Below are positions 1 to 62,948 of a stretch of 62,948 nucleotides of DNA, one piece after another. The DNA is from Candidatus Woesearchaeota archaeon (lineage in GTDB: Archaea; Nanobdellota; Nanobdellia; SCGC-AAA011-G17; GW2011-AR18). The translations under genes were made by a program, and so were the position numbers. The stretch is from assembly GCA_964344975.1 (NCBI GenBank), contig CAYFPK010000004.1, forward strand, positions 1 to 62,948. The letters run 5' to 3'. Below the pieces are notes generated by a model. The model did no database searches, had not been told where the DNA came from, and worked only from the letters and a program-made list of their open reading frames with translations. Positions within the stretch are counted from its first letter, which is position 1, and each line of letters starts with the position of its first letter.

Positions 1-87
1 GATTCATTTATAAAGCTTACGGCAGAATCGATAAGTTTATATGGGTTGAGGAACGAGGCAAAAGAAACCACCAAAAAGTAGTGAAAT

Positions 88-468
88 ATGATAGAAAAAA
101 TTATACAAAAGCTTGCAGCAACTAAAGGGCTCAAAGTACATAAAGTACTCACAGAGCAAACAAAAAGAAAAATCTTAGAAAACGAACAAGAACACAATAC
201 AGGAATTCAAGAGACGCTACAAAGACAACACACAATTTTGGTAACACACGACAGCACCTTTCGAGATCCCTTAGGAGAACAAGTAGAACACACAGAGCAA
301 GGCCATTGCTTTCCAGGCCTACCGTTTCCCGAAGTCAACGCCCAAGACGTCATTTCAGGCTCACCTTCATTAGAAGTACACAACTTTCTTCTAGACAAAT
401 ACCAGATACAAAGAACAAGCGAAGATGCAAGCCTACTTATTGGCTTCAATTTAAAAGACAAAGAATAA
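88..468 (+). CDS. hypothetical protein (126 aa)
   Basis: Longest ORF in the region with a purine-rich coding strand. No motif recognised. Confidence 0.35.
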   Translation: MIEKIIQKLAATKGLKVHKVLTEQTKRKILENEQEHNTGIQETLQRQHTILVTHDSTFRDPLGEQVEHTEQGHCFPGLPFPEVNAQDVISGSPSLEVHNFLLDKYQIQRTSEDASLLIGFNLKDKE

Positions 469-903
469 AACAATACCTAACGCAACACCGGCTAAAACAT
501 CCCACAGGTCATGTTTTTGCAAATATAATCGCGAAACACAGATTAAAAAGACAAAGACAAAGAGCAAAAACGTTACATACAAAGAGCCAAAAGATTCCAT
601 AAAAAACAAACCTAGCCCAGTCGCACGCACAGCATGTAAGCTGGGAAATGATGAAGAATCTATTTTTTCAAACACATTAGAGTAAGCTTCTTTTTTAGGA
701 CGCGGTTTAAAATGTAAAAAACGTATAGTAGCTACAATTGCATACGCTAAAAGTAAAAACCCAAAGAGACGTAAAGCAAAAGTAACTTCATCTAAAGCAA
801 AAACTAATGCAAGCACAAACAAGAAAAAGGGTAGAGCACCAAAGCTAGTAACATCTCGAAAAACAACATCAGCAATAGATTTAGCAGTAAAACGCATAAG
901 CAA
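451..903 (-). CDS. PAP2-family (type 2 phosphatidic acid/undecaprenyl-PP phosphatase-like) membrane protein
   Basis: Multi-TM protein carrying the three PAP2 motifs in order: RFLHFKPRP (K/Rx6RP), PSLH (PSGH) and SRLYLQKHDLWD (SRx5Hx3D). Confidence 0.75.
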   Translation of the reverse strand: MLMRFTAKSIADVVFRDVTSFGALPFFLFVLALVFALDEVTFALRLFGFLLLAYAIVATIRFLHFKPRPKKEAYSNVFEKIDSSSFPSLHAVRATGLGLFFMESFGSLYVTFLLFVFVFLICVSRLYLQKHDLWDVLAGVALGIVLFFVF

Positions 904-968
904 GTAATAAAGGTATCACATAAAAACCTATCCATAAGAATTAAATACCCAAAAAAACAAAAAGCCCT

Positions 969-1163
969 ATGCTCACAGAAAAAGAAAGGCAAACGCTCAA
1001 CCAGATAGCACAAGGCAACACAGAACACAGTGACGACCTTATCATCCAACTAGGTGCAAAAGGCTGCATTGAAGTAGAACTACCCAATGGCAAGCCAGAG
1101 GTGAGAAAAATAACAAGAAAAGGGCAAGAGGAGTTAGCAGACAACGCATGGTTAGAAAGTTAG
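969..1163 (+). CDS. small hypothetical protein (64 aa)
   Basis: ORF overlaps the start of the next + strand gene by 16 nt, suggesting coupling. No family recognised. Confidence 0.3.
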   Translation: MLTEKERQTLNQIAQGNTEHSDDLIIQLGAKGCIEVELPNGKPEVRKITRKGQEELADNAWLES

Positions 1164-1606
1164 AACACTTCGTTGATAAAGCAATCCCCCCGTCCTTAGT
1201 AGCAATACTAGCAGTACTCATAGCTGAAATTTTCTTCCACCATCAAGTAGAACCATACCATATATTTATAGAAATCATCGATTACACCGTAATTAGCATT
1301 TTTGCAATTGATTTATATTTCAAATACCAAAGACTCAGACAAAAAAACACATTTGTAAAAAAATACTGGATAGAAATAATTGCAATTTTTCCATTCATGT
1401 TATTTTTCAGAACAATTGAACGGTTCATTGCACTTGAGCTAGCTTCACGCGAACTCAAACAAGCACAGATGGCATTACACGAAACCGTTGAAGTATCAAA
1501 AGGGGCAAAGGCAGCAAGAACAGCAAGATTCACAAGACTCCTTCAACCACTGTTAAGAACACCACGACTACTCAAAGCTGTACCGTTTTACGAAAAACCG
1601 CATTAA
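1148..1606 (+). CDS. voltage-sensor-domain-like membrane protein (Ion_trans N-terminal half only, no pore)
   Basis: S1-S3-like TM helices (IIDYTVISIFAIDLYFKY, WIEIIAIFPFMLFF) followed by an S4-like basic segment RTARFTRLLQPLLRTPRLLK with Arg/Lys at roughly every third position. The ORF ends before any pore helix or selectivity filter. Confidence 0.5.
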   Translation: MVRKLEHFVDKAIPPSLVAILAVLIAEIFFHHQVEPYHIFIEIIDYTVISIFAIDLYFKYQRLRQKNTFVKKYWIEIIAIFPFMLFFRTIERFIALELASRELKQAQMALHETVEVSKGAKAARTARFTRLLQPLLRTPRLLKAVPFYEKPH

Positions 1607-1848
1607 AAATCAAGACGTTGAGGCGAGTGGGCACGATAAATAATATCTTGCCAACGAGCTTTATGAACATAGCCACCATTTGCAGGTTGATTTAAGCAAA
1701 GCACTTCAACACCTGAAAATCCAAGTAGACAAGAAAATTCTTCAGGGCGCACAGGCAAATCATCTTCACCCATGGCAAACGCATAGGCTGCAAAATGCTC
1801 TTCAGTAAGAAGACCAGAAGAGAGATCTACTTCTTTTTTCCTTTCCAT
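1603..1848 (-). CDS. hypothetical protein (81 aa)
   Basis: ORF directly downstream of and overlapping the stomatin-like gene. No TM segment and no NfeD features. Confidence 0.3.
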   Translation of the reverse strand: MERKKEVDLSSGLLTEEHFAAYAFAMGEDDLPVRPEEFSCLLGFSGVEVLCLNQPANGGYVHKARWQDIIYRAHSPQRLDF

Positions 1849-2573
1849 GCTTCAAGAAACTCCAAAGGAATCGGAAACAAGATCGTTTTGTTCTGATCCG
1901 AGCTCACCTCATTGATAGTTTGCAAGGTACGCAGATGCAAAGCCCCATTAGAAGCAGCAAGCATCTTAGCAGCTTTTGCCATGTCTTTAGCAGCAATAAC
2001 TTCCCCACTCGCTTTAATAATCACTGCACGCTTTTCACGTTCAGCCTCAGCTTCTTTACTAATAACCCGTTTCAAGTCAGCAGGAAGCTCAACATCTTTA
2101 AGTTCAATTTTATCAACGATAATACCCCAAGGATCCGTGTCAGCATCAACAATTTTTTGAATTTGACGAGAAATTTTTTCACGGTTCTGCAAAATCTCAT
2201 CTAAAGTAAATTCACCAATAATGTTACGCATGGTAGTTTGTGCAATTTGTGAAACAGCATACCGATAATGTTCCACCTCAAGAATAGCCTTCTCAGCATG
2301 ACGTACATTATAGTATAAAACAGCATTTACCTTTAAAGAAACATTATCCTTAGAAATACATTCTTGTGAGGGCACATCTACAGCTTTGACACGCAAATCT
2401 ACTCGCTGCCAAGATTGGATGATAGGAATAACCATCCGCAAACCAGGCGGCATAACACCCACGTACTTACCTAAGGTAAATTTTACTCCACGCTCATATT
2501 CTTTAACGATACGCAGTGAGAAAAGAACAACAAAGAAAACAAGAAAGGTTAACCAGTATAACATACAAAACAC
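1827..2573 (-). CDS. SPFH/band-7 (stomatin/prohibitin-like) membrane protein
   Basis: N-terminal TM helix followed by IVKEYERGVKFTLGKY...RVDLRV...ISKDNV...VNAVLYY, typical of stomatin-type SPFH domains. The alternative Met at 2564 fits a leaderless start. Confidence 0.85.
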   Translation of the reverse strand: MFCMLYWLTFLVFFVVLFSLRIVKEYERGVKFTLGKYVGVMPPGLRMVIPIIQSWQRVDLRVKAVDVPSQECISKDNVSLKVNAVLYYNVRHAEKAILEVEHYRYAVSQIAQTTMRNIIGEFTLDEILQNREKISRQIQKIVDADTDPWGIIVDKIELKDVELPADLKRVISKEAEAEREKRAVIIKASGEVIAAKDMAKAAKMLAASNGALHLRTLQTINEVSSDQNKTILFPIPLEFLEAWKGKKK

Positions 2574-2586
2574 AAGAGAAAAGAGT

Positions 2587-2599
2587 TATTTAAAGCTTA
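2587..2599 (-). promoter_or_regulatory. BRE/TATA-like promoter (AAGCTTTAAATAA on minus strand) for the stomatin-like gene
   Basis: AT-rich TATA element about 20-25 nt upstream of the first Met codons (2573/2564). The same motif recurs before other first genes in the window. Confidence 0.5.
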
Positions 2600-2995
2600 T
2601 GCAACAGAAGCAAGCAAAGTATGCATTTGCTGCTGTAAAGAAGCAATTTCAGCGGCAACATCACTCACTCCACCGACAAGCTCTTCAATCTGTGCAGCTA
2701 AAGTTTCCTGCGCTGCATCCGGCGTTTTAGTTACAGCAACACCTGCACCGACACGTAAAACAACAGAATCTATTTTACCAAGACCACCTTTTACAAGCAA
2801 CCCCGTAGCAAGCGGCATTAAAATCTCAGCACCTTCAGGTTGAGAAGCTAAAACACGTAAACTCTCTTGCACCTGTTGCAACACACCGATGTGCGCTTGC
2901 ATTTCAGCATGATACTGTTGTAACTGTTGCAGTTGTGTGGTTAAAAGTTGATACTGAAAAACTAATTGTTGTTGTTGATCTGGCGAAACACTCAT
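2597..2995 (-). CDS. pfdA: prefoldin alpha subunit
   Basis: Q/L-rich N- and C-terminal coiled coils flank a double beta-hairpin core (ILMPLATGLLVKG...VVLRVGAGVAVTKTPDAA), as in archaeal PfdA. Confidence 0.7.
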   Translation of the reverse strand: MSVSPDQQQQLVFQYQLLTTQLQQLQQYHAEMQAHIGVLQQVQESLRVLASQPEGAEILMPLATGLLVKGGLGKIDSVVLRVGAGVAVTKTPDAAQETLAAQIEELVGGVSDVAAEIASLQQQMHTLLASVA

Positions 2996-3387
2996 TTCTT
3001 AGCAGCTTTTTTTGTAGATTTTTTAACAGTCTTCTTGGTAGTTTTTTTAGAAGAAGCCTTTTTTTCTTTAACGACATCTTTGGACTTATCTCGAGCCTTA
3101 CGCTTACGAGTAGCCCTAACACCTTTAGCTTTTTTAGTAGCTTTTTTCTTAGGTAAAACTACAGCAAACCCTTCCTTTGCAAGTGCTGCGACAACATCCT
3201 TTTGTGAAGCACCTTTTTTCACAGTAATTTTTTTAGATAAAAAAGTAATATGAGCAACATTACATTTGCGAGAACGTACAGCACAAGAAAACTCAACAAA
3301 CCCAGCATCTAAGTCAGCAACAACAACACCGATAGATCCAGCATCACGTCCAGCAATCTTCATACCCACTTGACCAACTAAACTCAT
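2992..3387 (-). CDS. rpl14e: 50S ribosomal protein L14e with lysine-rich C-terminal tail
   Basis: KOW-like N-terminus (GQVGMKIAGRDAGSIGVVV) as in L14e. Adjacent to L34e, as in many archaea. The C-terminal ~50 aa are K/A/T-rich. Confidence 0.8.
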   Translation of the reverse strand: MSLVGQVGMKIAGRDAGSIGVVVADLDAGFVEFSCAVRSRKCNVAHITFLSKKITVKKGASQKDVVAALAKEGFAVVLPKKKATKKAKGVRATRKRKARDKSKDVVKEKKASSKKTTKKTVKKSTKKAAKK

Positions 3388-3659
3388 TGCATCATCCCCC
3401 GAGCTTTATTCACCATCTCAGCACGCGTGCAAGAGGAACACAGTACACCACCATAAGGACGTTGAGGACGTTTTTTAGTTTTAGCTAAATTCTTAAACTT
3501 TGAAGAAAGTAAATGCGGAATACCAGGTAATCGAGTACCACAACCACCACAAACGTGACGTCCAGGCTTACGTAAACGATACGTACGCACAGTCTTCCCG
3601 CCGGGCGTCTTAACAAAAACACGACGTTTTGAACGCGATTTTAAGCTTCCCGCAACCAT
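3384..3659 (-). CDS. rpl34e: 50S ribosomal protein L34e
   Basis: RSKRRVFVKTPGGKTVRTYRLRKPGRHVCGGCG...CSSC, the L34e zinc-ribbon signature. Start set at the internal Met (MVAGSLKSR); the upstream 44 codons of the track ORF are hydrophobic and unlike L34e. Confidence 0.85.
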   Translation of the reverse strand: MVAGSLKSRSKRRVFVKTPGGKTVRTYRLRKPGRHVCGGCGTRLPGIPHLLSSKFKNLAKTKKRPQRPYGGVLCSSCTRAEMVNKARGMMQ

Positions 3660-3833
3660 ACGAAGAGCAAACTCAGTGCATTTATAAGCGTTGTGGCAAG
3701 AGTTTATCAAAAAAGCAAAGATCCATGTTAGAACAATAACGATAAGCCTCCTAAGGACCAAAGAAAACCATTTATAAAATATAACAACCAAAGAAGAGAA
3801 AAATACTTAAAGCTAGTATCCAAGAAAAAAGTC

Positions 3834-4754
3834 ATGCCTGACACAGAGAGAAGACTAGACCAGCAGCAACTAGAAGCGATAAATTTCTTATGGTTAGAGC
3901 TAACAAACAGCTGCAACCTCGAGTGTACGCACTGTTACTCAGATTCAAACCCAGAAAAAGCAGTTTTAGGATCAATAACAGAGCAAGATTGGATCAAAAC
4001 ACTCAAGGAGGCAGAAGAGCTAGGTTGTAGAAAGGTCCAATTCATAGGTGGCGAACCAACCATGCACCCGTCGCTAAACAGATTGATAGAAGCAGCAGAC
4101 GATTTAGGATACGAATACATTGAAGTATTTACCAACGGCTCATTACTCAATGACAGAAGATTAGACGAATTAGAAAGACACAACGTCCGGCTAGCGTTCT
4201 CTATGTATGGGTCCAATGCTCAAGTGCACGACAGCATAACAAGAAGAAAGGGAAGCTTTGAAAGAACATTCAAAGCAATTAACAATGCAACAAGAAGAGG
4301 GCTTGAAGTACGTGTTGGCATAGTAGGTATGCCCGAAAACAAAGATGATATCGAAGCAACAAAAGAACTTCTACAAAAAGCAGGAGTCGAAAAAGTCAGT
4401 GACGACTACGTCAGGGGCATTGGCAGAGGAGAAACATACATCACAGACATAGGAAACCCCAAGGATGAGCTATGTGGCTGGTGTTGGAATGCAAAACTTG
4501 TCGTTGACCCAGACGGAACAGTGTATCCGTGTGTACTCTCACGAGCCTACCCTATGGGAAATATCACAGAAGGACTTGGAGAAATTCTAAGCAGTGAAAG
4601 GCTATGGGATTTCAGACAAGAGATATTTGCAAAAAAATATGAAGGTCCCTGTGGCTCATGTGTTCCAGACAGTTGCAAGCCAGACTGTATCCCAGTAGAG
4701 GATCCTGGACCTTGCTACGCGCCCAAAAACAAAGAAGAGCAACTTCTTCACTAA
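3834..4754 (+). CDS. radical SAM enzyme with C-terminal SPASM/twitch-type auxiliary cluster domain
   Basis: CNLECTHCY (Cx3Cx2C), the GGEP motif (FIGGEPTM), then CGWCWNAKLVVDPDGTVYPC (Gx4C) and CGSCVPDSCKPDC...PC cysteine clusters. Confidence 0.85.
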   Translation: MPDTERRLDQQQLEAINFLWLELTNSCNLECTHCYSDSNPEKAVLGSITEQDWIKTLKEAEELGCRKVQFIGGEPTMHPSLNRLIEAADDLGYEYIEVFTNGSLLNDRRLDELERHNVRLAFSMYGSNAQVHDSITRRKGSFERTFKAINNATRRGLEVRVGIVGMPENKDDIEATKELLQKAGVEKVSDDYVRGIGRGETYITDIGNPKDELCGWCWNAKLVVDPDGTVYPCVLSRAYPMGNITEGLGEILSSERLWDFRQEIFAKKYEGPCGSCVPDSCKPDCIPVEDPGPCYAPKNKEEQLLH

Positions 4755-4759
4755 AAAAT

Positions 4760-5197
4760 CTAATGCACTTTAAGCAACTTACGTAACACAATGCTAAACA
4801 CAATACTAAAAATAATATACGAGCCAAGCCAACCAAAGATCCAAAAAATGTCACCAACACCTTCGTAAGCAGTACGTAACCACGCAAACACTAAGATAAT
4901 AGGAAGCATGGTAATAAGCATGGGTTTCAGAGTCTGCATCATCATCTTCATTTGCAACTCCATCATTTCCGACTGCTTTTTTTTCAAAGCTTCCATATCA
5001 CCAGAAAGACCTTTCATTTCTTTTTGCATTTTCTTGGTACGTTCTTTAATAGACTGTAACAAATGTTGATCAGTAAAATGTTTGTAAGCAAGAGTAATAA
5101 GCAAAGTCAAAACAAAAGCAACAAAAACTACACCAAAAAGTGGATCAATTGCAATCGCCCATCCAAACAATGCATCAAATAATCCATCAAACACCAT
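4760..5197 (-). CDS. DUF106/EMC3-TMCO1-like membrane protein (archaeal Oxa1/YidC-superfamily insertase candidate)
   Basis: TM1, then a charged coiled-coil hairpin (KERTKKMQKEMKGL...MMELQMKMMMQT), then two more TM helices. Sits immediately downstream of secY, as the MJ0480 family does in archaeal spc operons. Confidence 0.7.
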   Translation of the reverse strand: MVFDGLFDALFGWAIAIDPLFGVVFVAFVLTLLITLAYKHFTDQHLLQSIKERTKKMQKEMKGLSGDMEALKKKQSEMMELQMKMMMQTLKPMLITMLPIILVFAWLRTAYEGVGDIFWIFGWLGSYIIFSIVFSIVLRKLLKVH

Positions 5198-5199
5198 CT

Positions 5200-6618
5200 T
5201 TATCCACCCATCATTTTACGAAGTGAAGGATGTAAATCCATCATATGTTGCTTTGCAACTTCTTCATATAACCTATAAATAATCATAACAGCCAAAAGAA
5301 TACCAGTACCTCGAGAAAGAGCACCTAACACATCAGCAGCTGCAGCTAAAATACCAATCGCAACACCACCCATGACACTTAACGGCGTAATGTAACGATC
5401 AAGTAAATGTTCAACGACCCGCGTATCTTTACGAAACCCGGGAACTTGGAAACCTGAAGCCATAATTTTTTTAGCTTGCGACTTAGAATCCATACCCGCA
5501 CTCTGCACCCAGAACACAGAAAAAATAACCGAACCGACAATTAAAAAAATCATATAAACAAAGGCGTGCGTAAAATCATTATTCCACCACGAAGCAAAAC
5601 TAATCGAACCGGTTAAAATATTCTGTACCAAGTTCGGATACGCAACCCATTGTACCAAACCACTAGCTGGCACTTGCCCTTGGAAGGTACCAAGAATAGG
5701 AAAACCCCAATTTTGTAACAACCGCGCCCATAACTGCACGTTAGCCATTAAAGCGGCAACTAAGATTACCGGAATGTTCGAGGTATACAAAAAATGCAAC
5801 GGCCATCTAAACCCATATCCACGCACACGACCAAAGGTAAGAGGAATCTCCACCTTCATCGCTTGCGCATACACACTCATCGCAAAAACAATCACCGTAG
5901 CAAGGATACTCACAATAGCAAGCAAAGCAGTTTGCGGATCCCCACCAACTAAAGATAAAAACAACACCCAGACAGCACCGATCGGCGCTTGCGCAGAACC
6001 AAACGCCCAAGTTCCAAGACTTGATAATGGACTAAACGCGGTAACCATAATTTGTGCAGAAACCCCTGCAGCAATGAAAAGACTAACTCCAGAACCAAAC
6101 CCGTATTTGTTAACAATGTCATCCATCAACAATATAATAAAACCACCTAAGGCAAGCTGCGCGACTAACACAAGCTGCATGGTAAAATACGCGCTAGTGC
6201 CTTGCAACGCAGCAGCAGGAGCAAGACCACCCATAAAAACGTAAACTACAGCTTCAAAGAAGATGAAAAAGATACTTAACAATTTTTGTAAACCTTGAAA
6301 AAGTACACGACCTTCATGTGTTGTTTGATCAATATTTAAAATACCAGAACCAGACAACAATTGTAAAACAATAGACGCAGTAACAATAGGTCCAATACCT
6401 AAAGAAAGAACCGAACCAAAACTTGCACCTAAAATAATAGAAAGCTGATCAAATTGCGCAAGAGCATTCTCCCCAAGGCCAAATAAAGGAATAATAGAAA
6501 GCACAAAAAACGCAACAAGAATCGCAAACGTCCACTTTACTTTATCCTTAAACGTGATTTTATGCTTCGGTCCACGAATATCCGGGATGTACGAAAGAAC
6601 TTGTTCAACTAGCTTCAT
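5200..6618 (-). CDS. secY: preprotein translocase subunit SecY
   Basis: 10-TM protein in the canonical position after uL15. Start placed at Met16 (MKLVEQVLSYIP), which has a GGGAGGG Shine-Dalgarno-like site about 14 nt upstream. The track ORF extends to 6663. Confidence 0.95.
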   Translation of the reverse strand: MKLVEQVLSYIPDIRGPKHKITFKDKVKWTFAILVAFFVLSIIPLFGLGENALAQFDQLSIILGASFGSVLSLGIGPIVTASIVLQLLSGSGILNIDQTTHEGRVLFQGLQKLLSIFFIFFEAVVYVFMGGLAPAAALQGTSAYFTMQLVLVAQLALGGFIILLMDDIVNKYGFGSGVSLFIAAGVSAQIMVTAFSPLSSLGTWAFGSAQAPIGAVWVLFLSLVGGDPQTALLAIVSILATVIVFAMSVYAQAMKVEIPLTFGRVRGYGFRWPLHFLYTSNIPVILVAALMANVQLWARLLQNWGFPILGTFQGQVPASGLVQWVAYPNLVQNILTGSISFASWWNNDFTHAFVYMIFLIVGSVIFSVFWVQSAGMDSKSQAKKIMASGFQVPGFRKDTRVVEHLLDRYITPLSVMGGVAIGILAAAADVLGALSRGTGILLAVMIIYRLYEEVAKQHMMDLHPSLRKMMGG

Positions 6619-7060
6619 GAGAAACCACAGACCCTCCCGCTTTTTCAATCTTTTGTTTTGCAACAGTAGAAAGAGCAGGAGCGGTTAACTTAATTTTAGA
6701 GCGAATTTGTCCACGACCAAGCAATTTTGTATACCCAAGCGTAACCAAATCAACCACATACACATCACCCTCTTTAGTAACAAGTTGAGCAGCAACATAC
6801 GCATCAAGACGCGCATCAAGATAGTCAAGATTCATGCAAACATGGCTAACTGAACCAGGCACTTTAAACCCTCGACGACCAAAATAAGAGTTACCGAATA
6901 ATTTCAAGATGGTAGGTTTTTTAGTATCAGCACGTTTACCAGAACCTGCCATACCACGCCCACCACGGTGTCCAGCACCACGGTTCTTTTTCATGGAACC
7001 ATACCCGTGCGTCGTATCAGCACGTAACCGTGAATTTTTCTTACGACGTAAAACAACCAT
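6605..7060 (-). CDS. rpl15: 50S ribosomal protein L15 (uL15)
   Basis: GAGHRGGRGMAGSG glycine-rich N-terminus plus operon position. Confidence 0.93.
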   Translation of the reverse strand: MVVLRRKKNSRLRADTTHGYGSMKKNRGAGHRGGRGMAGSGKRADTKKPTILKLFGNSYFGRRGFKVPGSVSHVCMNLDYLDARLDAYVAAQLVTKEGDVYVVDLVTLGYTKLLGRGQIRSKIKLTAPALSTVAKQKIEKAGGSVVSHEAS

Positions 7061-7534
7061 TTACAGCATCCTCACTACAAGATCATTGATAGCATCTTTG
7101 CGATAGCCAAGTGCACCACCAAGACTAAACGGTCGTTTAATACCTGCCCGGTCAAACCCTTTACGTGGCGGCTGCAGTCTAAAGTACGGTTTAACACCAG
7201 GTACTGACGACAAAGATGAACCAGAAGCAAGAGACTTAGCAATACTTGAAAAATCTCCTTGAGCATGTTTTTTAAGATAGGCAGGCGTTAAAGGTTTATT
7301 GCCAGCAACACGTCCACGTTTTTCAAGAAGTGTAGCAATAGTTTCTTCAGAAATATCACCCCAGGTGACATAATCTTTAACGACTAAAAGCATACCCAAA
7401 ATTTGCGGGGTAGCATCCAAAAGAACACACGAGTTCTTACGGTATAAACGTAAACGAGAAAGTGTAGTCCGCACTTTAGCTGAACTACCAAGCACACCTC
7501 GGACCAAAACCACAGCAAGCTTCGCCATAGTCAA
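7061..7534 (-). CDS. rpl30: 50S ribosomal protein L30 (uL30)
   Basis: LAVVLVRG...TLSRLRL uL30 signature; lies between uS5 and uL15; GGGAGGG Shine-Dalgarno site upstream. Confidence 0.92.
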   Translation of the reverse strand: MTMAKLAVVLVRGVLGSSAKVRTTLSRLRLYRKNSCVLLDATPQILGMLLVVKDYVTWGDISEETIATLLEKRGRVAGNKPLTPAYLKKHAQGDFSSIAKSLASGSSLSSVPGVKPYFRLQPPRKGFDRAGIKRPFSLGGALGYRKDAINDLVVRML

Positions 7535-8259
7535 TCAGCCCTCCCAACAACCATGTGCAAACGAGCATCATCGCCCGGTTTTACTTTCACAGCTGACAAG
7601 GATGCTAAAGCATCAAAACAAGCACGAATAAAGTTCAATTTGGTAGGTGTATGCCCAGAACTCTGTGACCAAACATCAGAAATCCCAGCGAGACGTAAGA
7701 TACGCGCACATTCAGGTTCAACACAGAGACCTGTTCCCTGTGGTGCAGGAATAAGACGAACGCGTAATGAACCACACTTACCAGATACAGCAAACGGAAT
7801 CGAGTTGTATCCCGCGGTACGTTGCTCCCAAGAGCCGTTACCACGAACAACACGAATTAGATTTAATTTAGCTTGACGAATAGCTTTCTCTCGTGAAGGA
7901 ACAGTTTCAAGCGCAGCACCATAACCGATACCAACTAAACCATCACCGTTACCAACAACCACACAACTTGCAAACTTAACAGTCTTACCTTCTCGAGTAG
8001 TTTTTTGTGTTTGACGCCAAATGCTACGCTTACCGCCACCAAATTTACCCTTAGATTGACCAACTTGTAAAATATCAACCTCTAAGTTCGGAACTAAAGC
8101 ATCAACAATTTCCGGCTCAAGGATACGTTGCCCAGAAGATAGAATGGTTGCAATATCAGTAATTTCTCCGTTACGTACACGACGACCAAGATCAGTCTTA
8201 GGAACCCACCGCTCTAAGATTTCAGCGGTACTCAAACGTTTATTTTTTCTCATGGCCAT
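7531..8259 (-). CDS. rps5: 30S ribosomal protein S5 (uS5)
   Basis: Archaeal uS5 core (FASCVVVGNGDGLVGIGYG...GTGL) plus operon position. Confidence 0.95.
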   Translation of the reverse strand: MAMRKNKRLSTAEILERWVPKTDLGRRVRNGEITDIATILSSGQRILEPEIVDALVPNLEVDILQVGQSKGKFGGGKRSIWRQTQKTTREGKTVKFASCVVVGNGDGLVGIGYGAALETVPSREKAIRQAKLNLIRVVRGNGSWEQRTAGYNSIPFAVSGKCGSLRVRLIPAPQGTGLCVEPECARILRLAGISDVWSQSSGHTPTKLNFIRACFDALASLSAVKVKPGDDARLHMVVGRAD

Positions 8260-8840
8260 TTTGCTACAATCTTCTCCTTACAAGTCTGAAAATGATCAGC
8301 CAATTTCGAAACATCAACACCCTGCTTCACGTACGCTGAAAACTGACGTTGATATTTAGCCTTATCTGCAGAAAGCAGTGAAGCGTATTGTGAAATTTGT
8401 GTACCGTTGATACGCTCTTCAACAGGAAACGCTTTTTCTGAACAAGGAATACTTAGTCCAGCATCGATGGCACCTTTAACAGCTGCAAAAAATGCTGAAC
8501 CAAGCTTCGGTGAAGCAAGACCCAAGTCAACAATCGCAGAGGTACACTTTTGTGCAACAGCACGCTTTGCAGCTAAAAAACCAACAAGGTACGCTGAAGG
8601 TAAATTTCCTCCGTGACCTTGCCAGCCAAAAAGTTTAGCAACTTCAAAAGAGTTCGCAGAAGCAACAACACGGTCCCCTGCAGGTGAATACGTAATAACT
8701 TGTACAACAAAGCTAGAACAATGTCGACGCACAACAAACCGAGCAGCCCCGCTAGACAAAAGTGCACGACGCTTAGCGTAATTGGTCAAACCCAACCGCT
8801 TACGACGGTACGCTACAGTATACTTTCTATTTTTTGCCAT
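8250..8840 (-). CDS. rpl18: 50S ribosomal protein L18 (uL18)
   Basis: YRRKRLGLTNYAKRRALL N-terminus typical of archaeal uL18/eL5, plus operon position. Confidence 0.93.
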   Translation of the reverse strand: MAKNRKYTVAYRRKRLGLTNYAKRRALLSSGAARFVVRRHCSSFVVQVITYSPAGDRVVASANSFEVAKLFGWQGHGGNLPSAYLVGFLAAKRAVAQKCTSAIVDLGLASPKLGSAFFAAVKGAIDAGLSIPCSEKAFPVEERINGTQISQYASLLSADKAKYQRQFSAYVKQGVDVSKLADHFQTCKEKIVAKWP

Positions 8841-9288
8841 GTTGTGTAACCAACCCTTTCTCTGTTATGAATAATTGCAAGTGACGCTTACTACGAAAAA
8901 AGCCACCCTTAACTCGTGAACGTAACTGCGAATAAACTGCAGGTGAAACAAGATTCTTTGATTTAAGCGTTTGTAAAAAACGCCGTTGCACACGCACTTT
9001 GTTAATCCAAAGACGTTTTGAAGATAAACGCGCGGTAGCTCGACCGCTGCGAGAACCTGACCCTTGACGACGACCCTTACGACGTTGTACAAGCAACTTT
9101 CTTGCTCGAAAACGAGAAACGCCTGATTTAGGTGCAGCAGAGATAGCACCATCAGCAACTAAGAGACGAAGATCCTGTTTAGTGATAGCTTCTTTAATGT
9201 CAGCCAAACGTTCAGGATTAAAAACGACACGATGAAGACCACAGTTAAGCACAGCCGCAGCAAGACGCCGTTGAACACGTAACTTCAT
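8827..9288 (-). CDS. rpl19e: 50S ribosomal protein L19e
   Basis: MKLRVQRRLAAAVLNCG...VRFNPE L19e signature; AGGAGG Shine-Dalgarno site upstream. Confidence 0.95.
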   Translation of the reverse strand: MKLRVQRRLAAAVLNCGLHRVVFNPERLADIKEAITKQDLRLLVADGAISAAPKSGVSRFRARKLLVQRRKGRRQGSGSRSGRATARLSSKRLWINKVRVQRRFLQTLKSKNLVSPAVYSQLRSRVKGGFFRSKRHLQLFITEKGLVTQHGKK

Positions 9289-9977
9289 TTGCCAGCCTCC
9301 TTAGTTTCCTTTTTCGCAGGAGTTTCTTTTTTCTCAGCAACCTTAGTTTCTTTAACAGGGGTCTTAACTTCTTTGGTTTCTTTAACAGCCTTAGCTTGCT
9401 TTTCAGCAACCTTAGTTTCTTTAACAGGAGTCTTAACTTCTTTGGCTTCTTTAGCAGGAGTTTCTTTCTTATCAGCAGGTGTAGCCTCTTTTTCTTTAGC
9501 AGCCTTAGCTTTCTTTTCAGCAGCCTTTTTCTTTGCAGCTAATTTTTCAGCTTTAAACTTCTTACGTGAAGAAAACTTTTCCTCAAGAACAGTTATCGCA
9601 ACAGCAAGATCAGTAACACTAAGAACAGTTAACCCTTGTTTTTGACAAGCAGCATACAAAGCTAAACGAGAACGTGCACCAACAGCAGAGGCAATAACAA
9701 CACCCTGTGTTTTAGCATCAAGACCTTCTAATTGAGAAAGCGTATGCACAAGGACAACAGCAAGACCGCTACGGTCAAGACCACGTACAGCTCGAGGTGA
9801 CCGATACCCTACACTCGGACAAACCTCATGCCCTTTTTTATGTAAGCGAACTTTATTATGTAACCCGCGAGGTTTACGCCAGCTAGAAAGTTGAGGCTTC
9901 TTGTTTGAATCTTGAATTTTAAATGTCGGTTTACGCGACTTACGTGCACGACGTAGCGCAAGCATCTCAGAAGTCAT
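9285..9977 (-). CDS. rpl32e: 50S ribosomal protein L32e with ~100-aa K/E/A-rich repeat-containing C-terminal extension
   Basis: N-terminal ~130 aa match L32e (WRKPRGLHNKVRL...GYRSPRAVRGL). The C-terminus is AEKKAKAAKEKE... with a duplicated 23-aa unit KETKEVKTPVKETKVAEK. Confidence 0.9.
   Translation of the reverse strand: MTSEMLALRRARKSRKPTFKIQDSNKKPQLSSWRKPRGLHNKVRLHKKGHEVCPSVGYRSPRAVRGLDRSGLAVVLVHTLSQLEGLDAKTQGVVIASAVGARSRLALYAACQKQGLTVLSVTDLAVAITVLEEKFSSRKKFKAEKLAAKKKAAEKKAKAAKEKEATPADKKETPAKEAKEVKTPVKETKVAEKQAKAVKETKEVKTPVKETKVAEKKETPAKKETKEAGK
9334..9460 (-). repeat. tandem 69-bp (23-codon) direct repeat inside the rpl32e 3' extension
   Basis: tcagcaaccttagtttctttaacagg(g/a)gtcttaacttctttgg(t/c)ttcttta occurs at 9334 and again at 9403. 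Confidence 0.85.
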
Positions 9978-10552
9978 GACATAACCTCCCGACCTGCACG
10001 ATTAACAATCCACAACCCATCCATGAACACACGACGATCACGGTTACTAATACGACACAACTGCTCAATACGTGCAGCAGTCTGACCAGCAAGTTCCTTG
10101 TCAACACAGGTAACAGTAATTTTTTCTCCAGCAACAACAACTTTAGCAGCAGGGTCTAAAGAAACACGTCGAGGAACCTTTTCACCAAGAAAATTCTTAA
10201 CCTCAAGAACATTTCCTTTAAGAGCAACACTCATCGGGAAGTGACCTGAACAAATTTTAAGCTCATACACAAACGGCTCAACAACACCAGCAAGAATGTT
10301 ACGAACATGAGCGCGGTAGGTGTTAATATACATCTTTGCAACAGCACCTAAAGAACCTTTTTTACGTGGAGCAAGAGTAACAGTACCATCAGAAACAGTA
10401 ATTAAAACAAGAGGATGCATCAACTTTTTTGAGACTTCACCAGCAGGACCTTGAGCGGTAAAAACTCCTTCAGTAAAGTTAGCAGTAACACCTTGTGGAA
10501 TAACAACAGATACAGCAAGTGTAGACTTTTTAGTTTTCGCCATTAATAACAA
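9974..10552 (-). CDS. rpl6: 50S ribosomal protein L6 (uL6)
   Basis: Two-domain uL6-like sequence; lies between uS8 and L32e. Confidence 0.93.
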   Translation of the reverse strand: MLLMAKTKKSTLAVSVVIPQGVTANFTEGVFTAQGPAGEVSKKLMHPLVLITVSDGTVTLAPRKKGSLGAVAKMYINTYRAHVRNILAGVVEPFVYELKICSGHFPMSVALKGNVLEVKNFLGEKVPRRVSLDPAAKVVVAGEKITVTCVDKELAGQTAARIEQLCRISNRDRRVFMDGLWIVNRAGREVMS

Positions 10553-10944
10553 TACGCAATCAAGCGCCCTCCAAGTCCTTTTGCTTTCGCATCAGTATGC
10601 GTCATTAAACCTTGCGAAGTAGAAACAATCAACACACCAAAATCCCGTGCAGGTAAAAAACGTTTTTCATATTTTTCATAATTATCTTTACGCACACTAA
10701 ATCGCGGTTTGATAACACCACACGAATTAACATGACCAAGTAAAGCGACACTAAGAACACCACCACGATCTTCTTCAACAACAGCAACGTCACCAACATA
10801 ATTTTGCGCAGATAAAAGACGTAAAACACCTTGAATCATTGAAGATACAGGAGTAACTGCACAAGAAGGTTTCCCCTTTCGCTCAGCGTTTGTCACATGC
10901 GACAATACATTTGCTAGTGGATCGTTCATTACCATTTTAATCAA
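10543..10944 (-). CDS. rps8: 30S ribosomal protein S8 (uS8)
   Basis: [19 protein letters not shown]-terminus and [10 protein letters not shown]-terminus, typical of uS8. Confidence 0.95.
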
Positions 10945-11167
10945 ACTTTGAAAATCCTATCTTTTTTGCAAGTTCCCGAAAACAACGTCGGCACATACCA
11001 ATACCATACTTGCGAATATAACCCCGGTGACTACCACAACGTTGGCAACTCCGCAAAGCAGCCCCACAAGATCGCTTTTTAGGAGCATTATGTTTGATAA
11101 ACTTCGCTTTTTTTGCAGGTTTAGCATTAAGCTGCTTAAACACTTTTGTATAATTACTCGTCGTCAT
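10937..11167 (-). CDS. rps14: 30S ribosomal protein S14 type Z (uS14), zinc-binding
   Basis: [25 protein letters not shown] CxxC...CxxC motif. The N-terminus is somewhat longer than usual. Confidence 0.92.
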
Positions 11168-11685
11168 GCCACAACCCCCTCAGTGCCGACCGCTGTGCCA
11201 AATTTCTCCTGAATAAAAGCAACAGCATCATCTCGCGAAATACGATGACGAGCAGGGATATGTGACTTACGTAAACGACGCTTCACACGGAATCCCGGCC
11301 GAGATAAAGTTACAGCAACTTCAAGACCAATAATACCAATGTCAACATCATACTTCACATCAGGAATATCAATATACTCAGCAATACCAAAAGAAAAGTT
11401 ACCAAAAGTATCAAAGGAACGTAAAGCAAGAGCATTATCCCGCGCAGCAAGTAAACGTGCAAGAACTTCCTCAGCCCGTTTACCACGTAAAGTAACTTTC
11501 GTTGCAATTTTCAATTTAGGACGAACCCCCCAAGAAGGAATTCTTTTATGTGTTTTAACAGCAACAGGCGTAGCACCAGTAATAATAGTTAACAACTTCA
11601 TCGCTTTATCTAAACGATCTCCAGGTTCACCAACACCAATGTTCAAAGTAACTTTCTCAACACCGATAACACGCATAGAATTCAT
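11164..11685 (-). CDS. rpl5: 50S ribosomal protein L5 (uL5)
   Basis: uL5 core ([13 protein letters not shown]...[12 protein letters not shown]) plus operon position. Confidence 0.95.
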
Positions 11686-12398
11686 GAAGCCACCACCTGC
11701 AACGCCGGCTTTTTCTTTGCACCAACAACAAACCCATAATCAAGTAAGGTAGTTGCAGCAACACCACCAACGTCATACTTAAGCATAGCACGGCGAGCAC
11801 CAGATCGAACAACAACTTCAGTGACAACACCAACTAAACCAACACCAGACCCACCGCAAAGATACACAGCAGAACCTGGCGCAAGAGCATAATGCTCAAC
11901 AATTTTTTTAGCAGAAAAATCATACAAAACAGAGTCACCAACAGAGCCAGCAAAATCTTTAAGCAACAAGTTAGAACCATCATGGAAATTTATTTGTAAA
12001 CGCCCACCAGATAAAACCGTTTTTCCGACAACACGAAGTAAACGAAGACTTCGCTCTTTTGCAGCAACAGTAATAAGAGCTAAACGCCCTTTACGATCAT
12101 ACACCATCCGATAAGAAGCATCAAGTTTAGGCAACGTAACAACATCCATGAATCCTACAGCACTACGAACATCACAACGTACAACACCGTTAACTAAAAC
12201 ATCACCAGCATGAGCAACATACTTTGCTTCTTTAAGCGTTTTCACACAACCAATCAAGTCACGTAAAACAACACCTAAAGCAAGGCTTGATGCAAGCGAA
12301 TGTCCACTTGGATGTTGACGGACAACCCAAAAATGCGCTTTACGTCGAAGAGGCCAACTCTTCGGCGCTGATAAACGAGGCATATGATTTTGTACCAT
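11682..12398 (-). CDS. rps4e: 30S ribosomal protein S4e
   Basis: HMPRLSAPKSWPL N-terminus plus S4/KOW-like core; lies between uL24 and uL5. Confidence 0.93.
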   Translation of the reverse strand: MVQNHMPRLSAPKSWPLRRKAHFWVVRQHPSGHSLASSLALGVVLRDLIGCVKTLKEAKYVAHAGDVLVNGVVRCDVRSAVGFMDVVTLPKLDASYRMVYDRKGRLALITVAAKERSLRLLRVVGKTVLSGGRLQINFHDGSNLLLKDFAGSVGDSVLYDFSAKKIVEHYALAPGSAVYLCGGSGVGLVGVVTEVVVRSGARRAMLKYDVGGVAATTLLDYGFVVGAKKKPALQVVAS

Positions 12399-12853
12399 TA
12401 CGCTGCAGCCCCCTTTGGTTTGTTAGCAGCAGGTTTTTTAGTTGTAGTTTTTTTTGTTGCAGGCTTTGCAGGTGCAGCGCCAGTAAGCTTCGCACGACGT
12501 TTAGCATCGTCTAACTGTAACTCTAACACTTGTAAATTTGAAGCAAAGAAAGGATAGTGAGCAACACGACCGTCACGCTTTTTCACACCAACACCTTCTA
12601 TATGAATACGTCGACGCACACGGCTAACAGTAGATATAACACCAACAGTACCTTTATGCTGTCCACGAAGAATTTTAACTTTATCACCACTACGTACAGT
12701 AACACTACGACAACCGTACTTTTTACGAAGATCTTTACTAAGTGGCGCACGTAAAAGCGAACCAGCTAAATGAAGAGGAAGGTTATACACATACTTTCTC
12801 TGCTTACGCGGTTGAACACTTCCGCGCCAAGATTTAGACCAATCTGAGTTCAT
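12398..12853 (-). CDS. rpl24: 50S ribosomal protein L24 (uL24) with basic C-terminal tail
   Basis: KOW motif (VRSGDKVKILRGQHKGTVGVI). The C-terminus is AKPATKKTTTKKPAANKPK. Confidence 0.93.
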   Translation of the reverse strand: MNSDWSKSWRGSVQPRKQRKYVYNLPLHLAGSLLRAPLSKDLRKKYGCRSVTVRSGDKVKILRGQHKGTVGVISTVSRVRRRIHIEGVGVKKRDGRVAHYPFFASNLQVLELQLDDAKRRAKLTGAAPAKPATKKTTTKKPAANKPKGAAA

Positions 12854-13251
12854 AAAACAACCCCCGCAATCTTTGAAACACCAGGCCAGCGTTCAGTAAC
12901 TTCCTTTGCAACAGGCCCTTTGATAAGTGTACCCTTAGGGTTTCCCTTAACATCTTTAAGTACAACAGCCGCATTATCCTCAAACTTAACACGCGTACCA
13001 TCAAGACGACGAAACTCCTTTTTTTGGCGAACCAAAACAGCAGGAACAACTTTTTTTCTCATATCAGGTGTACCTTTTACAACAGAGACGGTCATAAGCG
13101 TACCAATACCACCACTCATGTTACGACCACGAACCGTTTTAGACCCTTTAAAAGAAATGACACGAACAATTTTAGCGCCAGAGTTATCACACGTGTGCAC
13201 AAGAGATCCTTTTTGTAAAGCTCGTGTTACACGAGCACGAATAGGTTTCAC
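12850..13251 (-). CDS. rpl14: 50S ribosomal protein L14 (uL14)
   Basis: Highly conserved uL14 sequence (CDNSGAK...VRQKKEFRR.DG..V.FEDNA). Confidence 0.96.
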   Translation of the reverse strand: MKPIRARVTRALQKGSLVHTCDNSGAKIVRVISFKGSKTVRGRNMSGGIGTLMTVSVVKGTPDMRKKVVPAVLVRQKKEFRRLDGTRVKFEDNAAVVLKDVKGNPKGTLIKGPVAKEVTERWPGVSKIAGVVL

Positions 13252-13538
13252 GACTCTACCTTCCCTAAAAGCACAAAATGCTTTGTTTTACTAATAGGAC
13301 GACACTCCCCGATACAAACAGCGTCACCAACAGCAACAGTTAAAGCATCAGGCACATGCACCTGTACACGAGTACGGCGCTTAGCATAACGTTCATACTT
13401 TTTCATATAAATCAAACGAGGCCACTCAACAACAATTGTCTTGCGAGCAGAGCAACGAACAACAGTACCGACAAACTGCCTACCCCGCGAAGTTACACTC
13501 GACATGGCACCCTCCGTACAGAAACAAGACGCTGCCAC
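13248..13538 (-). CDS. rps17: 30S ribosomal protein S17 (uS17)
   Basis: GRQFVGTVVRCSARKTIVVEW...YAKRRTRVQVH uS17 OB-fold signature. The true start may be the Met at 13505. Confidence 0.9.
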   Translation of the reverse strand: MAASCFCTEGAMSSVTSRGRQFVGTVVRCSARKTIVVEWPRLIYMKKYERYAKRRTRVQVHVPDALTVAVGDAVCIGECRPISKTKHFVLLGKVES

Positions 13539-13741
13539 GGTCGACCAACAAGAGTGGCACCAGCAACAGCTGAACGGTCAATAGACAAAGTGATATCTGC
13601 TTTAGCAAGACAAGCAGAACCAAGCGTAAGCGTGTGAAAAGTTTCATCACAAATAACGCCAGACAAACCAACATGACAAGAGTTACGACTAGCAACGACA
13701 GTAGCAGACAAACCGATAAGTTCACCACGTACATTAACCAT
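13493..13741 (-). CDS. rnp1: ribonuclease P protein component 1 (Rpp29/Pop4)
   Basis: GELIGLSATVVASRNSCHVGLSGVICDETFHTLTL matches the Rpp29 Sm-like core. Canonical archaeal position between aSUI1 and uS17. Confidence 0.85.
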   Translation of the reverse strand: MVNVRGELIGLSATVVASRNSCHVGLSGVICDETFHTLTLGSACLAKADITLSIDRSAVAGATLVGRPWQRLVSVRRVPCRV

Positions 13742-14079
13742 CAGCGACGCCCCCTTTTCTTAAACTTAGAACCTTGCGCATCAATAGTTTCCGCACTAAA
13801 TCCAAGCTCGATAAGAATGTCTCGAACACGTTCAACATGATCACCTTGCAATTCAATAACTCCATCCTTAAACGTTCCACCACAAGCAAGCTTTCCTTTG
13901 AGTTTTTTCGCCAAATCCCGTCCATTAATGGTCTTCACATCAAAACCTTCAACCACAGTCATCAACTTACCGAATCGTCTCTTGACTGCATGAATCACTA
14001 TATGCTGAGCTTCCTTTGCGATAGTTTCACAAACACAAAGATCAGACGGCAATCCACAGGTTGGACATATATCACTCAT
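13741..14079 (-). CDS. sui1: translation initiation factor aSUI1 (eIF1 homologue)
   Basis: N-terminal [13 protein letters not shown] zinc knuckle plus the SUI1 core ([12 protein letters not shown]...[18 protein letters not shown]). Confidence 0.9.
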
Positions 14080-14081
14080 AA

Positions 14082-14303
14082 CTAAGCAGAAACCCCTCCT
14101 TGTAATTCTTTTTCTCTTTGAAGCGTAGCAAGACGAGCAAGCATACGACGAATAGTACCGATACGACCAGGGTTTTCAAGTTGCGTTTTACTAGCAACCT
14201 GACTACGCAACTTCATAAGCTCTTTTTGCAACTCAGCAGCATACTTAGCCAACTCATCAGCCTTCATCGCTCGCAAATCCTTAACTTTTAACGCTTTCGC
14301 CAT
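14082..14303 (-). CDS. rpl29: 50S ribosomal protein L29 (uL29)
   Basis: [24 protein letters not shown] uL29 helical hairpin plus operon position. Confidence 0.92.
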
Positions 14304-14985
14304 CTACAGACTTCTCCTCAGATGCAGCGGGAACCGCCACGTCTTTTTTAACGTTACTGTTATCTACAACTTCCTCAGAAACAGCAGATTCCACAATAGT
14401 AATAGAATCAGGTAAAACAACATCTTTTCGCAAGATACTCACTTGTACACCGACAGTCCCTGTTTTAATGTCAGCAGACTCAATAGCCTTATCAACTAAA
14501 GCTTCAGAAACCTGACCAGACTTCTTAAGGTAGCCAGCGTTAAAGCGCCACGTACGTGACCGCACACTAGGCAACCCACGTCCAGAAACAACAATTTCAA
14601 CACCAAGCGCACCGGCATCCATCACCGAATCAACCGCATGGTACGCCATAACTTTAAAACGGCGAGCACCAAACCGCATAAACCCTTCAACAATACCTTT
14701 AGCAACGGTACGCGCATCAAGTTTCGGATTAACAATTTCAGAAACTTCAATTTGCGGATTCTCCATACCAAACTCTTTTTTCAACCCTTCTGTCAACGCA
14801 CGAATATTTTCTCCCTTACGCCCAACAACAAGACCAGGTTTAGAAGTATACACGGTAACTTTTTCACCAAGAGGCGTGCGACGCAAATCAATGGAACTAC
14901 AACTAAGACGCCCAAGTGTGGCATAGACATAATTTTCAATTAAATTCTGGTTAACTTTTTGTTTAAACAACTTTTTTTCAATCAT
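14281..14985 (-). CDS. rps3: 30S ribosomal protein S3 (uS3)
   Basis: KH domain (VTVYTSKPGLVVGRKGENI) plus the uS3 C-terminal domain. Confidence 0.95.
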   Translation of the reverse strand: MIEKKLFKQKVNQNLIENYVYATLGRLSCSSIDLRRTPLGEKVTVYTSKPGLVVGRKGENIRALTEGLKKEFGMENPQIEVSEIVNPKLDARTVAKGIVEGFMRFGARRFKVMAYHAVDSVMDAGALGVEIVVSGRGLPSVRSRTWRFNAGYLKKSGQVSEALVDKAIESADIKTGTVGVQVSILRKDVVLPDSITIVESAVSEEVVDNSNVKKDVAVPAASEEKSVDGESVKS

Positions 14986-15401
14986 GATGCAACTACCCCT
15001 TGTGGTTGTACGCGAATTTCAACATGCGCGCGCTTCATACGACGTCGACGATGCCGACCAAAATGCCACCGACCGGTACCGGTGTTAGATACAGCATAAC
15101 TGACCACTAAAGCATCAGCATCCATACCGGCAGCAACCGCGTTAGCAACAGCTGAGTTTAATAAAGACAAAACAGCGCGAGACGCTTTAACTGGATAACG
15201 TGCTCCAGCAACCTTACCAGGCTTGTGAGCAAGGTCTTTAGCAAAACGAACAAAGGGGATAGGCCGAGCAAGCGAAATAGCAGCAGCTAAATCACGTTGC
15301 GCACGCGCAACAGGCTTACCGCGAATGTGTGAACACAACTCACACGCAAATTTAAACGAGATCGGTAAATCACGACCAACAGCACGAGCTTCCGCACTCA
15401 T
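14982..15401 (-). CDS. rpl22: 50S ribosomal protein L22 (uL22)
   Basis: uL22-like sequence; lies between uS19 and uS3. Confidence 0.92.
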   Translation of the reverse strand: MSAEARAVGRDLPISFKFACELCSHIRGKPVARAQRDLAAAISLARPIPFVRFAKDLAHKPGKVAGARYPVKASRAVLSLLNSAVANAVAAGMDADALVVSYAVSNTGTGRWHFGRHRRRRMKRAHVEIRVQPQGVVAS

Positions 15402-15796
15402 TTTTTACCTCCAGTTCCAGTACTAGATTTGGTAGCACCAACGCCAGGCGAAGAATGTTTAATACGTAACCGAGTAAGAGCATGCATACCTAAATAATCA
15501 CCAAGATGTTCTAAAGTGATAAGTACAGGAACAAACGTTTTACCGCTATACACATGAATGGTCTGACCAAGCATCTCAGGCAAGATAACCATATCCCGAC
15601 AATGCGTCTTGATATCTTTTGTATACGTACCAGCATTTTTTGCACGCACCTTTGCAAGCAAAGCCTTTTGCGCATCAGTAAACCCGCGCGCAAGACTACG
15701 CCGTTGTCGTGAACGAAGCAACTTGGTAAACGTTTCCATATCCATTTGTGCAACTTCTTCTGCAGTTTTACCATAATACACTAACTTTTTCGCCAT
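15398..15796 (-). CDS. rps19: 30S ribosomal protein S19 (uS19)
   Basis: GQTIHVYSGKTFVPVLI...GDYLG uS19 signature. Confidence 0.95.
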   Translation of the reverse strand: MAKKLVYYGKTAEEVAQMDMETFTKLLRSRQRRSLARGFTDAQKALLAKVRAKNAGTYTKDIKTHCRDMVILPEMLGQTIHVYSGKTFVPVLITLEHLGDYLGMHALTRLRIKHSSPGVGATKSSTGTGGKK

Positions 15797-16510
15797 TTAT
15801 TTCTTCTTCCCCGTTCTTCTCGCACGAATCTGTCCAACCTTACGACCAGGCGGCGCATGACGTGGCGCAATGGTAGACTTACCAGCATGCCGTCCACGAC
15901 CAGATCCAAACGGATGATCTACAGCGTTCATAGCAACAGCACTGGTACGCGGAAATAATTTTCCTGTCGCACGTGCAGCGTGCCAACGCTTACCTGCTTT
16001 GACAACAGGCTTATCTAACCGCCCACCACCAGCAACAATACCAAGAGTGGCACGACACTGGGGATGGAACGCTTTAATTTTTTTAGAAGGTAACTTTACA
16101 AGAACTTTATCAGCACTGGTGCTCACCACACGAGCAAAAACGCCACTGGAACGAACAAGCTTCCCGCCATCACCAGGACGCAACTCTAAATCATGCACTA
16201 ACGTACCTTCAGGAATCTCAGATAAAGGAAGTACATTTCCACTTACAGCAGGCGCACCTGAACCAACAGCAACAACTGCACCCACACGCAACTGTTCACT
16301 CGCAAGAGCAAGACCTTTCTCACCATTTTCAAATAAAACATACGCAAGAGGCGCAGTATGGTTCGGACAATGCACTAAATCGACAATTTCCCCGTGTAAA
16401 AGTTCCTTTGAAACAACAGGATAACTAACACTACCTTTGGAACTGTGCCCATGATTACGATAACGTGTGGTTCCCCGCCCACGTCTTTGTGAAATAATTC
16501 GCTTACCCAT
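15797..16510 (-). CDS. rpl2: 50S ribosomal protein L2 (uL2)
   Basis: AVAMNAVDHPFGSGRG...GK and GKR.ISQRRGRG, uL2 hallmarks. Confidence 0.97.
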   Translation of the reverse strand: MGKRIISQRRGRGTTRYRNHGHSSKGSVSYPVVSKELLHGEIVDLVHCPNHTAPLAYVLFENGEKGLALASEQLRVGAVVAVGSGAPAVSGNVLPLSEIPEGTLVHDLELRPGDGGKLVRSSGVFARVVSTSADKVLVKLPSKKIKAFHPQCRATLGIVAGGGRLDKPVVKAGKRWHAARATGKLFPRTSAVAMNAVDHPFGSGRGRHAGKSTIAPRHAPPGRKVGQIRARRTGKKK

Positions 16511-16511
16511 T

Positions 16512-16769
16512 TTATACTAAACCAAGCTGCGCAATAATATCAGATGCAACAGACTTACCTCCTAAAGTTACAAACGCTCGTTTGACACCACCAGGGGTAA
16601 CAAGGGTACGCACACTTACAACATCTACACCAAACAGCGAAGCAACCGCTTTTTTAATTTGAGGTTTGGTCGCAGACTTAGCAACAACAAACAAAAGCGT
16701 ATTTTCAGCTTCCATAGCAGTAACTGCCTTCTCGGTGGAAAGTGGATAAAGTAAAACGTCGTATACCAT
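16512..16769 (-). CDS. rpl23: 50S ribosomal protein L23 (uL23)
   Basis: PLSTEKAV...NTLLFVV...KPQIKKAV..LFGV.V..V uL23 signature. Confidence 0.94.
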   Translation of the reverse strand: MVYDVLLYPLSTEKAVTAMEAENTLLFVVAKSATKPQIKKAVASLFGVDVVSVRTLVTPGGVKRAFVTLGGKSVASDIIAQLGLV

Positions 16770-16772
16770 AGG

Positions 16773-17525
16773 TTAGAGGTACAACTTCTCCTTTGTTAAT
16801 ATAGCAAGCGCTTCCGGGCTCCACACCGCATGACGAGCAACACGAGCATCCTTCATAAACTGCCCCGCATGCAAACTACGTACACTGACAACAGAAACAC
16901 CAGACAAATTACGTGCAGACTTTTTTAGCGGACAATCTGCTGCAACGACAAACACAGGACCAAGACCAGTTTTGTATTTACGGCCACGCATTTTACCACG
17001 ACCGGCACGAATAGAACGTGAAGGTAAAGTCACATGACAAGCAGACAATAATTTAGCAACATCCGCCCCCTTAGCAAGGGATTCAACATTTTGCACAACA
17101 GACACACGTCCTTGTGCAACGCCAGACGCAAGCGCACTACGTAAAGCAAACCGACGCTCTTGCTTGTTGACTTTTTGAGAATGATCTTTAACCGCTTTTG
17201 GAGGATGCGCACGACGACCACCAACAGTTCCAGGCACTTCAGCACCCACCCAACCAAACTGCGTACCGCGACTCCACAACGCTTTACGGGGCACACGAGA
17301 GATACCGTGCTTGTACGCGCTACGATACGCACCACGACGTCGAGACAAGGTCGCACTCACGCGCAAACCAGCGTCAGGTTTAGCACCGTACGGGGCACGA
17401 CGATTAGCAAAAAGTGCACGCAACATGCGCGAAATAACATCAACACGCACTTCACCTAAAAACTGTGCAGGAAGGCTAGTTGTTGAGGCTTTTTTACCAG
17501 TGGTATCTAAGACATCAACCTTCAT
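16773..17525 (-). CDS. rpl4: 50S ribosomal protein L4 (uL4)
   Basis: Archaeal uL4/L1e-like sequence; lies between uL3 and uL23. Confidence 0.93.
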   Translation of the reverse strand: MKVDVLDTTGKKASTTSLPAQFLGEVRVDVISRMLRALFANRRAPYGAKPDAGLRVSATLSRRRGAYRSAYKHGISRVPRKALWSRGTQFGWVGAEVPGTVGGRRAHPPKAVKDHSQKVNKQERRFALRSALASGVAQGRVSVVQNVESLAKGADVAKLLSACHVTLPSRSIRAGRGKMRGRKYKTGLGPVFVVAADCPLKKSARNLSGVSVVSVRSLHAGQFMKDARVARHAVWSPEALAILTKEKLYL

Positions 17526-18493
17526 TGTTTACTCCGCAAACTAACATGAGCAAGTTGCGCTCCCTTACTGGTTAAGGCACTGCGACGAGGCAAAGAAAAA
17601 CGGATTAACCGTTTAGCAGGCCCAGGAACTGAACCTTTAATGAGAATATAATCAGACTTTACAAGACCATACCGTAAAAACCCACCGTCAGGGTTAATTT
17701 CAGCAGGGTTTGAACCAACAAATAAGACTTCTTTGTTATGCTCAGTTCGGGCAAAATAGCCAAGACCACCAGGAAGACCGACCGTCCAGGAAACCCGTTT
17801 AGGCGTCCACGCACCCAAATTTCCTATAGCACGCCGCTTTTTTTCAGATTTGTGAGATTTTAAAGAAACACCGAATCGCTTAACTGAGCCAGCAAAACCA
17901 CGTCCCGTGGTTACTGCATGCACATCAAGCATTTGGTGCGCAGATAACACATCACCAACAGCAATGTCTTTACCGACAAAAGATTGAATAATGGCAAACT
18001 GAGCTGCAGCCGTATCGCCACCCACAGCAAGCTCAAAAAGTTCAGGCGTTTTTTTACCTAAACCGGACTTGTGCGGTTGAGTTTGCACCACAACACGTAA
18101 AAAATCATAAGAATCAAGGTTTTTCTCAAAAGCAGCCAAATCCCCTTTTTTCTTGGAGGCGCAAACTTTACGTGACGCAAATTTATCTACACCCAGACAC
18201 ACTTCAGCAACAACAGACGACCCCATGTAGGCATCTTTGTAGGCACGAACAGAAAAGAGTTTGAGAGCAGGACATTCAACAACCGTCACCGGCCATACAA
18301 TGGACTGTCCTTTAGTAAGAGAATTACTTCGAGAATCTTTAAGTTGCACATGCGTCATACCAACTTTATAGCCGCAAAAACCAAGCAACCCTTCACCGCC
18401 AGGCCAAGACCGCACACGCGGGTAGCCACGTTTAGAACGCCGTCTAGGCCAAAACTGCAAGCTTCCACATCTGGGTTTTTTTACCTTTGCCAC
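17522..18493 (-). CDS. rpl3: 50S ribosomal protein L3 (uL3), first gene of the operon, GTG start
   Basis: PR.GSL.FWPR.R..., GYK.GMTH and FAGSVKR.G uL3 motifs. The start codon reads cac on the + strand, i.e. GTG. Confidence 0.96.
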   Translation of the reverse strand: MAKVKKPRCGSLQFWPRRRSKRGYPRVRSWPGGEGLLGFCGYKVGMTHVQLKDSRSNSLTKGQSIVWPVTVVECPALKLFSVRAYKDAYMGSSVVAEVCLGVDKFASRKVCASKKKGDLAAFEKNLDSYDFLRVVVQTQPHKSGLGKKTPELFELAVGGDTAAAQFAIIQSFVGKDIAVGDVLSAHQMLDVHAVTTGRGFAGSVKRFGVSLKSHKSEKKRRAIGNLGAWTPKRVSWTVGLPGGLGYFARTEHNKEVLFVGSNPAEINPDGGFLRYGLVKSDYILIKGSVPGPAKRLIRFSLPRRSALTSKGAQLAHVSLRSKQ

Positions 18494-18739
18494 GGATTTA
18501 TGATCCTAGGCTTAAACACGCATAAAAACAGGGTTTTATGGTCATTTAAGCTGTTGTGGGCAACTGAGTGTCCTTTATAAAACTTGTGGGAATTTTTCTC
18601 AATGCAACAGACAATTTAGCTTAGATTTGTAGAAGAGATCACTAGAAAAAACAATCCATTCATCTCATAAAAAGAAAGAATAAAAAAAGAGAATAACAAC
18701 AAAAACATTTAAAAACAACTATATAAAAGAAAAAGTATA

Positions 18740-19198
18740 ATGACGTTCATCCAACAAAACGCCAACATGGGACTACTTTTACTTCTCGTCCTCGTTGCCG
18801 GCGGTTTGGTCATTGCAACGGTCCTTTTCAATGTCAACTTTCAAGATTTAAGCGGGGAGTATAAAACAAAAGTCTCAGAACTCGAAACAACCTACGATGA
18901 ACTTTCAACATCCCAGCAAGAGTTAACCGACATTGAAGATGAACTAGAACAAAAAGAACTGCGAGAATCTGATTTGGTCCAAGAATACACAGAGATTAAA
19001 GACGAGCGAGATAACTTACAAAAAGATAAACAAAATTTACAAGAGCAAAAAGCAATACTACAAGACGAACTTGAAGAAGCAAACGACCAAGTAAACACGC
19101 TCGAAAACAGAATAGATAAACTCAACGACGACATTAACCAACTTAACAACGAAAAAAGCACGTTACAAACACAACTAGCGAGTTGCCAAGCGGTATGA
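18740..19198 (+). CDS. membrane-anchored coiled-coil protein (152 aa)
   Basis: One N-terminal TM helix, then ~110 aa of heptad-rich E/Q/L/D sequence. ATGA stop/start overlap with the next gene. Confidence 0.6.
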   Translation: MTFIQQNANMGLLLLLVLVAGGLVIATVLFNVNFQDLSGEYKTKVSELETTYDELSTSQQELTDIEDELEQKELRESDLVQEYTEIKDERDNLQKDKQNLQEQKAILQDELEEANDQVNTLENRIDKLNDDINQLNNEKSTLQTQLASCQAV

Positions 19199-19977
19199 AA
19201 TTAATAAGAGAAGGACTATTAGAATTAAACAAAACATTGCTAGCAGTAAATCTTTCTTATGCAATCGTTGACGGACTCATTTTTTTAATGGTCTCACTAC
19301 TTTTTTTAGCATCAATTAACTTATGGTGGGGCTTCGCACTCATCCCTGCTGCAGTATACTTCATTGTACACACCAATTACATTCTCACACACAGAACATA
19401 CAAGTTTGTCGAATCAAAGGTACCTGTACTCAAAGAAGCATTAAGAACAGCAGCAGATAATCAAAAAAAAGAAACCTACATGGCAAAGTTATTACAAGAC
19501 GACGTCATTAGAAACTTAGCAAAGATAAAATCATCCTACTTCTTAGACTTAAAAATGCTAGGTGCAAAACTCGCATCACTTTGCGTTGTTGCCATACTCG
19601 TCATCATGGTAAGCGCATTTAACGTACAATTCGGCGGTGTCAATGTAATCATAAAAGATGTACTGACAACATCCCTGTCTGAACAAAGCCAAAACACAGG
19701 CACAGAAGTAAGTTTAATTTCCATGGAAGGTACCAACCCAGACATTTTCGGCGAGAAGCGTATCGCAACACTGTCAAGTAAACAACTAGAGTTACAAATT
19801 AATCCCATAGCATCAGAGTTAGACATAAATATTATCACCGAAGTCATCGATAAAGACTTTTATACGCCAGAAATTCCAAAAGAAATATATACAAGTGCAG
19901 ACAAAACCTACACAGATAACATCCCACAACAAAATCAAGAGGTCGTAAAAAACTATTTTAAATCAATCACAGGATAA
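19195..19977 (+). CDS. membrane protein, first half multi-TM, upstream partner of MoxR/DUF58
   Basis: Start set at the ATG forming an ATGA overlap with the previous stop. Several TM helices. Followed 4 nt later by the MoxR ATPase gene. Confidence 0.6.
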   Translation: MKLIREGLLELNKTLLAVNLSYAIVDGLIFLMVSLLFLASINLWWGFALIPAAVYFIVHTNYILTHRTYKFVESKVPVLKEALRTAADNQKKETYMAKLLQDDVIRNLAKIKSSYFLDLKMLGAKLASLCVVAILVIMVSAFNVQFGGVNVIIKDVLTTSLSEQSQNTGTEVSLISMEGTNPDIFGEKRIATLSSKQLELQINPIASELDINIITEVIDKDFYTPEIPKEIYTSADKTYTDNIPQQNQEVVKNYFKSITG

Positions 19978-19980
19978 ACC

Positions 19981-20913
19981 ATGGCAAGTTTAGAAGGCGC
20001 ACAAAGAAAAACTGACGAAGTGTTCAAAGAGTTAGGTAAAGTCATTGTGGGACAAAAAGGTCCACTAAAAGAAATATTAATAGCATTGATGTGTAATTCC
20101 CACGCACTGTTAGAAAGTTATCCTGGTTTAGCAAAAACCTTAGCAATTAGAAGCATGGCAGAAATAATGGATTTAACCTTTTCAAGAATCCAGGGTACGC
20201 CGGATTTATTGCCAGCAGACATTACAGGAACTTATGTTATTGATGAATCTAGAGGAAAAAAACAATTCCAGTTTCAAGAAGGGCCAATCTTTGCAAATGT
20301 AGTGTTAATGGACGAGGTCAACAGAGCAACACCAAAAACCCAAGCAGCACTCTTAGAAGCGATGCAAGAAAAACAAGTTACTGTAGGTAATGCGACATAT
20401 TTACTAGATCCACCATTCTTTGTACTAGCAACACAAAACCCCATCGAGCAAGAAGGGACGTACCCACTACCTGAAGCACAAACAGACAGATTCTTATTTA
20501 AAATTAGGTTAGACTACCCATCTTTTGAAGAAGAGTTAGCGATTGTGGACCAATACGCAGACAAAATGAAGATTCCACAGTTACGTAGGGTACTAACTAA
20601 GGATTCGCTAAAAAACATGCAAAACTTAACCTTGCAAATGCCTATTGCAAATGATATCAAAAAATATGCAGTACAGATTGTGACAAAAACACGTACAAAA
20701 AAAGATTTAATCGAATACGGTGCATCACCGAGAGCATCTATTGGCTTAATTTTAGCAGCAAAAGCGCACGCACTGTTAGCTGGACGAAAATACGTGTCTA
20801 AAAAAGACATTGCAGCCATGGCATATCCGGTACTGCGACATAGAATAATTCTAAACTTTGAAGCAGAGCGAAAGAACTTAACTGCAGACCAAGTTATCGA
20901 GCGTCTTCTATAA
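19981..20913 (+). CDS. MoxR-family AAA+ ATPase
   Basis: Walker A variant in LLESYPGLAKT, Walker B VVLMDEVNRA, sensor/arginine region ATQNPIEQEGTYPLPEAQTDRF, and GASPRA in the lid. Confidence 0.9.
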   Translation: MASLEGAQRKTDEVFKELGKVIVGQKGPLKEILIALMCNSHALLESYPGLAKTLAIRSMAEIMDLTFSRIQGTPDLLPADITGTYVIDESRGKKQFQFQEGPIFANVVLMDEVNRATPKTQAALLEAMQEKQVTVGNATYLLDPPFFVLATQNPIEQEGTYPLPEAQTDRFLFKIRLDYPSFEEELAIVDQYADKMKIPQLRRVLTKDSLKNMQNLTLQMPIANDIKKYAVQIVTKTRTKKDLIEYGASPRASIGLILAAKAHALLAGRKYVSKKDIAAMAYPVLRHRIILNFEAERKNLTADQVIERLL

Positions 20914-20952
20914 AACAAAAACACATATAAAACACACAAATAAGAGACTCCT

Positions 20953-21813
20953 ATGGCAATCAACATTGACTTTCTCAACCAACTCAAAAGATTCAACCTC
21001 ATAATCAACAAAAGAATCACGTCAAACTATGCAGGAGATCGTAGAGCTGCCCACACGCAAGGTCAAGGTTTGGTATTCAAAGACTATGCCAACTACACGT
21101 TTGGTGATGATTTCAGATCAATAGACTGGCGCGTCTACGGACGAACAGACGAGCTGTACATAAGACGCTATGAAGAAGAGCGAAACCTCACCGTACACGT
21201 AATCTTAGACGCATCGGGGTCCATGGGCTTCAAAAGCAGAGGCACAACCAAATTCGAATACGGGGGCATGATTGGTATCGGTTTAGCATTCTTAGCACTC
21301 AAAAACAACGAAAGATTTGTCCTCTCCACCTTCGCTGAACAATTAGAGTTTTTCAGGCCAAAAAAAGGCTCAGCGCAACTAGCAACAATAATAAATTATC
21401 TTAACGAGAAAAAGCCGCAAGGAGAAAGTAGGTTCGCAGGATCTTTGGCAAGCTACAAAAGTTTGATACATTCAAAAGCATTAGTCTTTGTCATTTCAGA
21501 CTTCCTCTATGATACACAAGAGCTCGAAGAAGCGCTGGCAAGATATAAAGATAACAAAATTGTCCTCATCCAAGTACTAGACCCCCTAGAAATTGACCTT
21601 AATATGGACGGCGATTTCAACTTGGTAGATATGGAGTCAGACGCAACCATGCAAACCTTCATATCTCCACTATTAAAAGAAAAATACGCTGAGGGTATGA
21701 ACAAACATGTAGACAAGATAAAAGAAATTGCAGCAAGAGTCAAAGCAGAATTTTATTCAGTAAACTCTAACCAAGAAGTCTTCGACGCCATGTTTAGCAT
21801 TTTAATGCATTAA
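20953..21813 (+). CDS. DUF58 (vWA-like) protein, MoxR partner
   Basis: FKDYANYTFGDDFRSIDWRVYGRTDELYIRRYEEER and VILDASGSM are DUF58/vWA MIDAS-like signatures. Canonical position after MoxR. Confidence 0.85.
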   Translation: MAINIDFLNQLKRFNLIINKRITSNYAGDRRAAHTQGQGLVFKDYANYTFGDDFRSIDWRVYGRTDELYIRRYEEERNLTVHVILDASGSMGFKSRGTTKFEYGGMIGIGLAFLALKNNERFVLSTFAEQLEFFRPKKGSAQLATIINYLNEKKPQGESRFAGSLASYKSLIHSKALVFVISDFLYDTQELEEALARYKDNKIVLIQVLDPLEIDLNMDGDFNLVDMESDATMQTFISPLLKEKYAEGMNKHVDKIKEIAARVKAEFYSVNSNQEVFDAMFSILMH

Positions 21814-22153
21814 GTTTTTCGTCAATACGATCAAGTCGAACATCAACACGGTCAAAACGCCGATCAATAGAATCAAAACGACGGTAGGTATCATGTTTAA
21901 ACTGTTGCATCTCCCCCATAAACAAAGAAAATTTAGAATTCATACGAAGAAAACAGATAAACAACCCCGAAAAACCAATATAGAGTAGCTGCAACTCAGT
22001 TGGGCTATGTCCAGTTAATTTTAACCAAAGTTGAAAAATAAAGATAAGAATTAAAAAAACAAAAGCTAAACGCAGAAACCAAGAAAAAAGATCATGAAAA
22101 CGCATTAGAAAAAACCCACCTGAGTAATGATATAAATCATAAGAAGAACCCAA
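21794..22153 (-). CDS. small membrane protein with C-terminal RFDxxD repeat helix
   Basis: Two or three TM helices. The C-terminus RRFDSIDRRFDRVDVRLDRIDEKL has a heptad-like repeat. Confidence 0.4.
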   Translation of the reverse strand: MGSSYDLYHYSGGFFLMRFHDLFSWFLRLAFVFLILIFIFQLWLKLTGHSPTELQLLYIGFSGLFICFLRMNSKFSLFMGEMQQFKHDTYRRFDSIDRRFDRVDVRLDRIDEKLNALKC

Positions 22154-22266
22154 GCAATAAAGAGAAGCACATTCTCAAGCCGAAAGTCATCAATACTCCA
22201 AAAACCCATAGCAATACCAAACACACGTACCTATAAATACTTTACCCAAAAAATTTCGCAAATCCT

Positions 22267-23748
22267 TCAAGAGATAACAACACAACGATTATCAAAAATA
22301 TCCTTTACAAATCCAAGCTTTTTGCGCCGTTTAGCATACACGGTCAACAACACATCACCGCGACGCACTTTCTGACCAAGCTTCACATGACAATCCACGC
22401 CAGCCCCAGCATCTTTGGGCGAACCTGCCAATTTAGCATATTGTACAATTTGTTGCATGTTAATCGAAGAAACTTTTCCGGATCGCCTAGCAACAACATC
22501 CCAGGTACAAGAACCGTAAGGTAACGTATACGGCGTAACATTAGGGTTACCTCCTTGCGCAGCAACTATTTGACGAAACTTGGCATAGGCAGCTCCAGAA
22601 TCAAGAGCACCAGTTACTAACTTTTTAGCATGTTTACGTCCAGTCATAGCAACTATTTTTTCCGCCATAGCAAGACTTTTAGCACGCAAATCAGCAGGAC
22701 CGTTCCCCTGCAACACAAGCAACACGTCCCGCGCTTCAAGCACAGGACCGATACCATGACCGATCGGTTGGCGCCCGTCAGAGACCATAATAGCAACTTT
22801 TATTTTCATTTTTTTACCTAAACGCACAAACAATTTTCCGAGACGATCCGCTGCTTTTCTACTTTTTATTTTAGCCTGACGTCCAACAGGAATATCTACA
22901 AGCACATGCGTAGAACCGACAGCCGCTTTTTTTGCCATGATACTCGCAAGCAAAATACCTTCAGGATCTAAAGATAAAGGTCTCTCTAATTTAATAAGCA
23001 AATCATCAGCTGAAGCAAGACCCAAAGCACCACCCCACACCATACACCCACCGGTTGCAACAACGATACGTTTTATGGTAGCAACATCATGCGCGACAGG
23101 ACAAAACACTTCAACAGTATCAGCAGTTCCCGCGGGTGAAGTAATAGAACGCGTACTCGTTTTAGGGATAGTTAGCCCTAAAGAAGCTAGAATAGCAACA
23201 ACAATAGGCGTAGTTCTGTTTCCCGCAACACCACCCACACAATGTTTGTCAACAACAATACGTTTTGTAAGATGTAGCTGTTGCGCACAACTAACAATAG
23301 CTTGCGCAAGATAAGCACTCTCATCAAGCGTCATACCGTTGGTATAACAACCAGCAATGAAATAGGAAGCCTCAACTTCAGCAAGTTCATTGGCAACCAA
23401 GTCACGAACAATGGTAAAAAGTTTTGCTTTGCTCAACGTTTTCCCATCTAACTTTTCTTTTATATATTGTAAGGAGAGTGGTTTATCTTCAAGTAACACC
23501 GAAGTCATACTTTTGTTAGCAACACCAAACTTACAAACAACTTCTAAAAAAAGACCAACTTCACCGGGACGCACAGGCGAATGTGCACCCCGCATAACAT
23601 CAACAACAACAATTTGAGAACGTCGCCCTGACTGTAAGCGTACCCGTTGCAAAGCACCGACACCTAACTGTAAAGCATCCTGTTCATGTAAAGCAACAAT
23701 CAAAGGGCCCCCCGTAGAGATATGTAAATACTTAACGCGTAACTTCAT
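22267..23748 (-). CDS. deoA: AMP phosphorylase (archaeal thymidine-phosphorylase-family DeoA)
   Basis: ~490 aa with the extra N-terminal domain (MKLRVKYLHISTGGPLIVALHEQDA) characteristic of archaeal AMPpase. Glycosyl transferase family 3 core (DKHCVGGVAGNRTT) and pyrimidine-nucleoside-phosphorylase C-terminus. Confidence 0.85.
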   Translation of the reverse strand: MKLRVKYLHISTGGPLIVALHEQDALQLGVGALQRVRLQSGRRSQIVVVDVMRGAHSPVRPGEVGLFLEVVCKFGVANKSMTSVLLEDKPLSLQYIKEKLDGKTLSKAKLFTIVRDLVANELAEVEASYFIAGCYTNGMTLDESAYLAQAIVSCAQQLHLTKRIVVDKHCVGGVAGNRTTPIVVAILASLGLTIPKTSTRSITSPAGTADTVEVFCPVAHDVATIKRIVVATGGCMVWGGALGLASADDLLIKLERPLSLDPEGILLASIMAKKAAVGSTHVLVDIPVGRQAKIKSRKAADRLGKLFVRLGKKMKIKVAIMVSDGRQPIGHGIGPVLEARDVLLVLQGNGPADLRAKSLAMAEKIVAMTGRKHAKKLVTGALDSGAAYAKFRQIVAAQGGNPNVTPYTLPYGSCTWDVVARRSGKVSSINMQQIVQYAKLAGSPKDAGAGVDCHVKLGQKVRRGDVLLTVYAKRRKKLGFVKDIFDNRCVVIS

Positions 23749-24731
23749 TTCCTAACATACTTCTTGTAAAACATCTGCCCTAACACCACTGCAGACGAAA
23801 GCACAATCGGCCCCACAATAACACCAACAAAGCCAAAGACCTGCAAACCACCTAAGATACCAAGTAAAGCAACAACAGGGTGTAACTTGGTACGGTCTCC
23901 AATAACCTTTTGACGAATAACTCCATCAATAAGACCACTGATGATAAGACCAACAATTAAAACGCCGACAGCTTGCGTAGGCATTCCTTGAAAATGATAG
24001 ATTAAAGCAAGAGGCACCCAAACAACAGCAGGACCAACAAGTGGAAGTAGTGCTAAAAAACCAATAGCTAAAGCCCAGATAAACGGCGCACGAATACCAA
24101 GTAACCAGAACGCTGCAGCAGAAAATACCAATTCAAGTAAAGCAACGGTAAAAAATCCATAGGTAACACCATACACCATATCTCCTAAATGTGAAAAAAC
24201 GGCCTTTTTATTTTCAAGAGGTAAATCTTTTTCCAAACCAGAAATAATCTTCTCCCCCTGCAAGAACAAAAAAAACAAAGTATATATCGTAATCAAAAAG
24301 TTAAGAATCATGCCAGGGACACTGACAAAAAACGAAGATGCCGCATTACCTATAGCAGCAACAACACGAGAAACACCAGCTTCAATAAAATCACTTACAG
24401 CAGAGTCCCCAACAAAAGTGGAAAGTTGTTCACTTACAGAACCTAAAGCACCAGAAGAGTACAAAGAAAGAGACTCTTGAATAATCATATTAGTAAAAAA
24501 AGCAAAGGGAAGAAGAACTAATAGGGTAACGAGAATACACATTAAAAGCGAGGCAAAAAAGGGACTACGCGTATACCGTGCAAGCTTCTTATAGATGGGA
24601 TAAAACATGTACGCTAAGATACAGGATGCTAGAAGAGCCGTGATATAAGGCCAGACTAAAAAGATAGAAAGGATAAACAAAAACAGCACAAGACCCAGCA
24701 AAAAATACTTACGAAACTCTGTGATACGCAT
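23745..24731 (-). CDS. AI-2E/PerM (UPF0118) family transporter-like membrane protein
   Basis: 8-TM topology with the conserved C-terminal region (LPLVGPAVVWVP...GDRTKLHPVVALLGILGG..FG..G...GP). Confidence 0.8.
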   Translation of the reverse strand: MRITEFRKYFLLGLVLFLFILSIFLVWPYITALLASCILAYMFYPIYKKLARYTRSPFFASLLMCILVTLLVLLPFAFFTNMIIQESLSLYSSGALGSVSEQLSTFVGDSAVSDFIEAGVSRVVAAIGNAASSFFVSVPGMILNFLITIYTLFFLFLQGEKIISGLEKDLPLENKKAVFSHLGDMVYGVTYGFFTVALLELVFSAAAFWLLGIRAPFIWALAIGFLALLPLVGPAVVWVPLALIYHFQGMPTQAVGVLIVGLIISGLIDGVIRQKVIGDRTKLHPVVALLGILGGLQVFGFVGVIVGPIVLSSAVVLGQMFYKKYVRK

Positions 24732-24752
24732 AAACAGGTTTTGTCAAAGAGT

Positions 24753-24765
24753 ATATTTAAAGCTT
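24753..24765 (-). promoter_or_regulatory. BRE/TATA promoter (AAGCTTTAAATATA on minus strand) of the AI-2E gene; duplicated at 25830-25842
   Basis: The TATA 3' edge lies ~22 nt upstream of the ATG at 24731, implying a leaderless mRNA. It is copied by the tandem duplication. Confidence 0.55.
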
Positions 24766-25737
24766 ATGGAGAATCTTTATGTAGAAGTAAAGCTCAAAAA
24801 AGAGATGACTGACGAACCTTTTGCAATAGATAACAAAACGACCAAATTCTTAGAGATGCTCAAACAACAAAGCAGCACAAATCCCGCAGCAAGAGAGTTA
24901 TGGCAACGATGCCTTGAACGCCCGTCTGTATTTAGAACTGTAAGTCTTCCAGAAGTAGAAAAAGGCGTAAACGTTGAAGAGGGCAGAAGGTACAGGTTAG
25001 AAAAAATAACAGACCTACACAAAGAAGCACAAGAGTATTACAAAAATGCACTAGGCATAGATCTAGAACTAGAAAGAAAAAGAGAAAGACATCTATTAAC
25101 AGTAGCAGCATCAAGAAGAACAATTGCAGATGAACTAAAAGCAAAAGTATTTGCAAGACAGGGACTGCCAGAGATCCACAAAGCAGCAAAAGAATTATTG
25201 TCAGAACAGCAAGTAGAAGATCTCGATCCAGAACTGCAAGCATTATTTAAAAAAAGAAAAGAACCACTAAGATTAGAAGGAAGAAGATATCTAGCCAGAT
25301 GGACAATCAGACTCCAATATAGAATGCAGGTGGTAGGTTCAGGGTGGTATACTGATTTTGATCCAAATGATTGCATAGCAGAAAGAGCAAGAGAATACAA
25401 AACATGGACAGGGGAGTGTACAATCGTTGATAAACTTAAACCTGAAGTGATAACATTTAGGTTTAGGGCAAAGGATTATGACCCAACATGCAACAAAGAT
25501 AAAGAACAATTTTTTGCAGAAACATTTGGCATCGCCGCAAGAGATTTAAGAGACGCAACGCCTTCTGCAGACAGGATTCTTGAAAGATGTTGGCAAGAGT
25601 ACACAGCACTTTTAGAAACCTACGGTGGCACGTGTGGGCCAGACATTAAACTGCCAGAAGAAGTAGATTTAAGTTATTGTAACATCCAAACAAGAACCGA
25701 CAAAGGTGGACAAGGGTTACTTTTCAAAACTGGCTAA
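24766..25737 (+). CDS. orphan hypothetical protein, copy 1 (323 aa from first ATG)
   Basis: Long ORF with no recognisable motifs. Charged N-terminal half, Cys/Trp-containing C-terminal half. The track ORF starts at the GTG at 24721. Confidence 0.6.
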   Translation: MENLYVEVKLKKEMTDEPFAIDNKTTKFLEMLKQQSSTNPAARELWQRCLERPSVFRTVSLPEVEKGVNVEEGRRYRLEKITDLHKEAQEYYKNALGIDLELERKRERHLLTVAASRRTIADELKAKVFARQGLPEIHKAAKELLSEQQVEDLDPELQALFKKRKEPLRLEGRRYLARWTIRLQYRMQVVGSGWYTDFDPNDCIAERAREYKTWTGECTIVDKLKPEVITFRFRAKDYDPTCNKDKEQFFAETFGIAARDLRDATPSADRILERCWQEYTALLETYGGTCGPDIKLPEEVDLSYCNIQTRTDKGGQGLLFKTG

Positions 25738-25842
25738 AGAAGCGTCTTCAATAAGTAACGTAGCACAAGACCCAGCAAAAAATACTTACGAAACTCTGTG
25801 ATACGCATAAACAGGTTTTGTCAAAGAGTATATTTAAAGCTT

Positions 25843-26814
25843 ATGGAGAATCTTTATGTAGAAGTAAAGCTCAAAAAAGAGATGACTGACGAACCTTTTG
25901 CAATAGATAACAAAACGACCAAATTCTTAGAGATGCTCAAACAACAAAGCAGCACAAATCCCGCAGCAAGAGAGTTATGGCAACGATGCCTTGAACGCCC
26001 GTCTGTATTTAGAACTGTAAGTCTTCCAGAAGTAGAAAAAGGCGTAAACGTTGAAGAGGGCAGAAGGTACAGGTTAGAAAAAATAACAGACCTACACAAA
26101 GAAGCACAAGAGTATTACAAAAATGCACTAGGCATAGATCTAGAACTAGAAAGAAAAAGAGAAAGACATCTATTAACAGTAGCAGCATCAAGAAGAACAA
26201 TTGCAGATGAACTAAAAGCAAAAGTATTTGCAAGACAGGGACTGCCAGAGATCCACAAAGCAGCAAAAGAATTATTGTCAGAACAGCAAGTAGAAGATCT
26301 CGATCCAGAACTGCAAGCATTATTTAAAAAAAGAAAAGAACCACTAAGATTAGAAGGAAGAAGATATCTAGCCAGATGGACAATCAGACTCCAATATAGA
26401 ATGCAGGTGGTAGGTTCAGGGTGGTATACTGATTTTGATCCAAATGATTGCATAGCAGAAAGAGCAAGAGAATACAAAACATGGACAGGGGAGTGTACAA
26501 TCGTTGATAAACTTAAACCTGAAGTGATAACATTTAGGTTTAGGGCAAAGGATTATGACCCAACATGCAACAAAGATAAAGAACAATTTTTTGCAGAAAC
26601 ATTTGGCATCGCCGCAAGAGATTTAAGAGACGCAACGCCTTCTGCAGACAGGATTCTTGAAAGATGTTGGCAAGAGTACACAGCACTTTTAGAAACCTAC
26701 GGTGGCACGTGTGGGCCAGACATTAAACTGCCAGAAGAAGTAGATTTAAGTTATTGTAACATCCAAACAAGAACCGACAAAGGTGGACAAGGGTTACTTT
26801 TCAAAACTGGCTAA
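25843..26814 (+). CDS. orphan hypothetical protein, copy 2 (identical to copy 1)
   Basis: Its translation is identical to that of 24766..25737. Confidence 0.6.
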   Translation: MENLYVEVKLKKEMTDEPFAIDNKTTKFLEMLKQQSSTNPAARELWQRCLERPSVFRTVSLPEVEKGVNVEEGRRYRLEKITDLHKEAQEYYKNALGIDLELERKRERHLLTVAASRRTIADELKAKVFARQGLPEIHKAAKELLSEQQVEDLDPELQALFKKRKEPLRLEGRRYLARWTIRLQYRMQVVGSGWYTDFDPNDCIAERAREYKTWTGECTIVDKLKPEVITFRFRAKDYDPTCNKDKEQFFAETFGIAARDLRDATPSADRILERCWQEYTALLETYGGTCGPDIKLPEEVDLSYCNIQTRTDKGGQGLLFKTG

Positions 26815-28872
26815 AGAAGCGTCTTCAATAAGTAACGTAGCACAAGACCCATCAGCAACGATAGAAGTTTTATCTAAACTAATTGAAGAGGTAAACCAAG
26901 GCCCAGACACCATCAACGATTCAGCCTCACCACCCTCAAAAGCAACGTTAAGTTTATTGACTCCATGCAACCTAACTAAAGCATCCACATCAGAAGAAGT
27001 AATTTCTCTATTCAACCAAGAGGAATCAAGACCGTCAGCTGCAACGTGTGTTAAAATAAAAGAAAACCCTGAATCAAGCAACTCACGCATGTAATATTCC
27101 TGATCAACATGCCACAAAGGCGCAAACACTTTCAACCCTAAAGCATCACAAACCTTCTCAATACGATCCCGTTGATATGAAGAATACAGTGCACCACACA
27201 CCACACCTTGCACACCATACTCTTGTTTTGCACGAAGCAAAGCCAACTTAAGATCTTCCAACTCTTTTTCTTTTTCACCCGCAGTCACTTGTTCAAGCAG
27301 TGGAATACCTATACTCTCAGATTGTAAACGCACCATCTCAATGGCTGGCGTGTGAAACATGTACGAATCTTTATTTGCAGAAAACAGAGTAACAAAACAA
27401 GCTACATCATAATTTCGCTTCAGCATAGTGTACGCTGCATACACACTATCTTTACCGGAACTTAAAAGAGCAGCCAAACGAACATTACAAGCTGGATAGA
27501 ACCGACGTAGATAAGAAGAAATATACCGTTCACCAGACTTCTTGGTCAATTTTACAAGAGCTTTATGAAAATTAGATCCATACTGCGCAGCCTTTTTAGG
27601 ACGCAAAGCAAACTCATCTGATAAACCTACATCTTGCGCAACTAAACGCAAGATATACTTTTCAACACCATCCTTTATTTTCAAATCAGGTGAGATAGTA
27701 AGAGCATACGAAACAAGATCATGATCTAAAAAAGGTAACCGCATCTCTAAAGAATGATACATAGAAACAACATCATCACGGTACAAATCCCGCTCATACA
27801 ATTGTCGCAAACCGCTCAAACATTCTTTATTGACATCATACGAATCTTTATGCCGTTGATACCCTGCAAAAATTTCTTCAGAGCCAAGACCAGAAAACAA
27901 CACCTTACAACCATCCTTGGCTGCAGCAGCACACGCAGCAAAAAAGGTTAACGCAACACCAACTTTAACAACATTGGTATCTTCTATGAGAGGAACAATT
28001 TTTACAAGGATATCCTCAACGTCAGTCAAAGAAACAGCAACAACACGCAAATCAAGGTTATATGCTGCAGCAACTTTTTGCGCATACACTAAATCTTCAG
28101 GCGTTTTCAAACCATCATCTGCAAACACACAACAGTAACAGGTAAATGCATAGCCTAACTTTTTGAGAAGTAAAGCAAGTACAGTTGAATCTAAACCACC
28201 AGAAAAAAGTAAACCAAATTTTTGTTGAGGTACACGTTTTTTAACAGCAGTTGCAACAAGAGCGTGGGTACGTGCAACAACTTCTGCAACAGGAGCATCA
28301 AAAGTTGCCAAAGAAAAAAAGTCTCGTTGAACAAAAGAAACAGACTTCCCAGAAAGGTCATAGACTAAAACTTGTCGAGGATTAAGCTCATGCACATCAT
28401 AATAGTCACAAGCAAGTAAAGCCTTCCTCTCAGATGCAAACGCAAAACCAGAGCAAGGAGAATACCACAGCGGCTTTACACCTAAAAGATCACGCGCCAA
28501 AAACAGTTTACCTTCACGCAAGTAGGCAAAAGCATACACACCGTCTAAAAGATCCAACACATCATCAAGGCAATCAACAGGAGTACGTTCTAACAGCTTA
28601 AAGAGCAACTCAGCATCATTGCGGGCAAAGAGATGAAACTCAGCACTAAGCTGACGCCAGTTATAAATTTCACAGTTAGCTACAAGAACACCTTCACCGA
28701 CAAACGGCTGTTCCACATGATCCACAAGAGCATGTAACAGATGACCTAAAGCAACATCATCTTTGATGTAGGTACCAGTATGATCTCTGCCACGATTTTG
28801 CAAAAGAGACAGAGCACAAGCTAGCTTCTCTTTCGCATCCTCACGACCCAAAAGACCAATAATTCCACACAT
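26794..28872 (-). CDS. asparagine synthase-like glutamine amidotransferase fused to a C-terminal Dph6/MJ0570-type PP-loop ATPase domain
   Basis: N-terminal MCGIIG Ntn nucleophile and CEIYNW. AsnB PP-loop LLFSGGLDST. C-terminal ~230 aa with LLSSGKDS, GALYSSYQRDRIEKVC..LGLKVFAPLW and EGGEAESLMVSGPWF (ATP_bind_4 family). Start set at MCGIIG, ~22-25 nt downstream of a TATA box. Confidence 0.85.
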   Translation of the reverse strand: MCGIIGLLGREDAKEKLACALSLLQNRGRDHTGTYIKDDVALGHLLHALVDHVEQPFVGEGVLVANCEIYNWRQLSAEFHLFARNDAELLFKLLERTPVDCLDDVLDLLDGVYAFAYLREGKLFLARDLLGVKPLWYSPCSGFAFASERKALLACDYYDVHELNPRQVLVYDLSGKSVSFVQRDFFSLATFDAPVAEVVARTHALVATAVKKRVPQQKFGLLFSGGLDSTVLALLLKKLGYAFTCYCCVFADDGLKTPEDLVYAQKVAAAYNLDLRVVAVSLTDVEDILVKIVPLIEDTNVVKVGVALTFFAACAAAAKDGCKVLFSGLGSEEIFAGYQRHKDSYDVNKECLSGLRQLYERDLYRDDVVSMYHSLEMRLPFLDHDLVSYALTISPDLKIKDGVEKYILRLVAQDVGLSDEFALRPKKAAQYGSNFHKALVKLTKKSGERYISSYLRRFYPACNVRLAALLSSGKDSVYAAYTMLKRNYDVACFVTLFSANKDSYMFHTPAIEMVRLQSESIGIPLLEQVTAGEKEKELEDLKLALLRAKQEYGVQGVVCGALYSSYQRDRIEKVCDALGLKVFAPLWHVDQEYYMRELLDSGFSFILTHVAADGLDSSWLNREITSSDVDALVRLHGVNKLNVAFEGGEAESLMVSGPWFTSSISLDKTSIVADGSCATLLIEDASLASFEK

Positions 28873-28892
28873 AGAAAAGTGATACTGCAAAG

Positions 28893-28906
28893 AGATTTAA
28901 AGCTTA
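28893..28906 (-). promoter_or_regulatory. BRE/TATA promoter (AAGCTTTAAATCT on minus strand) of the AsnB-Dph6 fusion gene
   Basis: ~21-25 nt upstream of the ATG at 28872 that gives the obligatory Met-Cys N-terminus. Confidence 0.55.
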
Positions 28907-28907
28907 T

Positions 28908-29270
28908 TTAAGAGGCATTCTGTAGCGCTTCAAAATAAGAACGCACATCAGAAGCACGATCAAGAAAAAAACTTACAGAACCACGATATTTCCGAGCATC
29001 ACGACTATCTGTGCCATCAAGATTAAGAGCAGCATCAGAAGCACGATCATCAAGAGATTTCGAATCAGTATAATCCAACTGAAACAAACAGTCTCCTTCA
29101 CAAAGGGTAGCAACAGGAATCAACTTTTGAGATGGAGAGCCAGCAATATCCAACAAGACAAGGTGAAGGTTTTGCCGAACACCATCTCCAAGGTCAACAG
29201 CCTCAGGACGGCCTGGCGCATCTACAGGAACAGTGTATTTAAAAAGTGCAACACGACGGTTCAATCCCAT
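28908..29270 (-). CDS. hypothetical protein (120 aa)
   Basis: ORF only; no motif recognised. Confidence 0.4.
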   Translation of the reverse strand: MGLNRRVALFKYTVPVDAPGRPEAVDLGDGVRQNLHLVLLDIAGSPSQKLIPVATLCEGDCLFQLDYTDSKSLDDRASDAALNLDGTDSRDARKYRGSVSFFLDRASDVRSYFEALQNAS

Positions 29271-29304
29271 GAAGATGGTAACTCAAAAAGAAATATAAAC
29301 CTTC

Positions 29305-29619
29305 CTACTTAACACCCTTACCAAGTTCTTTGATATCATCCCGACCACGGTCAGAAGTACTATACGAAGGGTCCTCATACACAGCATAGACTAAACGTTC
29401 AAGACGCTTCACCTTTTCAGAAAGAATTTTTACCATTTTTTCTAAAGCCACCTCCCGCTTAATTTCACGACGCTTTTTCGCATCAAAATAATAATCACGA
29501 TTCAAGAGCAATTGCCGATAAAACCCGACAGTCAGCGTCTGCCCAAAACTTAAAAACAGCACACCCAGGGCCTTAAGCACAAACACAGGAAACAACCACC
29601 ATTTCTTTTTCTTACGCAT
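29305..29619 (-). CDS. small membrane-anchored hypothetical protein (104 aa)
   Basis: N-terminal TM helix (WWLFPVFVLKALGVLFLSF) followed by a charged helical region. Confidence 0.45.
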   Translation of the reverse strand: MRKKKKWWLFPVFVLKALGVLFLSFGQTLTVGFYRQLLLNRDYYFDAKKRREIKREVALEKMVKILSEKVKRLERLVYAVYEDPSYSTSDRGRDDIKELGKGVK

Positions 29620-29711
29620 ACAAGACCGAAACTTCCAGGACTTTTAAAGGTAATGAAAATCTTTTTAAAGATATTCTCATACCCAACGACAAATCACAAA
29701 GGGAGAAAATA

Positions 29712-30092
29712 ATGGTAGAAAGGTTAGAAATCACAGTAGAACTAAGTGACCCAAGAAACACATCAACAAAAGGTGTAGTAGCACAGATAAGAAAAGAGGC
29801 AGAAAAAGGTGGACAAAAAGCTGAAAGAATCGAAGTCAATTCATATGAATTCAGTGTAAAAGTCAAGAGAAAAACATATTCTGGTCAACCAAATACAGAC
29901 CCTACACTAGCAACAATGGACGCTATGCGGCAAGCAGAAGAAGCAGGTGCGCTATCTGGAAAATACAAGCTAACAGGCAAAGTTACAGGAAGTTATACAT
30001 TAACAAAAGCACAAGCTCCAGCGGTTGCACGAGGTGGTGGATGCGACCTACACGAAACATATAAAACAGAAGAAAGCGGAAAGCTTTTCTAA
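29712..30092 (+). CDS. hypothetical protein (126 aa)
   Basis: ORF with a GGAG-like site upstream (aaagggagaaaataATG). No family recognised. Confidence 0.45.
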   Translation: MVERLEITVELSDPRNTSTKGVVAQIRKEAEKGGQKAERIEVNSYEFSVKVKRKTYSGQPNTDPTLATMDAMRQAEEAGALSGKYKLTGKVTGSYTLTKAQAPAVARGGGCDLHETYKTEESGKLF

Positions 30093-30194
30093 TTTTCTTT
30101 TTTCTTTTAATTTCAAAAGAGGTGAAGCAAGAACTATGATAGGCTTCCCGAAAACAACAAGAGATTTCATCAGGCAAAGAAGTTTAGGTGAAAG

Positions 30195-31652
30195 ATGTCT
30201 AAAAAACCAAAAACTGCACGTGCAGAATCACTTATGAGATGGGCAGATGACATTGATCAAAGTGAAGAACAGTTTAGGGGTCATCTTGAAACAGGCCTCT
30301 ACGCACCATACCAAGATGAAGCTATGGCAGCACTAATTAGTGGATTCAACTGTACAACAATAATTCCAACCGTATTCATTGCAGCTGAGTTACTAGATTT
30401 AGATCCAAAAATATACATGTTCGGTGGATTTACAGATATAGAAAAAAGAGATAAAAAGGACAAACCACTCTGGTTCAGCCCACATTATGCATTAACTGTT
30501 GATGTCGGATGGAAAGATCGTTGGCTACTCGATCCACGCTGGGATAGAATGGGTCCCATAAGAGAGTGGAGAGATGAATATTTACACATCCACAAACGAA
30601 AAGAGTTTACAGGTGCAAGAAGAAAATATCAAACAATAGAAGAAATAACAGAACAAGAATTCGCACAACTCATGGCTTGGTTACAATCACCACAAGGCGC
30701 TCTTGATATGCTCACAGCAGGACAAAAAGTAACAACAAGGGTCACAGGTATGGGACATTATTACGCTGCACTAATGGCATACTATCAACCCGAAGAAAAC
30801 CAATTAAAAACAAGGTTATATTTACCTCAAGAAGGAATTACAAACAGAGCTGCAATCTGCAAAATGCAGTTAGATAAAGAGGGAACAATAGGAAAAACAG
30901 AGTTAAACTTATTTTATACAGAAGATGCCTTATGGACAAGACTTATTGGAGAAACAGCAGTCGCCCACATAGATTTCAAAAGATTACAAGAGACAATTAA
31001 AGAGATAGAAGAGGTAATGGAAATAAAAGATTTTCAAAGAATTGGACCACAATTTGCAAGGTTAAGTCAAGCACAACAAAAAAGACTTCTACAAGTAGCA
31101 AGCGAACATAGAAAAACATTAGACGAAGACGAACAGGAAAAGTTAGAAACACGAATAGCAGTAAGAACATTATACGAAACAAAAAATCAGGATAAAGAGT
31201 ACGTTGAACCAAGGTGGCAAAGAGCACAAAGTAGCAAAGAAAAAGCAAAAAGAGCAATGAAGGTTATAGATGAAGAAAATAAAGATTTCAAAGAGAGACA
31301 TGAAAAAAGATGGTTAAAAGGGATAAAACGAACAAAAGAAGAGGAAGAAAGAACAAATGAACTATCAAAAGCAGTAAGAAAGGCAAGAAAAAGAATAAAT
31401 AATACACTAAATTTTTTAATAGGACATGAACAAGAATTTCACAGAACACGGGACAAGATTATTTTCGGCAGGAGATTCAAAGGCAAAAAACCCAAAGAAA
31501 TAATAAAAGAAGCAGAAGGTTTAGATTCACGCATAGGATATCTTGCTATGCTAACCGATTTTCGCGATTTTGCTAAAAAGGAAGAATTAATGAGACTCAC
31601 AGCATACCAAGACGACATCGCAAAAAAAGTGCAAGCAAGATTTACAGCATAA
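30195..31652 (+). CDS. orphan protein with N-terminal transglutaminase/papain-like Cys-His-Asp core candidate and long K/E-rich helical C-terminus
   Basis: GFNCTTIIPTVFIAAELL (Cys) ... WFSPHYALTVDVGWKDRWLLDPRW (His ... Asp) has the spacing and flanking pattern of transglutaminase-like cores. Residues ~270-485 are coiled-coil-like. Confidence 0.45.
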   Translation: MSKKPKTARAESLMRWADDIDQSEEQFRGHLETGLYAPYQDEAMAALISGFNCTTIIPTVFIAAELLDLDPKIYMFGGFTDIEKRDKKDKPLWFSPHYALTVDVGWKDRWLLDPRWDRMGPIREWRDEYLHIHKRKEFTGARRKYQTIEEITEQEFAQLMAWLQSPQGALDMLTAGQKVTTRVTGMGHYYAALMAYYQPEENQLKTRLYLPQEGITNRAAICKMQLDKEGTIGKTELNLFYTEDALWTRLIGETAVAHIDFKRLQETIKEIEEVMEIKDFQRIGPQFARLSQAQQKRLLQVASEHRKTLDEDEQEKLETRIAVRTLYETKNQDKEYVEPRWQRAQSSKEKAKRAMKVIDEENKDFKERHEKRWLKGIKRTKEEEERTNELSKAVRKARKRINNTLNFLIGHEQEFHRTRDKIIFGRRFKGKKPKEIIKEAEGLDSRIGYLAMLTDFRDFAKKEELMRLTAYQDDIAKKVQARFTA

Positions 31653-31662
31653 AGCTTAAATG
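31651..31662 (+). promoter_or_regulatory. BRE/TATA promoter (AAAGCTTAAATG) for the A24 peptidase gene
   Basis: Lies ~22 nt upstream of the ATG at 31684. Confidence 0.5.
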
Positions 31663-31683
31663 TAGAAAAGATAAAAGTTCCAC

Positions 31684-32529
31684 ATGCTCGACTTCATCCT
31701 AGTCACCTTCGGCCTTACGTGGTTACTACTAGGTTCATTCTTCGATTTGGCAACGCGTGAAGTACCCGACTGGATAAGTTATTCTATGATCGCCCTAGGA
31801 CTAACGTTTAGACTCATAGCAAGCATAGCGACAAAAGACATCTGGCCCATAGTATACGGTCTGCTAGGCTTTGGCATATTTTTCATCGTAGGATGCTTCA
31901 TGTACTACACCAAACAATGGGGAGGCGGTGACGCTAAACTTCTCATGGGTATAGGAGCAGTATTCGCAACACCTTTTTTCGGCCAAACCCACACATGGCC
32001 ATATTGGATTGTTCTATTAGTCAACATTATCATCTGCGGCGCAATTTACGCACTAGTCTGGATCGACATCTTAGCGTTCCAACACTTCAAAGCAGTACTC
32101 AAAGACATGCACGAACAAAGTTACACGGACGTGTTAGCAACTTTTAGCATTGGCCTTTGTGCAACAGTACTCAGCGTTTTATTTTTGCCAAAAATATTTA
32201 CCACATTCATCCTCATTTCAACGTTACTATTAATCTTCGCTGCAAGCATCTTGCACTACGCAAAAGCAGTAGAAAGAATTGCATTGACAAAGAAGATACC
32301 GCTAAGCAAACTCACGTTAGGTGACTGGATAAGCAAAGACATCAAGGTAGGAAAAAAGATTTTAGTAAAAAAAGAAGGATTGGGTATCACTAAAGAAGAT
32401 CTTAAAAAACTCAAAAAATATAAAGTAAAACAAGTCTGGGTTCGTTACGGCATTCCATTCGCACCAGCACTATTTTTAGGTGTAGCATTTACATTAGTAA
32501 CAGGCGACCTAACAGCGTTGCTACGGTAA
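31684..32529 (+). CDS. A24-family aspartyl peptidase (archaeal prepilin/preflagellin peptidase, PibD/FlaK-like)
   Basis: First catalytic Asp in FDLATREVPDW and second in the GGGDAKLLMGIG motif. Multi-TM, with a C-terminal soluble extension. Confidence 0.8.
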   Translation: MLDFILVTFGLTWLLLGSFFDLATREVPDWISYSMIALGLTFRLIASIATKDIWPIVYGLLGFGIFFIVGCFMYYTKQWGGGDAKLLMGIGAVFATPFFGQTHTWPYWIVLLVNIIICGAIYALVWIDILAFQHFKAVLKDMHEQSYTDVLATFSIGLCATVLSVLFLPKIFTTFILISTLLLIFAASILHYAKAVERIALTKKIPLSKLTLGDWISKDIKVGKKILVKKEGLGITKEDLKKLKKYKVKQVWVRYGIPFAPALFLGVAFTLVTGDLTALLR

Positions 32530-33123
32530 ACGTTTTTTCACGGGCATTGAAGTTATTTCTTCACGCGCAACTTGCGGCTCTTCTTGTTGAGGAAGATTGG
32601 CATAAATTTCATCTTTAATTTTCGCTAATTCTTCAGGAGTAACTTTAGAAGACTCCCAAGCAAACTGTACTTTGTCACCTTGCTTGCGAGGAATTAACTG
32701 TAACACAAAATGCGGAAACCGCTGCCCAGCAAATTCTCCATTGTCTGCATGAATGTTGGATGCAGGAAAAAGTTTATGTAAACTCTTAAGCAAAACTTGC
32801 GCAAGACGTGCTAAGTCACCAACTTCTTCTTGCGATAAATCAACAAAAGTAGAAACATGCCGTTTAGCAAACAACAAAACATGGCCCGGGTTCGCTGGGT
32901 TAATTTCTAAGACAGCCATGTAGCGTTCATCTGAATACACTTTGGTGGTAGGAATCTTCCCTTCAGACATTAAACAAAACGGACACTGTTGTTGTAGTGC
33001 TTCAGGATTAATCTGTGCAATCATCTCCTTTGCTTTTGCTTCTTGCTCTTCAGGAGGAAGCTCAGCAATAGCACCTTTAATCTGCGCAATTTGTTCAGGC
33101 GTTAATTCAGGCATAAACCACAT
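32521..33123 (-). CDS. HIT-superfamily protein with degenerate histidine triad
   Basis: CPFC..., INPANPGHVLLFAKRH and NGEFAGQRFPHFVLQLIPR align with HIT proteins, but HxHxH reads HxVxQ. Extra N- and C-terminal helical extensions. Confidence 0.7.
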   Translation of the reverse strand: MWFMPELTPEQIAQIKGAIAELPPEEQEAKAKEMIAQINPEALQQQCPFCLMSEGKIPTTKVYSDERYMAVLEINPANPGHVLLFAKRHVSTFVDLSQEEVGDLARLAQVLLKSLHKLFPASNIHADNGEFAGQRFPHFVLQLIPRKQGDKVQFAWESSKVTPEELAKIKDEIYANLPQQEEPQVAREEITSMPVKKRLP

Positions 33124-33136
33124 AAAGAATACCCGG

Positions 33137-33613
33137 TTATAAAACTATTGCCAACAATAAAACAACCAACCCAAAACAGCTACAGACAATAGACCACTTC
33201 TTCATACTAACTTGTTGTACAGTCAAAGGAATACCAATTAAGAGATACCCAAGCACAACTTCACGTACAACAAACCGCGCAATGGGTCCAAGACCTAAAG
33301 CAAGTAAAGGAGTAGTACCAAACAGGATAAAACAAGCAACCATAACAAAATCAATAAACGCATCACCAATCCATCCGTAGGCAAACAACTGCGTAGGTCT
33401 ACGAAAAAAGAACAAAGCAGTATAAACAACCCCAATCAAGATTTCTTGACCAATCCCAATCCAGGGAAAGGTCCCTAAAGAAAAAATAACCTGCGTCTCA
33501 AACGAAGCAATAAAAGCAGCAGTACCTAAAGACAACTGTGCAACATAATAGACAATTTGCCGCAACACATTAGGAACTAATAAAATTAAAAACAAAGACA
33601 CCCATTTCTTCAT
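33137..33613 (-). CDS. integral membrane protein (158 aa, ~5 TM)
   Basis: Hydrophobicity pattern only. Confidence 0.5.
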   Translation of the reverse strand: MKKWVSLFLILLVPNVLRQIVYYVAQLSLGTAAFIASFETQVIFSLGTFPWIGIGQEILIGVVYTALFFFRRPTQLFAYGWIGDAFIDFVMVACFILFGTTPLLALGLGPIARFVVREVVLGYLLIGIPLTVQQVSMKKWSIVCSCFGLVVLLLAIVL

Positions 33614-33644
33614 AAGACAAAATAAAAAAAACTAATATAAAAAA

Positions 33645-33920
33645 TTAACCGAACGCTCGACGAACATCGACCACTTGACAACTCGCAACACCTGCAAGTT
33701 CAGCAATGGTATCTTCTAAATCATCAGTCGAACCACCAGCTTCATCAACACCAAAGATAATTTTAAGAGCCTTAAGACCAAACGCCACAGGTTCAACGTC
33801 TACCTTAGCAACTTTACCAGCAGTAGCAACAATCGCTTCTTTAACCTTTTCTTCTAAAGCAGCTAAATCAACGTCAGGCGATTCGGGCATAATTTTAAAC
33901 GTGACAATAACTTGTGCCAT
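33645..33920 (-). CDS. ef1b: translation elongation factor aEF-1 beta
   Basis: ~90 aa with FKIMPESPDVDL...VEPVAFGLKAL...V, typical of archaeal EF-1beta. Confidence 0.88.
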   Translation of the reverse strand: MAQVIVTFKIMPESPDVDLAALEEKVKEAIVATAGKVAKVDVEPVAFGLKALKIIFGVDEAGGSTDDLEDTIAELAGVASCQVVDVRRAFG

Positions 33921-33943
33921 AACAAGCGAGACAAAAACACTAT

Positions 33944-34216
33944 TTATAAACGTTGTGTAAAATCAGCAAATTCCCCAGTAGCTGCACTACGTTCAGCACG
34001 AACTGAAGAAACAAGAGCGGCAGGAGGACCAGAACGACAAAGAGCAAGCATGTCATCTAAAGCAGCAGATACACCTTCAAACACAGCACTAACAGATCCA
34101 TCTGTTTCATTACGCACAAACCCAACTAAATCTAAAGTCCTAGCATGACTGACAACAAAGTCACGAAAAAACACACCTTGCACATGACCATCAATACGAA
34201 GTGTTAAGCGTTGCAT
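33944..34216 (-). CDS. acyP: acylphosphatase
   Basis: IDGHVQGVFFRDFV...A..L.L.GFVRNETDGSV acylphosphatase signatures. Start set at MQRLTL. Confidence 0.85.
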   Translation of the reverse strand: MQRLTLRIDGHVQGVFFRDFVVSHARTLDLVGFVRNETDGSVSAVFEGVSAALDDMLALCRSGPPAALVSSVRAERSAATGEFADFTQRL

Positions 34217-34266
34217 ACAAAAATAAAGGCCAAAGTATTTATATAGATACCGAAGAAAAAACATCC

Positions 34267-35307
34267 ATGGCAAAAATCCTTTACGGCGTGTGTAACGTCG
34301 GCATGGGCCACGCAATTAGAAGTAAGGTCATTCTACAACACTTAGAAAAAAAGCACGAGATACTCATCATAGCAGCAGACCCTGTATATACATACCTCAA
34401 AAAACATTTCAAAAACGTGCACAAGATTCCTGGATGGAAGTTAATCTTCAAAAACAACAGAGTAAAACCACTTAGGACAATCATAGCCAATGCAAGACAA
34501 ATCAACAGTAAAACAAAACAAAACATAAAAAGAACATACAAAAAGATACAAAAATTTAAGCCACAAATAGCAATCTCAGATTGGGAAACAGTCACAGGCC
34601 ACATGGCAAAAAAATTACAGATACCTTTAGTAGCAATTGACAATGAAAAATACTTAACGAGTGGAAAATACACAGTACCACTAAAATACATCCCAAGTTA
34701 CTTATTAACAAGGTTAACCATTGCAATCATAACAAAAAAGGCAGACAGTTATTTAGTACTACTGCTACCAGGAAACAAAATTAAAGAAAAGCAGAACATA
34801 CATAGCATTCCACCAATTCTAAGAAAAGAAATTTTGCAAGCAACACCAAAAAAAGGAAAAAAAGTAGTGGTATACGAAACAACACAAACCGATAAGAAGC
34901 TGCTAAAAATCTTAAAAAAAATAAACCAGGAATTCATCATTTACGGGTATAACATCAAAAGAAAAGTAAACAATTTAGAATTTAAAGAGTTCACAGACAA
35001 AGGGTTCACCAAAGACATCATCAACGCAAAAGCAATAATTACGACAGGCGGCTTCAGCCTAATCTCTGAAGCAAACGCATTAGGCAAACCCATGTTAGTA
35101 ATTCCGATAAAAACACATTTTGAGCAACAACTTAACGCCATGTACGTACAAAAAAAACAATGCGGAATCTATTACAGTAAACTAACAACGAAACGCGTAC
35201 AAAGATTCCTCAACAACATAGATAAGTACAAATGTAGAGCAGAAAAATTCACCAACAACCAAGCGTTAGGAATCCTTGACTGGATAATTAAAGAGAAAAC
35301 AGAATGA
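34267..35307 (+). CDS. GT-B glycosyltransferase (MJ1255/GT28-like family)
   Basis: N-terminal NVGMGHAIRS glycine-rich loop and C-terminal TTGGFSLISEA..LGKPMLVIP...EQ..NA nucleotide-sugar-binding motif. Confidence 0.65.
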   Translation: MAKILYGVCNVGMGHAIRSKVILQHLEKKHEILIIAADPVYTYLKKHFKNVHKIPGWKLIFKNNRVKPLRTIIANARQINSKTKQNIKRTYKKIQKFKPQIAISDWETVTGHMAKKLQIPLVAIDNEKYLTSGKYTVPLKYIPSYLLTRLTIAIITKKADSYLVLLLPGNKIKEKQNIHSIPPILRKEILQATPKKGKKVVVYETTQTDKKLLKILKKINQEFIIYGYNIKRKVNNLEFKEFTDKGFTKDIINAKAIITTGGFSLISEANALGKPMLVIPIKTHFEQQLNAMYVQKKQCGIYYSKLTTKRVQRFLNNIDKYKCRAEKFTNNQALGILDWIIKEKTE

Positions 35308-35822
35308 TCTTCGCCTACCTCTACCTCATACTCCCAGGCATTGTAGCAAACGCAGTCCCCGCATCTTTGCACAGATGGAACTTTTTAAACACGCCCATTG
35401 ACGCAAAAAAAACGTACAGGGGTAAACGAATCTTAGGCAATAATAAGACGTGGCGAGGACTAATTTTTGGCACACTCACAGGAACATTGACCATACAAGT
35501 GCAACCATATTTTTTAGAACATGTACACTTAATCAATTACAGCGAATACAACCTTTGGTTGTTAGGATTTTGTATTAGTTTCGGAGTACTATTTGGCGAC
35601 ATGATAGGAAGTTTCATCAAACGACAAGCAAACATAAAGCCGGGAAAACCCTTTTTCCCACTAGACCAACTTGACGCACTAGGCGGTGCGCTTCTTTTAC
35701 TCTGGCCATTTGGGTTTTTAACACTAAAAATGGTACTAACGTTAATTATCTTTGTACTCATCACCCATATAGTCATAAGACACGCCGGGTACTACCTTAA
35801 TATTGTAGGCGAGAAATGGTAA
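35304..35822 (+). CDS. carS: CDP-archaeol synthase (CarS, DUF46 family)
   Basis: PGIVANAVP, GKRILGNNKTWRG and GDMIGSFIKRQ..IKPG...P.LDQLD, as in CarS. Overlaps the GT stop by 4 nt. Confidence 0.75.
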   Translation: MIFAYLYLILPGIVANAVPASLHRWNFLNTPIDAKKTYRGKRILGNNKTWRGLIFGTLTGTLTIQVQPYFLEHVHLINYSEYNLWLLGFCISFGVLFGDMIGSFIKRQANIKPGKPFFPLDQLDALGGALLLLWPFGFLTLKMVLTLIIFVLITHIVIRHAGYYLNIVGEKW

Positions 35823-35857
35823 CGCTTAAATAGAACAGAACCAAAAAAGAGCACAGT

Positions 35858-36238
35858 ATGACGCCAATTGAGACCATTGCATTTTTCTTCTCAGTATTGA
35901 TACTCATAAAAATTGGTTACTTAACTTGGGCACCTCATAAGTGGATGAAACTAACTGATTACTTCTTTAAACACACAAACAAATTTACATGGATCTATGC
36001 AGCATTCGCATTCTTCTTAGGCTACTTCATTTTTCAAAGCTTCACCGTCATTGACGTAGCAGCAATTACAACCTTTGTCGCATTCTTAATGGGCGTTGGC
36101 ATGCTACCATACGCAAAGGGATTGATAGTAGAGCATAAAAAATTAGTAAAAAACAAAAACATCTGGCAAGTCTATTGGTTATCCCTAACCATCTGGGTAG
36201 TCTTTGCAGTTTGGACGTTAGTACAGTTATTCTGGTAA
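35858..36238 (+). CDS. small integral membrane protein (126 aa, 4 TM)
   Basis: Hydrophobicity pattern only. Confidence 0.5.
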   Translation: MTPIETIAFFFSVLILIKIGYLTWAPHKWMKLTDYFFKHTNKFTWIYAAFAFFLGYFIFQSFTVIDVAAITTFVAFLMGVGMLPYAKGLIVEHKKLVKNKNIWQVYWLSLTIWVVFAVWTLVQLFW

Positions 36239-36269
36239 AGTTTATTAAGCAAAAGAGGTCAACAAAACT

Positions 36270-36956
36270 ATGACTGAAAAAATAGTATTGGTAGATTTCG
36301 CAGGAACATTAATTAAAGCAGAAGTTATCGAAGAAGCAAATATTCTACGCTCACAGATACTCAAAAGAGTACTTCCCTCAAAGCAAGAGCATGGACACGC
36401 AGAAACATTATACAAAGCCAACAGAGAGTTCGTAGAAAGCCTCACAGGACTCAAAAAAGACATGAGAATCGAATATACGGAAAATGATTTAGACAGAGTT
36501 GAAATAGAAGGAGAAAAATATCAAAATCAAATCGCAACAAACCTATTTCAGCTCGGCATGTACATGGCCGCAAAAAAATACACCAAAAAAATGATTCCAG
36601 AAGGGTTTGTAGAAGAACTTCAAAGAATAAAACAACTAGGATACAAACTTGCCATCGCCTCAGGGGTAAGAACAGACATTATATCCGGGATGCTACAAAT
36701 CGCGCAAATAGATGTTCCCTTTGACTACATCTACGGGCAACCACCTATTTTAGGCGTAAGTAATAAAGAAAACCTCAAAAAAGTCCAAGCACATGGTACA
36801 GTTGAGTACGTCATAGGCGATAAAATGAGCGATTTAGAGGTTACAAAAGAGGCAAAGACTATTTTTGTCACATGGGGCCATGCAACAGGTGGTGAACAAG
36901 AGTTTGCAGATCATACAATAAACAAACCAGAGGAACTGCAAAAGATTATACAATGA
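36270..36956 (+). CDS. HAD-superfamily hydrolase
   Basis: Motif I variant VLVDFAGTL, motif II ASGV and motif IV GDKMSD. Confidence 0.65.
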   Translation: MTEKIVLVDFAGTLIKAEVIEEANILRSQILKRVLPSKQEHGHAETLYKANREFVESLTGLKKDMRIEYTENDLDRVEIEGEKYQNQIATNLFQLGMYMAAKKYTKKMIPEGFVEELQRIKQLGYKLAIASGVRTDIISGMLQIAQIDVPFDYIYGQPPILGVSNKENLKKVQAHGTVEYVIGDKMSDLEVTKEAKTIFVTWGHATGGEQEFADHTINKPEELQKIIQ

Positions 36957-37570
36957 AACCGACAATAATTATTGACTTCAACGGCGCACTATTAAAATCA
37001 GAACCATTCGAAGAAGCACACAAACGCTGGTTCGCAACAATGGCTCACTTACTTAACGATCCAACAATTAACGAATACGCAACCCTAGAAAACTATTTTC
37101 CAAAATTACAAGAGGTCATGCAAAAATTACTCGGAAACAGCAACAAACAAACACAGATCAAATTCGCAAGACATTTTTTTGCAATGTTAACAGTAGCAGA
37201 GATAAAACAAGAGCATGTTATAAAAGAATTTGCAGAGTATCTCAGAACAATAAAAGAAAAATATAACATCATCCTAATAACGTCAGCGCCAGAAATAGCA
37301 GTTGAGCCAATACTCGAAAAAACAGGTTGTGCAGATATATTTGATGAAGTCTACAAAAGCCCCATGAAACAACAGCCAAACAAAAAAGAACTTCTCAAAG
37401 AGTATGCAAGAGACCACAAACCAACATTCTATATTGGACAAGGGGATAAAGACATAACAACCTGTAAAGAATTAAACATACCAACAATCAGCGTTAATTG
37501 GGTAAAAAAAGCAGAAATAAAAGGCGAGCATGATATTCAGAAAGTAGAACAACTCAAAGAGATCTTATAA
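36953..37570 (+). CDS. HAD-superfamily hydrolase (tandem paralogue)
   Basis: IIIDFNGAL, ITSAP and GQGDKD motifs. 4-nt overlap with the preceding HAD gene. Confidence 0.6.
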   Translation: MKPTIIIDFNGALLKSEPFEEAHKRWFATMAHLLNDPTINEYATLENYFPKLQEVMQKLLGNSNKQTQIKFARHFFAMLTVAEIKQEHVIKEFAEYLRTIKEKYNIILITSAPEIAVEPILEKTGCADIFDEVYKSPMKQQPNKKELLKEYARDHKPTFYIGQGDKDITTCKELNIPTISVNWVKKAEIKGEHDIQKVEQLKEIL

Positions 37571-37645
37571 TTTTCTCACACAAACAATAAATTTTGCGAA
37601 AAAAACACACAAGTATACATGAACAAGTAGAGCAATACTTGTGTA

Positions 37646-37927
37646 ATGAGTAATATCTTCGAAGTAACAGACATCACCACAAGAAAAATAAGACTCACAA
37701 AAGAGCAATGGCAACACATAAAAGAAGAGCATAACGATGTAAATAATATTGAAGAAATGGTACAAACCTTACAATTACCTGATAAGGTAGAAAAACGAAA
37801 AGAATATCGACATGAGGTAGGAAAATACTACAAATACAACAAAGAAAGGAGAAAAATGCTTTTCATCGCAGTAAGATATTTAAACGGGAAAGGGTTCATA
37901 ATAACTGCATATTATAGAAAAAAATGA
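37646..37927 (+). CDS. small toxin-like protein (DUF4258/Barnase-EndoU-RelE-like candidate)
   Basis: 93 aa. Has the pattern I.LT.EQWQHI..EH......IEE.V.TL..PD.V ... FIAV.Y.NGKGFIITAYY seen in small nuclease-type toxins. Its stop overlaps the start of a DUF2283-like gene. Confidence 0.4.
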   Translation: MSNIFEVTDITTRKIRLTKEQWQHIKEEHNDVNNIEEMVQTLQLPDKVEKRKEYRHEVGKYYKYNKERRKMLFIAVRYLNGKGFIITAYYRKK

Positions 37928-38160
37928 AAAAAGAAGATATACGAATACATTGGGACGAACAAGGAGATTACCTTGAAATAAATTTCAAAGAGCCAACAAA
38001 ATCATATTATGAAGAGGTTGGTGATGAAATACTAATACGAAGAGACGAGAAAACAGGGCAAGTGAAAGGATACAGTATCTTTTTTGCAACAAATAGAGAA
38101 AAGAAAAAAAAAGAAAAAGTGAGTGTAACTTCAGAACAAACAAGTCAAGCAACCACTTAA
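37924..38160 (+). CDS. DUF2283-like protein (antitoxin candidate), copy 1
   Basis: I.WDEQGDYLEINF....S.YEE.GD.I.I..DEKTGQVKGYSIF matches the DUF2283 pattern (YD.e.D.Lyi ... G.ivGiei). Confidence 0.6.
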   Translation: MKKEDIRIHWDEQGDYLEINFKEPTKSYYEEVGDEILIRRDEKTGQVKGYSIFFATNREKKKKEKVSVTSEQTSQATT

Positions 38161-38161
38161 A

Positions 38162-38350
38162 ATGAAAAAGGAAGAAATACGAATCTATTGGGACGAACAA
38201 GGAGATTATCTTGAGATAAACTTTGGAGAACCTGTAGAATCATACTGGGAAGAGATTGGTGAAGACATATTTATGTGTAGAAGCGAGAAAACAGAAGAGG
38301 TTAAAGGATACGGAATATTCTTTGCAACAGATAGAGAAATTTCTTCTTAA
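38162..38350 (+). CDS. DUF2283-like protein, copy 2 (tandem paralogue)
   Basis: The N-terminal stretch I compared (about 70 nt) is roughly 85% identical at nucleotide level to copy 1. Same motif set. Confidence 0.6.
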   Translation: MKKEEIRIYWDEQGDYLEINFGEPVESYWEEIGEDIFMCRSEKTEEVKGYGIFFATDREISS

Positions 38351-39630
38351 ACAGGCCGAGTCGAACCCCATTTCTTAAGAGCAGTAGCAAGCTCAACATG
38401 ATCTTTTGAATACTTTTTCAAAGAAACACCTTGCATGGCAGCATCAATAGACTGTCGAAGAGCACGAGCCCCAGCAAGAGACCCGGAAGGATGCCCGTGT
38501 ATACCACCACCAAGTTGAATACAAATATCGTTTCCAAGCGTTTTCATAACCTGCGGAACTAAACCAACATGCAGCCCACCAGACGAAGTAGCCAGCACAG
38601 GCTTAACAGACCCCCACTTTTCTCCAAGCAAATGACCAGAAGGAGAAATCAACTGTTTTTCCACCTCTTCACCGATGTGAGTGACCTCAGCTTTCGAACC
38701 AACCAATTTACCAATAACCGTACCGATGTGCAAATTATCAACACCGACAAGACGACAACACTTAGCAAGTGCAAGCATACTCATACCGTGTAAAGGGTTA
38801 CGATCAAACGCCGCGTGAAAAGCACGGTGACCATGGATAGCTAACTTATAATCAGAACAAATCTCACGTACCGTTTGCAAGCCGGCCCAACCAACAGTAC
38901 ACACATCCACCATGACATACTCACCGCCATGTTTAGCAACAAACTTTGCACGTTTCTCCATAGTCCTAGTGTCAGCAGAAATATTAATAAAATAACTTTT
39001 ACGTTCTCCAGTAATCTTTTCAGCTTTATCACGTAACTTCAAACAAGTTTTCACACGAGGCTCAAACTTGTTAAAAACCTGACTGGTTAGATTCTCATCA
39101 TCTTTACCAAAATCAACACCACCCAGCCAAGAGTTAAACAACACATCACTATGCTCTTTAGTGGTCATGCCGACTTTAGGTTTAGGCACAGTTGCAGTCA
39201 TAGGACGTTTACGTACTTTCATAAAACGACGAACACCACGCACACCAAACTGTGGACCTAAAAACGAACGGAACATATAACGAGGAAAATAAATATCTTC
39301 TAAACGCAAATTTTTCACCGCCTTCATACCAAAAATATTTCCTGCAAATGAAGAAAGCAACTGCGGCATGTTCCCAGCTTCAAACAACGGTTTGGGATAC
39401 GCAATTTTGAGATACTCCCCCTTAATAGAAAAACACCGTCCACGAATGGCGCGAATGTGCGGCTTCAACGTAGTCAACGTAGTCCACGTCCCGTTAGACG
39501 ACTCCGACGCCACACGTCCAGCAGCTTCTTTGACAGAAACACCTTTTGCAGGCTGCATACGAAAACTACAAATCAAATCAGACGATGACGGCTTGTACGA
39601 CAGATCAACAAAATCAAGATATTGAGACAT
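38347..39630 (-). CDS. rbcL: ribulose-1,5-bisphosphate carboxylase/oxygenase large subunit, form III-like
   Basis: GGVDFGKDDENL (carbamyl-Lys motif), HGHRAFHAA and GGGIHGHPSG. No small-subunit gene. Neighbours the R15P isomerase. Confidence 0.92.
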   Translation of the reverse strand: MSQYLDFVDLSYKPSSSDLICSFRMQPAKGVSVKEAAGRVASESSNGTWTTLTTLKPHIRAIRGRCFSIKGEYLKIAYPKPLFEAGNMPQLLSSFAGNIFGMKAVKNLRLEDIYFPRYMFRSFLGPQFGVRGVRRFMKVRKRPMTATVPKPKVGMTTKEHSDVLFNSWLGGVDFGKDDENLTSQVFNKFEPRVKTCLKLRDKAEKITGERKSYFINISADTRTMEKRAKFVAKHGGEYVMVDVCTVGWAGLQTVREICSDYKLAIHGHRAFHAAFDRNPLHGMSMLALAKCCRLVGVDNLHIGTVIGKLVGSKAEVTHIGEEVEKQLISPSGHLLGEKWGSVKPVLATSSGGLHVGLVPQVMKTLGNDICIQLGGGIHGHPSGSLAGARALRQSIDAAMQGVSLKKYSKDHVELATALKKWGSTRPV

Positions 39631-39631
39631 G

Positions 39632-39976
39632 TTAGATATTTTGGTAATGCTGTTTTATAAACATAACGTTTCCACGCACCGCAGCAACTAAACCTAAATG
39701 CGGCGAAGTTAAAGGTGAGGTAGATAAGCGGTCAAGATGTTGTAACGCATCAGGCAAACTACGCGATAACCGGGTAACGTGACCTTCAGCTGCAGCATCT
39801 CCTCGAAGAAGACCCTCACAAGCAGACGTAATATTTTTCACGGTAGCCTCAAGCTTCATTTTAGCAAGACCAGCATAATCGCCTTTAACCCGCATACCTG
39901 CAGACTCTAAAGCACGCTGTAAATCATCATGGTTCATCTTCAAGTCCTGCACTTGATCTAAAAATTCTCGCTTCAC
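39632..39976 (-). CDS. hypothetical protein (114 aa) inside the RuBisCO cluster
   Basis: ORF tightly packed between rbcL and the HAD gene. Helical; no motif recognised. Confidence 0.5.
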   Translation of the reverse strand: MKREFLDQVQDLKMNHDDLQRALESAGMRVKGDYAGLAKMKLEATVKNITSACEGLLRGDAAAEGHVTRLSRSLPDALQHLDRLSTSPLTSPHLGLVAAVRGNVMFIKQHYQNI

Positions 39977-40611
39977 AGTATCACATCCGGCAGCTCACAA
40001 ACACTGCCAAGGATCTTATAGGGACGCTCTTTTTTAAGTATTTCGCGAGTGTAGTTACCAGTAAGCACACCGATACCACGAACCCGTGCAGCACGCGCCG
40101 CACGTAGATCATACACCGAATCACCAACCATATACGCAACTTTGCCACCAAGCTGTTGACGTACAAACTGTATTTCATCGGGATACGGTTTTGAACGGGC
40201 AACATCCGTATGCCCAACCAGTATGGAGAAAAGCTTAGGGTCAAGTTTAGTTTGCGCAAGCAACTTTAAAATGCTAGAATGTCCACAATTCGAAGTAAGA
40301 GCAAGCACATATTTTTTTCGCAATTTTTTAAGAGTAGAAACAACGCCGGGAATTCGTTTAGCATGCAACACCCCTTGCCGATGCAACACACGATCATGCA
40401 CCGCTAAAAGAGTTTTACGTTGCGCAGCAGTAGCACCAGGAGAAATCATCCGCACGACTTGATCTTTTGGCCGACCAAACAGATGTTTCATACGAGACTC
40501 AGGAACTGGAGAAAATCCAATTTTTTTCAAGCCAGCATTAAAAGCCGCAACATGTACAGCGTCAGATTTAATTAACGTGTTATCCAAATCAAAACAAATT
40601 ATTTCATCCAT
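39973..40611 (-). CDS. HAD-superfamily phosphatase (phosphoglycolate-phosphatase/Gph-like subfamily IA)
   Basis: FDLDNTLIKS (DxD), LTSN and MVGDSVYDLRAARAA motifs. Confidence 0.75.
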   Translation of the reverse strand: MDEIICFDLDNTLIKSDAVHVAAFNAGLKKIGFSPVPESRMKHLFGRPKDQVVRMISPGATAAQRKTLLAVHDRVLHRQGVLHAKRIPGVVSTLKKLRKKYVLALTSNCGHSSILKLLAQTKLDPKLFSILVGHTDVARSKPYPDEIQFVRQQLGGKVAYMVGDSVYDLRAARAARVRGIGVLTGNYTREILKKERPYKILGSVCELPDVIL

Positions 40612-41405
40612 GGATAGGCTTTAAGCACCTCCCGTATAAATTGTTTATGGGTATACACACCCAACTCAGAAATAATTCCAGCAATTTGTTTAGCATCAAC
40701 AGCATCAAAAGCAGGGTTCGCAATAGTAGTCCCTTTGCAAGGTCGAGCCCAAACCTCAGAAGAAGGTCGCTGCTCAACAGGCGTTGTACGATTTTTACTT
40801 AACGTATCAAACTTCCAAGAATCAGTACAGATGTACACAGGCACACCAAACTCAGCAGCAACAGAACAAACAAGCTCCGAACCAATCTTATTATAAATTT
40901 TAGCATAAGAAATTGCATCACAACCTAAAAGCACTACATCAGCTTGAGAAATTGCAGCACGCATAGCCGAGTCAACATACATCGTGTGAGGAATTTGTAA
41001 TTTACAGAGATCTTTTGCAACTAAACGACCTTGAAACAGCGGACGTGTTTCTGTATGCACAACACGTTTGACTTTAGACTTGTACAAAGAGATAATAGAG
41101 AGAACAGACGAAGAGTGACAGTGGGTATACACAACAGTTTTACGTGAAAACAACTTTTTTGCATGTGCAGCCAAAGTAGATCTTGAAGAGCGCAAATGAT
41201 CAAGCGCTTCACGCTCACTTTTATGACGCGCACACCAAACAGCGTTACGCAAACAAGGCTCAGTCGGCCGCGCAGAAAGTAACGTACGCACATCAGTGGC
41301 ATCACGAGCATAGCGTAAAGCCCGAACGCCAGCAACAGCTACATTATGTGCACCCTGAATTTTAAGCGTTTTTATCCGATGGTAGATCTGTAAAAGACGT
41401 CGCAT
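40599..41405 (-). CDS. ribose-1,5-bisphosphate isomerase (eIF-2B alpha/beta/delta-like, e2b2)
   Basis: IF-2B family pattern: IQGAHNVA, TEP, THCHSS, ETRP.FQGR, GCDAI and NKIGS. Confidence 0.8.
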   Translation of the reverse strand: MRRLLQIYHRIKTLKIQGAHNVAVAGVRALRYARDATDVRTLLSARPTEPCLRNAVWCARHKSEREALDHLRSSRSTLAAHAKKLFSRKTVVYTHCHSSSVLSIISLYKSKVKRVVHTETRPLFQGRLVAKDLCKLQIPHTMYVDSAMRAAISQADVVLLGCDAISYAKIYNKIGSELVCSVAAEFGVPVYICTDSWKFDTLSKNRTTPVEQRPSSEVWARPCKGTTIANPAFDAVDAKQIAGIISELGVYTHKQFIREVLKAYPWMK

Positions 41406-41443
41406 AGGGTAAAACTAAAAAAAAGAGAATATAAACGTTGCGC

Positions 41444-41770
41444 CTAATAGCTACCCAAAAGTGTGATAAGCACAAGGACTAAAACGATCGCAACAACCAC
41501 GGTAAGTAACATAAGCAAATTTTTGTTACTACGAGACTCACGTCGCGGAACTGTTTGAAAAACTGGTGCAGAAACAACAGACGGTTTCCGGCGAACTGCA
41601 GGTTTACTTCGAGAAGTTCTCTTTTTCGCAGAAGACTTCTTGGTTGTTTTTCTTTTTGTAGTTTTCTTTTTTGCAGTTTTTTTCCGAGCGACTTTACGTT
41701 TTGCAGTTGTACGTTTTGTAGATTTTTTCTTAGAAGCTTTTTTCTTCTTTGCACGCTTTTTTGCTGCCAT
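41444..41770 (-). CDS. tail-anchored polybasic protein (108 aa)
   Basis: The first ~65 aa are almost pure K/R/A/T/S (AAKKRAKKKKASKKK...). A single C-terminal TM helix (LLMLLTVVVAIVLVLVLITLL). Confidence 0.55.
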   Translation of the reverse strand: MAAKKRAKKKKASKKKSTKRTTAKRKVARKKTAKKKTTKRKTTKKSSAKKRTSRSKPAVRRKPSVVSAPVFQTVPRRESRSNKNLLMLLTVVVAIVLVLVLITLLGSY

Positions 41771-41829
41771 AACACTCTTTTTGCAAATAGAGTATTTAAA
41801 TCTTTCGTCAACTTCTGTTCATTTTAGAA

Positions 41830-42225
41830 TTAACGAGCAGAAAACAACACACGTTTAGAATCCTGTAACGTTGCACGTGCATTGATATAACCATGCGCAT
41901 CGTTCATGCGAGAAAAGCCTCGCACATCCCCAAACAACTGAGCAAGCCCTTTAGCAAAACGCTCTTCAAAATCATCCCGATTGAGAATATGAACAGGGTT
42001 GTACCCAGCCAAAGGGTCATCAGAAAACGAATCAACAACATCTTGCTTACCACGTTTGACAGCACCAATTAAAGAGGAAACAATAGTAGCAAAATCTTGA
42101 GACAAGACAAAAGAATACGAAACAGGCGAATGAGAGACAAAATGTATATGGACGGTACATTGCCGAGTACCCACATCAAACTTCTGCAAAACAACCTCAG
42201 AAATGGTCAACGTCTGCACACCCAT
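41830..42225 (-). CDS. hypothetical protein (131 aa)
   Basis: ORF only. Confidence 0.45.
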   Translation of the reverse strand: MGVQTLTISEVVLQKFDVGTRQCTVHIHFVSHSPVSYSFVLSQDFATIVSSLIGAVKRGKQDVVDSFSDDPLAGYNPVHILNRDDFEERFAKGLAQLFGDVRGFSRMNDAHGYINARATLQDSKRVLFSAR

Positions 42226-42263
42226 ACCAAAAAAGAGACTCGCAGATATAAAAAAGTAGTGAT

Positions 42264-42734
42264 CTATCCTTTAAAATGCAAAACACTTTCTTTACTAGAA
42301 GCAAGAACCTCTCCATCAACACCAGAAAGTTCTAAATGGACAAGATGAAAATCAGACGTTAAAGCAGATACATTCCAGATAGGAACTGAATTTTTAGCAT
42401 GCAAAACAAAGATAAACTTAGAAACAGTAGCTCCACCTACAGCAATAAGCAACTCAGTAATCATTTTATCAAAACTAAAAATAACTTTTGCAAGATCAAG
42501 CGGTTCATGGACAATATTTTTTTGGGCAGCCTGCCCACCAATAGAAGTAGAGGCAACAGTACCATTAAAAACAACAAAGCTAGTTAACTCTTGGGTTGCA
42601 GGATCACAAAAATCATACTGCCACCCGTCATATGATTCAGACGGTTCACTCATTAAAAAAACAGAACACAAAAAATGTCCTGAAGCAACTTGCTTAGACA
42701 ACTTTACAACTTCCTCTTGAAACTTTGCAATCAT
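42264..42734 (-). CDS. hypothetical protein (156 aa)
   Basis: 4-nt overlap with the thrS stop suggests co-transcription. No motif recognised. Confidence 0.5.
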   Translation of the reverse strand: MIAKFQEEVVKLSKQVASGHFLCSVFLMSEPSESYDGWQYDFCDPATQELTSFVVFNGTVASTSIGGQAAQKNIVHEPLDLAKVIFSFDKMITELLIAVGGATVSKFIFVLHAKNSVPIWNVSALTSDFHLVHLELSGVDGEVLASSKESVLHFKG

Positions 42735-44455
42735 AAACTCCGAGAATCCCGCTCAACAACAACTTGCTGTAAAAATAATGACGACTTAACTTTCTCAACA
42801 GTGTTATCTCGACGACGCACAGATAACTGATCAGTTTTCATTTCATCATCACCGATAGTAACCAGGTAAGGAATTTTTAGCTTAACATTATCACGCACTT
42901 TCTTCGCAATACTTTCACTACGATCATCAACACGTACACGTAAACCCTGACGAGAAAACTTTTCAGCTAACTCGTTAGCAAACCCAACACTACGATCAGT
43001 CACCGTCATAAAGACAACTTGTTCAGGCGCAAGCCACACAGGAAATTTCCCATAATAATGTTCAATGAGAAACGCCATAAAACGTTCGTGTGTGGAAAGT
43101 GGCGCACGGTGAATAACAAACACGTCAGGATTTTTGTTTCCATCTTTATCAGTGTACATTAAACCAAAACGAGAACAAGCAGCAAAGTCCAGTTGTACTG
43201 TAGACATAGTTTCTTCACGCCCATACACATTTTTGAACTGGACATCAATTTTAGGACCATAAAAGGCAGCTTCACCTTGCTCTTCAACAAATGGTAAGTC
43301 TAACTCTTTAAGAACAGAACGTAACACTTCTTGGGTGTATTCCCAATGAGACGCATCACCAATATACTTCTCTGTATTTTCGCTATCCCACAACGACAAC
43401 CTAAAATGGTAATCTTCAAGACCAAAAAGCGTGTAATACTCTTTAATCATAGATAAAACAGCAGTAATTTCAGAAGCTATCTGATTTTTGGTACAATATA
43501 TATGCGCATCATTCATGCTTAACATACGCACACGTAAAAGCCCACTCAAAGCACCAGATAATTCATTACGATACACGGTGCCATACTCAGCAAGACGCAA
43601 CGGCAAATCACGATAACTCTTTGGCGTGTGAGCATAAATAAGATGATGCATCGGACAATTCATCGCTTTAAGATAATACGTCCCATCATCCATGTTCATG
43701 GCAGGGTACATCGAGTCAGCATAATGAGGTAAATGCCCTGAACACGCAAACAATTCTTCTTTAGCAAGGTGCGGTGTGGATACACGCACATACCCTCCTG
43801 CAGCTTCCATTTCCAAAGCAAGCTTTTCCACTTCGGCTTTAACAATTTCACCTGCAGGTAGCCAGACAGGCAACCCCTTACCAATCATTTCATGAATCAT
43901 ATACAAGCCAAGCTGTTTACCAATTTTTTTATGGTCACGCTTTTTAGCTTCTTCAAGACGTGTAAGATGAGCCTGCAACGCTTCCTTGGTGGGATACACT
44001 GCACCATAAATACGAGTTAACTGATCGTTAGCAGCATCAGCCCGCCAATACGCTGCAGCAATTTTTAACAACTTAACAAATTTAAGTTCACGGGTGTTGG
44101 CAACATGAGGACCATTACACAAATCAACAAAATCTCCGGTACGATAGATAGAAATGTCTCCCTCAAGATCGGCTATAATTTCAAGTTTATACGTTTGAGA
44201 AGCAAACATCTTTTTAGCTTCACTTAAAGAAATCGTTTCCTGCACAAAATCTGACTTTTCAGAAACAATTTTTTTCATTTCTTTTTCAATTTTTTTAAGA
44301 TCTTCTTCAGTAACAGCACAAGGAAATTTGATGTCGTAATAAAACCCATCCTCTACATCAGGCCCAGTTCCTAACTGCGCTTCAGGATATAAACGTAAAA
44401 CCGCAGCAGCTAAAAGATGCGCTGCACTGTGCCGCAGAGTAGAAAGCTCAACCAT
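42731..44455 (-). CDS. thrS: threonyl-tRNA synthetase, bacterial-type editing (SAD) plus class II core, lacking TGS domain
   Basis: Begins at the HxxxH editing motif (RHSAAHLL), followed by DLCNGPHV. Class II motifs and a C-terminal anticodon-binding domain. Confidence 0.93.
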   Translation of the reverse strand: MVELSTLRHSAAHLLAAAVLRLYPEAQLGTGPDVEDGFYYDIKFPCAVTEEDLKKIEKEMKKIVSEKSDFVQETISLSEAKKMFASQTYKLEIIADLEGDISIYRTGDFVDLCNGPHVANTRELKFVKLLKIAAAYWRADAANDQLTRIYGAVYPTKEALQAHLTRLEEAKKRDHKKIGKQLGLYMIHEMIGKGLPVWLPAGEIVKAEVEKLALEMEAAGGYVRVSTPHLAKEELFACSGHLPHYADSMYPAMNMDDGTYYLKAMNCPMHHLIYAHTPKSYRDLPLRLAEYGTVYRNELSGALSGLLRVRMLSMNDAHIYCTKNQIASEITAVLSMIKEYYTLFGLEDYHFRLSLWDSENTEKYIGDASHWEYTQEVLRSVLKELDLPFVEEQGEAAFYGPKIDVQFKNVYGREETMSTVQLDFAACSRFGLMYTDKDGNKNPDVFVIHRAPLSTHERFMAFLIEHYYGKFPVWLAPEQVVFMTVTDRSVGFANELAEKFSRQGLRVRVDDRSESIAKKVRDNVKLKIPYLVTIGDDEMKTDQLSVRRRDNTVEKVKSSLFLQQVVVERDSRSL

Positions 44456-44473
44456 ACGTGCAGAAACAAAATA

Positions 44474-44487
44474 AGCTATATAAAGCT
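44474..44487 (-). promoter_or_regulatory. BRE/TATA promoter (AGCTTTATATAGCT on minus strand) of thrS
   Basis: The TATA 3' edge is ~21 nt upstream of the ATG at 44455. Confidence 0.5.
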
Positions 44488-44505
44488 AATGGCAGAAATA
44501 AGAAT

Positions 44506-44802
44506 CTATCGGCTTCCAAGAACAATATCATCAGCAGAAACAGTGGTAGTATGATCAAATTGTTGATTATAAAGATCCCAAAACTCACGCGCTTCTTGAA
44601 CATTTAAACCGCGTGGAAGAGAAGAACTTGAATCAGGAAGACCTACATAGACACCACCTTCAGATTCTTTAATCTTAGCAAAGTTTTGCTCAATCGCTGC
44701 AACAAGACCAGCAACATCATCACCACGTGCAAGCGCATGCCCGCGAGAATTCAGAACATAGCCAGTTTCAGGACCATGATACTCAACATAATTATGCACC
44801 AT
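44506..44802 (-). CDS. hypothetical protein (~98 aa)
   Basis: Start set at the internal Met (MVHNYVEYHG). The upstream 30 codons of the track ORF are F-rich and read through an AT-rich intergenic region. Confidence 0.4.
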   Translation of the reverse strand: MVHNYVEYHGPETGYVLNSRGHALARGDDVAGLVAAIEQNFAKIKESEGGVYVGLPDSSSSLPRGLNVQEAREFWDLYNQQFDHTTTVSADDIVLGSR

Positions 44803-44886
44803 AAAGAGAAAAGAGAAAAAAGAACTAAATAAAGCATTCGAAAACAAAAACCAAAAGTTTATAAAAACAAAAACAAAAGTGCACTT

Positions 44887-45759
44887 ATGCAAAAAGTGAT
44901 TCTACTCACATTGGTACTATTAACACTCACAGCATGTGCAGCAGAAATGCCAGAAGAAGTCAAGGGGGTAGTAGAGGTACAACCAATCGATGAGGTTGTA
45001 GAAGACACCCCGCTAGAACGAATAACCTGTATCGATCATGATAACGACGGATTTTGTACCACACTAGATTGTAACGACAATAACGCCCTCGTTCACCCAG
45101 ACGCAGAAGAAGTCTGTGAAGATGGCATCGACAACAACTGTTCTGGCTTTGACGCAGAGTGTACAGTAGCACAAACCACAGACAACGACCACGACGGGTT
45201 AACTAACGCAGAAGAATATGCACTAGGTACAGATATAGATAACCACGATACAGATAGTGATGGACTAACAGATCTTGAAGAAGTGCAAACCTTCGGCACA
45301 GACCCGCTTAGCTATGACACTGACGGCGACGGATGGGCAGACGGCGGTGAAGCAACAGCACACACAGACCCGCTCAACATATTTGAAACTCCAATTGATG
45401 AAGATAACGACTTTTTATACGACTTATGGGAAAAAAATATGTTCAACAGTTTATCCTATTATCCACATAAAGACGCAGACGAGGACGAGCTCACCAACTT
45501 GCAAGAATTCAACATGGACACTGACCCATTAGATGCAGACTCTGATAACGATAAACTCTGGGACGGCTACGAGGTACACATCACCCGCACCGACCCTAAC
45601 ACAGCAGACACCGACGGTGACGGGTATAGTGACGGACGAGAAAAAACAGACAGAACAGACCCGCTAGACCCAACAAGTGTACCAGAAGTTATCATCGTGC
45701 TCAACAGAAACGCTGACTGGCAACGACCAACACACAGAGTACAAGCAGTTTCGCTGTAA
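44887..45759 (+). CDS. secreted lipoprotein-like protein with thrombospondin type 3-like Ca-binding Asp repeats
   Basis: Signal peptide with LTLTAC lipobox-like site. Repeated DxDxDG-type units (DNDHDGLTNAEE, DTDSDGLTDLEE, DTDGDGWADG, DADEDELTNLQE, DSDNDKLWDG, DTDGDGYSDG). Confidence 0.75.
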   Translation: MQKVILLTLVLLTLTACAAEMPEEVKGVVEVQPIDEVVEDTPLERITCIDHDNDGFCTTLDCNDNNALVHPDAEEVCEDGIDNNCSGFDAECTVAQTTDNDHDGLTNAEEYALGTDIDNHDTDSDGLTDLEEVQTFGTDPLSYDTDGDGWADGGEATAHTDPLNIFETPIDEDNDFLYDLWEKNMFNSLSYYPHKDADEDELTNLQEFNMDTDPLDADSDNDKLWDGYEVHITRTDPNTADTDGDGYSDGREKTDRTDPLDPTSVPEVIIVLNRNADWQRPTHRVQAVSL

Positions 45760-45795
45760 AACAAGATTTTTAAAGCATCCCTAACCCCGAAATAC

Positions 45796-46677
45796 ATGCA
45801 AATCAGAGACCTAAAGTACCAAAATGGCTTATGCACTATAAAAACCAATAAAGGCCAAGCAGCAGCGCGTATAGAGCAGCATGTGGAGCTTGAAAAAAAA
45901 GAATTTGTAAGCCTCAATGATACACAAAGCATTCAAGCAGATAATAAGACAAAAGAAGCGATAATACAAACACTCTTAGCAACAGCAGACTACAGCTTTG
46001 ACAGTTTTGAAAACGTTAAACAAATACCAAGACCAATTACCATTTTTTTTGAAAACAGCCAATGTCAGATCGGAACCACATCGCTAGACGAAAAAAGCAT
46101 CAGCAAAGCGGTCTGGGCAAACGAATACTTGTACAAAAGATGCAAAAAACAATTGAGTAAACAGATCATACAATCTACAGAATCAACAGAACAAGTGTGT
46201 AAAAGAATCTATGAGCAAATCAGCAAAGCAACCGAAGAAATCGGCTCAACAATAAAAATTGCAATAGTCTGCAAGAAACCACAAAAAAAAGAAGAGTTGA
46301 TACGACTCATTAAAAAATACGATATCACCTACATTGAAAATCCGTTTGATAATAATAAAGAGTATCAAGCATGCACTAAAGAAATCCAACACCGCTGCTT
46401 CATTGCACCGACATTTGAACCCAAAGAACGTATTAGCAACGCAGTAGCAACAAAGAAAATAAACATCACAAATATACTAAAAATCCAACAAGAAAAAAGA
46501 TTCATTCAAGCGGTACACACAAAAACAAAAAGAGATGTACATATAGCAACAGCAGCAAAAGTACCATTAATAATTTACAACATAGACAACAAAGAAGTGC
46601 CACAAACAATTCAGCAAATAGAGAAAATAATAAAAAGTTCTAACCAAAATAAACCTAACCCACCCAAAGATATATAA
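45796..46677 (+). CDS. hypothetical protein with weak enolase-like remnants (possible pseudoenzyme)
   Basis: EELIRLIKKYDITYIENPFDNNKEY resembles the enolase ...YPIVSIEDPF.E.D... segment, and NITNILKIQQ resembles N.LLLKVNQ. Most catalytic positions appear substituted. Confidence 0.35.
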   Translation: MQIRDLKYQNGLCTIKTNKGQAAARIEQHVELEKKEFVSLNDTQSIQADNKTKEAIIQTLLATADYSFDSFENVKQIPRPITIFFENSQCQIGTTSLDEKSISKAVWANEYLYKRCKKQLSKQIIQSTESTEQVCKRIYEQISKATEEIGSTIKIAIVCKKPQKKEELIRLIKKYDITYIENPFDNNKEYQACTKEIQHRCFIAPTFEPKERISNAVATKKINITNILKIQQEKRFIQAVHTKTKRDVHIATAAKVPLIIYNIDNKEVPQTIQQIEKIIKSSNQNKPNPPKDI

Positions 46678-46739
46678 AAGCTCTATTTAAAAAGAGTATA
46701 TAATGTTTTTTTTAAGGGAGAGGGAGGTGAAAAAAGTAT

Positions 46740-47417
46740 ATGGCTCTTAGCGCATTAAGTACAAGCGGCAATTTATTGCTAGACCCACTGTACACATTAT
46801 GGTACGGTGTAGCGCAAATGCTACCAGGCATCATCCTTGCAATCTTAATTTTAGTACTAGGATACTGTGTTGCCTATCTACTTGGTTACGTAACTACAGT
46901 CGGTCTTGAAAAAGGTGGACTCAACAGATTCGTAAAAAAATCTGCAGCAACAAAAGGTATGGGACACACAAACTTGCCAAGTCTTATGGGAGAACTGGTA
47001 AAATGGTTCGTTTTCCTAATCTTCTTACAAGTAGCAGCAGAAACGCTCAACTTAGGCGGTCTATCTAATTTAGTAGATTCCTTCGTTCGCTGGTTACCAA
47101 ACGTGCTCTTTGCAGTAATTGTATTCTTTGGTGGTGTCGCTCTTGCACACTTTGTTGAATCAAAAGTACAAGAACACACACGCATGAAAGGTATGCAAGT
47201 GATGGCAAAGTTAACCAAATGGGTGGTATTATTCCTAGCACTCATGGTTGGTTTAAAGCAACTTGGTCTACAAATTGACGTACTAACTGACGCATTCTTA
47301 ATCCTATTAAGTGCAATGGGACTTGGCCTAGCATTAGCTTTAGGTATAGGTCTTGGACTGGGAATGAGAAAAACTGCAGAAACAGTGGTTAACGACGTCT
47401 ACAAAGGCTTCAAGTAA
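46740..47417 (+). CDS. integral membrane protein (225 aa, conserved-TM-helix-repeat type)
   Basis: Five or six TM helices. GGAGG Shine-Dalgarno-like site (gggagagggaggtga) upstream. Confidence 0.6.
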   Translation: MALSALSTSGNLLLDPLYTLWYGVAQMLPGIILAILILVLGYCVAYLLGYVTTVGLEKGGLNRFVKKSAATKGMGHTNLPSLMGELVKWFVFLIFLQVAAETLNLGGLSNLVDSFVRWLPNVLFAVIVFFGGVALAHFVESKVQEHTRMKGMQVMAKLTKWVVLFLALMVGLKQLGLQIDVLTDAFLILLSAMGLGLALALGIGLGLGMRKTAETVVNDVYKGFK

Positions 47418-47419
47418 GC

Positions 47420-47442
47420 TTTTCTTTTTTTTCTTTTTTTTT
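47420..47442 (+). terminator. oligo-T archaeal terminator
   Basis: ttttcttttttttcttttttttt immediately after the stop at 47417. Confidence 0.5.
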
Positions 47443-47479
47443 AAAAATCTTTATTAACTTATCTACGAGTAAAGCCTTT

Positions 47480-47893
47480 ATGCAAATTACCTTTGGTGAG
47501 GAAAAAGTAAGAGCAGCAGCACAAGCTGAAGAAATACCACCATTTCTGGTATATAGAGTCGAAATGTATCTTGAACCAGGGTATGCACAAAGAAAACAAA
47601 AACAAGTCGACCCAACAAGAACAAGAAGAGCATCACAGACAGAATACGCGTTTCACAAATCATGGTATGAATTACAAGACCTCAGAGAAGAAGATGATAT
47701 TGACTGGACAGACGATATACCAGACCTCAAAAGGACACTAGCAATCAAATGGGAGCAAGAACCAGGCCTTGCAGGTAGATGTAACGTATTAAAAGAAGAA
47801 AGAATAGACGCAGAAGACGGCCAAACATTATACCTACACACACCATTCTCACAAGGTGAATTCAGAGAACTAATGAAACCACCAAAATTCTAG
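47480..47893 (+). CDS. hypothetical protein (137 aa)
   Basis: ORF only; acidic/charged. Confidence 0.45.
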   Translation: MQITFGEEKVRAAAQAEEIPPFLVYRVEMYLEPGYAQRKQKQVDPTRTRRASQTEYAFHKSWYELQDLREEDDIDWTDDIPDLKRTLAIKWEQEPGLAGRCNVLKEERIDAEDGQTLYLHTPFSQGEFRELMKPPKF

Positions 47894-47933
47894 ACAATAA
47901 CCTTTAAATAAACAACAAAAATCACCAAAACCA

Positions 47934-48536
47934 ATGGTAGAAGCACAAACCACACTAGTCCCAATTGAGGAATACCTCAAGGTAGGCGTTCATATTGGCA
48001 CAAAATTTAGAACTAAGGCCATGAAAGACTACATTCACAAAGTACGCCCAGACGGCCTAGCAGTATTAGATTTACAAAAAATCGACGAAAAAATCAAAGA
48101 AGCAAGCGACCTGATGGCACAATTCGAACCAAGCGAAATCATTGTCGCCTGCCGTAGAGAAAACGGCTGGAAAGCAGCACGTATGTTTCAAAAAGCAACA
48201 GGCATCCAGACATTTACCGGCAGATATCCACCAGGTATTCTGACCAACACCGAACTTGAAAACTTCAAAGAAGCAAAACTTCTGCTCATAGCAGACCCAT
48301 TCCCGGACAAAAACGCAATTAAAGACGCACAAAGAGTACATACCAAGATCATCGGCTTCTGTGACACCAACAATGAGACCAATCAGGTAGACTTAGTCAT
48401 TCCATGTAACAATAAAGGTAAAAAAAGCTTGGGACTACTTTTCCACACCCTAGCAAAAGAATACCTCAAAAAGAGAGAATTAATCAAATCTGACGAAGAT
48501 TTCCCCTATACATTAGAAGAATTCTTTCCAAACTGA
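47934..48536 (+). CDS. rps2: 30S ribosomal protein S2 (uS2)
   Basis: YLKVGVHIGTKFRTKAMKDYI...RPDGLAVLDLQK ... ADP..D..A..DA....IGFCDTN, the archaeal uS2 pattern. Confidence 0.93.
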   Translation: MVEAQTTLVPIEEYLKVGVHIGTKFRTKAMKDYIHKVRPDGLAVLDLQKIDEKIKEASDLMAQFEPSEIIVACRRENGWKAARMFQKATGIQTFTGRYPPGILTNTELENFKEAKLLLIADPFPDKNAIKDAQRVHTKIIGFCDTNNETNQVDLVIPCNNKGKKSLGLLFHTLAKEYLKKRELIKSDEDFPYTLEEFFPN

Positions 48537-48586
48537 CAAGAACATTTAAATAGATTTTACTTTTCCTATACGTAGGTTAAGGTAAT

Positions 48587-48892
48587 ATGGTATTTAATGA
48601 CAGAATGATGGTTATGCAAGTGCGTCCAAATTATTCTATACAATACCAGTTCAAACCATTCATAAAACCATCCCAAGAAGAGTGCAAAACCAAAAAAGAA
48701 TTCACCAAATTCATTAAAGAGTTAACTAAAAACTGGAAGGATGGCGAATACTTCTTCAGGTCAAACCAAGGCACGTTTGCCTACTTCACCTTGAATGGCA
48801 ACAGAGTAAAATTACACAAAAAATCACAAAGAACAGGCAATGAATACCTCTGCTGGCAATACTTTCAAGAAGAGCCAAAGAAAAAAAAGTAA
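48587..48892 (+). CDS. hypothetical protein (101 aa)
   Basis: ORF only; basic. Confidence 0.4.
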   Translation: MVFNDRMMVMQVRPNYSIQYQFKPFIKPSQEECKTKKEFTKFIKELTKNWKDGEYFFRSNQGTFAYFTLNGNRVKLHKKSQRTGNEYLCWQYFQEEPKKKK

Positions 48893-48932
48893 ACCGATAC
48901 TTTAAAAAAAGAAAACTTCTATAAATGAAGCG

Positions 48933-50414
48933 GTGATACACAAAAACATACTGCTCATAAGCATATTATTGTGCAGTCTTATAGCAACAACAGCAATAAG
49001 TTTCACCAGCCCCGACAATAACAGTTACACAACTGACGTGAGTATAACCTGTACACCAGGCACAAATGTAACAGCTTTATCAGTGTACACGGACGCGTCA
49101 GGATCATTTACAGAACTAGTACAAAATAGCTCAGAGGTAAGTGGCGCATACGAATTTACCAGTGTAAATGTAGATGAAGGAGAACACATCTTCGCTTGTG
49201 TAGAAAACGGCAACATATTTTCAGAAAACAGAACTATCACTAAAGATACAACAAATCCAACATTAAGCGTAGATACCATCAACGCAACGTCAGCAACAGT
49301 TAACGTGAACTACATGGCACAAGATACAAATTTAGATACATGTTTTTACAACGTAAACAATGGCGCAAACAACACAATGACAAACTGCGCAAACACAACA
49401 ATTAGCTTAAACCAAGGTACACAAACACTCAACGTCTTCGCACAGGACAAAGCAACAAATACAGTCAGTCAAAGCCAAGACATAACAGTCACAGCAGACA
49501 CCACAGCACCAACAGTGAGTTCATTAACAGCTAAGCAAGAACGCACAGCAAAAGATGAAGTAACAGTCACGATATTTGCCACAACCAACGAAAATGCAAC
49601 CTGCAAGTATGACAACTTTGATGAAAGCTACAATAGCATGGAAGACAGCTTTGACAACACAGGAGCAACAGAACATAACAGTAGCATCAGGTTTAGCACA
49701 GAAGTAGAACGGACCTACTACGTGCGGTGTAAAGATGTGTTCGCAAACAAGATGGGCACTTCAGAAGAGATAACATTCAACACAACAATAGGCCCTGAAG
49801 CCACATTAGAAAAAAGCAGCTCAAGATACATTTTCACACAAAGCTTTGTAGAACAAGATGAAAAAGTAATCATAGAAATTGAAGATGATGATTTTATCAC
49901 AAAAAAGGTAACCATTGATGTGAACAAACAACTCCAAGATGTAGAGATTAGAATTAAAGAGCTCGACAAAAAACCATCCGCATTACCAAAGCTAGACAAC
50001 GAAGCGGTACGTTTTATTAAATTTAATTTAGAAAACATTGACCAAGACGATATAGACACAGTCAGTGTATTAATTAACACTGAACTCACCAACAATATCT
50101 ACCTGTATGATGATGATATGTGGAAAGAGCAAAACGCACAACAATTCGGCAACAGCTTGCAAGTGGATCTTGACAGCCTCACCTATCTTGCAGTAACCAC
50201 GAATGTACAAAGTATAGCGCAAATTGAAGAGACACAAGAAGAAACGACAAATGTAACTGTTCAAGAAGAGAAAGAAGAAAAAGAACCATTCAAATTAAAC
50301 ATAGATAAAGGTAAATTGATTTGGTGGTTCTCAATTATTGCATTAATTGCCGTACTTGCAGGCTTAGGATACTTCTTCAAACAACACAGAAAAGAATTCT
50401 ACGGCGAAGAGTAA
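48933..50414 (+). CDS. surface protein: signal peptide, Thr/Asn-rich beta-type ectodomain with many N-x-S/T sequons, C-terminal TM anchor
   Basis: GTG start. N-terminal hydrophobic signal. More than 15 N-x-S/T sequons. C-terminal LIWWFSIIALIAVLAGLGYFF followed by KQHRKE. Confidence 0.7.
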   Translation: MIHKNILLISILLCSLIATTAISFTSPDNNSYTTDVSITCTPGTNVTALSVYTDASGSFTELVQNSSEVSGAYEFTSVNVDEGEHIFACVENGNIFSENRTITKDTTNPTLSVDTINATSATVNVNYMAQDTNLDTCFYNVNNGANNTMTNCANTTISLNQGTQTLNVFAQDKATNTVSQSQDITVTADTTAPTVSSLTAKQERTAKDEVTVTIFATTNENATCKYDNFDESYNSMEDSFDNTGATEHNSSIRFSTEVERTYYVRCKDVFANKMGTSEEITFNTTIGPEATLEKSSSRYIFTQSFVEQDEKVIIEIEDDDFITKKVTIDVNKQLQDVEIRIKELDKKPSALPKLDNEAVRFIKFNLENIDQDDIDTVSVLINTELTNNIYLYDDDMWKEQNAQQFGNSLQVDLDSLTYLAVTTNVQSIAQIEETQEETTNVTVQEEKEEKEPFKLNIDKGKLIWWFSIIALIAVLAGLGYFFKQHRKEFYGEE

Positions 50415-50415
50415 T

Positions 50416-50814
50416 TCAGTAATCGACAGTTTTACCACCAAAATCGACATAAAAAAGAACAAAACCATCTTTTTGTGTTCTATGATGTTTAGACCAACAA
50501 AGCGTAGACCCTTTTGGCTCACCAGTTTCCTTATCGACTGCTAAATAGAGGTCTTCCCAATCATTATGATCATGATTCGGTCTATCTACCATTCTTCTAA
50601 AACGCATACCCTTAGAGTCCACAATCGCTTCAAATGCAGGAGATTCCTCTGCAAGATCATCTTCAGAAATACCTTCATCATAAAACTCTAAACGGAATTT
50701 ACCACGATAAGAAGAAACTCGCAAGTTATACGGACCATACTCACCCAGATTTAGATCAGAAATAAAAAAAGAATCAGCTTCAACTATCCTCTCAATAGTT
50801 TCTTTTACCTTCAT
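50416..50814 (-). CDS. hypothetical protein (132 aa)
   Basis: ORF only. Confidence 0.45.
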   Translation of the reverse strand: MKVKETIERIVEADSFFISDLNLGEYGPYNLRVSSYRGKFRLEFYDEGISEDDLAEESPAFEAIVDSKGMRFRRMVDRPNHDHNDWEDLYLAVDKETGEPKGSTLCWSKHHRTQKDGFVLFYVDFGGKTVDY

Positions 50815-50878
50815 GAAACTAAAAAAAATAAAGAGGCTAATAAAGTTAATTATCCTAAAAGCTTAACATGCAAAAAAC

Positions 50879-51394
50879 TCACAACAACAAACTAATTAGG
50901 TGCCCAGCACCGTACGCTGCAACTGACGCAACAACACCAATAACCGTCATCTCAAGCCCACCTTTCAATCGTGAACAATGAATGTAATGCGACTTAACAG
51001 CACCAGCAACAAACAGACCAACAACACTCAACACACAAGTCAAACGAAAGGCAAACAACACATCAGCAACAAAAAGAAAAGGCAAGATAGCTAAAAAAGC
51101 ACCCACAACAAAAAACGCAGACATCATTAAAGCCAAACGCCATGGCGCAACAAACACCATACGTTGTTTATGCGACCTAAAAAACGCTTGCTCAGACTTA
51201 GAAGAATTATACGAACCAAGCCCCATGGAAATGGCACCGGCTACAGCTTCAATTAAAGCAGCAAGTAAAATCAAGTACGCAGAACCTACAGCCGCAGTCA
51301 TGCCAGCAATTAAAGCAAAAGTAGACACTAAACCGTCTTGATACCCAAACACAGCTTCATGCAAATACGGGCCTAACTTTTTCTCATGATCCAT
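50879..51394 (-). CDS. VIT1/CCC1-family (iron/manganese) transporter-like membrane protein, short form
   Basis: VFGYQDGLVSTFALIAGM signature plus TM helices. Confidence 0.7.
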   Translation of the reverse strand: MDHEKKLGPYLHEAVFGYQDGLVSTFALIAGMTAAVGSAYLILLAALIEAVAGAISMGLGSYNSSKSEQAFFRSHKQRMVFVAPWRLALMMSAFFVVGAFLAILPFLFVADVLFAFRLTCVLSVVGLFVAGAVKSHYIHCSRLKGGLEMTVIGVVASVAAYGAGHLISLLL

Positions 51395-51905
51395 GCGCAG
51401 CTAACACCTCAACTAGTTTCTTACCAAACGCTTTAGCCGACTCAGGACCATCTGCAGTAATGATACGTCCATCACAAACAACATCTTCAGGCACATACGC
51501 ACACCCGCCCGCTTGCAAAACAGCAAGAGAATCTTCAGTTTTATACACAGTAGCCTTTTTGCCACGTAATATGCCAGACTTAGCTAAGACTATCGGACCA
51601 AGACAAATAGCAGCAACAAAAAGTTCCTTACGATACGCATCATCAAAAAGTTCTAAAAGCGCTTTCTCAGCAAGTAAAGCAGGCACGCCACTACCACCCA
51701 CCATAACAATTAAACCATAATTATCTAAATGAACTGAAGACAAAGCAAGGTCAGGTGTAACAGAAGCCCCCATCATACCTGTACACGCATCAGCAGATAA
51801 ACTCGCAACAACGCAAGTATGTCCAGCCTCTTCTAAAAGAGCCTTAGGCGCAAACAATTCCTCATCACGAAAATTGACAGGCGCAATAACAAAGAGCACA
51901 TCCAT
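51384..51905 (-). CDS. DJ-1/PfpI-family protein
   Basis: Nucleophile-elbow AAICLGPIVLA, and GGSG...LL in a class I glutamine-amidotransferase-like fold. Confidence 0.85.
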   Translation of the reverse strand: MDVLFVIAPVNFRDEELFAPKALLEEAGHTCVVASLSADACTGMMGASVTPDLALSSVHLDNYGLIVMVGGSGVPALLAEKALLELFDDAYRKELFVAAICLGPIVLAKSGILRGKKATVYKTEDSLAVLQAGGCAYVPEDVVCDGRIITADGPESAKAFGKKLVEVLAAHGS

Positions 51906-51931
51906 ACCACTTTATTTTAGAACTGAGTTTA

Positions 51932-52212
51932 AAAAGGTAACGCAGGCACAGCCACACTTCGACCTAGCCTACCTCAATAGGGGAACCCCACCTGATCCTC
52001 CACCCCGCAACCCTCTAAGCACCAACAGATACACTTAAAGCTGCTGCATTCCTGCCCTGACTTGATTCACGTACATGCCAGCCAAAGAGGACAGGGCTTC
52101 AACGTCACAGATGGGACCTACCGACATAGACAAGCCTCATGCGACCTTCGGCCCCTCTAAAGATCATTCAAGGTAACAACGAAGACCTACCTCGCCAGCC
52201 TAGCCTGCAGGC
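51932..52212 (-). ncRNA. ffs: signal recognition particle RNA (7S/SRP RNA)
   Basis: ORF-free ~280-nt segment that is G-rich on the minus strand. It contains the helix-8 signature GUCAGG-GCA-GGAA-UGC-AGCAGC (GNAR tetraloop closed by GCA/UGC, flanked by the conserved AGCA/CAGG loops). The 5' GCAGGC can pair with the 3' GCCUGC (helix 1). A TATA (TTTTATTAA) lies ~20 nt upstream and a U5 tract at the 3' end. Confidence 0.8.
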
Positions 52213-52303
52213 AAAAACAAGAGTAAAGGGTTAATAAAAGTAACTACAACCAACTTTTTTCAAAAAACACAAAGTAAATAAACTAAAGCTATAAGAAAAA
52301 GAC

Positions 52304-52420
52304 ATGAAAAAAAGTAAAAAAATAGAAGAGCAATTAAGAGAATTCCTCATGTCTTCAGAAGACACAATTTCCATAGACGAAGCAAGAAAAAGAATTGAGA
52401 AAAAATATAATATCACATAG
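52304..52420 (+). CDS. possible small ORF (38 aa, MKKSKKIEEQLREFLMSSEDTISIDEARKRIEKKYNIT)
   Basis: Below the ORF-track threshold. Helical and charged. No supporting signals other than an open frame in an A-rich spacer. Confidence 0.2.
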   Translation: MKKSKKIEEQLREFLMSSEDTISIDEARKRIEKKYNIT

Positions 52421-53315
52421 CTAAAGGAACATTTAATGAATCAGCAACAAGCGCATCACCAACACCATAGCCCAAAGCATACTGTGCTTGCGTAAAATAC
52501 TGCATCAAACCTTTAGCAGATTTAGTTTCAACAACTTTAATATCACTAATACCTAGCTCTTTTTCAATCATATCTAGTGCATCACGTTTAGAGCCTAGTG
52601 CATCAGCCAAACCAAGCTCAACAGCTTCCACACCTAAAAAATACTCCCCGGTAGCCAAAGACCACACATCCTCTTCAGCCATTGCACGATTTACAGCAAC
52701 TGCAGCAACAAAATGCGCATGAATAGCATCCAACTTCGATTCTAAAAAAGCACGCTCAGACGCTTCCAAGTCACGATAAGGATTACCTATATCTTTACGT
52801 TCACCAGCAACTAAACGCTCATAATCAACACCGTACTTGTCAAAAAGATCAGAAAATTGTAAGTAGGAAGATATGACACCAATACTACCAACCACACTCA
52901 TCGGTGCAACAACAACCGTGTCAGCAGCTGAAGCAATCCAATACGCACCAGACGCACCCACATCATGCACCACAGCATACACAGGCACATCAAAGGCAGC
53001 AACAGCATCAGCGATCTCTTGTGAAGCAACAACCGTACCACCAGGGCTATTTATATCCAAAAGTACAGCAGCAACAGCATCATCTTCTGCCGCTTTGTGT
53101 AACGTTTTCACTAAATCTTTTGAAGAGACACCACCTTTTGCAAACGCCGAGGGACTCTGATCATACATGATAACTCCTTCAACAGGAACAACTAAGACAT
53201 GCCCTTCATCCAAAGGCGTATCTTTAAGCAAAGAAGCAGCTCCGTAACTAAGCAGAGCAAGCACAAGCAAAACAAGTAAAGCCAAACAGACAGACTTTAA
53301 ACGGACTCGACCCAT
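52413..53315 (-). CDS. sppA: signal peptide peptidase SppA (S49 family, 36K type)
   Basis: N-terminal TM helix. LLDINSPGGTV and GASGAYWIA (Ser nucleophile region); a later Lys region. Confidence 0.85.
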   Translation of the reverse strand: MGRVRLKSVCLALLVLLVLALLSYGAASLLKDTPLDEGHVLVVPVEGVIMYDQSPSAFAKGGVSSKDLVKTLHKAAEDDAVAAVLLDINSPGGTVVASQEIADAVAAFDVPVYAVVHDVGASGAYWIASAADTVVVAPMSVVGSIGVISSYLQFSDLFDKYGVDYERLVAGERKDIGNPYRDLEASERAFLESKLDAIHAHFVAAVAVNRAMAEEDVWSLATGEYFLGVEAVELGLADALGSKRDALDMIEKELGISDIKVVETKSAKGLMQYFTQAQYALGYGVGDALVADSLNVPLAM

Positions 53316-53734
53316 GTTTGGCTCACCTCCTCAGTGTAACGTTGGCGACCACCACGCAAAAACAACTTCCAAGAGTCAATGAGAAGTAACACAGAAAACG
53401 GTTTAGTGAGATTACGCATAAAGACTTGTTTAAACGTTAACTTTTTCTTTTTACCGCGCACACGTAAACCAAAAAGCATCTTACCTAAAGTTTGAGAGAA
53501 GTAATAATCACAAACAACCCAATAGGCCCACGTTAAAGCAACAACAAACAACAGCACAAAAAAGACCGTCATATTAAATGAAGATAAATCTGAAAACGAA
53601 TCTAGAAACGAGCTAAACGGATACATGACAGCAAAGTTAATCAACAAAATGTCAACAAAGTAGGCCCCTAAGCGAGAAAACAAACTCACCTGTTTTTTAC
53701 TCCGTTTTAAGATATCTCGCAGAGGATCTTTCAT
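53297..53734 (-). CDS. RDD-family membrane protein
   Basis: RLGAYFVDILLI ... TLGKMLFGLRV, the RDD domain pattern with three TM helices. Confidence 0.7.
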   Translation of the reverse strand: MKDPLRDILKRSKKQVSLFSRLGAYFVDILLINFAVMYPFSSFLDSFSDLSSFNMTVFFVLLFVVALTWAYWVVCDYYFSQTLGKMLFGLRVRGKKKKLTFKQVFMRNLTKPFSVLLLIDSWKLFLRGGRQRYTEEVSQTWVESV

Positions 53735-53789
53735 AAAAGAATTATCAAATTAACAATATTTAAACGTTTGTATGAAAAAAAAGAAAAAA

Positions 53790-54701
53790 TTACGCGGCAA
53801 GGCCACGCAATTCTTCCATAAAGGCTTTCATAGCTCGGTGCGCTTCTTGCAAAGACGCATGGGCTTCTCGGATGTAGGGGTGAGCGTCAGCTCCGTCAGC
53901 TTCTTTTGCTAAAGATAAAGATTCCTTTGCAGCAGCAACAGCAGCAACAAAGTCCTCATGGTGCGACTCAAGACCAGTTACATCATAACCTTTCTCTTCT
54001 GCCTGTGCAATCATATCTTGCATCTTAGCATCAGCACGATCAGCTTTGGCAACTAAACCATCAAAGCGGTGCGAGTAAAACTTCCCGATACCAACTTTAA
54101 GATCTCGTTGCACATCATGCCAAACACCTTTTATCTTTTGCGCAGCATCACGGTAATCTTGCAGGGTTGCATCATCACCTAACGCTTCAATGTCACTGAC
54201 TACACTTGCAACTGCATCCTCATGCGCAGCAAGTTCAGCTAAAAAACGCTCAGCAAAATCAGCATCAACATCAGCATTACGCACACGCTCTTCTAAACGG
54301 TCAAGTAGGTTAAGCACACGATCAGCTAAAGTCAGTAAATGTTCTTTAGCTTTATTACGTGCATCTACACACGTTTCAGTGATGTCACCATCACAAGCAC
54401 GTAAATCTTGCTTTAAGCGAGCAAAAGCAGCACGTTTCTGCGGATCTACTGCACGCACCTGATGTTGTAATTGTTTAGCGTTACGTACAACATGTTTTGC
54501 TAATTTTTTAGCATCTCGAGGATCTTTGACAGCATCACGAATCATACGTCGCGGTTTATGTCGAGAATCAACAACATCTTCACCAGAATCAGCGGTAATA
54601 AGAACAGCACCGCTAGCTTCTACATCTTCATCAGCAAGTGCAAAAGGCACAGCACTAACTAGAAGAAGTAAAACCATACATACACTTAGTACATGTTTCA
54701 T
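53790..54701 (-). CDS. secreted alpha-helical (coiled-coil) protein
   Basis: Start set at MKHVLSV, which has a GGAGGT Shine-Dalgarno site 8 nt upstream. Signal peptide ending ALA-DE. The remainder is A/E/D/K-rich and helical. Confidence 0.6.
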   Translation of the reverse strand: MKHVLSVCMVLLLLVSAVPFALADEDVEASGAVLITADSGEDVVDSRHKPRRMIRDAVKDPRDAKKLAKHVVRNAKQLQHQVRAVDPQKRAAFARLKQDLRACDGDITETCVDARNKAKEHLLTLADRVLNLLDRLEERVRNADVDADFAERFLAELAAHEDAVASVVSDIEALGDDATLQDYRDAAQKIKGVWHDVQRDLKVGIGKFYSHRFDGLVAKADRADAKMQDMIAQAEEKGYDVTGLESHHEDFVAAVAAAKESLSLAKEADGADAHPYIREAHASLQEAHRAMKAFMEELRGLAA

Positions 54702-54909
54702 AATATTCGACCTCCATTTGCGAATCATACACATCCCCTAAGCAAAGTACTTTATAAAGAAACTTACCAAAAACTTTAGCTAAAGCTTTACCAAGAGCCC
54801 AAATACTTTACAAAGGATAAAATAAGCTCAAAATAAAAAACAAAGAGATTTTATAAGAGGGCAACAAAAATAAGTATGTTTAAATATATTTCATGCAAAC
54901 AAGACTAAT

Positions 54910-55548
54910 ATGAGATACAGTATACTTTTAGTCTTACTCTTAACCATTCCACTAAGTACAGCAGCAACCATCCAAGGAACAGTCTATGATCTGAGTTTAG
55001 AGCCGCAAACTAATGTTATTGTAGAAATTGACTCAACACCCTTGCAACGCCAAGTGATTAAAGAAGGCACATATGAGTTTACTTTAAGCCCAGGAAGCTA
55101 TACGTTAAGTGTTAAAAGTAACCAAGATGAAACACTCATAGAAGAAAGCATTGAGATTACGCACGATGGCGACTACACCGTTGACTTATTTACCTTATTA
55201 GATTTAAGCGAGTTTGAAGAGTTCGTAGAAGAATCACAAACAGAGCTAGATCTCAATGGTGAAACACCAACATACGTTGTTTGGATCATAGGTGCAGCAG
55301 TAATTGTAGGTGTGATTCTTTTTTTCAAAAGAAAAAAAATAGAGCCAGAAACAAAAAAGCAAGACCCACTAGCAGAAAAAATAATAAAAATTCTAAAAGA
55401 AAACGATGGACGCATGACACAAAAGGAGTTAAGAAAACATTTTCCTTTTTCTGAAGCAAAAATGTCGTTGGCAATTACAGAGTTAGAAGCAAACAAAAAA
55501 ATAAAGAAAATAAAAAAAGGTCGAGGAAATATAATTTCACTCAGCTAA
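54910..55548 (+). CDS. membrane-bound regulator-like protein: signal peptide, carboxypeptidase-regulatory-like beta domain, TM helix, cytoplasmic winged-HTH
   Basis: IQGTVYDLSLEP...GTYEFTLSPGSYTLSV (CarboxypepD_reg-like). TM helix VVWIIGAAVIVGVILFF. C-terminal KILKENDGRMTQKELRKHFPFSEAKMSLAITELEANKKI (MarR/wHTH-like). Confidence 0.65.
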   Translation: MRYSILLVLLLTIPLSTAATIQGTVYDLSLEPQTNVIVEIDSTPLQRQVIKEGTYEFTLSPGSYTLSVKSNQDETLIEESIEITHDGDYTVDLFTLLDLSEFEEFVEESQTELDLNGETPTYVVWIIGAAVIVGVILFFKRKKIEPETKKQDPLAEKIIKILKENDGRMTQKELRKHFPFSEAKMSLAITELEANKKIKKIKKGRGNIISLS

Positions 55549-56145
55549 AGAAGCAACTAACTCTTCTAAAGCAGCAAGTTCATCACCATAACCCATGCGA
55601 ACTTTCACAGCATGATACCCGCCATGATGTCGATACAAGCAGGTACGTAGACCAGAAGGAATTTCTTTTCCTTTCGGAAAACGCCCTAGCAAAGAAATAA
55701 TATTATGCATGGCAGGCTCAACATGAGCCCAATCTTTCCAAAACCCATTTGGTTTTTTACCAGAGGTATAACCCATTTGTTCACGAATAGTAACAAGACC
55801 ACCATGATAATCATAAATTGCCTTATAGAGAGAAGGATTAAATTGGCGAACTTCAACAGCGGTAGGAAAAGAATCTTGACTATCAACTAAAGGCTGTAAT
55901 TCAAAAAACACATTACCAACATCCAACCAATACCCAGAAGGTTTATGAGGTGAAGCAACGCCATAACATTTTCGAACAGCAACCATACCGCCAGGAAACG
56001 CAGAGATTGCATCTTTAAGCGGACGTGAAAGTTTGGAAAGCTCAAAAGAAGAAGGAAAATGACCCAACTCTTCAACAATAGGGTCAAGTCTAGCTACAAG
56101 AGATTCCCACTCATCTAAAGACGCATGCGCTTTCCTATCCATCAC
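55537..56145 (-). CDS. repeat protein C (202 aa): three type-2 repeats plus conserved C-terminal DELAALEELVASL peptide
   Basis: Repeat unit KP.GYW.DW..VE......LGRFP...E....L..A...HGG...V...MGY occurs three times. 4-nt overlap with the upstream gene. Confidence 0.75.
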   Translation of the reverse strand: MMDRKAHASLDEWESLVARLDPIVEELGHFPSSFELSKLSRPLKDAISAFPGGMVAVRKCYGVASPHKPSGYWLDVGNVFFELQPLVDSQDSFPTAVEVRQFNPSLYKAIYDYHGGLVTIREQMGYTSGKKPNGFWKDWAHVEPAMHNIISLLGRFPKGKEIPSGLRTCLYRHHGGYHAVKVRMGYGDELAALEELVASLAE

Positions 56146-57038
56146 CCAAGCACCTCAACCAATTCTTCTAAAGCGGCAAGCTCATCAGAGTAGCCCATGC
56201 GAGCTTTCACAGCAACAAGACCACCGTGATACTTAAAGAGAGCCTGTTGTAATCCATAATCCAATTCTTTCAACTGATTTGTTGTAGGAAAAACACCACC
56301 ACACTGATCAATAATTTCTTTCAAAGCTACCTCAACATGCGCAAAATCGCGCAAAAAACCGTTAGGACGAGAACGTTTTTTTTTCGGAGAGGGAAGAACA
56401 GCATCAACCCAACCATTCCTTCTAAGAAGTTTCATAAAACCACTATCCAAAGAACCGACCTCACCACGACTTTTGCCATCGAGACGCAGAAAGTAATATC
56501 TTTGAGCATCTTCTAAAGTAAAATGAGTGAATCGTTGTTGGCTAGGGGGAAAGACTTCATCAAGAAGTTTTCGGGCCCGAACAGCTTTATAAAAACTACG
56601 TCCATCTGGACCATCCTCTTTCACCTGGCCCCTACTAAGGCCAAAAAAATGTTCCTTACAATATGCCTGAAACATATCAACATCCCAATCAACCCAACGG
56701 TGACGAGTTTCAGGAATAGCCTCCTCAAGTAAACCCCTTCTTTTCAAAACATGATAAAGCTGAGATCCTCCATGAATCTTGTCATACTGCAATTGTCCTC
56801 TTGACAGATGCGAAAAATGCTCAGCATAATGAGTAACTAACTCTTCATCTGTAAATTTTCGCCACTCAACTCCTTTTTTACTTAAAGGTAAAACTGCATC
56901 AGTAAGATCTCTTACAGTAACAGCACGGTAGAATGCACAATCAGCTTCACCAATTTCACTACGACTCATACCAGCAAAATGTTCTGCACAATATTTTTGA
57001 AAATCTTCAACAGTACTCAATCCTCGCCAAGGTTTCAT
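56142..57038 (-). CDS. repeat protein B (298 aa): four type-1 repeats, one type-2 repeat, C-terminal DELAALEELVEVL peptide
   Basis: Type-1 unit W..FT.EDF..YY.EHF.G.SR..V.KD..DG..FY.AV..R.LLDEV.P. Its start overlaps the stop of the upstream gene by 1 nt. Confidence 0.75.
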   Translation of the reverse strand: MKPWRGLSTVEDFQKYCAEHFAGMSRSEIGEADCAFYRAVTVRDLTDAVLPLSKKGVEWRKFTDEELVTHYAEHFSHLSRGQLQYDKIHGGSQLYHVLKRRGLLEEAIPETRHRWVDWDVDMFQAYCKEHFFGLSRGQVKEDGPDGRSFYKAVRARKLLDEVFPPSQQRFTHFTLEDAQRYYFLRLDGKSRGEVGSLDSGFMKLLRRNGWVDAVLPSPKKKRSRPNGFLRDFAHVEVALKEIIDQCGGVFPTTNQLKELDYGLQQALFKYHGGLVAVKARMGYSDELAALEELVEVLG

Positions 57039-58489
57039 TACACAAGCACCTCAACCAATTCTTCAAGAGCTGCAAGTTCATTAGAGACATAACCCATACG
57101 AGCTTTTACACCAATAAGGCCATCATGATGCACAAGAGCAGAAGCAAGGTAACCGGGAAGTTCACGCTTCAAAGGAAATCGTCCAAGCTTACTTATCTCA
57201 GCTTGCATGGCCGGCTCAAGATTATCCCATTCCTTCCAATAACCACTCGGTTTTTGAGAAGCAGAATCAGCATACCCCATATGAGCCTTCACCGCATAAT
57301 ACCCACCGTGACGAGAAAGAGATGAGGCAAGAGAGCTAGAAAAGGCAGCAATTTCACGACTTTTAGGAAACCTACCAAGTTCGAAAACCAAAGGTTCAAT
57401 TTCAGAAACAACATTCTCACGGTCATCCCAATAACCATTGGGCCTACGTAAAGACTCTGGAAAGACTTCATCGGTGAATCCACGAGCAGCAACAGCACGA
57501 TAGAAGGATCTTCCATGAGGAGCATCTTTCTGTACACGAGTACGATGCCATCCAGCAAAATGATCCCCATAATAATTTTTAAAATCTTGCAGAGTAAACT
57601 CATTCCAACTATGTTGAGAGTTAGGCGCAAAGACATCTGCAGAAGAAAAGCCAGCCTTACGCAGAGCCAAATAAAAGGCATTACCACTTTCTAATTGCAT
57701 AACTTGATAAGCGCACAAACCACTATAATATTCTTCATAATACGCCTGAAAATTTTCAAGAGTAAAATCTGAAAACTGGCCCCTCGTTCCTAAAGGAATA
57801 ACAGCATCAAGAAGATTAAGATCAAAAAGTCGTTCATAAAACGCGCGACCATCAGGTGCCTTCTTAACACGAGTTCTATTCATACCAGAAAAATGTGTTT
57901 GATAGTGTTGTTTAAAATCCTCAACAGTAAAGCCATCAAAATCAATTTCACGCTGCAAACGAGTATCACGAGGAGGAAAAATAACACTAATAAGATCACG
58001 ACGAACTAACGCCTTAAAAAAGGCATAACCTCCTGGAACCTCTTTGACTTGAGCAACGGTCATTCCAGAAAAACGTTCCTCATAATAAGAATGAAAGTCT
58101 TCTTCGGTAAAAGAAGACCAACGAACACGCTGAGGTGATGGAAGAACTTCATCTTTGAGCCCTAATCGAGCAACGGTTGAGTAGAAAGCAGAACCAAGCC
58201 CATCAACATCCTTTTGCAGCTCAGTACGACTCATTCCAGCAAGATGTTCTTCGTAGAACTGCTTAAATTCAGCAACACCAAAACCATCCCAGTTGTGATA
58301 ACGACAAGCAGGAAAGATTTCATCAACAAGACCTCGGACACGAACTTCATTATAGAACGTAGAACCTGCTTTCGCTCTATCTTTTTGCACACGAGCACGA
58401 TTCCAACCAGCAAAATGTTCGCCATAATATTCTCTTAAATCTTCATCAGAGAGATTCTTCCAAAATCCATCAGGTCTTCTACCCATCAC
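57038..58489 (-). CDS. repeat protein A (483 aa): six type-1 repeats, two type-2 repeats, C-terminal ELAALEELVEVL peptide
   Basis: Internal periodicity of ~57 aa is visible directly in the translation. 11-nt overlap with the 3' end of the SNF2 gene. Confidence 0.75.
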   Translation of the reverse strand: MMGRRPDGFWKNLSDEDLREYYGEHFAGWNRARVQKDRAKAGSTFYNEVRVRGLVDEIFPACRYHNWDGFGVAEFKQFYEEHLAGMSRTELQKDVDGLGSAFYSTVARLGLKDEVLPSPQRVRWSSFTEEDFHSYYEERFSGMTVAQVKEVPGGYAFFKALVRRDLISVIFPPRDTRLQREIDFDGFTVEDFKQHYQTHFSGMNRTRVKKAPDGRAFYERLFDLNLLDAVIPLGTRGQFSDFTLENFQAYYEEYYSGLCAYQVMQLESGNAFYLALRKAGFSSADVFAPNSQHSWNEFTLQDFKNYYGDHFAGWHRTRVQKDAPHGRSFYRAVAARGFTDEVFPESLRRPNGYWDDRENVVSEIEPLVFELGRFPKSREIAAFSSSLASSLSRHGGYYAVKAHMGYADSASQKPSGYWKEWDNLEPAMQAEISKLGRFPLKRELPGYLASALVHHDGLIGVKARMGYVSNELAALEELVEVLV

Positions 58490-61400
58490 TCAACACCAAC
58501 CCTGATCGCGGATCAATACGCAACCGTCGAGAGCCTGTATAGACTTTTCGAGGAACACGAGCAGAAGAACCAGAAACGCTCGATGCACGAGCAGGAGTAT
58601 AACCAGCGTCAGAAACAGCTTCAGGTAAAGTAGCTGCAGAAGACATTAAAGAAACAACTTCAGAAGGCTCATCCACAGGAGCAACTAAAGCAAAGTAATC
58701 AGCATCAACAGCAGCAACAGCAGAAACTTTTTCAAACAAAGAAAAGGTAGAATGCTCAAGTTTACTCCGGTACGCTTCAGCATGATGTTGACCAGCAGAC
58801 GCCTTCAAACGAGAAAAAAAATCCTTAGAAACGGCATAACGATGCGATTTAACAAGAGGAGTAAATCCAGATTTTTTCATACCATCAAAAAAAGAGCTAG
58901 AAAAACGCCAACCGCCAAGACCAAGTTGCAAATACCCACCAACATCTAAAACTGCATTTGCACCAACAACATAATCACGTACACGTTCTTTATTCTCAAG
59001 CAAACTCACAGATGAGTTATCAACAAAATCAAAAGTACGACCACCAACAACAGACACATCACACATATCACCAACATACTTTAGAGGGTTAGAACTGCGT
59101 GCAGACATCGCTAAAGAAAAGTCACGGTCAACAACCTCAGGAACAGCAAAACCACAATCACGCACAAGAGTGTCTAAATCTAAAAACGCATCATACAAGA
59201 TACCGGGACCTGCCGCATCAGCTAAAACAGTTGCAGGAAAAGTAATCTCTCCTACACGTGCACGTTTCACTAAATCAACAACCTTAGCACGAGCAAGAAC
59301 ATATGGGCTCAAAGAAGAAAAATGTGCACAATAAAGCGCAACAAATTCTTCATCATGCCAAATACCTATAGGGTCTTGCATAATACGTGCACGCAACTCT
59401 TGCGCAACAGTTTGCTCATAAGCATCGGAGGAAATAACAGTAGAACTTCCTTTTTTACGAGTAACAACTCGTTTAGTAACAAAATCATCTAAAGAGTTCA
59501 CAGAAGAATCCGAAAGATCCACAGAAACACCACCACGCCCACGCAAAAACAATTCTTTTAATCGCAACGAGTCCCCGTCACCAGAGATAAGTTTTCGCTC
59601 TTCATCCAAAAGAGCAATACCATCAAGAGCCATCTGATTTTTTTCAGCTTTTTGCGCACGCAAAGAATCAACAGCATAATCAATAGAATCAGCACCATAC
59701 AATAACCGAACGGTAGTTTTCTTTTTTTGACCACGCCGAGCTAAACGAGCAATAGCTTGCTCACGCACAGCAGGACTGTAATGATCATCTAAAAGGTACG
59801 CAGCATTAGCAGCTGAAAAATTTAAAGAAACACCACCAGCACGTGTAGAAACAACAACACCGTCAAGACCGTTTGCTAAACGTTCACCGATTTTGTCACG
59901 AGTAGCATCAGAAGTAGTTCCATCAACAGAAGTCAAATTAAACGATCGACCAAACTGTGCAGATAAAACATCTGCAAGCTCTTCATGCAAAGGACGTAGA
60001 TTTAAAGAAGCAAACGCATCAGATAAACCAAGCTCCTCATATTGTCTACGTAACTGTCGAGCAGCAGCGGTAACATGTTTGGCAAACATGGTTGAAAACA
60101 CAACAAACTTATCACCGCAAGCAACAGGTCCATCATCTGCAGTTAACAATTGATCTAATCGCACATACTTCGCAGAATCAGAGCGAGAAACAGCACCAAC
60201 TAAATCCAGATCAGATAAGATACGAGGATGTACCAACCGCGGATCAAGTACAGCATACCGCATTTGTGTTAACCAGTTAGGTTGACCAGTTTCAAACACA
60301 TAATCAACAATGCGTTGTTGCACCTCAGTTAATGCAACATCATCAATAAGAACCTCTAAAGGAGGCAAATCCATAACATCACAACTGCGACGTCGAATAG
60401 TTCTTTGTCGAACAAACGTATACAAGGAACGCGGATCCCCCTCATAAATCTCTAAAAAGCGAGAAGCAACAGCATCATAATCTAAAAAAGAATGTCCATC
60501 TTCCTCTTGTACAAAATGATCAGGGTGTAACATAAAAAACAATGAAGCATAATCTTTTAACGTATCAGGCATGGGCGTACCGGTAAGCTCAGTCAAGTAC
60601 CCAAGGTCAGGACGAGTCGCAAGAAGTTTAACCGCTGAAGCAACAGTAACAGCACCCTTTTTTGTACGTGTACGCGTATTACGCACATCTTGCACTTCAT
60701 CAATAATAAGATGATCATAACCCAAATCAAGCAACACTTCATACACCTGCTTATCACCAAAGTCAAGTGTTAGCTGATCAAAGTTAGCAAAAACAAAGTC
60801 AGCACCACGCATCTCAGCAAGAAAAGCCGCATCTTTATCTCCATTCACCCAAGCAACAGATTGCACATCAGCAAAGTAACGTGTATCAGAAGGGCCACAA
60901 AGACCATCTCGCCAAGCCTTAACAGAAGCCTTAGGACCCAAAACCAACGTACGACCATACACACCTTTACCTTCGCTTCGCAACTTAGCCTCAATAAGCG
61001 GCTTTAGCAAAGGGGCAATAGCGGTTTTGCCCGTACCACATTCATCAAAGACACCAAAGCGACCTTCTTCCAGGTTATGGAACTGGGCAACGGCCTGATG
61101 AAACGAAGGAAGCACAACAGCCTCACCAGTTGCAGGATCTACAAAGTCAGGGTTTATATGCCCAAGAGAAATCATACGTTCACGAAACGAAAGATAAGAT
61201 CTAAAGGTTGCAAGTTGATCTTCATATAAGTAACGCAAGTTCTCATGCGTTTGCAAAGCAACAAGCTTCTCAAGCTCAGGCAAAGCATCCATAGGATCCT
61301 CTCGCAAATTAAAGATATTGAAAAAATCACGGCGCGCCTTCTCACGAAGAATTAAAAACAAACGACGCGCATCAGCATAAGATGCTTTTTCTTCATCAGA

Positions 61401-61982
61401 AAGTTCATCTTCATTTTTTGCCAAAACAGAAAAATGTCCTGCAGGTAATTCTTGCAACATACGCACATACACAGGAGAAACTTCACCAACAACACGATCT
61501 TCTTTTTCAGAAGATGAACGTTTAGCAGATCGTTTTTCAGAAAAGATAGATTGACTCACACGATATAAATTATCAAAAGTACCAACAAGAGCACGAACCT
61601 CCTCACGAACCTCAGGGATATTCAAAACAAAAGCAGCATACAAATCAGCATCAGTTTCTGTATCAAGCACATCTAAAACAGAAGCATAATCTTGTGAATC
61701 AGAATCTTTTGTACGAGCAAGAATGGTTTCTAACCCTTGACGCGCCTGCACCAAATTAGCTTCAGATAAAAACCAATAGCCATCACGTTGCGCACGGGCA
61801 ACAAAAGATGTATAATGATCATCTTCACCCTTATGTTGCTGATAGAGATGAGCTACAGCCTGCGCTAAAGTTTCTTTACCTTGCGCTGTAAGCATACGTC
61901 GAAGATTAGCAATAGTCACAGCATCATACTTCCCACTAGCAACAAGCGTGGCCAATGCAGATTCGACAGGATCCTTTACCAT
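58479..61982 (-). CDS. SNF2-family helicase/translocase with ~300-aa unique N-terminal region and C-terminal Rossmann SAM-methyltransferase-like domain (1167 aa)
   Basis: SNF2 motifs: LPSFHQ (Q), DECGTGKT (I), LVLGPKASVKAW (Ia), LIIDEVQDVRN (II), LTGTPMPDTLKDYASLFFML (III), KFVVFSTM (IV) and STRAGGVSLNFSAANAAYLLDDHYSPAVREQAIARLARRGQ (V-VI). The C-terminal part has VLADAAGPGIL (motif I-like), VVDRDFS, YVGDMCDV, FDFVDNSS and VLDVGGYLQL. Confidence 0.85.
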   Translation of the reverse strand: MVKDPVESALATLVASGKYDAVTIANLRRMLTAQGKETLAQAVAHLYQQHKGEDDHYTSFVARAQRDGYWFLSEANLVQARQGLETILARTKDSDSQDYASVLDVLDTETDADLYAAFVLNIPEVREEVRALVGTFDNLYRVSQSIFSEKRSAKRSSSEKEDRVVGEVSPVYVRMLQELPAGHFSVLAKNEDELSDEEKASYADARRLFLILREKARRDFFNIFNLREDPMDALPELEKLVALQTHENLRYLYEDQLATFRSYLSFRERMISLGHINPDFVDPATGEAVVLPSFHQAVAQFHNLEEGRFGVFDECGTGKTAIAPLLKPLIEAKLRSEGKGVYGRTLVLGPKASVKAWRDGLCGPSDTRYFADVQSVAWVNGDKDAAFLAEMRGADFVFANFDQLTLDFGDKQVYEVLLDLGYDHLIIDEVQDVRNTRTRTKKGAVTVASAVKLLATRPDLGYLTELTGTPMPDTLKDYASLFFMLHPDHFVQEEDGHSFLDYDAVASRFLEIYEGDPRSLYTFVRQRTIRRRSCDVMDLPPLEVLIDDVALTEVQQRIVDYVFETGQPNWLTQMRYAVLDPRLVHPRILSDLDLVGAVSRSDSAKYVRLDQLLTADDGPVACGDKFVVFSTMFAKHVTAAARQLRRQYEELGLSDAFASLNLRPLHEELADVLSAQFGRSFNLTSVDGTTSDATRDKIGERLANGLDGVVVSTRAGGVSLNFSAANAAYLLDDHYSPAVREQAIARLARRGQKKKTTVRLLYGADSIDYAVDSLRAQKAEKNQMALDGIALLDEERKLISGDGDSLRLKELFLRGRGGVSVDLSDSSVNSLDDFVTKRVVTRKKGSSTVISSDAYEQTVAQELRARIMQDPIGIWHDEEFVALYCAHFSSLSPYVLARAKVVDLVKRARVGEITFPATVLADAAGPGILYDAFLDLDTLVRDCGFAVPEVVDRDFSLAMSARSSNPLKYVGDMCDVSVVGGRTFDFVDNSSVSLLENKERVRDYVVGANAVLDVGGYLQLGLGGWRFSSSFFDGMKKSGFTPLVKSHRYAVSKDFFSRLKASAGQHHAEAYRSKLEHSTFSLFEKVSAVAAVDADYFALVAPVDEPSEVVSLMSSAATLPEAVSDAGYTPARASSVSGSSARVPRKVYTGSRRLRIDPRSGLVLSDG

Positions 61983-61994
61983 ACATAATTCCTA

Positions 61995-62489
61995 TCACCT
62001 CTTGTTTTTGGGAATATAAAAATAACCAACACAATTATTTGGAGTAGACTTCTTTCTTTGTACAACTAAACTAGGATGTACAGGGTTACCATCTAAAGCA
62101 AGAGCACCACCAGCAATTAGGTCATGCCCATCAAAAGAAGCATCAATTTGCAAAGCTTTCGCTAAATTCCCTGGCCCCTGTGCAGTAACAGGCCTATCTT
62201 CAAAAACATAATCAGCAGCAACCAAAGTAACACAACTAGAAACACCACAACTAATGTCAATAAGATAATTACCACGACGGTTACTAACAGAAACAATACC
62301 AGGCCCGTAATCAACAAACTTACCAGAACCTCCCTCCCAGGCAGAAATTTCAACAAGTGTTCCGGTTACAACAGGACCAGCAGAAAATGTCCGAATAAGT
62401 TGCCGTCCAAGCAAATATGCAGCAACAGTGGCAGCATCCTGCCTAAAGAAATCATGCGAAAGGTTCGTTTCAAGGGTTAAAGCAGTCAT
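61995..62489 (-). CDS. DNA-3-methyladenine glycosylase (Mpg/AAG family)-like, short divergent form
   Basis: FFRQDAATVAAYLLGRQLIR, TGTLVEISAWEG (compare ETEAY, with the catalytic Glu kept) and QGPGNLAKALQIDASFDGHDL match the Mpg family order. The central region is shorter than usual. Confidence 0.55.
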   Translation of the reverse strand: MTALTLETNLSHDFFRQDAATVAAYLLGRQLIRTFSAGPVVTGTLVEISAWEGGSGKFVDYGPGIVSVSNRRGNYLIDISCGVSSCVTLVAADYVFEDRPVTAQGPGNLAKALQIDASFDGHDLIAGGALALDGNPVHPSLVVQRKKSTPNNCVGYFYIPKNKR

Positions 62490-62559
62490 AGGGCATCTCT
62501 AGCTAGATTCTAGCATAAATGAGAAGGCCAAAGGCTTTATAAAACTTTACGGAATAAGT

Positions 62560-62603
62560 GCCACTCGCCAGTAACGACTGTGCTTATTCCGCAGAATTTC
62601 TGC
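62560..62603 (+). other. two adjacent hairpins just downstream of a TATA-like element (ctttataaaa, 62534-62543)
   Basis: cggaataag (62560-62568) pairs with cttattccg (62583-62591). gcaga-att-tctgc lies at 62591-62603. Confidence 0.4.
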
Positions 62604-62811
62604 GATACAGAGCCTAATTCGCTAAACTCAACACCTTGGGCTTTACGAATTACTCCAACACGCCAATTGGCGCATTTGTAAACCCTCGATTCTTACTCCA
62701 AAAATCAAGTGCCTACAAGTAATAAGGCACTCCTGCTATATAAGTCCATCCCTTATTTTCTAAGTTTTTGTGACACTAAACAACCCATTCCTATCTTTTT
62801 TTGGCTGAGGT

Positions 62812-62850
62812 GGAGCACAAGCGGAGTACAAATGGAGTACAATTGTACTC
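62812..62850. repeat. three helically phased GGAG(C/T)ACAA direct repeats (11-bp period) ending in a perfect 16-bp palindrome GAGTACAATTGTACTC
   Basis: Repeats start at 62812, 62823 and 62834. The palindrome is at 62835-62850. The region is ORF-free. Confidence 0.7.
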
Positions 62851-62948
62851 ACGATTCTGTGCCAAATGGATGACATATAGTGTAGTAAGGAGCGTGACGT
62901 CCTCCCCGCCCTAAAGGATCTCGCTTCGCTCGATTTGCTCCACTTCGT

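What the first reader, a model, noticed from the sequence alone, without database searches (positions are those of the whole stretch)
55537..62489. Unassigned five-gene operon: Mpg-like glycosylase, SNF2 translocase fused to a methyltransferase-like domain, and three paralogous repeat-array proteins
Five same-strand genes are packed almost without spacers: a 12-nt gap at 61983-61994, an 11-nt overlap at 58479-58489, a 1-nt overlap at 57038 and a 4-nt overlap at 56142-56145. They are almost certainly one translationally coupled unit. The parts are (1) a short Mpg/AAG-like base-excision glycosylase, (2) a 1167-aa protein with a full SNF2 motif set flanked by a ~300-aa unique N-terminus and a C-terminal Rossmann domain with a G-loop (VLADAAGPGIL) and a following acidic beta-2 (VVDRD), and (3) three paralogues made only of ~57-aa repeats. 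I see no nuclease domain, no DPPY/NPPY or PCQ/ENV DNA-methyltransferase motifs, and none of the DUF1998, PLD, PglZ or BrxC-like signatures. It therefore does not fit classical R-M, type ISP, BREX or DISARM as I know them. Pairing a DNA translocase with a base-excising enzyme, a putative methyl donor domain and modular putative nucleic-acid-binding arrays suggests a DNA surveillance, modification or defence module, or a chromatin-remodelling module. The operon sits at the window edge next to a structured non-coding region, so more components may lie beyond 62948.
Basis: partly seen in the sequence, partly recalled or inferred. Interest (0 to 1): 0.85.

Follow-up and report, generated by a model that had tools for sequence, protein, structure and literature searches.

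The report
Glycosylase, SNF2-methyltransferase and adaptor-array module
This is a real, previously undescribed gene module of tiny DPANN archaea that combines a shortened DNA-base-excising enzyme, a DNA motor fused to a methyltransferase, and a variable set of modular, probably DNA-binding, proteins that share one acidic docking motif; it looks like a targeted DNA-marking or defence machine, but nobody has tested its function.

Summary
The five minus-strand genes are at the stated coordinates, with the stated gap and overlaps. The 164-aa protein is a shortened AAG/Mpg-family glycosylase that keeps the catalytic Glu but has a remodelled base pocket. The 1167-aa protein has a family-specific N-terminal domain, a full SNF2 ATPase and a C-terminal class I SAM-methyltransferase fold (AF2 pLDDT 87.5; hundreds of MTase structure matches, nearest Rrp8). 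It is Methyltransf_11-like, not a classical DNA methyltransferase. The three "repeat" proteins use two unit types. Type B belongs to Pfam HNH_repeat; type A has no family. All three end in the same acidic amphipathic tail. I found about 22 distinct loci in Woese-, Pace- and Nanoarchaeota MAGs. Each pairs the SNF2-MTase with 1-8 motif-bearing adaptor genes wherever enough flanking DNA is held. Sixteen also carry the short Mpg-like gene, in varying order and orientation, which indicates functional linkage. Searching from the Mpg-like side leads back to the same module. PADLOC, Pfam, NCBIfam and the literature searches place it in no described system. My best guess is that adaptors recruit the translocase-methyltransferase and the glycosylase then acts on DNA, either as defence or as an epigenetic write/erase system. 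The composition is solid; the function is inferred.

The parts
61995..62489 (-). Short (164 aa) AAG/Mpg-family glycosylase-like protein
   Evidence: Pfam PF02245 scores 39.2 bits against a cutoff of 27. Human AAG matches at E=2e-7. The catalytic Glu (human E125; window E47) is invariant. Y127 is W/F, the H136 loop and a 21-aa helix are deleted, Y159 is not kept and N169 is D. The NCBIfam equivalog cutoffs are not reached (47 vs 116).
61098..61982 (-). Family-specific, mostly helical N-terminal domain of the 1167-aa protein (aa 1-295)
   Evidence: Conserved across the family. No Pfam or PDB sequence match. Function unknown; it is a candidate receptor for the adaptor tails (inference).
59583..61097 (-). 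SNF2 ATPase core (aa ~296-800)
   Evidence: PF00176 and PF00271 pass their gathering scores. The motifs are read directly from the sequence: GTGKT (I), DEVQ (II), LTGTP (III), AGGVSLN (V) and QAIARxxRRGQ (VI). A profile matches PDB SNF2 remodellers such as DDM1, INO80, CHD1 and Rad54 at E about 1e-14.
58689..59408 (-). C-terminal class I SAM-methyltransferase-like domain with helical cap (aa ~859-1098)
   Evidence: AF2 gives pLDDT 87.5 and pTM 0.85 with the seven-strand Rossmann order. Foldseek finds 759 PDB matches at E<=1e-3, and the 50 listed are all SAM methyltransferases; the best TM-score is to Rrp8/nucleomethylin 2zfu. The best sequence hit is also 2zfu, at E=0.022. The G-loop Gly, the DRD at the end of strand 2 and the D of VDNSS are invariant in 17 sequences. 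Distant family members pass the Pfam Methyltransf_11 cutoff.
58479..58688 (-). Low-complexity linker and conserved extreme C-terminal motif (K.YTG..RL...P.G.V) of the 1167-aa protein
   Evidence: Conserved in the close family. Function unknown.
57038..58489 (-). Adaptor protein 1 (483 aa): six A units, two B units and an acidic tail
   Evidence: HMMs I built give repA x6 (E=2e-104) and repB x2 (E=8e-43). The tail is NELAALEELVEVLV.
56142..57038 (-). Adaptor protein 2 (298 aa): four A units, one B unit and an acidic tail
   Evidence: repA x4 and repB x1. AF2 gives pLDDT 79.7 and pTM 0.40, with each unit a bundle of three or four short helices arranged like beads on a string. The tail is DELAALEELVEVLG.
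55537..56145 (-). Adaptor protein 3 (202 aa): three B units and an acidic tail
   Evidence: repB x3, E=2e-61. Pfam HNH_repeat is faint here (14.5 bits), but B-unit arrays in relatives pass its cutoff (40.6 and 33.9 vs 26). The tail is DELAALEELVASLAE.
57041..57082 (-). Acidic amphipathic tail of adaptor 1 (aa 470-483)
   Evidence: The tails are nearly identical among the three window paralogues. The same kind of motif is present on adaptor genes in every locus with enough flanking DNA. The last 16 residues carry a charge of -4 to -5.
56145..56186 (-). Acidic amphipathic tail of adaptor 2 (aa 285-298)
   Evidence: Same evidence as for the adaptor 1 tail.
55540..55581 (-). Acidic amphipathic tail of adaptor 3 (aa 189-202)
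   Evidence: Same evidence as for the adaptor 1 tail.

Best explanation
This is a lineage-specific accessory module of DPANN archaea (Woese-, Pace- and Nanoarchaeota) that most likely acts on DNA and most plausibly restricts foreign or mobile DNA. Shown here: it has three conserved parts. First, 1-8 paralogous adaptor proteins, whose bodies are interchangeable small helical modules (type A units, HNH_repeat-type B units, and elsewhere C units, HTH_28 or RHH). Each adaptor ends, or occasionally begins, with the same short acidic amphipathic motif. Second, an SNF2 translocase fused to a unique N-terminal domain and a C-terminal class I SAM methyltransferase whose cofactor-binding residues are conserved. 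Third, in most loci, a compact AAG/Mpg-type glycosylase with the catalytic Glu intact but an altered base pocket. Inferred: the adaptor bodies recognise targets (DNA sequences, judging by HNH_repeat, HTH and RHH homology). The shared motif docks them onto the SNF2-MTase. ATP-driven translocation or DNA distortion gives the methyltransferase access to a base. The dedicated glycosylase then removes a base, either the one just methylated or a foreign modified one, leaving abasic sites that inactivate the target DNA. The expansion and rapid divergence of the adaptors would supply target diversity.
For: Composition. Linkage: about 22 distinct loci carry the SNF2-MTase next to motif-bearing adaptor genes, and 16 also carry the Mpg-like gene. 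That gene is upstream on the same strand, divergent (L024, L026, L029, L039), downstream (L028, L036) or 2.5 kb away (L037, L040). The reciprocal search from the Mpg-like side reaches the SNF2-MTase in all four contexts with enough flank: L029, L037, L039 and L040. A remote SNF2 (23% identity) with a canonical Methyltransf_11 domain (55 bits) also sits beside an Mpg-domain protein (L018). Adaptor bodies include bona fide DNA-binding folds: HNH_repeat above cutoff, HTH_28 at 41.5 bits and RHH_1 at 23.7 bits. The motif is shared within genomes and diverges between genomes, as expected for a docking peptide that co-evolves with its receptor. The distribution is accessory and island-like. The MTase-domain family has only 105 representatives at E<=1e-3 among 1.84 billion. 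Neighbourhoods differ in every genome. Toxin-antitoxin genes are nearby in L007, L008, L029 and L037. A Dcm plus T4SS-like module abuts the operon in two independent contigs. SNF2 ATPases recur in known defence systems, and the weak hits here are to DpdE, ZorD, DrmD and BrxH models.
Against: There is no experiment. No nuclease or other canonical effector is present. The methyltransferase is of the Methyltransf_11/Rrp8 type, whose members usually methylate small molecules, proteins or RNA, and it lacks the DPPY and PCQ/ENV motifs, so a DNA substrate is unproven. The type A units have no known homologue, and the window's 483-aa adaptor body is slightly acidic (net -2, pI 6.6), so DNA binding is not assured for A units. 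Six of the 22 loci show no Mpg-like gene in the DNA held, although several of those are truncated contigs. PADLOC finds no defence-system match beyond the generic SNF2 lobe. Most neighbours in the window are housekeeping genes, and base composition is not anomalous.
Confidence: 0.4

Rival explanations
1. It is an endogenous epigenetic or chromatin-regulation module with writer, eraser and reader parts. Sequence-specific adaptor proteins act as transcription-factor-like recruiters. Their acidic tails bring the SNF2 remodeller-methyltransferase to chosen chromosomal sites, and the Mpg-like glycosylase removes the mark. This would parallel SNF2-coupled DNA methylation (Dnmt5, DDM1/LSH) and glycosylase-based demethylation (DME/ROS1) in eukaryotes.
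For: The architecture is the same one cited for the best explanation. The short acidic-hydrophobic motif on DNA-binding proteins resembles activator-type recruitment. This analogy, and the comparisons with Dnmt5, JBP2 and DME/ROS1, come from my own knowledge of those proteins. Two loci add a putative 2OG-Fe(II) oxygenase-like gene between or next to the core genes, which fits base-modification chemistry. The window locus lies among housekeeping genes with normal composition.
Against: The phyletic distribution is patchy and the chromosomal context is not conserved. Adaptor copy number changes rapidly, from 1 to 8. Toxin-antitoxin and mobile-element genes are recurrent neighbours. All of this is more typical of accessory or conflict systems. 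The methyltransferase class is not a known DNA methyltransferase class.
Confidence: 0.22
2. It is cargo of a mobile genetic element (an integrative, conjugative-like element) and serves the element, for example in anti-restriction, DNA processing or establishment after transfer. The large SNF2-methylase proteins of bacterial conjugative elements would be the analogue.
For: In the same population, an alternative contig joins the operon, 404 nt upstream of the Mpg-like gene, to a module encoding a C5 DNA methyltransferase, a TrbC/VirB2-like pilin, a polytopic membrane protein and a large protein cut by the contig end. An independent JGI contig has the same arrangement next to a 41%-identical Mpg-like gene, and there the large protein hits TraC-like/P-loop_TraG families. 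The SNF2 part hits PHROG 62, a family of large phage helicases, at 112 bits.
Against: The T4SS-like genes are absent from every other locus held. The window version lacks them, and most loci sit among housekeeping genes. No integrase or tRNA lies nearby in the window.
Confidence: 0.13
3. The module does not modify DNA bases at all. The methyltransferase methylates a protein or RNA, for instance the adaptors, a chromatin protein or RNA polymerase. The SNF2 ATPase acts as a RapA/Mot1-like protein-displacing motor in transcription or repair, and the Mpg-like protein is an ordinary base-excision repair enzyme that happens to be co-expressed.
For: The nearest methyltransferase relatives by sequence and structure are Rrp8 (rRNA m1A), CheR (protein) and small-molecule methyltransferases. 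Motif IV is VDNSS, not DPPY.
Against: The Mpg-like subfamily is shortened, has a remodelled pocket, and is found essentially only beside this SNF2-MTase, even after gene-order shuffling. That argues for a dedicated partner, not a generic repair gene.
Confidence: 0.2

Closest known systems
Human AAG / bacterial Mpg (Pfam Pur_DNA_glyco, PF02245)
   Same: Same fold family by sequence. The catalytic Glu and the GPG(N/K)L helix are conserved.
   Different: It is 30-50 residues shorter. The H136 loop and a 21-residue helix are deleted, Y159 is lost, N169 is replaced by an invariant Asp, and the NCBIfam equivalog cutoffs are not reached. It is dedicated to one gene module instead of being a stand-alone repair gene.
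SNF2 ATPases fused to a DNA base-modifying domain: fungal Dnmt5 (SNF2 + C5-MTase) and kinetoplastid JBP2 (SNF2 + TET/JBP dioxygenase). Comparison from my own knowledge.
   Same: One polypeptide combines an SNF2 motor with a SAM- or 2OG-dependent modifying enzyme, so the concept of ATP-coupled access to a base is shared.
   Different: Here the enzyme domain is Methyltransf_11/Rrp8-like. No homology outside the SNF2 core was detected. The protein is archaeal and is partnered with a glycosylase and adaptor arrays.
SNF2-containing prokaryotic defence systems: DISARM (DrmD + DrmMI/II), Dpd (DpdE), Zorya (ZorD), BREX-associated BrxH, Hma (HmaA)
   Same: All use an SNF2-type ATPase, some together with a methyltransferase. 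The context is accessory and island-like. PADLOC gives weak hits to these models, 15-44 bits for those at E<=0.001.
   Different: The hits cover only the conserved helicase C-lobe. DUF1998 (DrmB), PLD (DrmC), PglZ, BrxC, ZorA/B, DpdA/B/C and Mrr domains are all absent. The methyltransferase class is different, and a glycosylase and adaptor arrays are present.
Rrp8 / nucleomethylin (Methyltransf_8; PDB 2zfu)
   Same: It is the best sequence match (E=0.022) and the best TM-score (TMt 0.61) for the C-terminal domain. The similarity is in the motif IV to post-IV region.
   Different: The similarity is weak (19% identity). Rrp8 is a stand-alone rRNA m1A methyltransferase. No Pfam methyltransferase model reaches E<=0.1 on the window protein itself.
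Pfam HNH_repeat (PF18780, homing endonuclease associated repeat)
   Same: Type B units of relatives pass the family's gathering score. The window's B units belong to the same unit family according to the HMM I built.
   Different: No HNH or other nuclease domain is attached. The units are arrayed with other unit types and end in a docking-like tail. The window's own proteins stay below the Pfam cutoff.

Membership tests
AAG/Mpg glycosylase (Pur_DNA_glyco) | Significant match to the family profile | tested here: met
   PF02245 scores 39.2 bits against a cutoff of 27. Human AAG matches at E=2e-7. NCBIfam TIGR00567 scores 47 against a cutoff of 116, so the protein is not an equivalog.
AAG/Mpg glycosylase (Pur_DNA_glyco) | Catalytic general-base Glu (human E125) | tested here: met
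   Invariant Glu (window E47) in eight module-linked homologues aligned with human AAG.
AAG/Mpg glycosylase (Pur_DNA_glyco) | Lesion-pocket residues Y127, H136, Y159 and N169, and intercalating Y162 (residue roles from my own knowledge of AAG structures) | tested here: not met
   Y127 is W/F, the H136 segment is deleted, Y159 is Ser or variable, and N169 is an invariant Asp. Position 162 is Arg in the window and Y/F/H in relatives. The pocket is therefore remodelled and the substrate probably differs.
AAG/Mpg glycosylase (Pur_DNA_glyco) | Glycosylase activity on alkylated or deaminated purines | not testable with these tools
   This needs an enzyme assay.
SNF2 family ATPase | SNF2 N-lobe and helicase C-lobe profiles, and motifs I-VI | tested here: met
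   PF00176 scores 40.9 and PF00271 scores 33.9 bits, both above cutoff. The motifs are read in the sequence. PDB SNF2 remodellers match at E about 1e-14.
Class I SAM-dependent methyltransferase | Seven-strand Rossmann-like fold | tested here: met
   AF2 pLDDT 87.5 with the expected strand order. Foldseek finds 759 PDB matches at E<=1e-3, and the 50 listed are all SAM methyltransferases.
Class I SAM-dependent methyltransferase | Gly-rich motif I and an acidic residue at the end of strand 2 | tested here: met
   The Gly of DAAGPG and the two Asp of DRD are invariant in 17 family members and sit at strand 1 plus its loop and at strand 2 of the model.
Class I SAM-dependent methyltransferase | Match to a curated methyltransferase sequence profile | tested here: inconclusive
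   No Pfam methyltransferase hit at E<=0.1 on the window protein. Distant family members pass Methyltransf_11 (27.8, 28.4 and 55.2 bits against 21.2).
DNA methyltransferase (N6A/N4C or C5) | (D/N/S)PP(Y/F/W) motif, or PCQ plus ENV motifs | tested here: not met
   Motif IV is VDNSS. No DNA methyltransferase appears among the 50 structural matches listed or in Pfam.
DISARM | DrmA helicase, DrmB (DUF1998) and DrmC (PLD) with a DNA methyltransferase | tested here: not met
   PADLOC gives only DrmD C-lobe hits of 10.6-29.5 bits, and the other four proteins have no hits.
BREX / Zorya / Dpd / Hma | PglZ with BrxC and PglX; ZorA/B; DpdA/B/C; HmaB/C | tested here: not met
   No PADLOC or Pfam hit to any of these. 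Only the generic SNF2 lobe matches the DpdE, ZorD, BrxH and HmaA models.
HNH_repeat (PF18780) | Profile match above the gathering score | tested here: inconclusive
   The window's 202-aa protein scores 14.5 bits against a cutoff of 26. B-unit arrays in relatives score 40.6 and 33.9, and the repB HMM I built unites them (window E=2e-61).
HNH homing endonuclease | HNH nuclease domain | tested here: not met
   No nuclease domain in any of the five proteins.

The most novel reading that the evidence does not exclude
It is a programmable 'mark-and-excise' DNA-targeting machine. Interchangeable DNA-binding adaptors dock through a common acidic peptide onto an SNF2 motor. The motor's fused Rrp8-like methyltransferase alkylates a purine in the distorted duplex. 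A co-evolved mini-AAG then excises exactly that methylated base, producing targeted abasic sites. This would be a restriction mechanism, or a write/erase epigenetic switch, with no nuclease and with recruitment logic like that of eukaryotic activators and remodellers.
Probability: 0.15. Interest if true: 0.92.

Novelty: new variant of a known kind. Interest (0 to 1): 0.72.

Why it matters
If the module is a defence or DNA-marking system, it adds a new architecture: a glycosylase effector, an ATP-driven non-canonical methyltransferase and swappable adaptors with a common docking peptide. It would add to the few systems in which SNF2 motors are coupled to base modification. It comes from DPANN archaea, whose virus and host-interaction biology is almost unknown. 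The shared docking motif on diverse DNA-binding bodies would be a natural plug-and-play recruitment system of possible engineering interest. The mini-AAG with an altered pocket may recognise a new lesion or modified base. Even if the function turns out to be something else, the tight three-way linkage gives a testable hypothesis for more than 100 currently unannotated protein clusters.

Tried and rejected
- R-M, type ISP, BREX, DISARM, Zorya, Dpd and Hma membership: rejected. PADLOC, Pfam and NCBIfam hit only the generic SNF2 lobe.
- Repeat-protein structure: Foldseek gave nothing significant against the PDB. Against BFVD it gave only weak hits at E>=0.04, to phage endonuclease-like and HTH proteins.
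- Common origin of A and B units: hhalign was not significant (probability 6%).
- N-terminal domain of the SNF2 protein: no PDB sequence match.
- Word-based homologue search with the 483-aa protein: only 4 hits. The repeat proteins had to be found by synteny and with HMMs I built.
- Structured upstream leader as part of the system: rejected. It has no Rfam hit and no counterpart in other loci.
- T4SS/Dcm module as a conserved component: rejected. It is absent from all other loci held.
- Putative 2OG-Fe(II) oxygenase in L037/L032 and L018: support is only motif-level and weak at profile level, and the gene is not in the window.
- Literature searches for PF18780, SNF2 with DPANN or Woesearchaeota, and glycosylase with SNF2 and anti-phage: nothing relevant.
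- Strongly basic charge as support for DNA binding: not found for the window's adaptors.

Full report
**Observation**

The window is archaeal: it carries an Archaea_SRP RNA at 51940-52210 and no tRNA.
- 61995-62489 (164 aa)
- 58479-61982 (1167 aa)
- 57038-58489 (483 aa)
- 56142-57038 (298 aa)
- 55537-56145 (202 aa)

They are separated by a 12-nt gap and by overlaps of 11, 1 and 4 nt. Base composition is not anomalous. The same five genes occur, identical, on several contigs assembled from runs ERR2281800-803.

**The 164-aa protein**

- It passes the Pfam Pur_DNA_glyco gathering score (39.2 vs 27) and matches human AAG at E=2e-7.
- It stays far below the NCBIfam Mpg equivalog cutoffs.
- I aligned it with seven module-linked homologues and human AAG. 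The catalytic Glu (human E125, window E47) is invariant, and the GPGxL helix is nearly so.
- The base pocket is remodelled: Y127 is W/F, the H136 loop and a 21-residue helix are deleted, Y159 is not kept, and N169 is an invariant Asp.
- It is therefore a compact AAG-superfamily member that is probably catalytic but has a different substrate.

**The 1167-aa protein**

- SNF2-rel_dom and Helicase_C pass their cutoffs. Motifs I-VI are readable in the sequence. A family profile matches PDB remodellers at about 1e-14.
- The N-terminal ~295 residues are conserved in the family but match nothing.
- I modelled the C-terminal region (aa 845-1105) from a 9-sequence alignment. The result was pLDDT 87.5 and pTM 0.85, with the classical class I methyltransferase strand order.
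- Foldseek found 759 PDB matches at E<=1e-3. The 50 listed are all SAM methyltransferases. None of these is a DNA methyltransferase, and the best TM-score is to Rrp8/nucleomethylin 2zfu. The best sequence hit is also 2zfu, at E=0.022.
- In a 17-sequence alignment at about 33% identity, the G-loop Gly, both Asp of DRD and the Asp of VDNSS are invariant. This argues for an active cofactor site.
- More distant family members pass Pfam Methyltransf_11 while still fused to SNF2.
- Motif IV is VDNSS, not DPPY or PCQ, so the enzyme is not a classical DNA methyltransferase.

**The three downstream proteins**

They are built from two different units plus a tail.
- Type A units have a core of about 47-52 aa: W..FT.EDF..YY..HF.GMSR.EV.KD...FY..V..RGL.DEVFP.
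- Type B units are about 58 aa: P.GYW....NV...L..II..LGRFP...EI......L...I..YHGG....K...GY.
- The arrangements are 6A+2B, 4A+1B and 3B.
- All three proteins end in the same acidic amphipathic tail, (D/N)ELAALEELV(E/A)(V/S)L.
- B-unit arrays in relatives pass the Pfam HNH_repeat cutoff (40.6 and 33.9 vs 26). The window's own proteins do not.
- Type A has no known family. A and B are not significantly related by hhalign.
- AF2 of the 298-aa protein (pLDDT 79.7, pTM 0.40) shows each unit as three or four short helices strung like beads. Structure searches were uninformative.

**Conservation**

- A search of 5.8 billion proteins found only eight full-length relatives of the SNF2-MTase, at 46-52% identity.
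- A profile of the methyltransferase domain, run against 1.84 billion representatives, found only 105 hits at E<=1e-3. Most lie toward the C-terminal end of proteins of about 850-1250 aa.
- Two scans of species-representative genomes recovered loci from Woese-, Pace- and Nanoarchaeota MAGs.
- I built HMMs for the Mpg-like protein, the A and B units and the SNF2-MTase, and ran them on all ORFs of the fetched loci.
- Among about 22 distinct loci, every one with enough flanking DNA has 1-8 adaptor genes next to the SNF2-MTase. Sixteen also have the Mpg-like gene.
- Its position varies: upstream on the same strand, divergent (L024, L026, L029, L039), downstream (L028, L036), or about 2.5 kb away on the other strand (L037, L040).
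- The reverse search, from the Mpg-like profile, gave about 45 short Mpg-like proteins. All four contexts with enough flank held the SNF2-MTase (L029, L037, L039, L040).
- A remote locus (L018; SNF2 only 23% identical) still pairs an Mpg-domain protein with an SNF2 that carries a canonical Methyltransf_11 domain (55 bits).
- Association that survives gene-order shuffling and this much divergence is strong evidence for functional linkage.

**The adaptors**

- Across loci the bodies are interchangeable. They use A units, B units, a third unit type ('C'...ERSWY..G..W...F.F), true HTH_28/HTH_23 domains (41.5 and 32.2 bits), and even a 62-aa RHH_1 protein.
- What they share is the terminal acidic amphipathic motif. 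It reads ELxxLxxIVEE... in the window's clade and LLExY(V/I)GG(E/N).(D/E) in the more distant clade.
- In L009 the motif sits at the N-terminus, and in L010, L025 and P0024 it appears at both ends.
- Motifs are nearly identical within a genome and diverge between genomes.
- I infer a docking peptide that co-evolves with a receptor, most simply the SNF2-MTase itself.
- The tails carry a charge of -3 to -5. The bodies range from slightly acidic (window 483-aa body, net -2) to very basic (C-unit arrays, +25). DNA binding is therefore inferred from homology for B, HTH and RHH modules and remains open for A units.

**Context**

- Neighbouring genes differ in every genome.
- Toxin-antitoxin pairs are close by in L007, L008, L029 and L037.
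- In the window's own population there are two versions of the upstream flank. They are identical up to 404 nt upstream of the Mpg-like ATG (window ~62893) and unrelated beyond that.
- The alternative version (L001, L003) runs into a module encoding a C5 DNA methyltransferase (PPCQ and ENV motifs), a TrbC/VirB2-like pilin, a polytopic membrane protein and a large protein cut by the contig end.
- An independent JGI contig shows the same arrangement next to a 41%-identical Mpg-like gene. There the large protein hits TraC-like/P-loop_TraG families.
- None of the other loci has this module.
- PADLOC, NCBIfam and PHROGs return only generic SNF2 hits. Full-text searches found no description of such a module.

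**Interpretation**

- Shown: there is a conserved, lineage-restricted, patchily distributed module of three linked parts.
- Inferred mechanism: adaptors select targets and dock onto the SNF2-MTase through the shared motif. The motor gives the methyltransferase access to its substrate. The dedicated mini-AAG acts on a base.
- I rank restriction of foreign or mobile DNA first (0.40). The reasons are the accessory distribution, the variable context with toxin-antitoxin and mobile neighbours, the adaptor expansion and the precedent of SNF2 ATPases in defence.
- The rivals are an endogenous epigenetic write/erase system (0.22), a non-DNA methyltransferase substrate with a RapA/Mot1-like motor (0.20), and mobile-element cargo (0.13).
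- The non-canonical methyltransferase class and the absence of any nuclease are the main weaknesses of all the DNA-modification readings.

**Novelty**

Every domain family is known, and SNF2-plus-methyltransferase modules exist (DISARM, and Dnmt5 and JBP2 as fusions). This particular combination matches none of them on any defining accessory component: a dedicated mini-AAG, an SNF2 fused to a Methyltransf_11/Rrp8-like domain, and multiple adaptors with a common docking motif. I rate it a new variant of a known kind. A 'mark-and-excise' mechanism, if real, would be categorically new.

Noticed in passing
window 62490-62948, junction at ~62893; L001 1-6832: Two population variants exist upstream of the operon. 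They are identical for 404 nt upstream of the Mpg-like ATG and unrelated beyond that. The L001/L003 version continues into a divergent module: a C5 DNA methyltransferase (PPCQ and ENV motifs), a 148-aa protein, a TrbC/VirB2-like pilin, a 702-aa polytopic membrane protein and a 981-aa protein cut by the contig end. The window/L002 version continues with GC-rich, palindrome-like sequence. This is probably a mobile-element or rearrangement junction. An independent JGI contig has the same Dcm/T4SS-like arrangement next to an Mpg-like gene, and there the large protein hits TraC-like/P-loop_TraG families.
   Followed up: partly
window 62545-62780 (minus strand): The 5' leader and intergenic region upstream of the Mpg-like gene folds into a multi-hairpin structure of -77.4 kcal/mol against -55.8 for shuffles (z=-4.8). 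It has no Rfam match even at E<=1 and no counterpart upstream of the module in other genomes. A TTTATAAA box lies about 55 nt upstream of the ATG.
   Followed up: partly
L037 2204-2833 (-), identical copy in L032 3366-4010; L018 5509-6225 (+): A 209-238-aa protein with conserved PxHxD...HxVSN...DRYA motifs (a 2OG-Fe(II) oxygenase-like facial triad plus Arg) sits directly next to the SNF2-MTase in two distant versions of the module. In L018 it lies between the Mpg-domain gene and the SNF2-MTase. Profile support is weak: DIOX_N at E=0.058 and PDB 3on7 at E=0.15.
   Followed up: partly
L037 8158-8346 (-); L040 7960-8142 (-): A 60-62-aa ribbon-helix-helix protein (RHH_1, 23.7 bits against a cutoff of 20.5) ends in the same acidic GGED-type motif as the large adaptors. 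This suggests that any DNA-binding fold can be plugged into the system.
   Followed up: partly
window 58479-58688 (C-terminus of the 1167-aa protein): After a low-complexity linker, the SNF2-MTase ends in a short motif conserved across the close family (K.YTG..RL...P.G.V). It may be a linear interaction motif. I did not investigate it.
   Followed up: no
L007 3766-7830: The neighbouring gyrase A gene in one carrier genome contains an intein (Intein_splicing between two DNA_topoisoIV hits). L029 also shows an intein-like insertion in a topoisomerase-like ORF.
   Followed up: no
record titles of L013/L016/L028/L031: Several MAGs carrying the module are titled 'uncultured Methanosarcinales archaeon', and one is titled 'Acidobacteriota bacterium' (L026). 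Their module proteins are 33-50% identical to Woesearchaeota ones and the loci look DPANN-like. These are probably mislabelled or misbinned records.
   Followed up: no
window 54910-55548 (+): The convergent downstream gene (212 aa; a membrane protein with CarboxypepD_reg and DUF7343 winged-helix hits) overlaps the 3' end of the last adaptor gene by 12 nt. No intergenic terminator separates the two transcription units.
   Followed up: no

Follow-up and report, generated by a model that had tools for sequence, protein, structure and literature searches.

Gene cluster and enzyme genes

The window (the whole stretch of 62,948 nucleotides analysed here, CAYFPK010000004.1:1-62948 of the Candidatus Woesearchaeota archaeon GCA_964344975.1, a tiny DPANN symbiont) contains a cluster of genes, all on the minus strand. 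The cluster begins with an AAG/MPG-like (Pur_DNA_glyco) gene (61995-62489, 164 aa), continues with the gene of a predicted SNF2-family ATPase (58479-61982, 1167 aa) and ends with the genes of the repeat proteins A, B and C. Protein A (57038-58489) has 483 aa if counted from a GTG and 482 aa if counted from the ATG at 58486, protein B (56142-57038) has 298 aa, and protein C (55537-56145) has 202 aa, or 201 aa from the ATG at 56142. Starts and stops overlap by 8-11 nt between the SNF2 gene and A, and by 1 nt at the A/B as well as at the B/C junction. No gene lies downstream of C, the last gene of the cluster.

By its sequence, the product of 58479-61982 is an SNF2-family protein: it exceeds the cut-offs of the Pfam models SNF2-rel_dom (40.9 bits) and Helicase_C (33.9 bits) and contains helicase motifs I, II, III and VI (GTGKT, 61023-61037; DEVQ, 60690-60701; TGTP, 60573-60584; RGQ, 59727-59735). 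Orthologues with 34-47% identity were found in 7 DPANN MAGs. The protein also has an N-terminal region of ~300 aa, of unknown type, and a C-terminal class-I methyltransferase-like domain (58683-59435, minus strand, residues ~850-1100) with a degenerate motif I (DAAGPG, 59202-59219) and the stretches DRDFS (59115-59129) and FVDNSS (59010-59027).

The methyltransferase-like domain of the window protein has no match in Pfam. A profile built from 7 orthologue domains matched PDB entry 2ZFU (E 2.5e-5), listed as 'Cerebral protein 1', which we take to be the human class-I methyltransferase RRP8/NML. Motif I is closer to canonical in the orthologues ([DE]GSGPS), and the domain in the same position of the L024 SNF2 protein scores 46 bits with Methyltransf_11 (cut-off 21.2) and 40.2 bits with Methyltransf_25. 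The (D/N/S)PP(Y/F/W) motif IV is absent in all eight orthologues with an extractable domain, where the stretch reads (F/V)DN(S/E/A)S, and the lack of this catalytic motif argues against a DNA amino-methyltransferase of the N6A or N4C type.

The AAG-like protein scores 39.2 bits with Pfam PF02245 (cut-off 27), and the profile of its family matches human AAG (E 1.5e-14). The position of AAG Glu125 (ETE*AY; human numbering), the catalytic general base, is occupied by S, A or R in 7/7 orthologues, with Ser in the window (LVEISAWEG), and an invariant Glu is found two residues upstream of the canonical catalytic position. The protein matches the profile but lacks the catalytic general-base Glu of a canonical AAG/MPG glycosylase. 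Homologues adjoin either the SNF2 gene or the array of repeat genes in loci L006, L007, L008, L009, L011 and L013, and one is present on the P0014 contig; thus, an AAG-like homologue without the canonical catalytic Glu usually accompanies the operon described below.

Two types of repeat unit

Proteins A, B and C consist of units of ~57 aa, arranged head to tail and belonging to two types, and of a short tail. In A the type-1 units span 57446-58468 (58298-58468, 58127-58297, 57962-58126, 57782-57946, 57614-57781 and 57446-57613; HMM domain E 1e-23 to 1e-27) and are followed by two type-2 (HNH_repeat-type) units spanning 57086-57448 (57269-57448 and 57086-57256). B has four type-1 units (56874-57035, 56703-56870, 56535-56702 and 56379-56537) and one type-2 unit (56190-56372), whereas C contains no type-1 unit and three type-2 units (55954-56136, 55765-55947 and 55576-55758), all on the minus strand. 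HMMs derived from the type-1 and type-2 units of the window, with which the units were counted, recovered exactly the numbers of the original prediction (6+2 in A, 4+1 in B, 0+3 in C), and no further copy of either type was detected with them elsewhere in the 62.9-kb window. The same HMMs independently matched 2 type-1 and 17 type-2 units in a separate contig, L001, with E values of 1e-13 to 1e-21, which places the repeats far above chance and provides the statistical support that the prediction had asked for.

Type-2 units, 57-61 aa long, number 1-3 per protein in the window, and relatives have up to 12 of them. The units are only 26-48% identical to the reference unit and no DNA-level tandem repeat was found, indicating that the duplications are old. 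In their variable number of tandem helical repeats, presumed to read nucleic acid, these proteins resemble TALE, PPR and PUF proteins, but the units are larger (~57 aa), more diverged, and form separate small domains in AF2 models. Repeats of the TALE/PPR/PUF code type, which are nearly identical apart from a few specificity positions and build one continuous solenoid, were rejected on the grounds of the same divergence, the missing DNA tandem repeat and the absence of an evident one-unit-one-base code. Protein B was modelled with a mean pLDDT of 78 and a pTM of 0.42, indicating confident small helical domains in an uncertain mutual arrangement and disfavouring a rigid continuous solenoid.

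Type-2 units share with HNH_repeat ('Homing endonuclease associated repeat') the length of ~55-60 aa, the tandem layout and the pattern W ... LGRFP ... HGG ... G[YF]. With the Pfam model PF18780, which describes tandem units of ~54 aa and whose gathering threshold is 26 bits, the window proteins themselves remained below threshold (C, 14.5 bits, E 0.047; no match for A and B), as did the type-2 consensus (18.6 bits). Well above it were a 753-aa paralogue of the sister strain L001 (79.2 bits) and an 876-aa orthologue in L011 (59.9 bits); P0004 scored 30.5 bits. Through these homologues, which have the same units, the type-2 units are by sequence members of HNH_repeat at the family level, and the predicted likeness to homing-endonuclease repeats was borne out. 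No structure or function has been determined for HNH_repeat to date. The arrays of the window differ from known HNH_repeat proteins in being free-standing, without nuclease, mixed with type-1 units, provided with a shared terminal peptide, and encoded in an SNF2-methyltransferase operon.

No Pfam or NCBIfam model covers the type-1 unit, and a search with its profile yielded 490 representative proteins, including 201 at E<=1e-10. A single type-1 unit of A, when modelled with AF2 as the original prediction had proposed, gave four helices at pLDDT 88, and alignment of the deep profiles of the two types by hhalign was in register (Prob 43%, E 2.5e-4). As judged from these models, type-1 is a module not modelled before that shares its helix layout with type-2. 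In other genomes the repertoire also includes a third type of repeat as well as classical HTH modules.

A terminal peptide shared by the repeat proteins of one operon

The three proteins end, as predicted, in similar tails with ELAALEELV in common: ELAALEELVEVLV in A (57041-57079), DELAALEELVEVLG in B (56145-56186) and DELAALEELVASLAE in C (55540-55584), all on the minus strand. The tails of A and B include an SD-like GAGGTG (57047-57052 and 56151-56156, respectively), located 8 nt upstream of the ATG of B and of C, respectively; the end of the C tail deviates (VASLAE) and is without GAGGTG. At the DNA level the mean column identity is 73% in an alignment of six tails, and the identity between window and L001 tails is 78-83%. 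At most internal junctions the final tail codons double as the ribosome-binding site (GAGGTG or GGAGG) of the next gene, whose start follows a few nt later (8 in the window). The similarity of the 3' ends seen in the original prediction is thus real, but is in part accounted for by the embedded Shine-Dalgarno sequence. The nine ELAALEELV codons of A, B and C differ only synonymously, meaning that the tail peptide is under selection.

The conserved element is an acidic, amphipathic peptide of ~10 residues with the pattern ΦxxΦΦxxΦΦ, in the window LEELVEVL. Of 31 repeat proteins, 29 contain it in their 25 C-terminal residues, compared with 3 of 63 other ORFs, and last genes without a downstream partner retain the core motif. 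Every paralogue carries the peptide at the C-terminus, at the N-terminus or at both. Only C-terminal copies occur in the window, L019 and L006, and only N-terminal ones in L022 (MSIDDIIKGIVE), whereas all eight proteins of L021, several of L011, L012 and L013, and P0002 have it at both ends. Conservation of the tail in orthologues, which had been set beforehand as a test of the prediction, was found, and it extends across lineages with SNF2 proteins only 27-35% identical. Two details of the prediction have to be amended: the peptide is not specifically C-terminal, and its alleged invariance holds within a genome but not between genomes, the versions being LEELVEVL, LKQIVEEA, LLESIVGDL, LENLLEEYVGG and VDGVLDALDSFGD.

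The suspected link to the SNF2 gene was confirmed in other archaea. In 12 of 12 further loci with sufficiently long flanks, which come from Woese-, Pace- and Nanoarchaeota, repeat genes bearing the tail follow or flank the gene of the SNF2-methyltransferase; their numbers are 3, at least 1, 2 and at least 2 in L006-L009, 2, 6, at least 6 and 7 in L010-L013, and 8, 8, 8 and at least 9 in L019, L021, L022 and L024. One SNF2-methyltransferase and 2 to 9 or more repeat proteins thus make up a conserved and apparently undescribed operon. Its content varies between co-occurring strains, which agrees with the original prediction: the sister strain L001 has two adaptor genes more than the window, the junction of the difference lies inside the tail-coding DNA, at the tail of C, and both variants are present in the same sample.

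Interpretation and alternatives

We infer, with a probability of about one half, that A, B and C are interchangeable DNA-targeting adaptors, and both their DNA binding and their docking on the SNF2-methyltransferase as partner belong to this inference. They would be members of a variable, modular adaptor set in a DPANN operon led by the SNF2-methyltransferase, usually together with an AAG-like base-flipping protein. Each adaptor is a string of independent four-helix modules of ~57 residues, which may bind DNA, and the terminal helix would plug all paralogues into one common receptor, most probably located on the SNF2-methyltransferase. In this way one motor and enzyme would be sent to a number of different targets, and its repertoire of targets would shift as adaptor genes are gained, lost and shuffled.

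Several observations are consistent with adaptors of this kind. Both unit types have matching helix patterns in the AF2 models, and the tail of B is predicted to be helical with a pLDDT of 48-60, which suggests that it is not packed against the last repeat. Sister proteins bearing the same terminal peptide have genuine HTH domains, with matches to HTH_28 (54 bits) and the phage HNH-endonuclease PHROG 8446 (E 2.5e-43), and the repeat proteins of other loci are basic (median pI 9.6). What counts against the adaptors is that the predicted pI of A, B and C is near neutral (6.1-7.7), that Foldseek gave no significant structural match for either the whole protein or the single unit, that the ribosome-binding site embedded at the end of the tail places a further constraint on its last residues, and that the N-terminal region of the SNF2 protein is not conserved between sub-lineages. 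Moreover, a methyltransferase of the Methyltransf_11/25 or Rrp8-like type without (D/N/S)PP(Y/F) may have a substrate other than DNA.

The proteins that carry the peptide at both ends would fit oligomerisation at least as well as docking. Peptides of different paralogues would pair, N-terminal with C-terminal, into hetero-oligomers or chains, and such chains might coat or bridge DNA as a chromatin scaffold remodelled by the SNF2 motor. The uniformity of the peptide within a genome, where one operon is predicted to co-express as many as 8 or more paralogues, agrees with this possibility. We nevertheless consider it unlikely: a helix of 9-12 residues is probably not long enough to form a stable coiled coil by itself, and head-to-tail pairing cannot be general in view of the genomes that have the peptide at only one terminus. 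Less probable still is a role of the repeat proteins as substrates or regulators of the methyltransferase, with the Glu-rich peptide as its docking or modification site, by analogy with the methyltransferase CheR, which docks on the pentapeptide NWETF at the C-terminus of chemoreceptors. The domain is of the small-molecule, protein or RNA type rather than a typical DNA methyltransferase, the tails are rich in Glu, and in one bacterial protein six type-1 units are fused directly to a Methyltransf_25 domain. However, no homology could be demonstrated between the P0015 methyltransferase and the window domain, and the SNF2 translocase, the AAG-like protein, the homing-endonuclease-type modules and the HTH domains would be left unexplained.

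The peptide could also be thought of as a targeting or export signal, which would direct variable DNA-binding effectors to a compartment or to a host cell. The independence of its position, the lineage-specific and strain-variable gene repertoires and the episymbiotic life of DPANN archaea would be in line with such a role, as would the T4SS-like genes adjoining one locus, but the strict linkage in all 12 loci is to the SNF2-methyltransferase and not to secretion or shell genes, and no transporter is conserved in the neighbourhood, so that we regard export as improbable. Hardly credible is a tail without any function of its peptide, arisen as a by-product of the ribosome-binding site and of gene conversion or unequal recombination among tandem paralogues. 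The position of the Shine-Dalgarno sequences, the deviation of the last gene, C, precisely at the GAGGTG site and the recombination junction in tail DNA could be explained in this way; the exclusively synonymous differences in the ELAALEELV codons, the core motif kept by last genes and the conservation across distant lineages could not. The by-product idea is largely refuted by the N-terminal copies of the peptide, the sole copies in L022, which are free of such a DNA constraint.

The adaptor idea may tentatively be extended, at odds somewhat short of even, to an undescribed DPANN-wide machine in which 2 to 9 or more plug-in DNA-recognition proteins, varying from strain to strain, would programme an SNF2 translocase fused to an Rrp8-like methyltransferase, the helix would co-evolve with its receptor and the AAG-like protein, having lost the canonical Glu, would read or remove the mark. 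Such a machine would, if true, be a programmable system of a new kind in ultra-small archaea, serving DNA marking, defence or chromatin targeting.

Short amphipathic peptides that recruit several different proteins to one partner from either terminus are known as encapsulation and docking peptides. The likeness of the window peptide, also position-independent, to those of microcompartments and to the CheR-NWETF pair is one of form only, and neither BMC shell nor chemoreceptor genes were noticed as conserved neighbours of the SNF2-methyltransferase gene in the loci that the analysis covered. DISARM (DrmD), Zorya (ZorD), BREX (BrxH) and Dpd (DpdE) likewise combine an SNF2-family ATPase with a multigene variable locus and, in some cases, methyltransferases, but none has arrays of tail-tagged repeat proteins. 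PADLOC models matched the SNF2 protein only over ~100 residues of the generic helicase C-lobe (E 1e-12 at best) and did not match A, B, C or the glycosylase-like protein. Membership in these systems was rejected for lack of a full-length helicase match and of their partner genes.

The likeness to HsdS of Type I R-M systems is conceptual: separate, variable DNA-recognition subunits would programme one methyltransferase and translocase, with recombination between conserved segments altering their repertoire. The sequences are unrelated, and HsdS identity was rejected, as A, B and C have no Methylase_S match in Pfam or NCBIfam and their neighbours are the SNF2-methyltransferase fusion and the AAG-like gene instead of hsdM and hsdR. 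The motor is SNF2 and not HsdR, the methyltransferase is not of the N6-adenine type, and scans of A, B, C and other adaptor proteins with Pfam, NCBIfam and PHROGs detected no nuclease domain. Unlike HsdS with its coiled-coil conserved regions, the 2 to 9 or more adaptors per enzyme are built of small helical repeats and would presumably be attached by a short terminal helix.

Two repeat types in three adjacent proteins

The three adjacent paralogues on the minus strand, A (57038-58489, 483 aa from a GTG or 482 aa from the ATG at 58486), B (56142-57038, 298 aa) and C (55537-56145, 202 aa, or 201 aa from the ATG at 56142), had been described as consisting of two types of ~57-aa repeat and sharing a C-terminal peptide. 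Unit alignment and HMMs built from the units confirmed this architecture, with six type-1 and two type-2 units in A, four and one in B, none and three in C, and a common tail. Identity of the units to the reference unit was 26-48%, and no tandem repeat was left at the DNA level. The HMMs detected no further copies elsewhere in the window; in L001, an independent contig of a sister strain, they found two type-1 and 17 type-2 units with E values of 1e-13 to 1e-21.

Neither A nor B matched any Pfam or NCBIfam model, and C scored 14.5 bits with Pfam HNH_repeat, below the cut-off of 26 bits. This cut-off was passed by other proteins made of type-2 units: a 753-aa, 12-unit paralogue of the sister strain (79.2 bits), an 876-aa orthologue (59.9 bits) and protein P0004 (30.5 bits). 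Type-2 is therefore a divergent HNH_repeat, and the resemblance to homing-endonuclease-associated repeats, originally noticed in layout rather than in sequence, proved through these relatives to be membership at the family level. No structure of this family has been solved and no function tested. Type-1, for which Pfam, NCBIfam, PADLOC and PHROGs contain no model, is a new repeat family. Searched against 1.8 billion proteins, a profile made from the ten type-1 units of the window retrieved 490 representative ones, of which 201 had E<=1e-10. A word-indexed homologue search returned few matches (four with A, four with the full-length alignment and none with the unit alignment), and the PDB sequences contained no match to either the type-1 or the type-2 profile.

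The helical nature suggested for the repeats was upheld by modelling. An AlphaFold model of B, computed with a pseudo-alignment, had small confident domains (mean pLDDT 78; 88 for a single type-1 unit) and a low pTM of 0.42, which suggests that the arrays may be beads on a string and not a solenoid. In both types the predicted order is the same, starting with a long helix and a loop, after which a short helix, another helix and a final short one follow. With deep profiles, hhalign gave a weak, in-register match between type-1 and type-2 (Prob 43%, E 2.5e-4), and with shallow alignments no similarity; judged from these sequence profiles, common ancestry of the two types is possible but unproven. 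Foldseek comparisons yielded nothing significant: in the PDB the best E values were 1.2 for B and 3.9 for one type-1 unit, and among viral models B reached 0.025 (uncharacterised and endonuclease-annotated phage proteins).

Two proteins matched by the type-1 profile carry type-1-like units in other company. In P0043 they are fused to a complete sigma-70 factor (regions 2-4), and in P0015, labelled as from a candidate division WOR-3 bacterium, six of them are fused to a Methyltransf_25 domain. The type-1 module thus extends beyond DPANN archaea and beyond the operon described below.

The operon and its conservation among archaea

Upstream of A, B and C lie the gene of a 1167-aa SNF2 ATPase with intact motifs (58479-61982) and, at the head of the cluster, that of a 164-aa AAG/MPG homologue (61995-62489). 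Overlaps of starts and stops, 1 nt at A/B and B/C and 8-11 nt at SNF2/A, mark the cluster as an operon.

The C-terminal domain of the window SNF2 protein had no Pfam match, and a profile of its orthologues matched PDB 2ZFU (E 2.5e-5), the RRP8/NML class-I methyltransferase. In L024, a distant locus, the counterpart domain is recognised by Pfam as Methyltransf_11/25. Comparison of the window domain with the methyltransferase of the bacterial fusion P0015 gave no demonstrable homology. In the AAG-like proteins the canonical catalytic Glu, Glu125 of human AAG, is replaced by Ser in the window protein (LVEISAWEG) and by Ala or Arg in six orthologues, so that none of the seven has Glu there; an invariant Glu stands two residues upstream. 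Judged from these residues, the AAG-like protein of the window may read modified bases and not act as a standard glycosylase. Together, an Rrp8-like methyltransferase and a catalytically altered AAG homologue hint at an unusual base modification.

A genome scan with the single SNF2 protein as query gave no match, and viral contigs contained no relatives of it. Orthologues of the SNF2-methyltransferase were found in MAGs of Woesearchaeota, Pacearchaeota and Nanoarchaeota, and further ones on contigs reached through matches of the repeat proteins. In every locus with enough flanking sequence, repeat-protein genes follow the SNF2 gene and sometimes also precede it. Their number is two in L008 and L010, three in L006, six in L011, seven in L013 and eight in each of L019, L021 and L022; it is at least one in L007, at least two in L009, at least six in L012 and at least nine in L024. 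In L006, L007, L008, L009, L011 and L013 the AAG-like gene adjoins either the SNF2 gene or the repeat-gene array; it is also present on the contig of protein P0014. The two unit types are mixed in L019 as in the window (11222, 2222, 1222, 112222, 11112, 1112222, 111222 and 11111112), and other loci contain in addition a repeat of a third type and true HTH repeats; the HTH repeats match DNA-binding parts of phage HNH endonucleases (E 2.5e-43).

Several of these loci have features of their own. In L019 a gene of Endonuclease V (11922-12563, minus strand, 179.5 bits), which like AAG acts on deaminated or modified purines, directly adjoins the operon. L012 has, separating its SNF2 gene from the repeat genes, a 214-aa ORF (3366-4010) with an HxD...H-like pattern and a weak DIOX_N match (E 0.057); its assignment as a 2OG-Fe(II) dioxygenase was not confirmed by a search of PDB sequences. 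Homologous Ser/Leu/Asn-rich candidate ORFs of ~250 aa, whose starts and stops overlap and which match no family, lie within the operons of L010 (2101-2868) and L012 (10092-10835). The distant L024 version (8182-21032 of GCA_964647855.1, another archaeal genome) encodes at least eight type-1-like proteins, all ending in AVDGVLDALDSFGDxK. On the P0014/P0022 contig (JGI sample 3300072015), a Pur_DNA_glyco gene and two genes of tail-bearing repeat proteins adjoin genes of a C5 DNA methylase and of T4SS-like proteins (TrbC/T4SS_pilin, TraC-like), so that one or more copies of the system may be located within or next to a conjugative element. L009 (CAYILI010000058.1), titled as an uncultured Gammaproteobacteria MAG, carries an archaeal-type operon with the AAG-like gene, the SNF2-methyltransferase and tail-bearing repeat genes, and was probably mis-binned.

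The shared terminal peptide

The tails of A (ELAALEELVEVLV), B (DELAALEELVEVLG) and C (DELAALEELVASLAE) are instances of an amphipathic peptide of ~10 residues, ΦxxΦΦxxΦΦ, in many cases with G, D or E next to its end, and each repeat protein of these loci carries such a peptide. It was found within the last 25 residues of 29 of the 31 repeat proteins (the other two are cut by contig ends) and in only 3 of 63 other ORFs. The peptide is nearly uniform inside one genome and differs from genome to genome: LEELVEVL in the window, LKQIVEE(A/Y) in L019, LLESIVGDL in L021, the LENLLEEYVGG type in L006 and L008-L013, and VDGVLDALDSFGD in L024. Its location also varies. It is C-terminal only in the window, L006 and L019, present at both termini in all eight proteins of L021, and N-terminal only (MSIDDIIKGIVE...) in all eight proteins of L022. 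The ELAALEELV codons of A, B and C differ only synonymously, and the tail is predicted to be helical and unpacked against the last repeat (pLDDT 48-60). Such a combination of features is that of a short peptide for docking or recruitment. The N-terminus of the SNF2 protein (MVKDPVESALATLVASG) was considered as a further carrier of the peptide and rejected, because the orthologues in L008-L013 lack it. A tail-alignment scan of metagenome contigs gave a single match, on a high-GC ABC-transporter contig, which was a false positive.

The similarity of the 3' ends at the DNA level, previously noted as visible, is present but has in part another source. A Shine-Dalgarno (SD)-like GAGGTG lies in the last tail codons (V-E-V) of A (57047-57052) and B (56151-56156), 8 nt ahead of the overlapping next start, and in C, the terminal gene, the tail deviates exactly at the position of this element. 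Similarly, GGAGG within Y-V-G-G-E is dual coding at most internal junctions of L011, L012 and L013. The embedded element thus explains part of the DNA similarity, not the peptide itself.

The sister-strain contig L001, from the same study, shares 91-94% identity with the window over the flanking gene and the end of C, and has two extra genes between its C-like gene and the flank. One encodes the 12-unit type-2 protein, the other P0002, which combines two type-1 with four type-2 units and bears the peptide at each terminus. Window C matches the C-like gene of L001 until the tail and thereafter the 3' end of the P0002 gene, which places the junction of a gain or loss inside the tail-coding repeat; the tail DNA is therefore also a substrate for unequal recombination. 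Both versions, with and without the extra genes, are present in the same sample.

Possible function as interchangeable adaptors

The best-supported reading, to which we assign a probability of about one half, is that the paralogues are interchangeable DNA-targeting adaptors docking through the terminal helix on a common receptor. Adaptors built of homing-endonuclease-type helical modules would bind DNA, and the terminal helix of each would plug into one receptor, most likely on the SNF2-methyltransferase, so that a single translocase or enzyme could act at several kinds of site; turnover of adaptors would let the target repertoire evolve. Binding of DNA is suggested by the HNH_repeat and HTH relatives, by the SNF2 context and by the basic pI of the repeat proteins at other loci (median 9.6). 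Docking, the identity of the receptor and the substrate of the methyltransferase we likewise infer, whereas the make-up of the repeats, their families, the conserved operon, the traits of the peptide and the differences between strains are direct results.

Against this reading, the pI of A, B and C is close to neutral (6.1-7.7) and the methyltransferase differs in type from DNA amino-methyltransferases. Peptide copies at both ends would suit oligomerisation equally well, and the peptide could instead be an oligomerisation element, with the repeat proteins as a chromatin scaffold. Alternatively, the repeat proteins could be substrates of the methyltransferase, or the peptide an export or targeting signal. 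That it is a product of pure DNA-level constraint, as the embedded SD-like elements might suggest, is essentially excluded by the N-terminal copies.

Matches of PADLOC models in the operon are limited to the generic helicase lobe, and it is therefore not a DISARM, Zorya, BREX or Dpd system. Nor is it a Type I R-M system, with which it shares no more than the principle of separate specificity subunits; type-2 belongs to HNH_repeat, but the nuclease is absent here. No description of such a system was found, which is absence of evidence within the literature searched. The finding belongs with SNF2-based multi-subunit nucleic-acid systems having variable recognition subunits, and the chance of its being a categorically new programmable system is substantial. 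The observation is solid and the pattern at the system level striking and testable; the adaptor function is putative.

DPANN genomes are tiny, yet the operon is kept, in some cases with nine paralogous repeat proteins or more per SNF2-methyltransferase gene, and strains that occur together differ in their set. Such retention and variation speak for an important role under diversifying pressure, for example in defence, in interaction with the host or in marking the genome. Should the terminal helix prove to be a universal plug for DNA-recognition modules that can be exchanged, it would be a new route to many specificities for one ATP-driven enzyme and would give the uncharacterised HNH_repeat family and its new sister repeat a first functional context. 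It would also yield a simple tag-and-receptor pair that can be transferred, along with a library of small DNA-binding modules of natural origin.

Elsewhere in the window, two 338-aa ORFs (24721-25737 and 25798-26814) without a Pfam family are 100% identical and form a direct tandem with a 1077-bp period, either an assembly artefact or a very recent duplication. The window DNA is archaeal by its marker genes (archaeal L3, L4 and S3, an AMP-phosphorylase-like gene and type III RuBisCO), and the last two (22267-23748 and 38347-39630), a nucleotide-salvage pair, are consistent with a DPANN-type archaeon.
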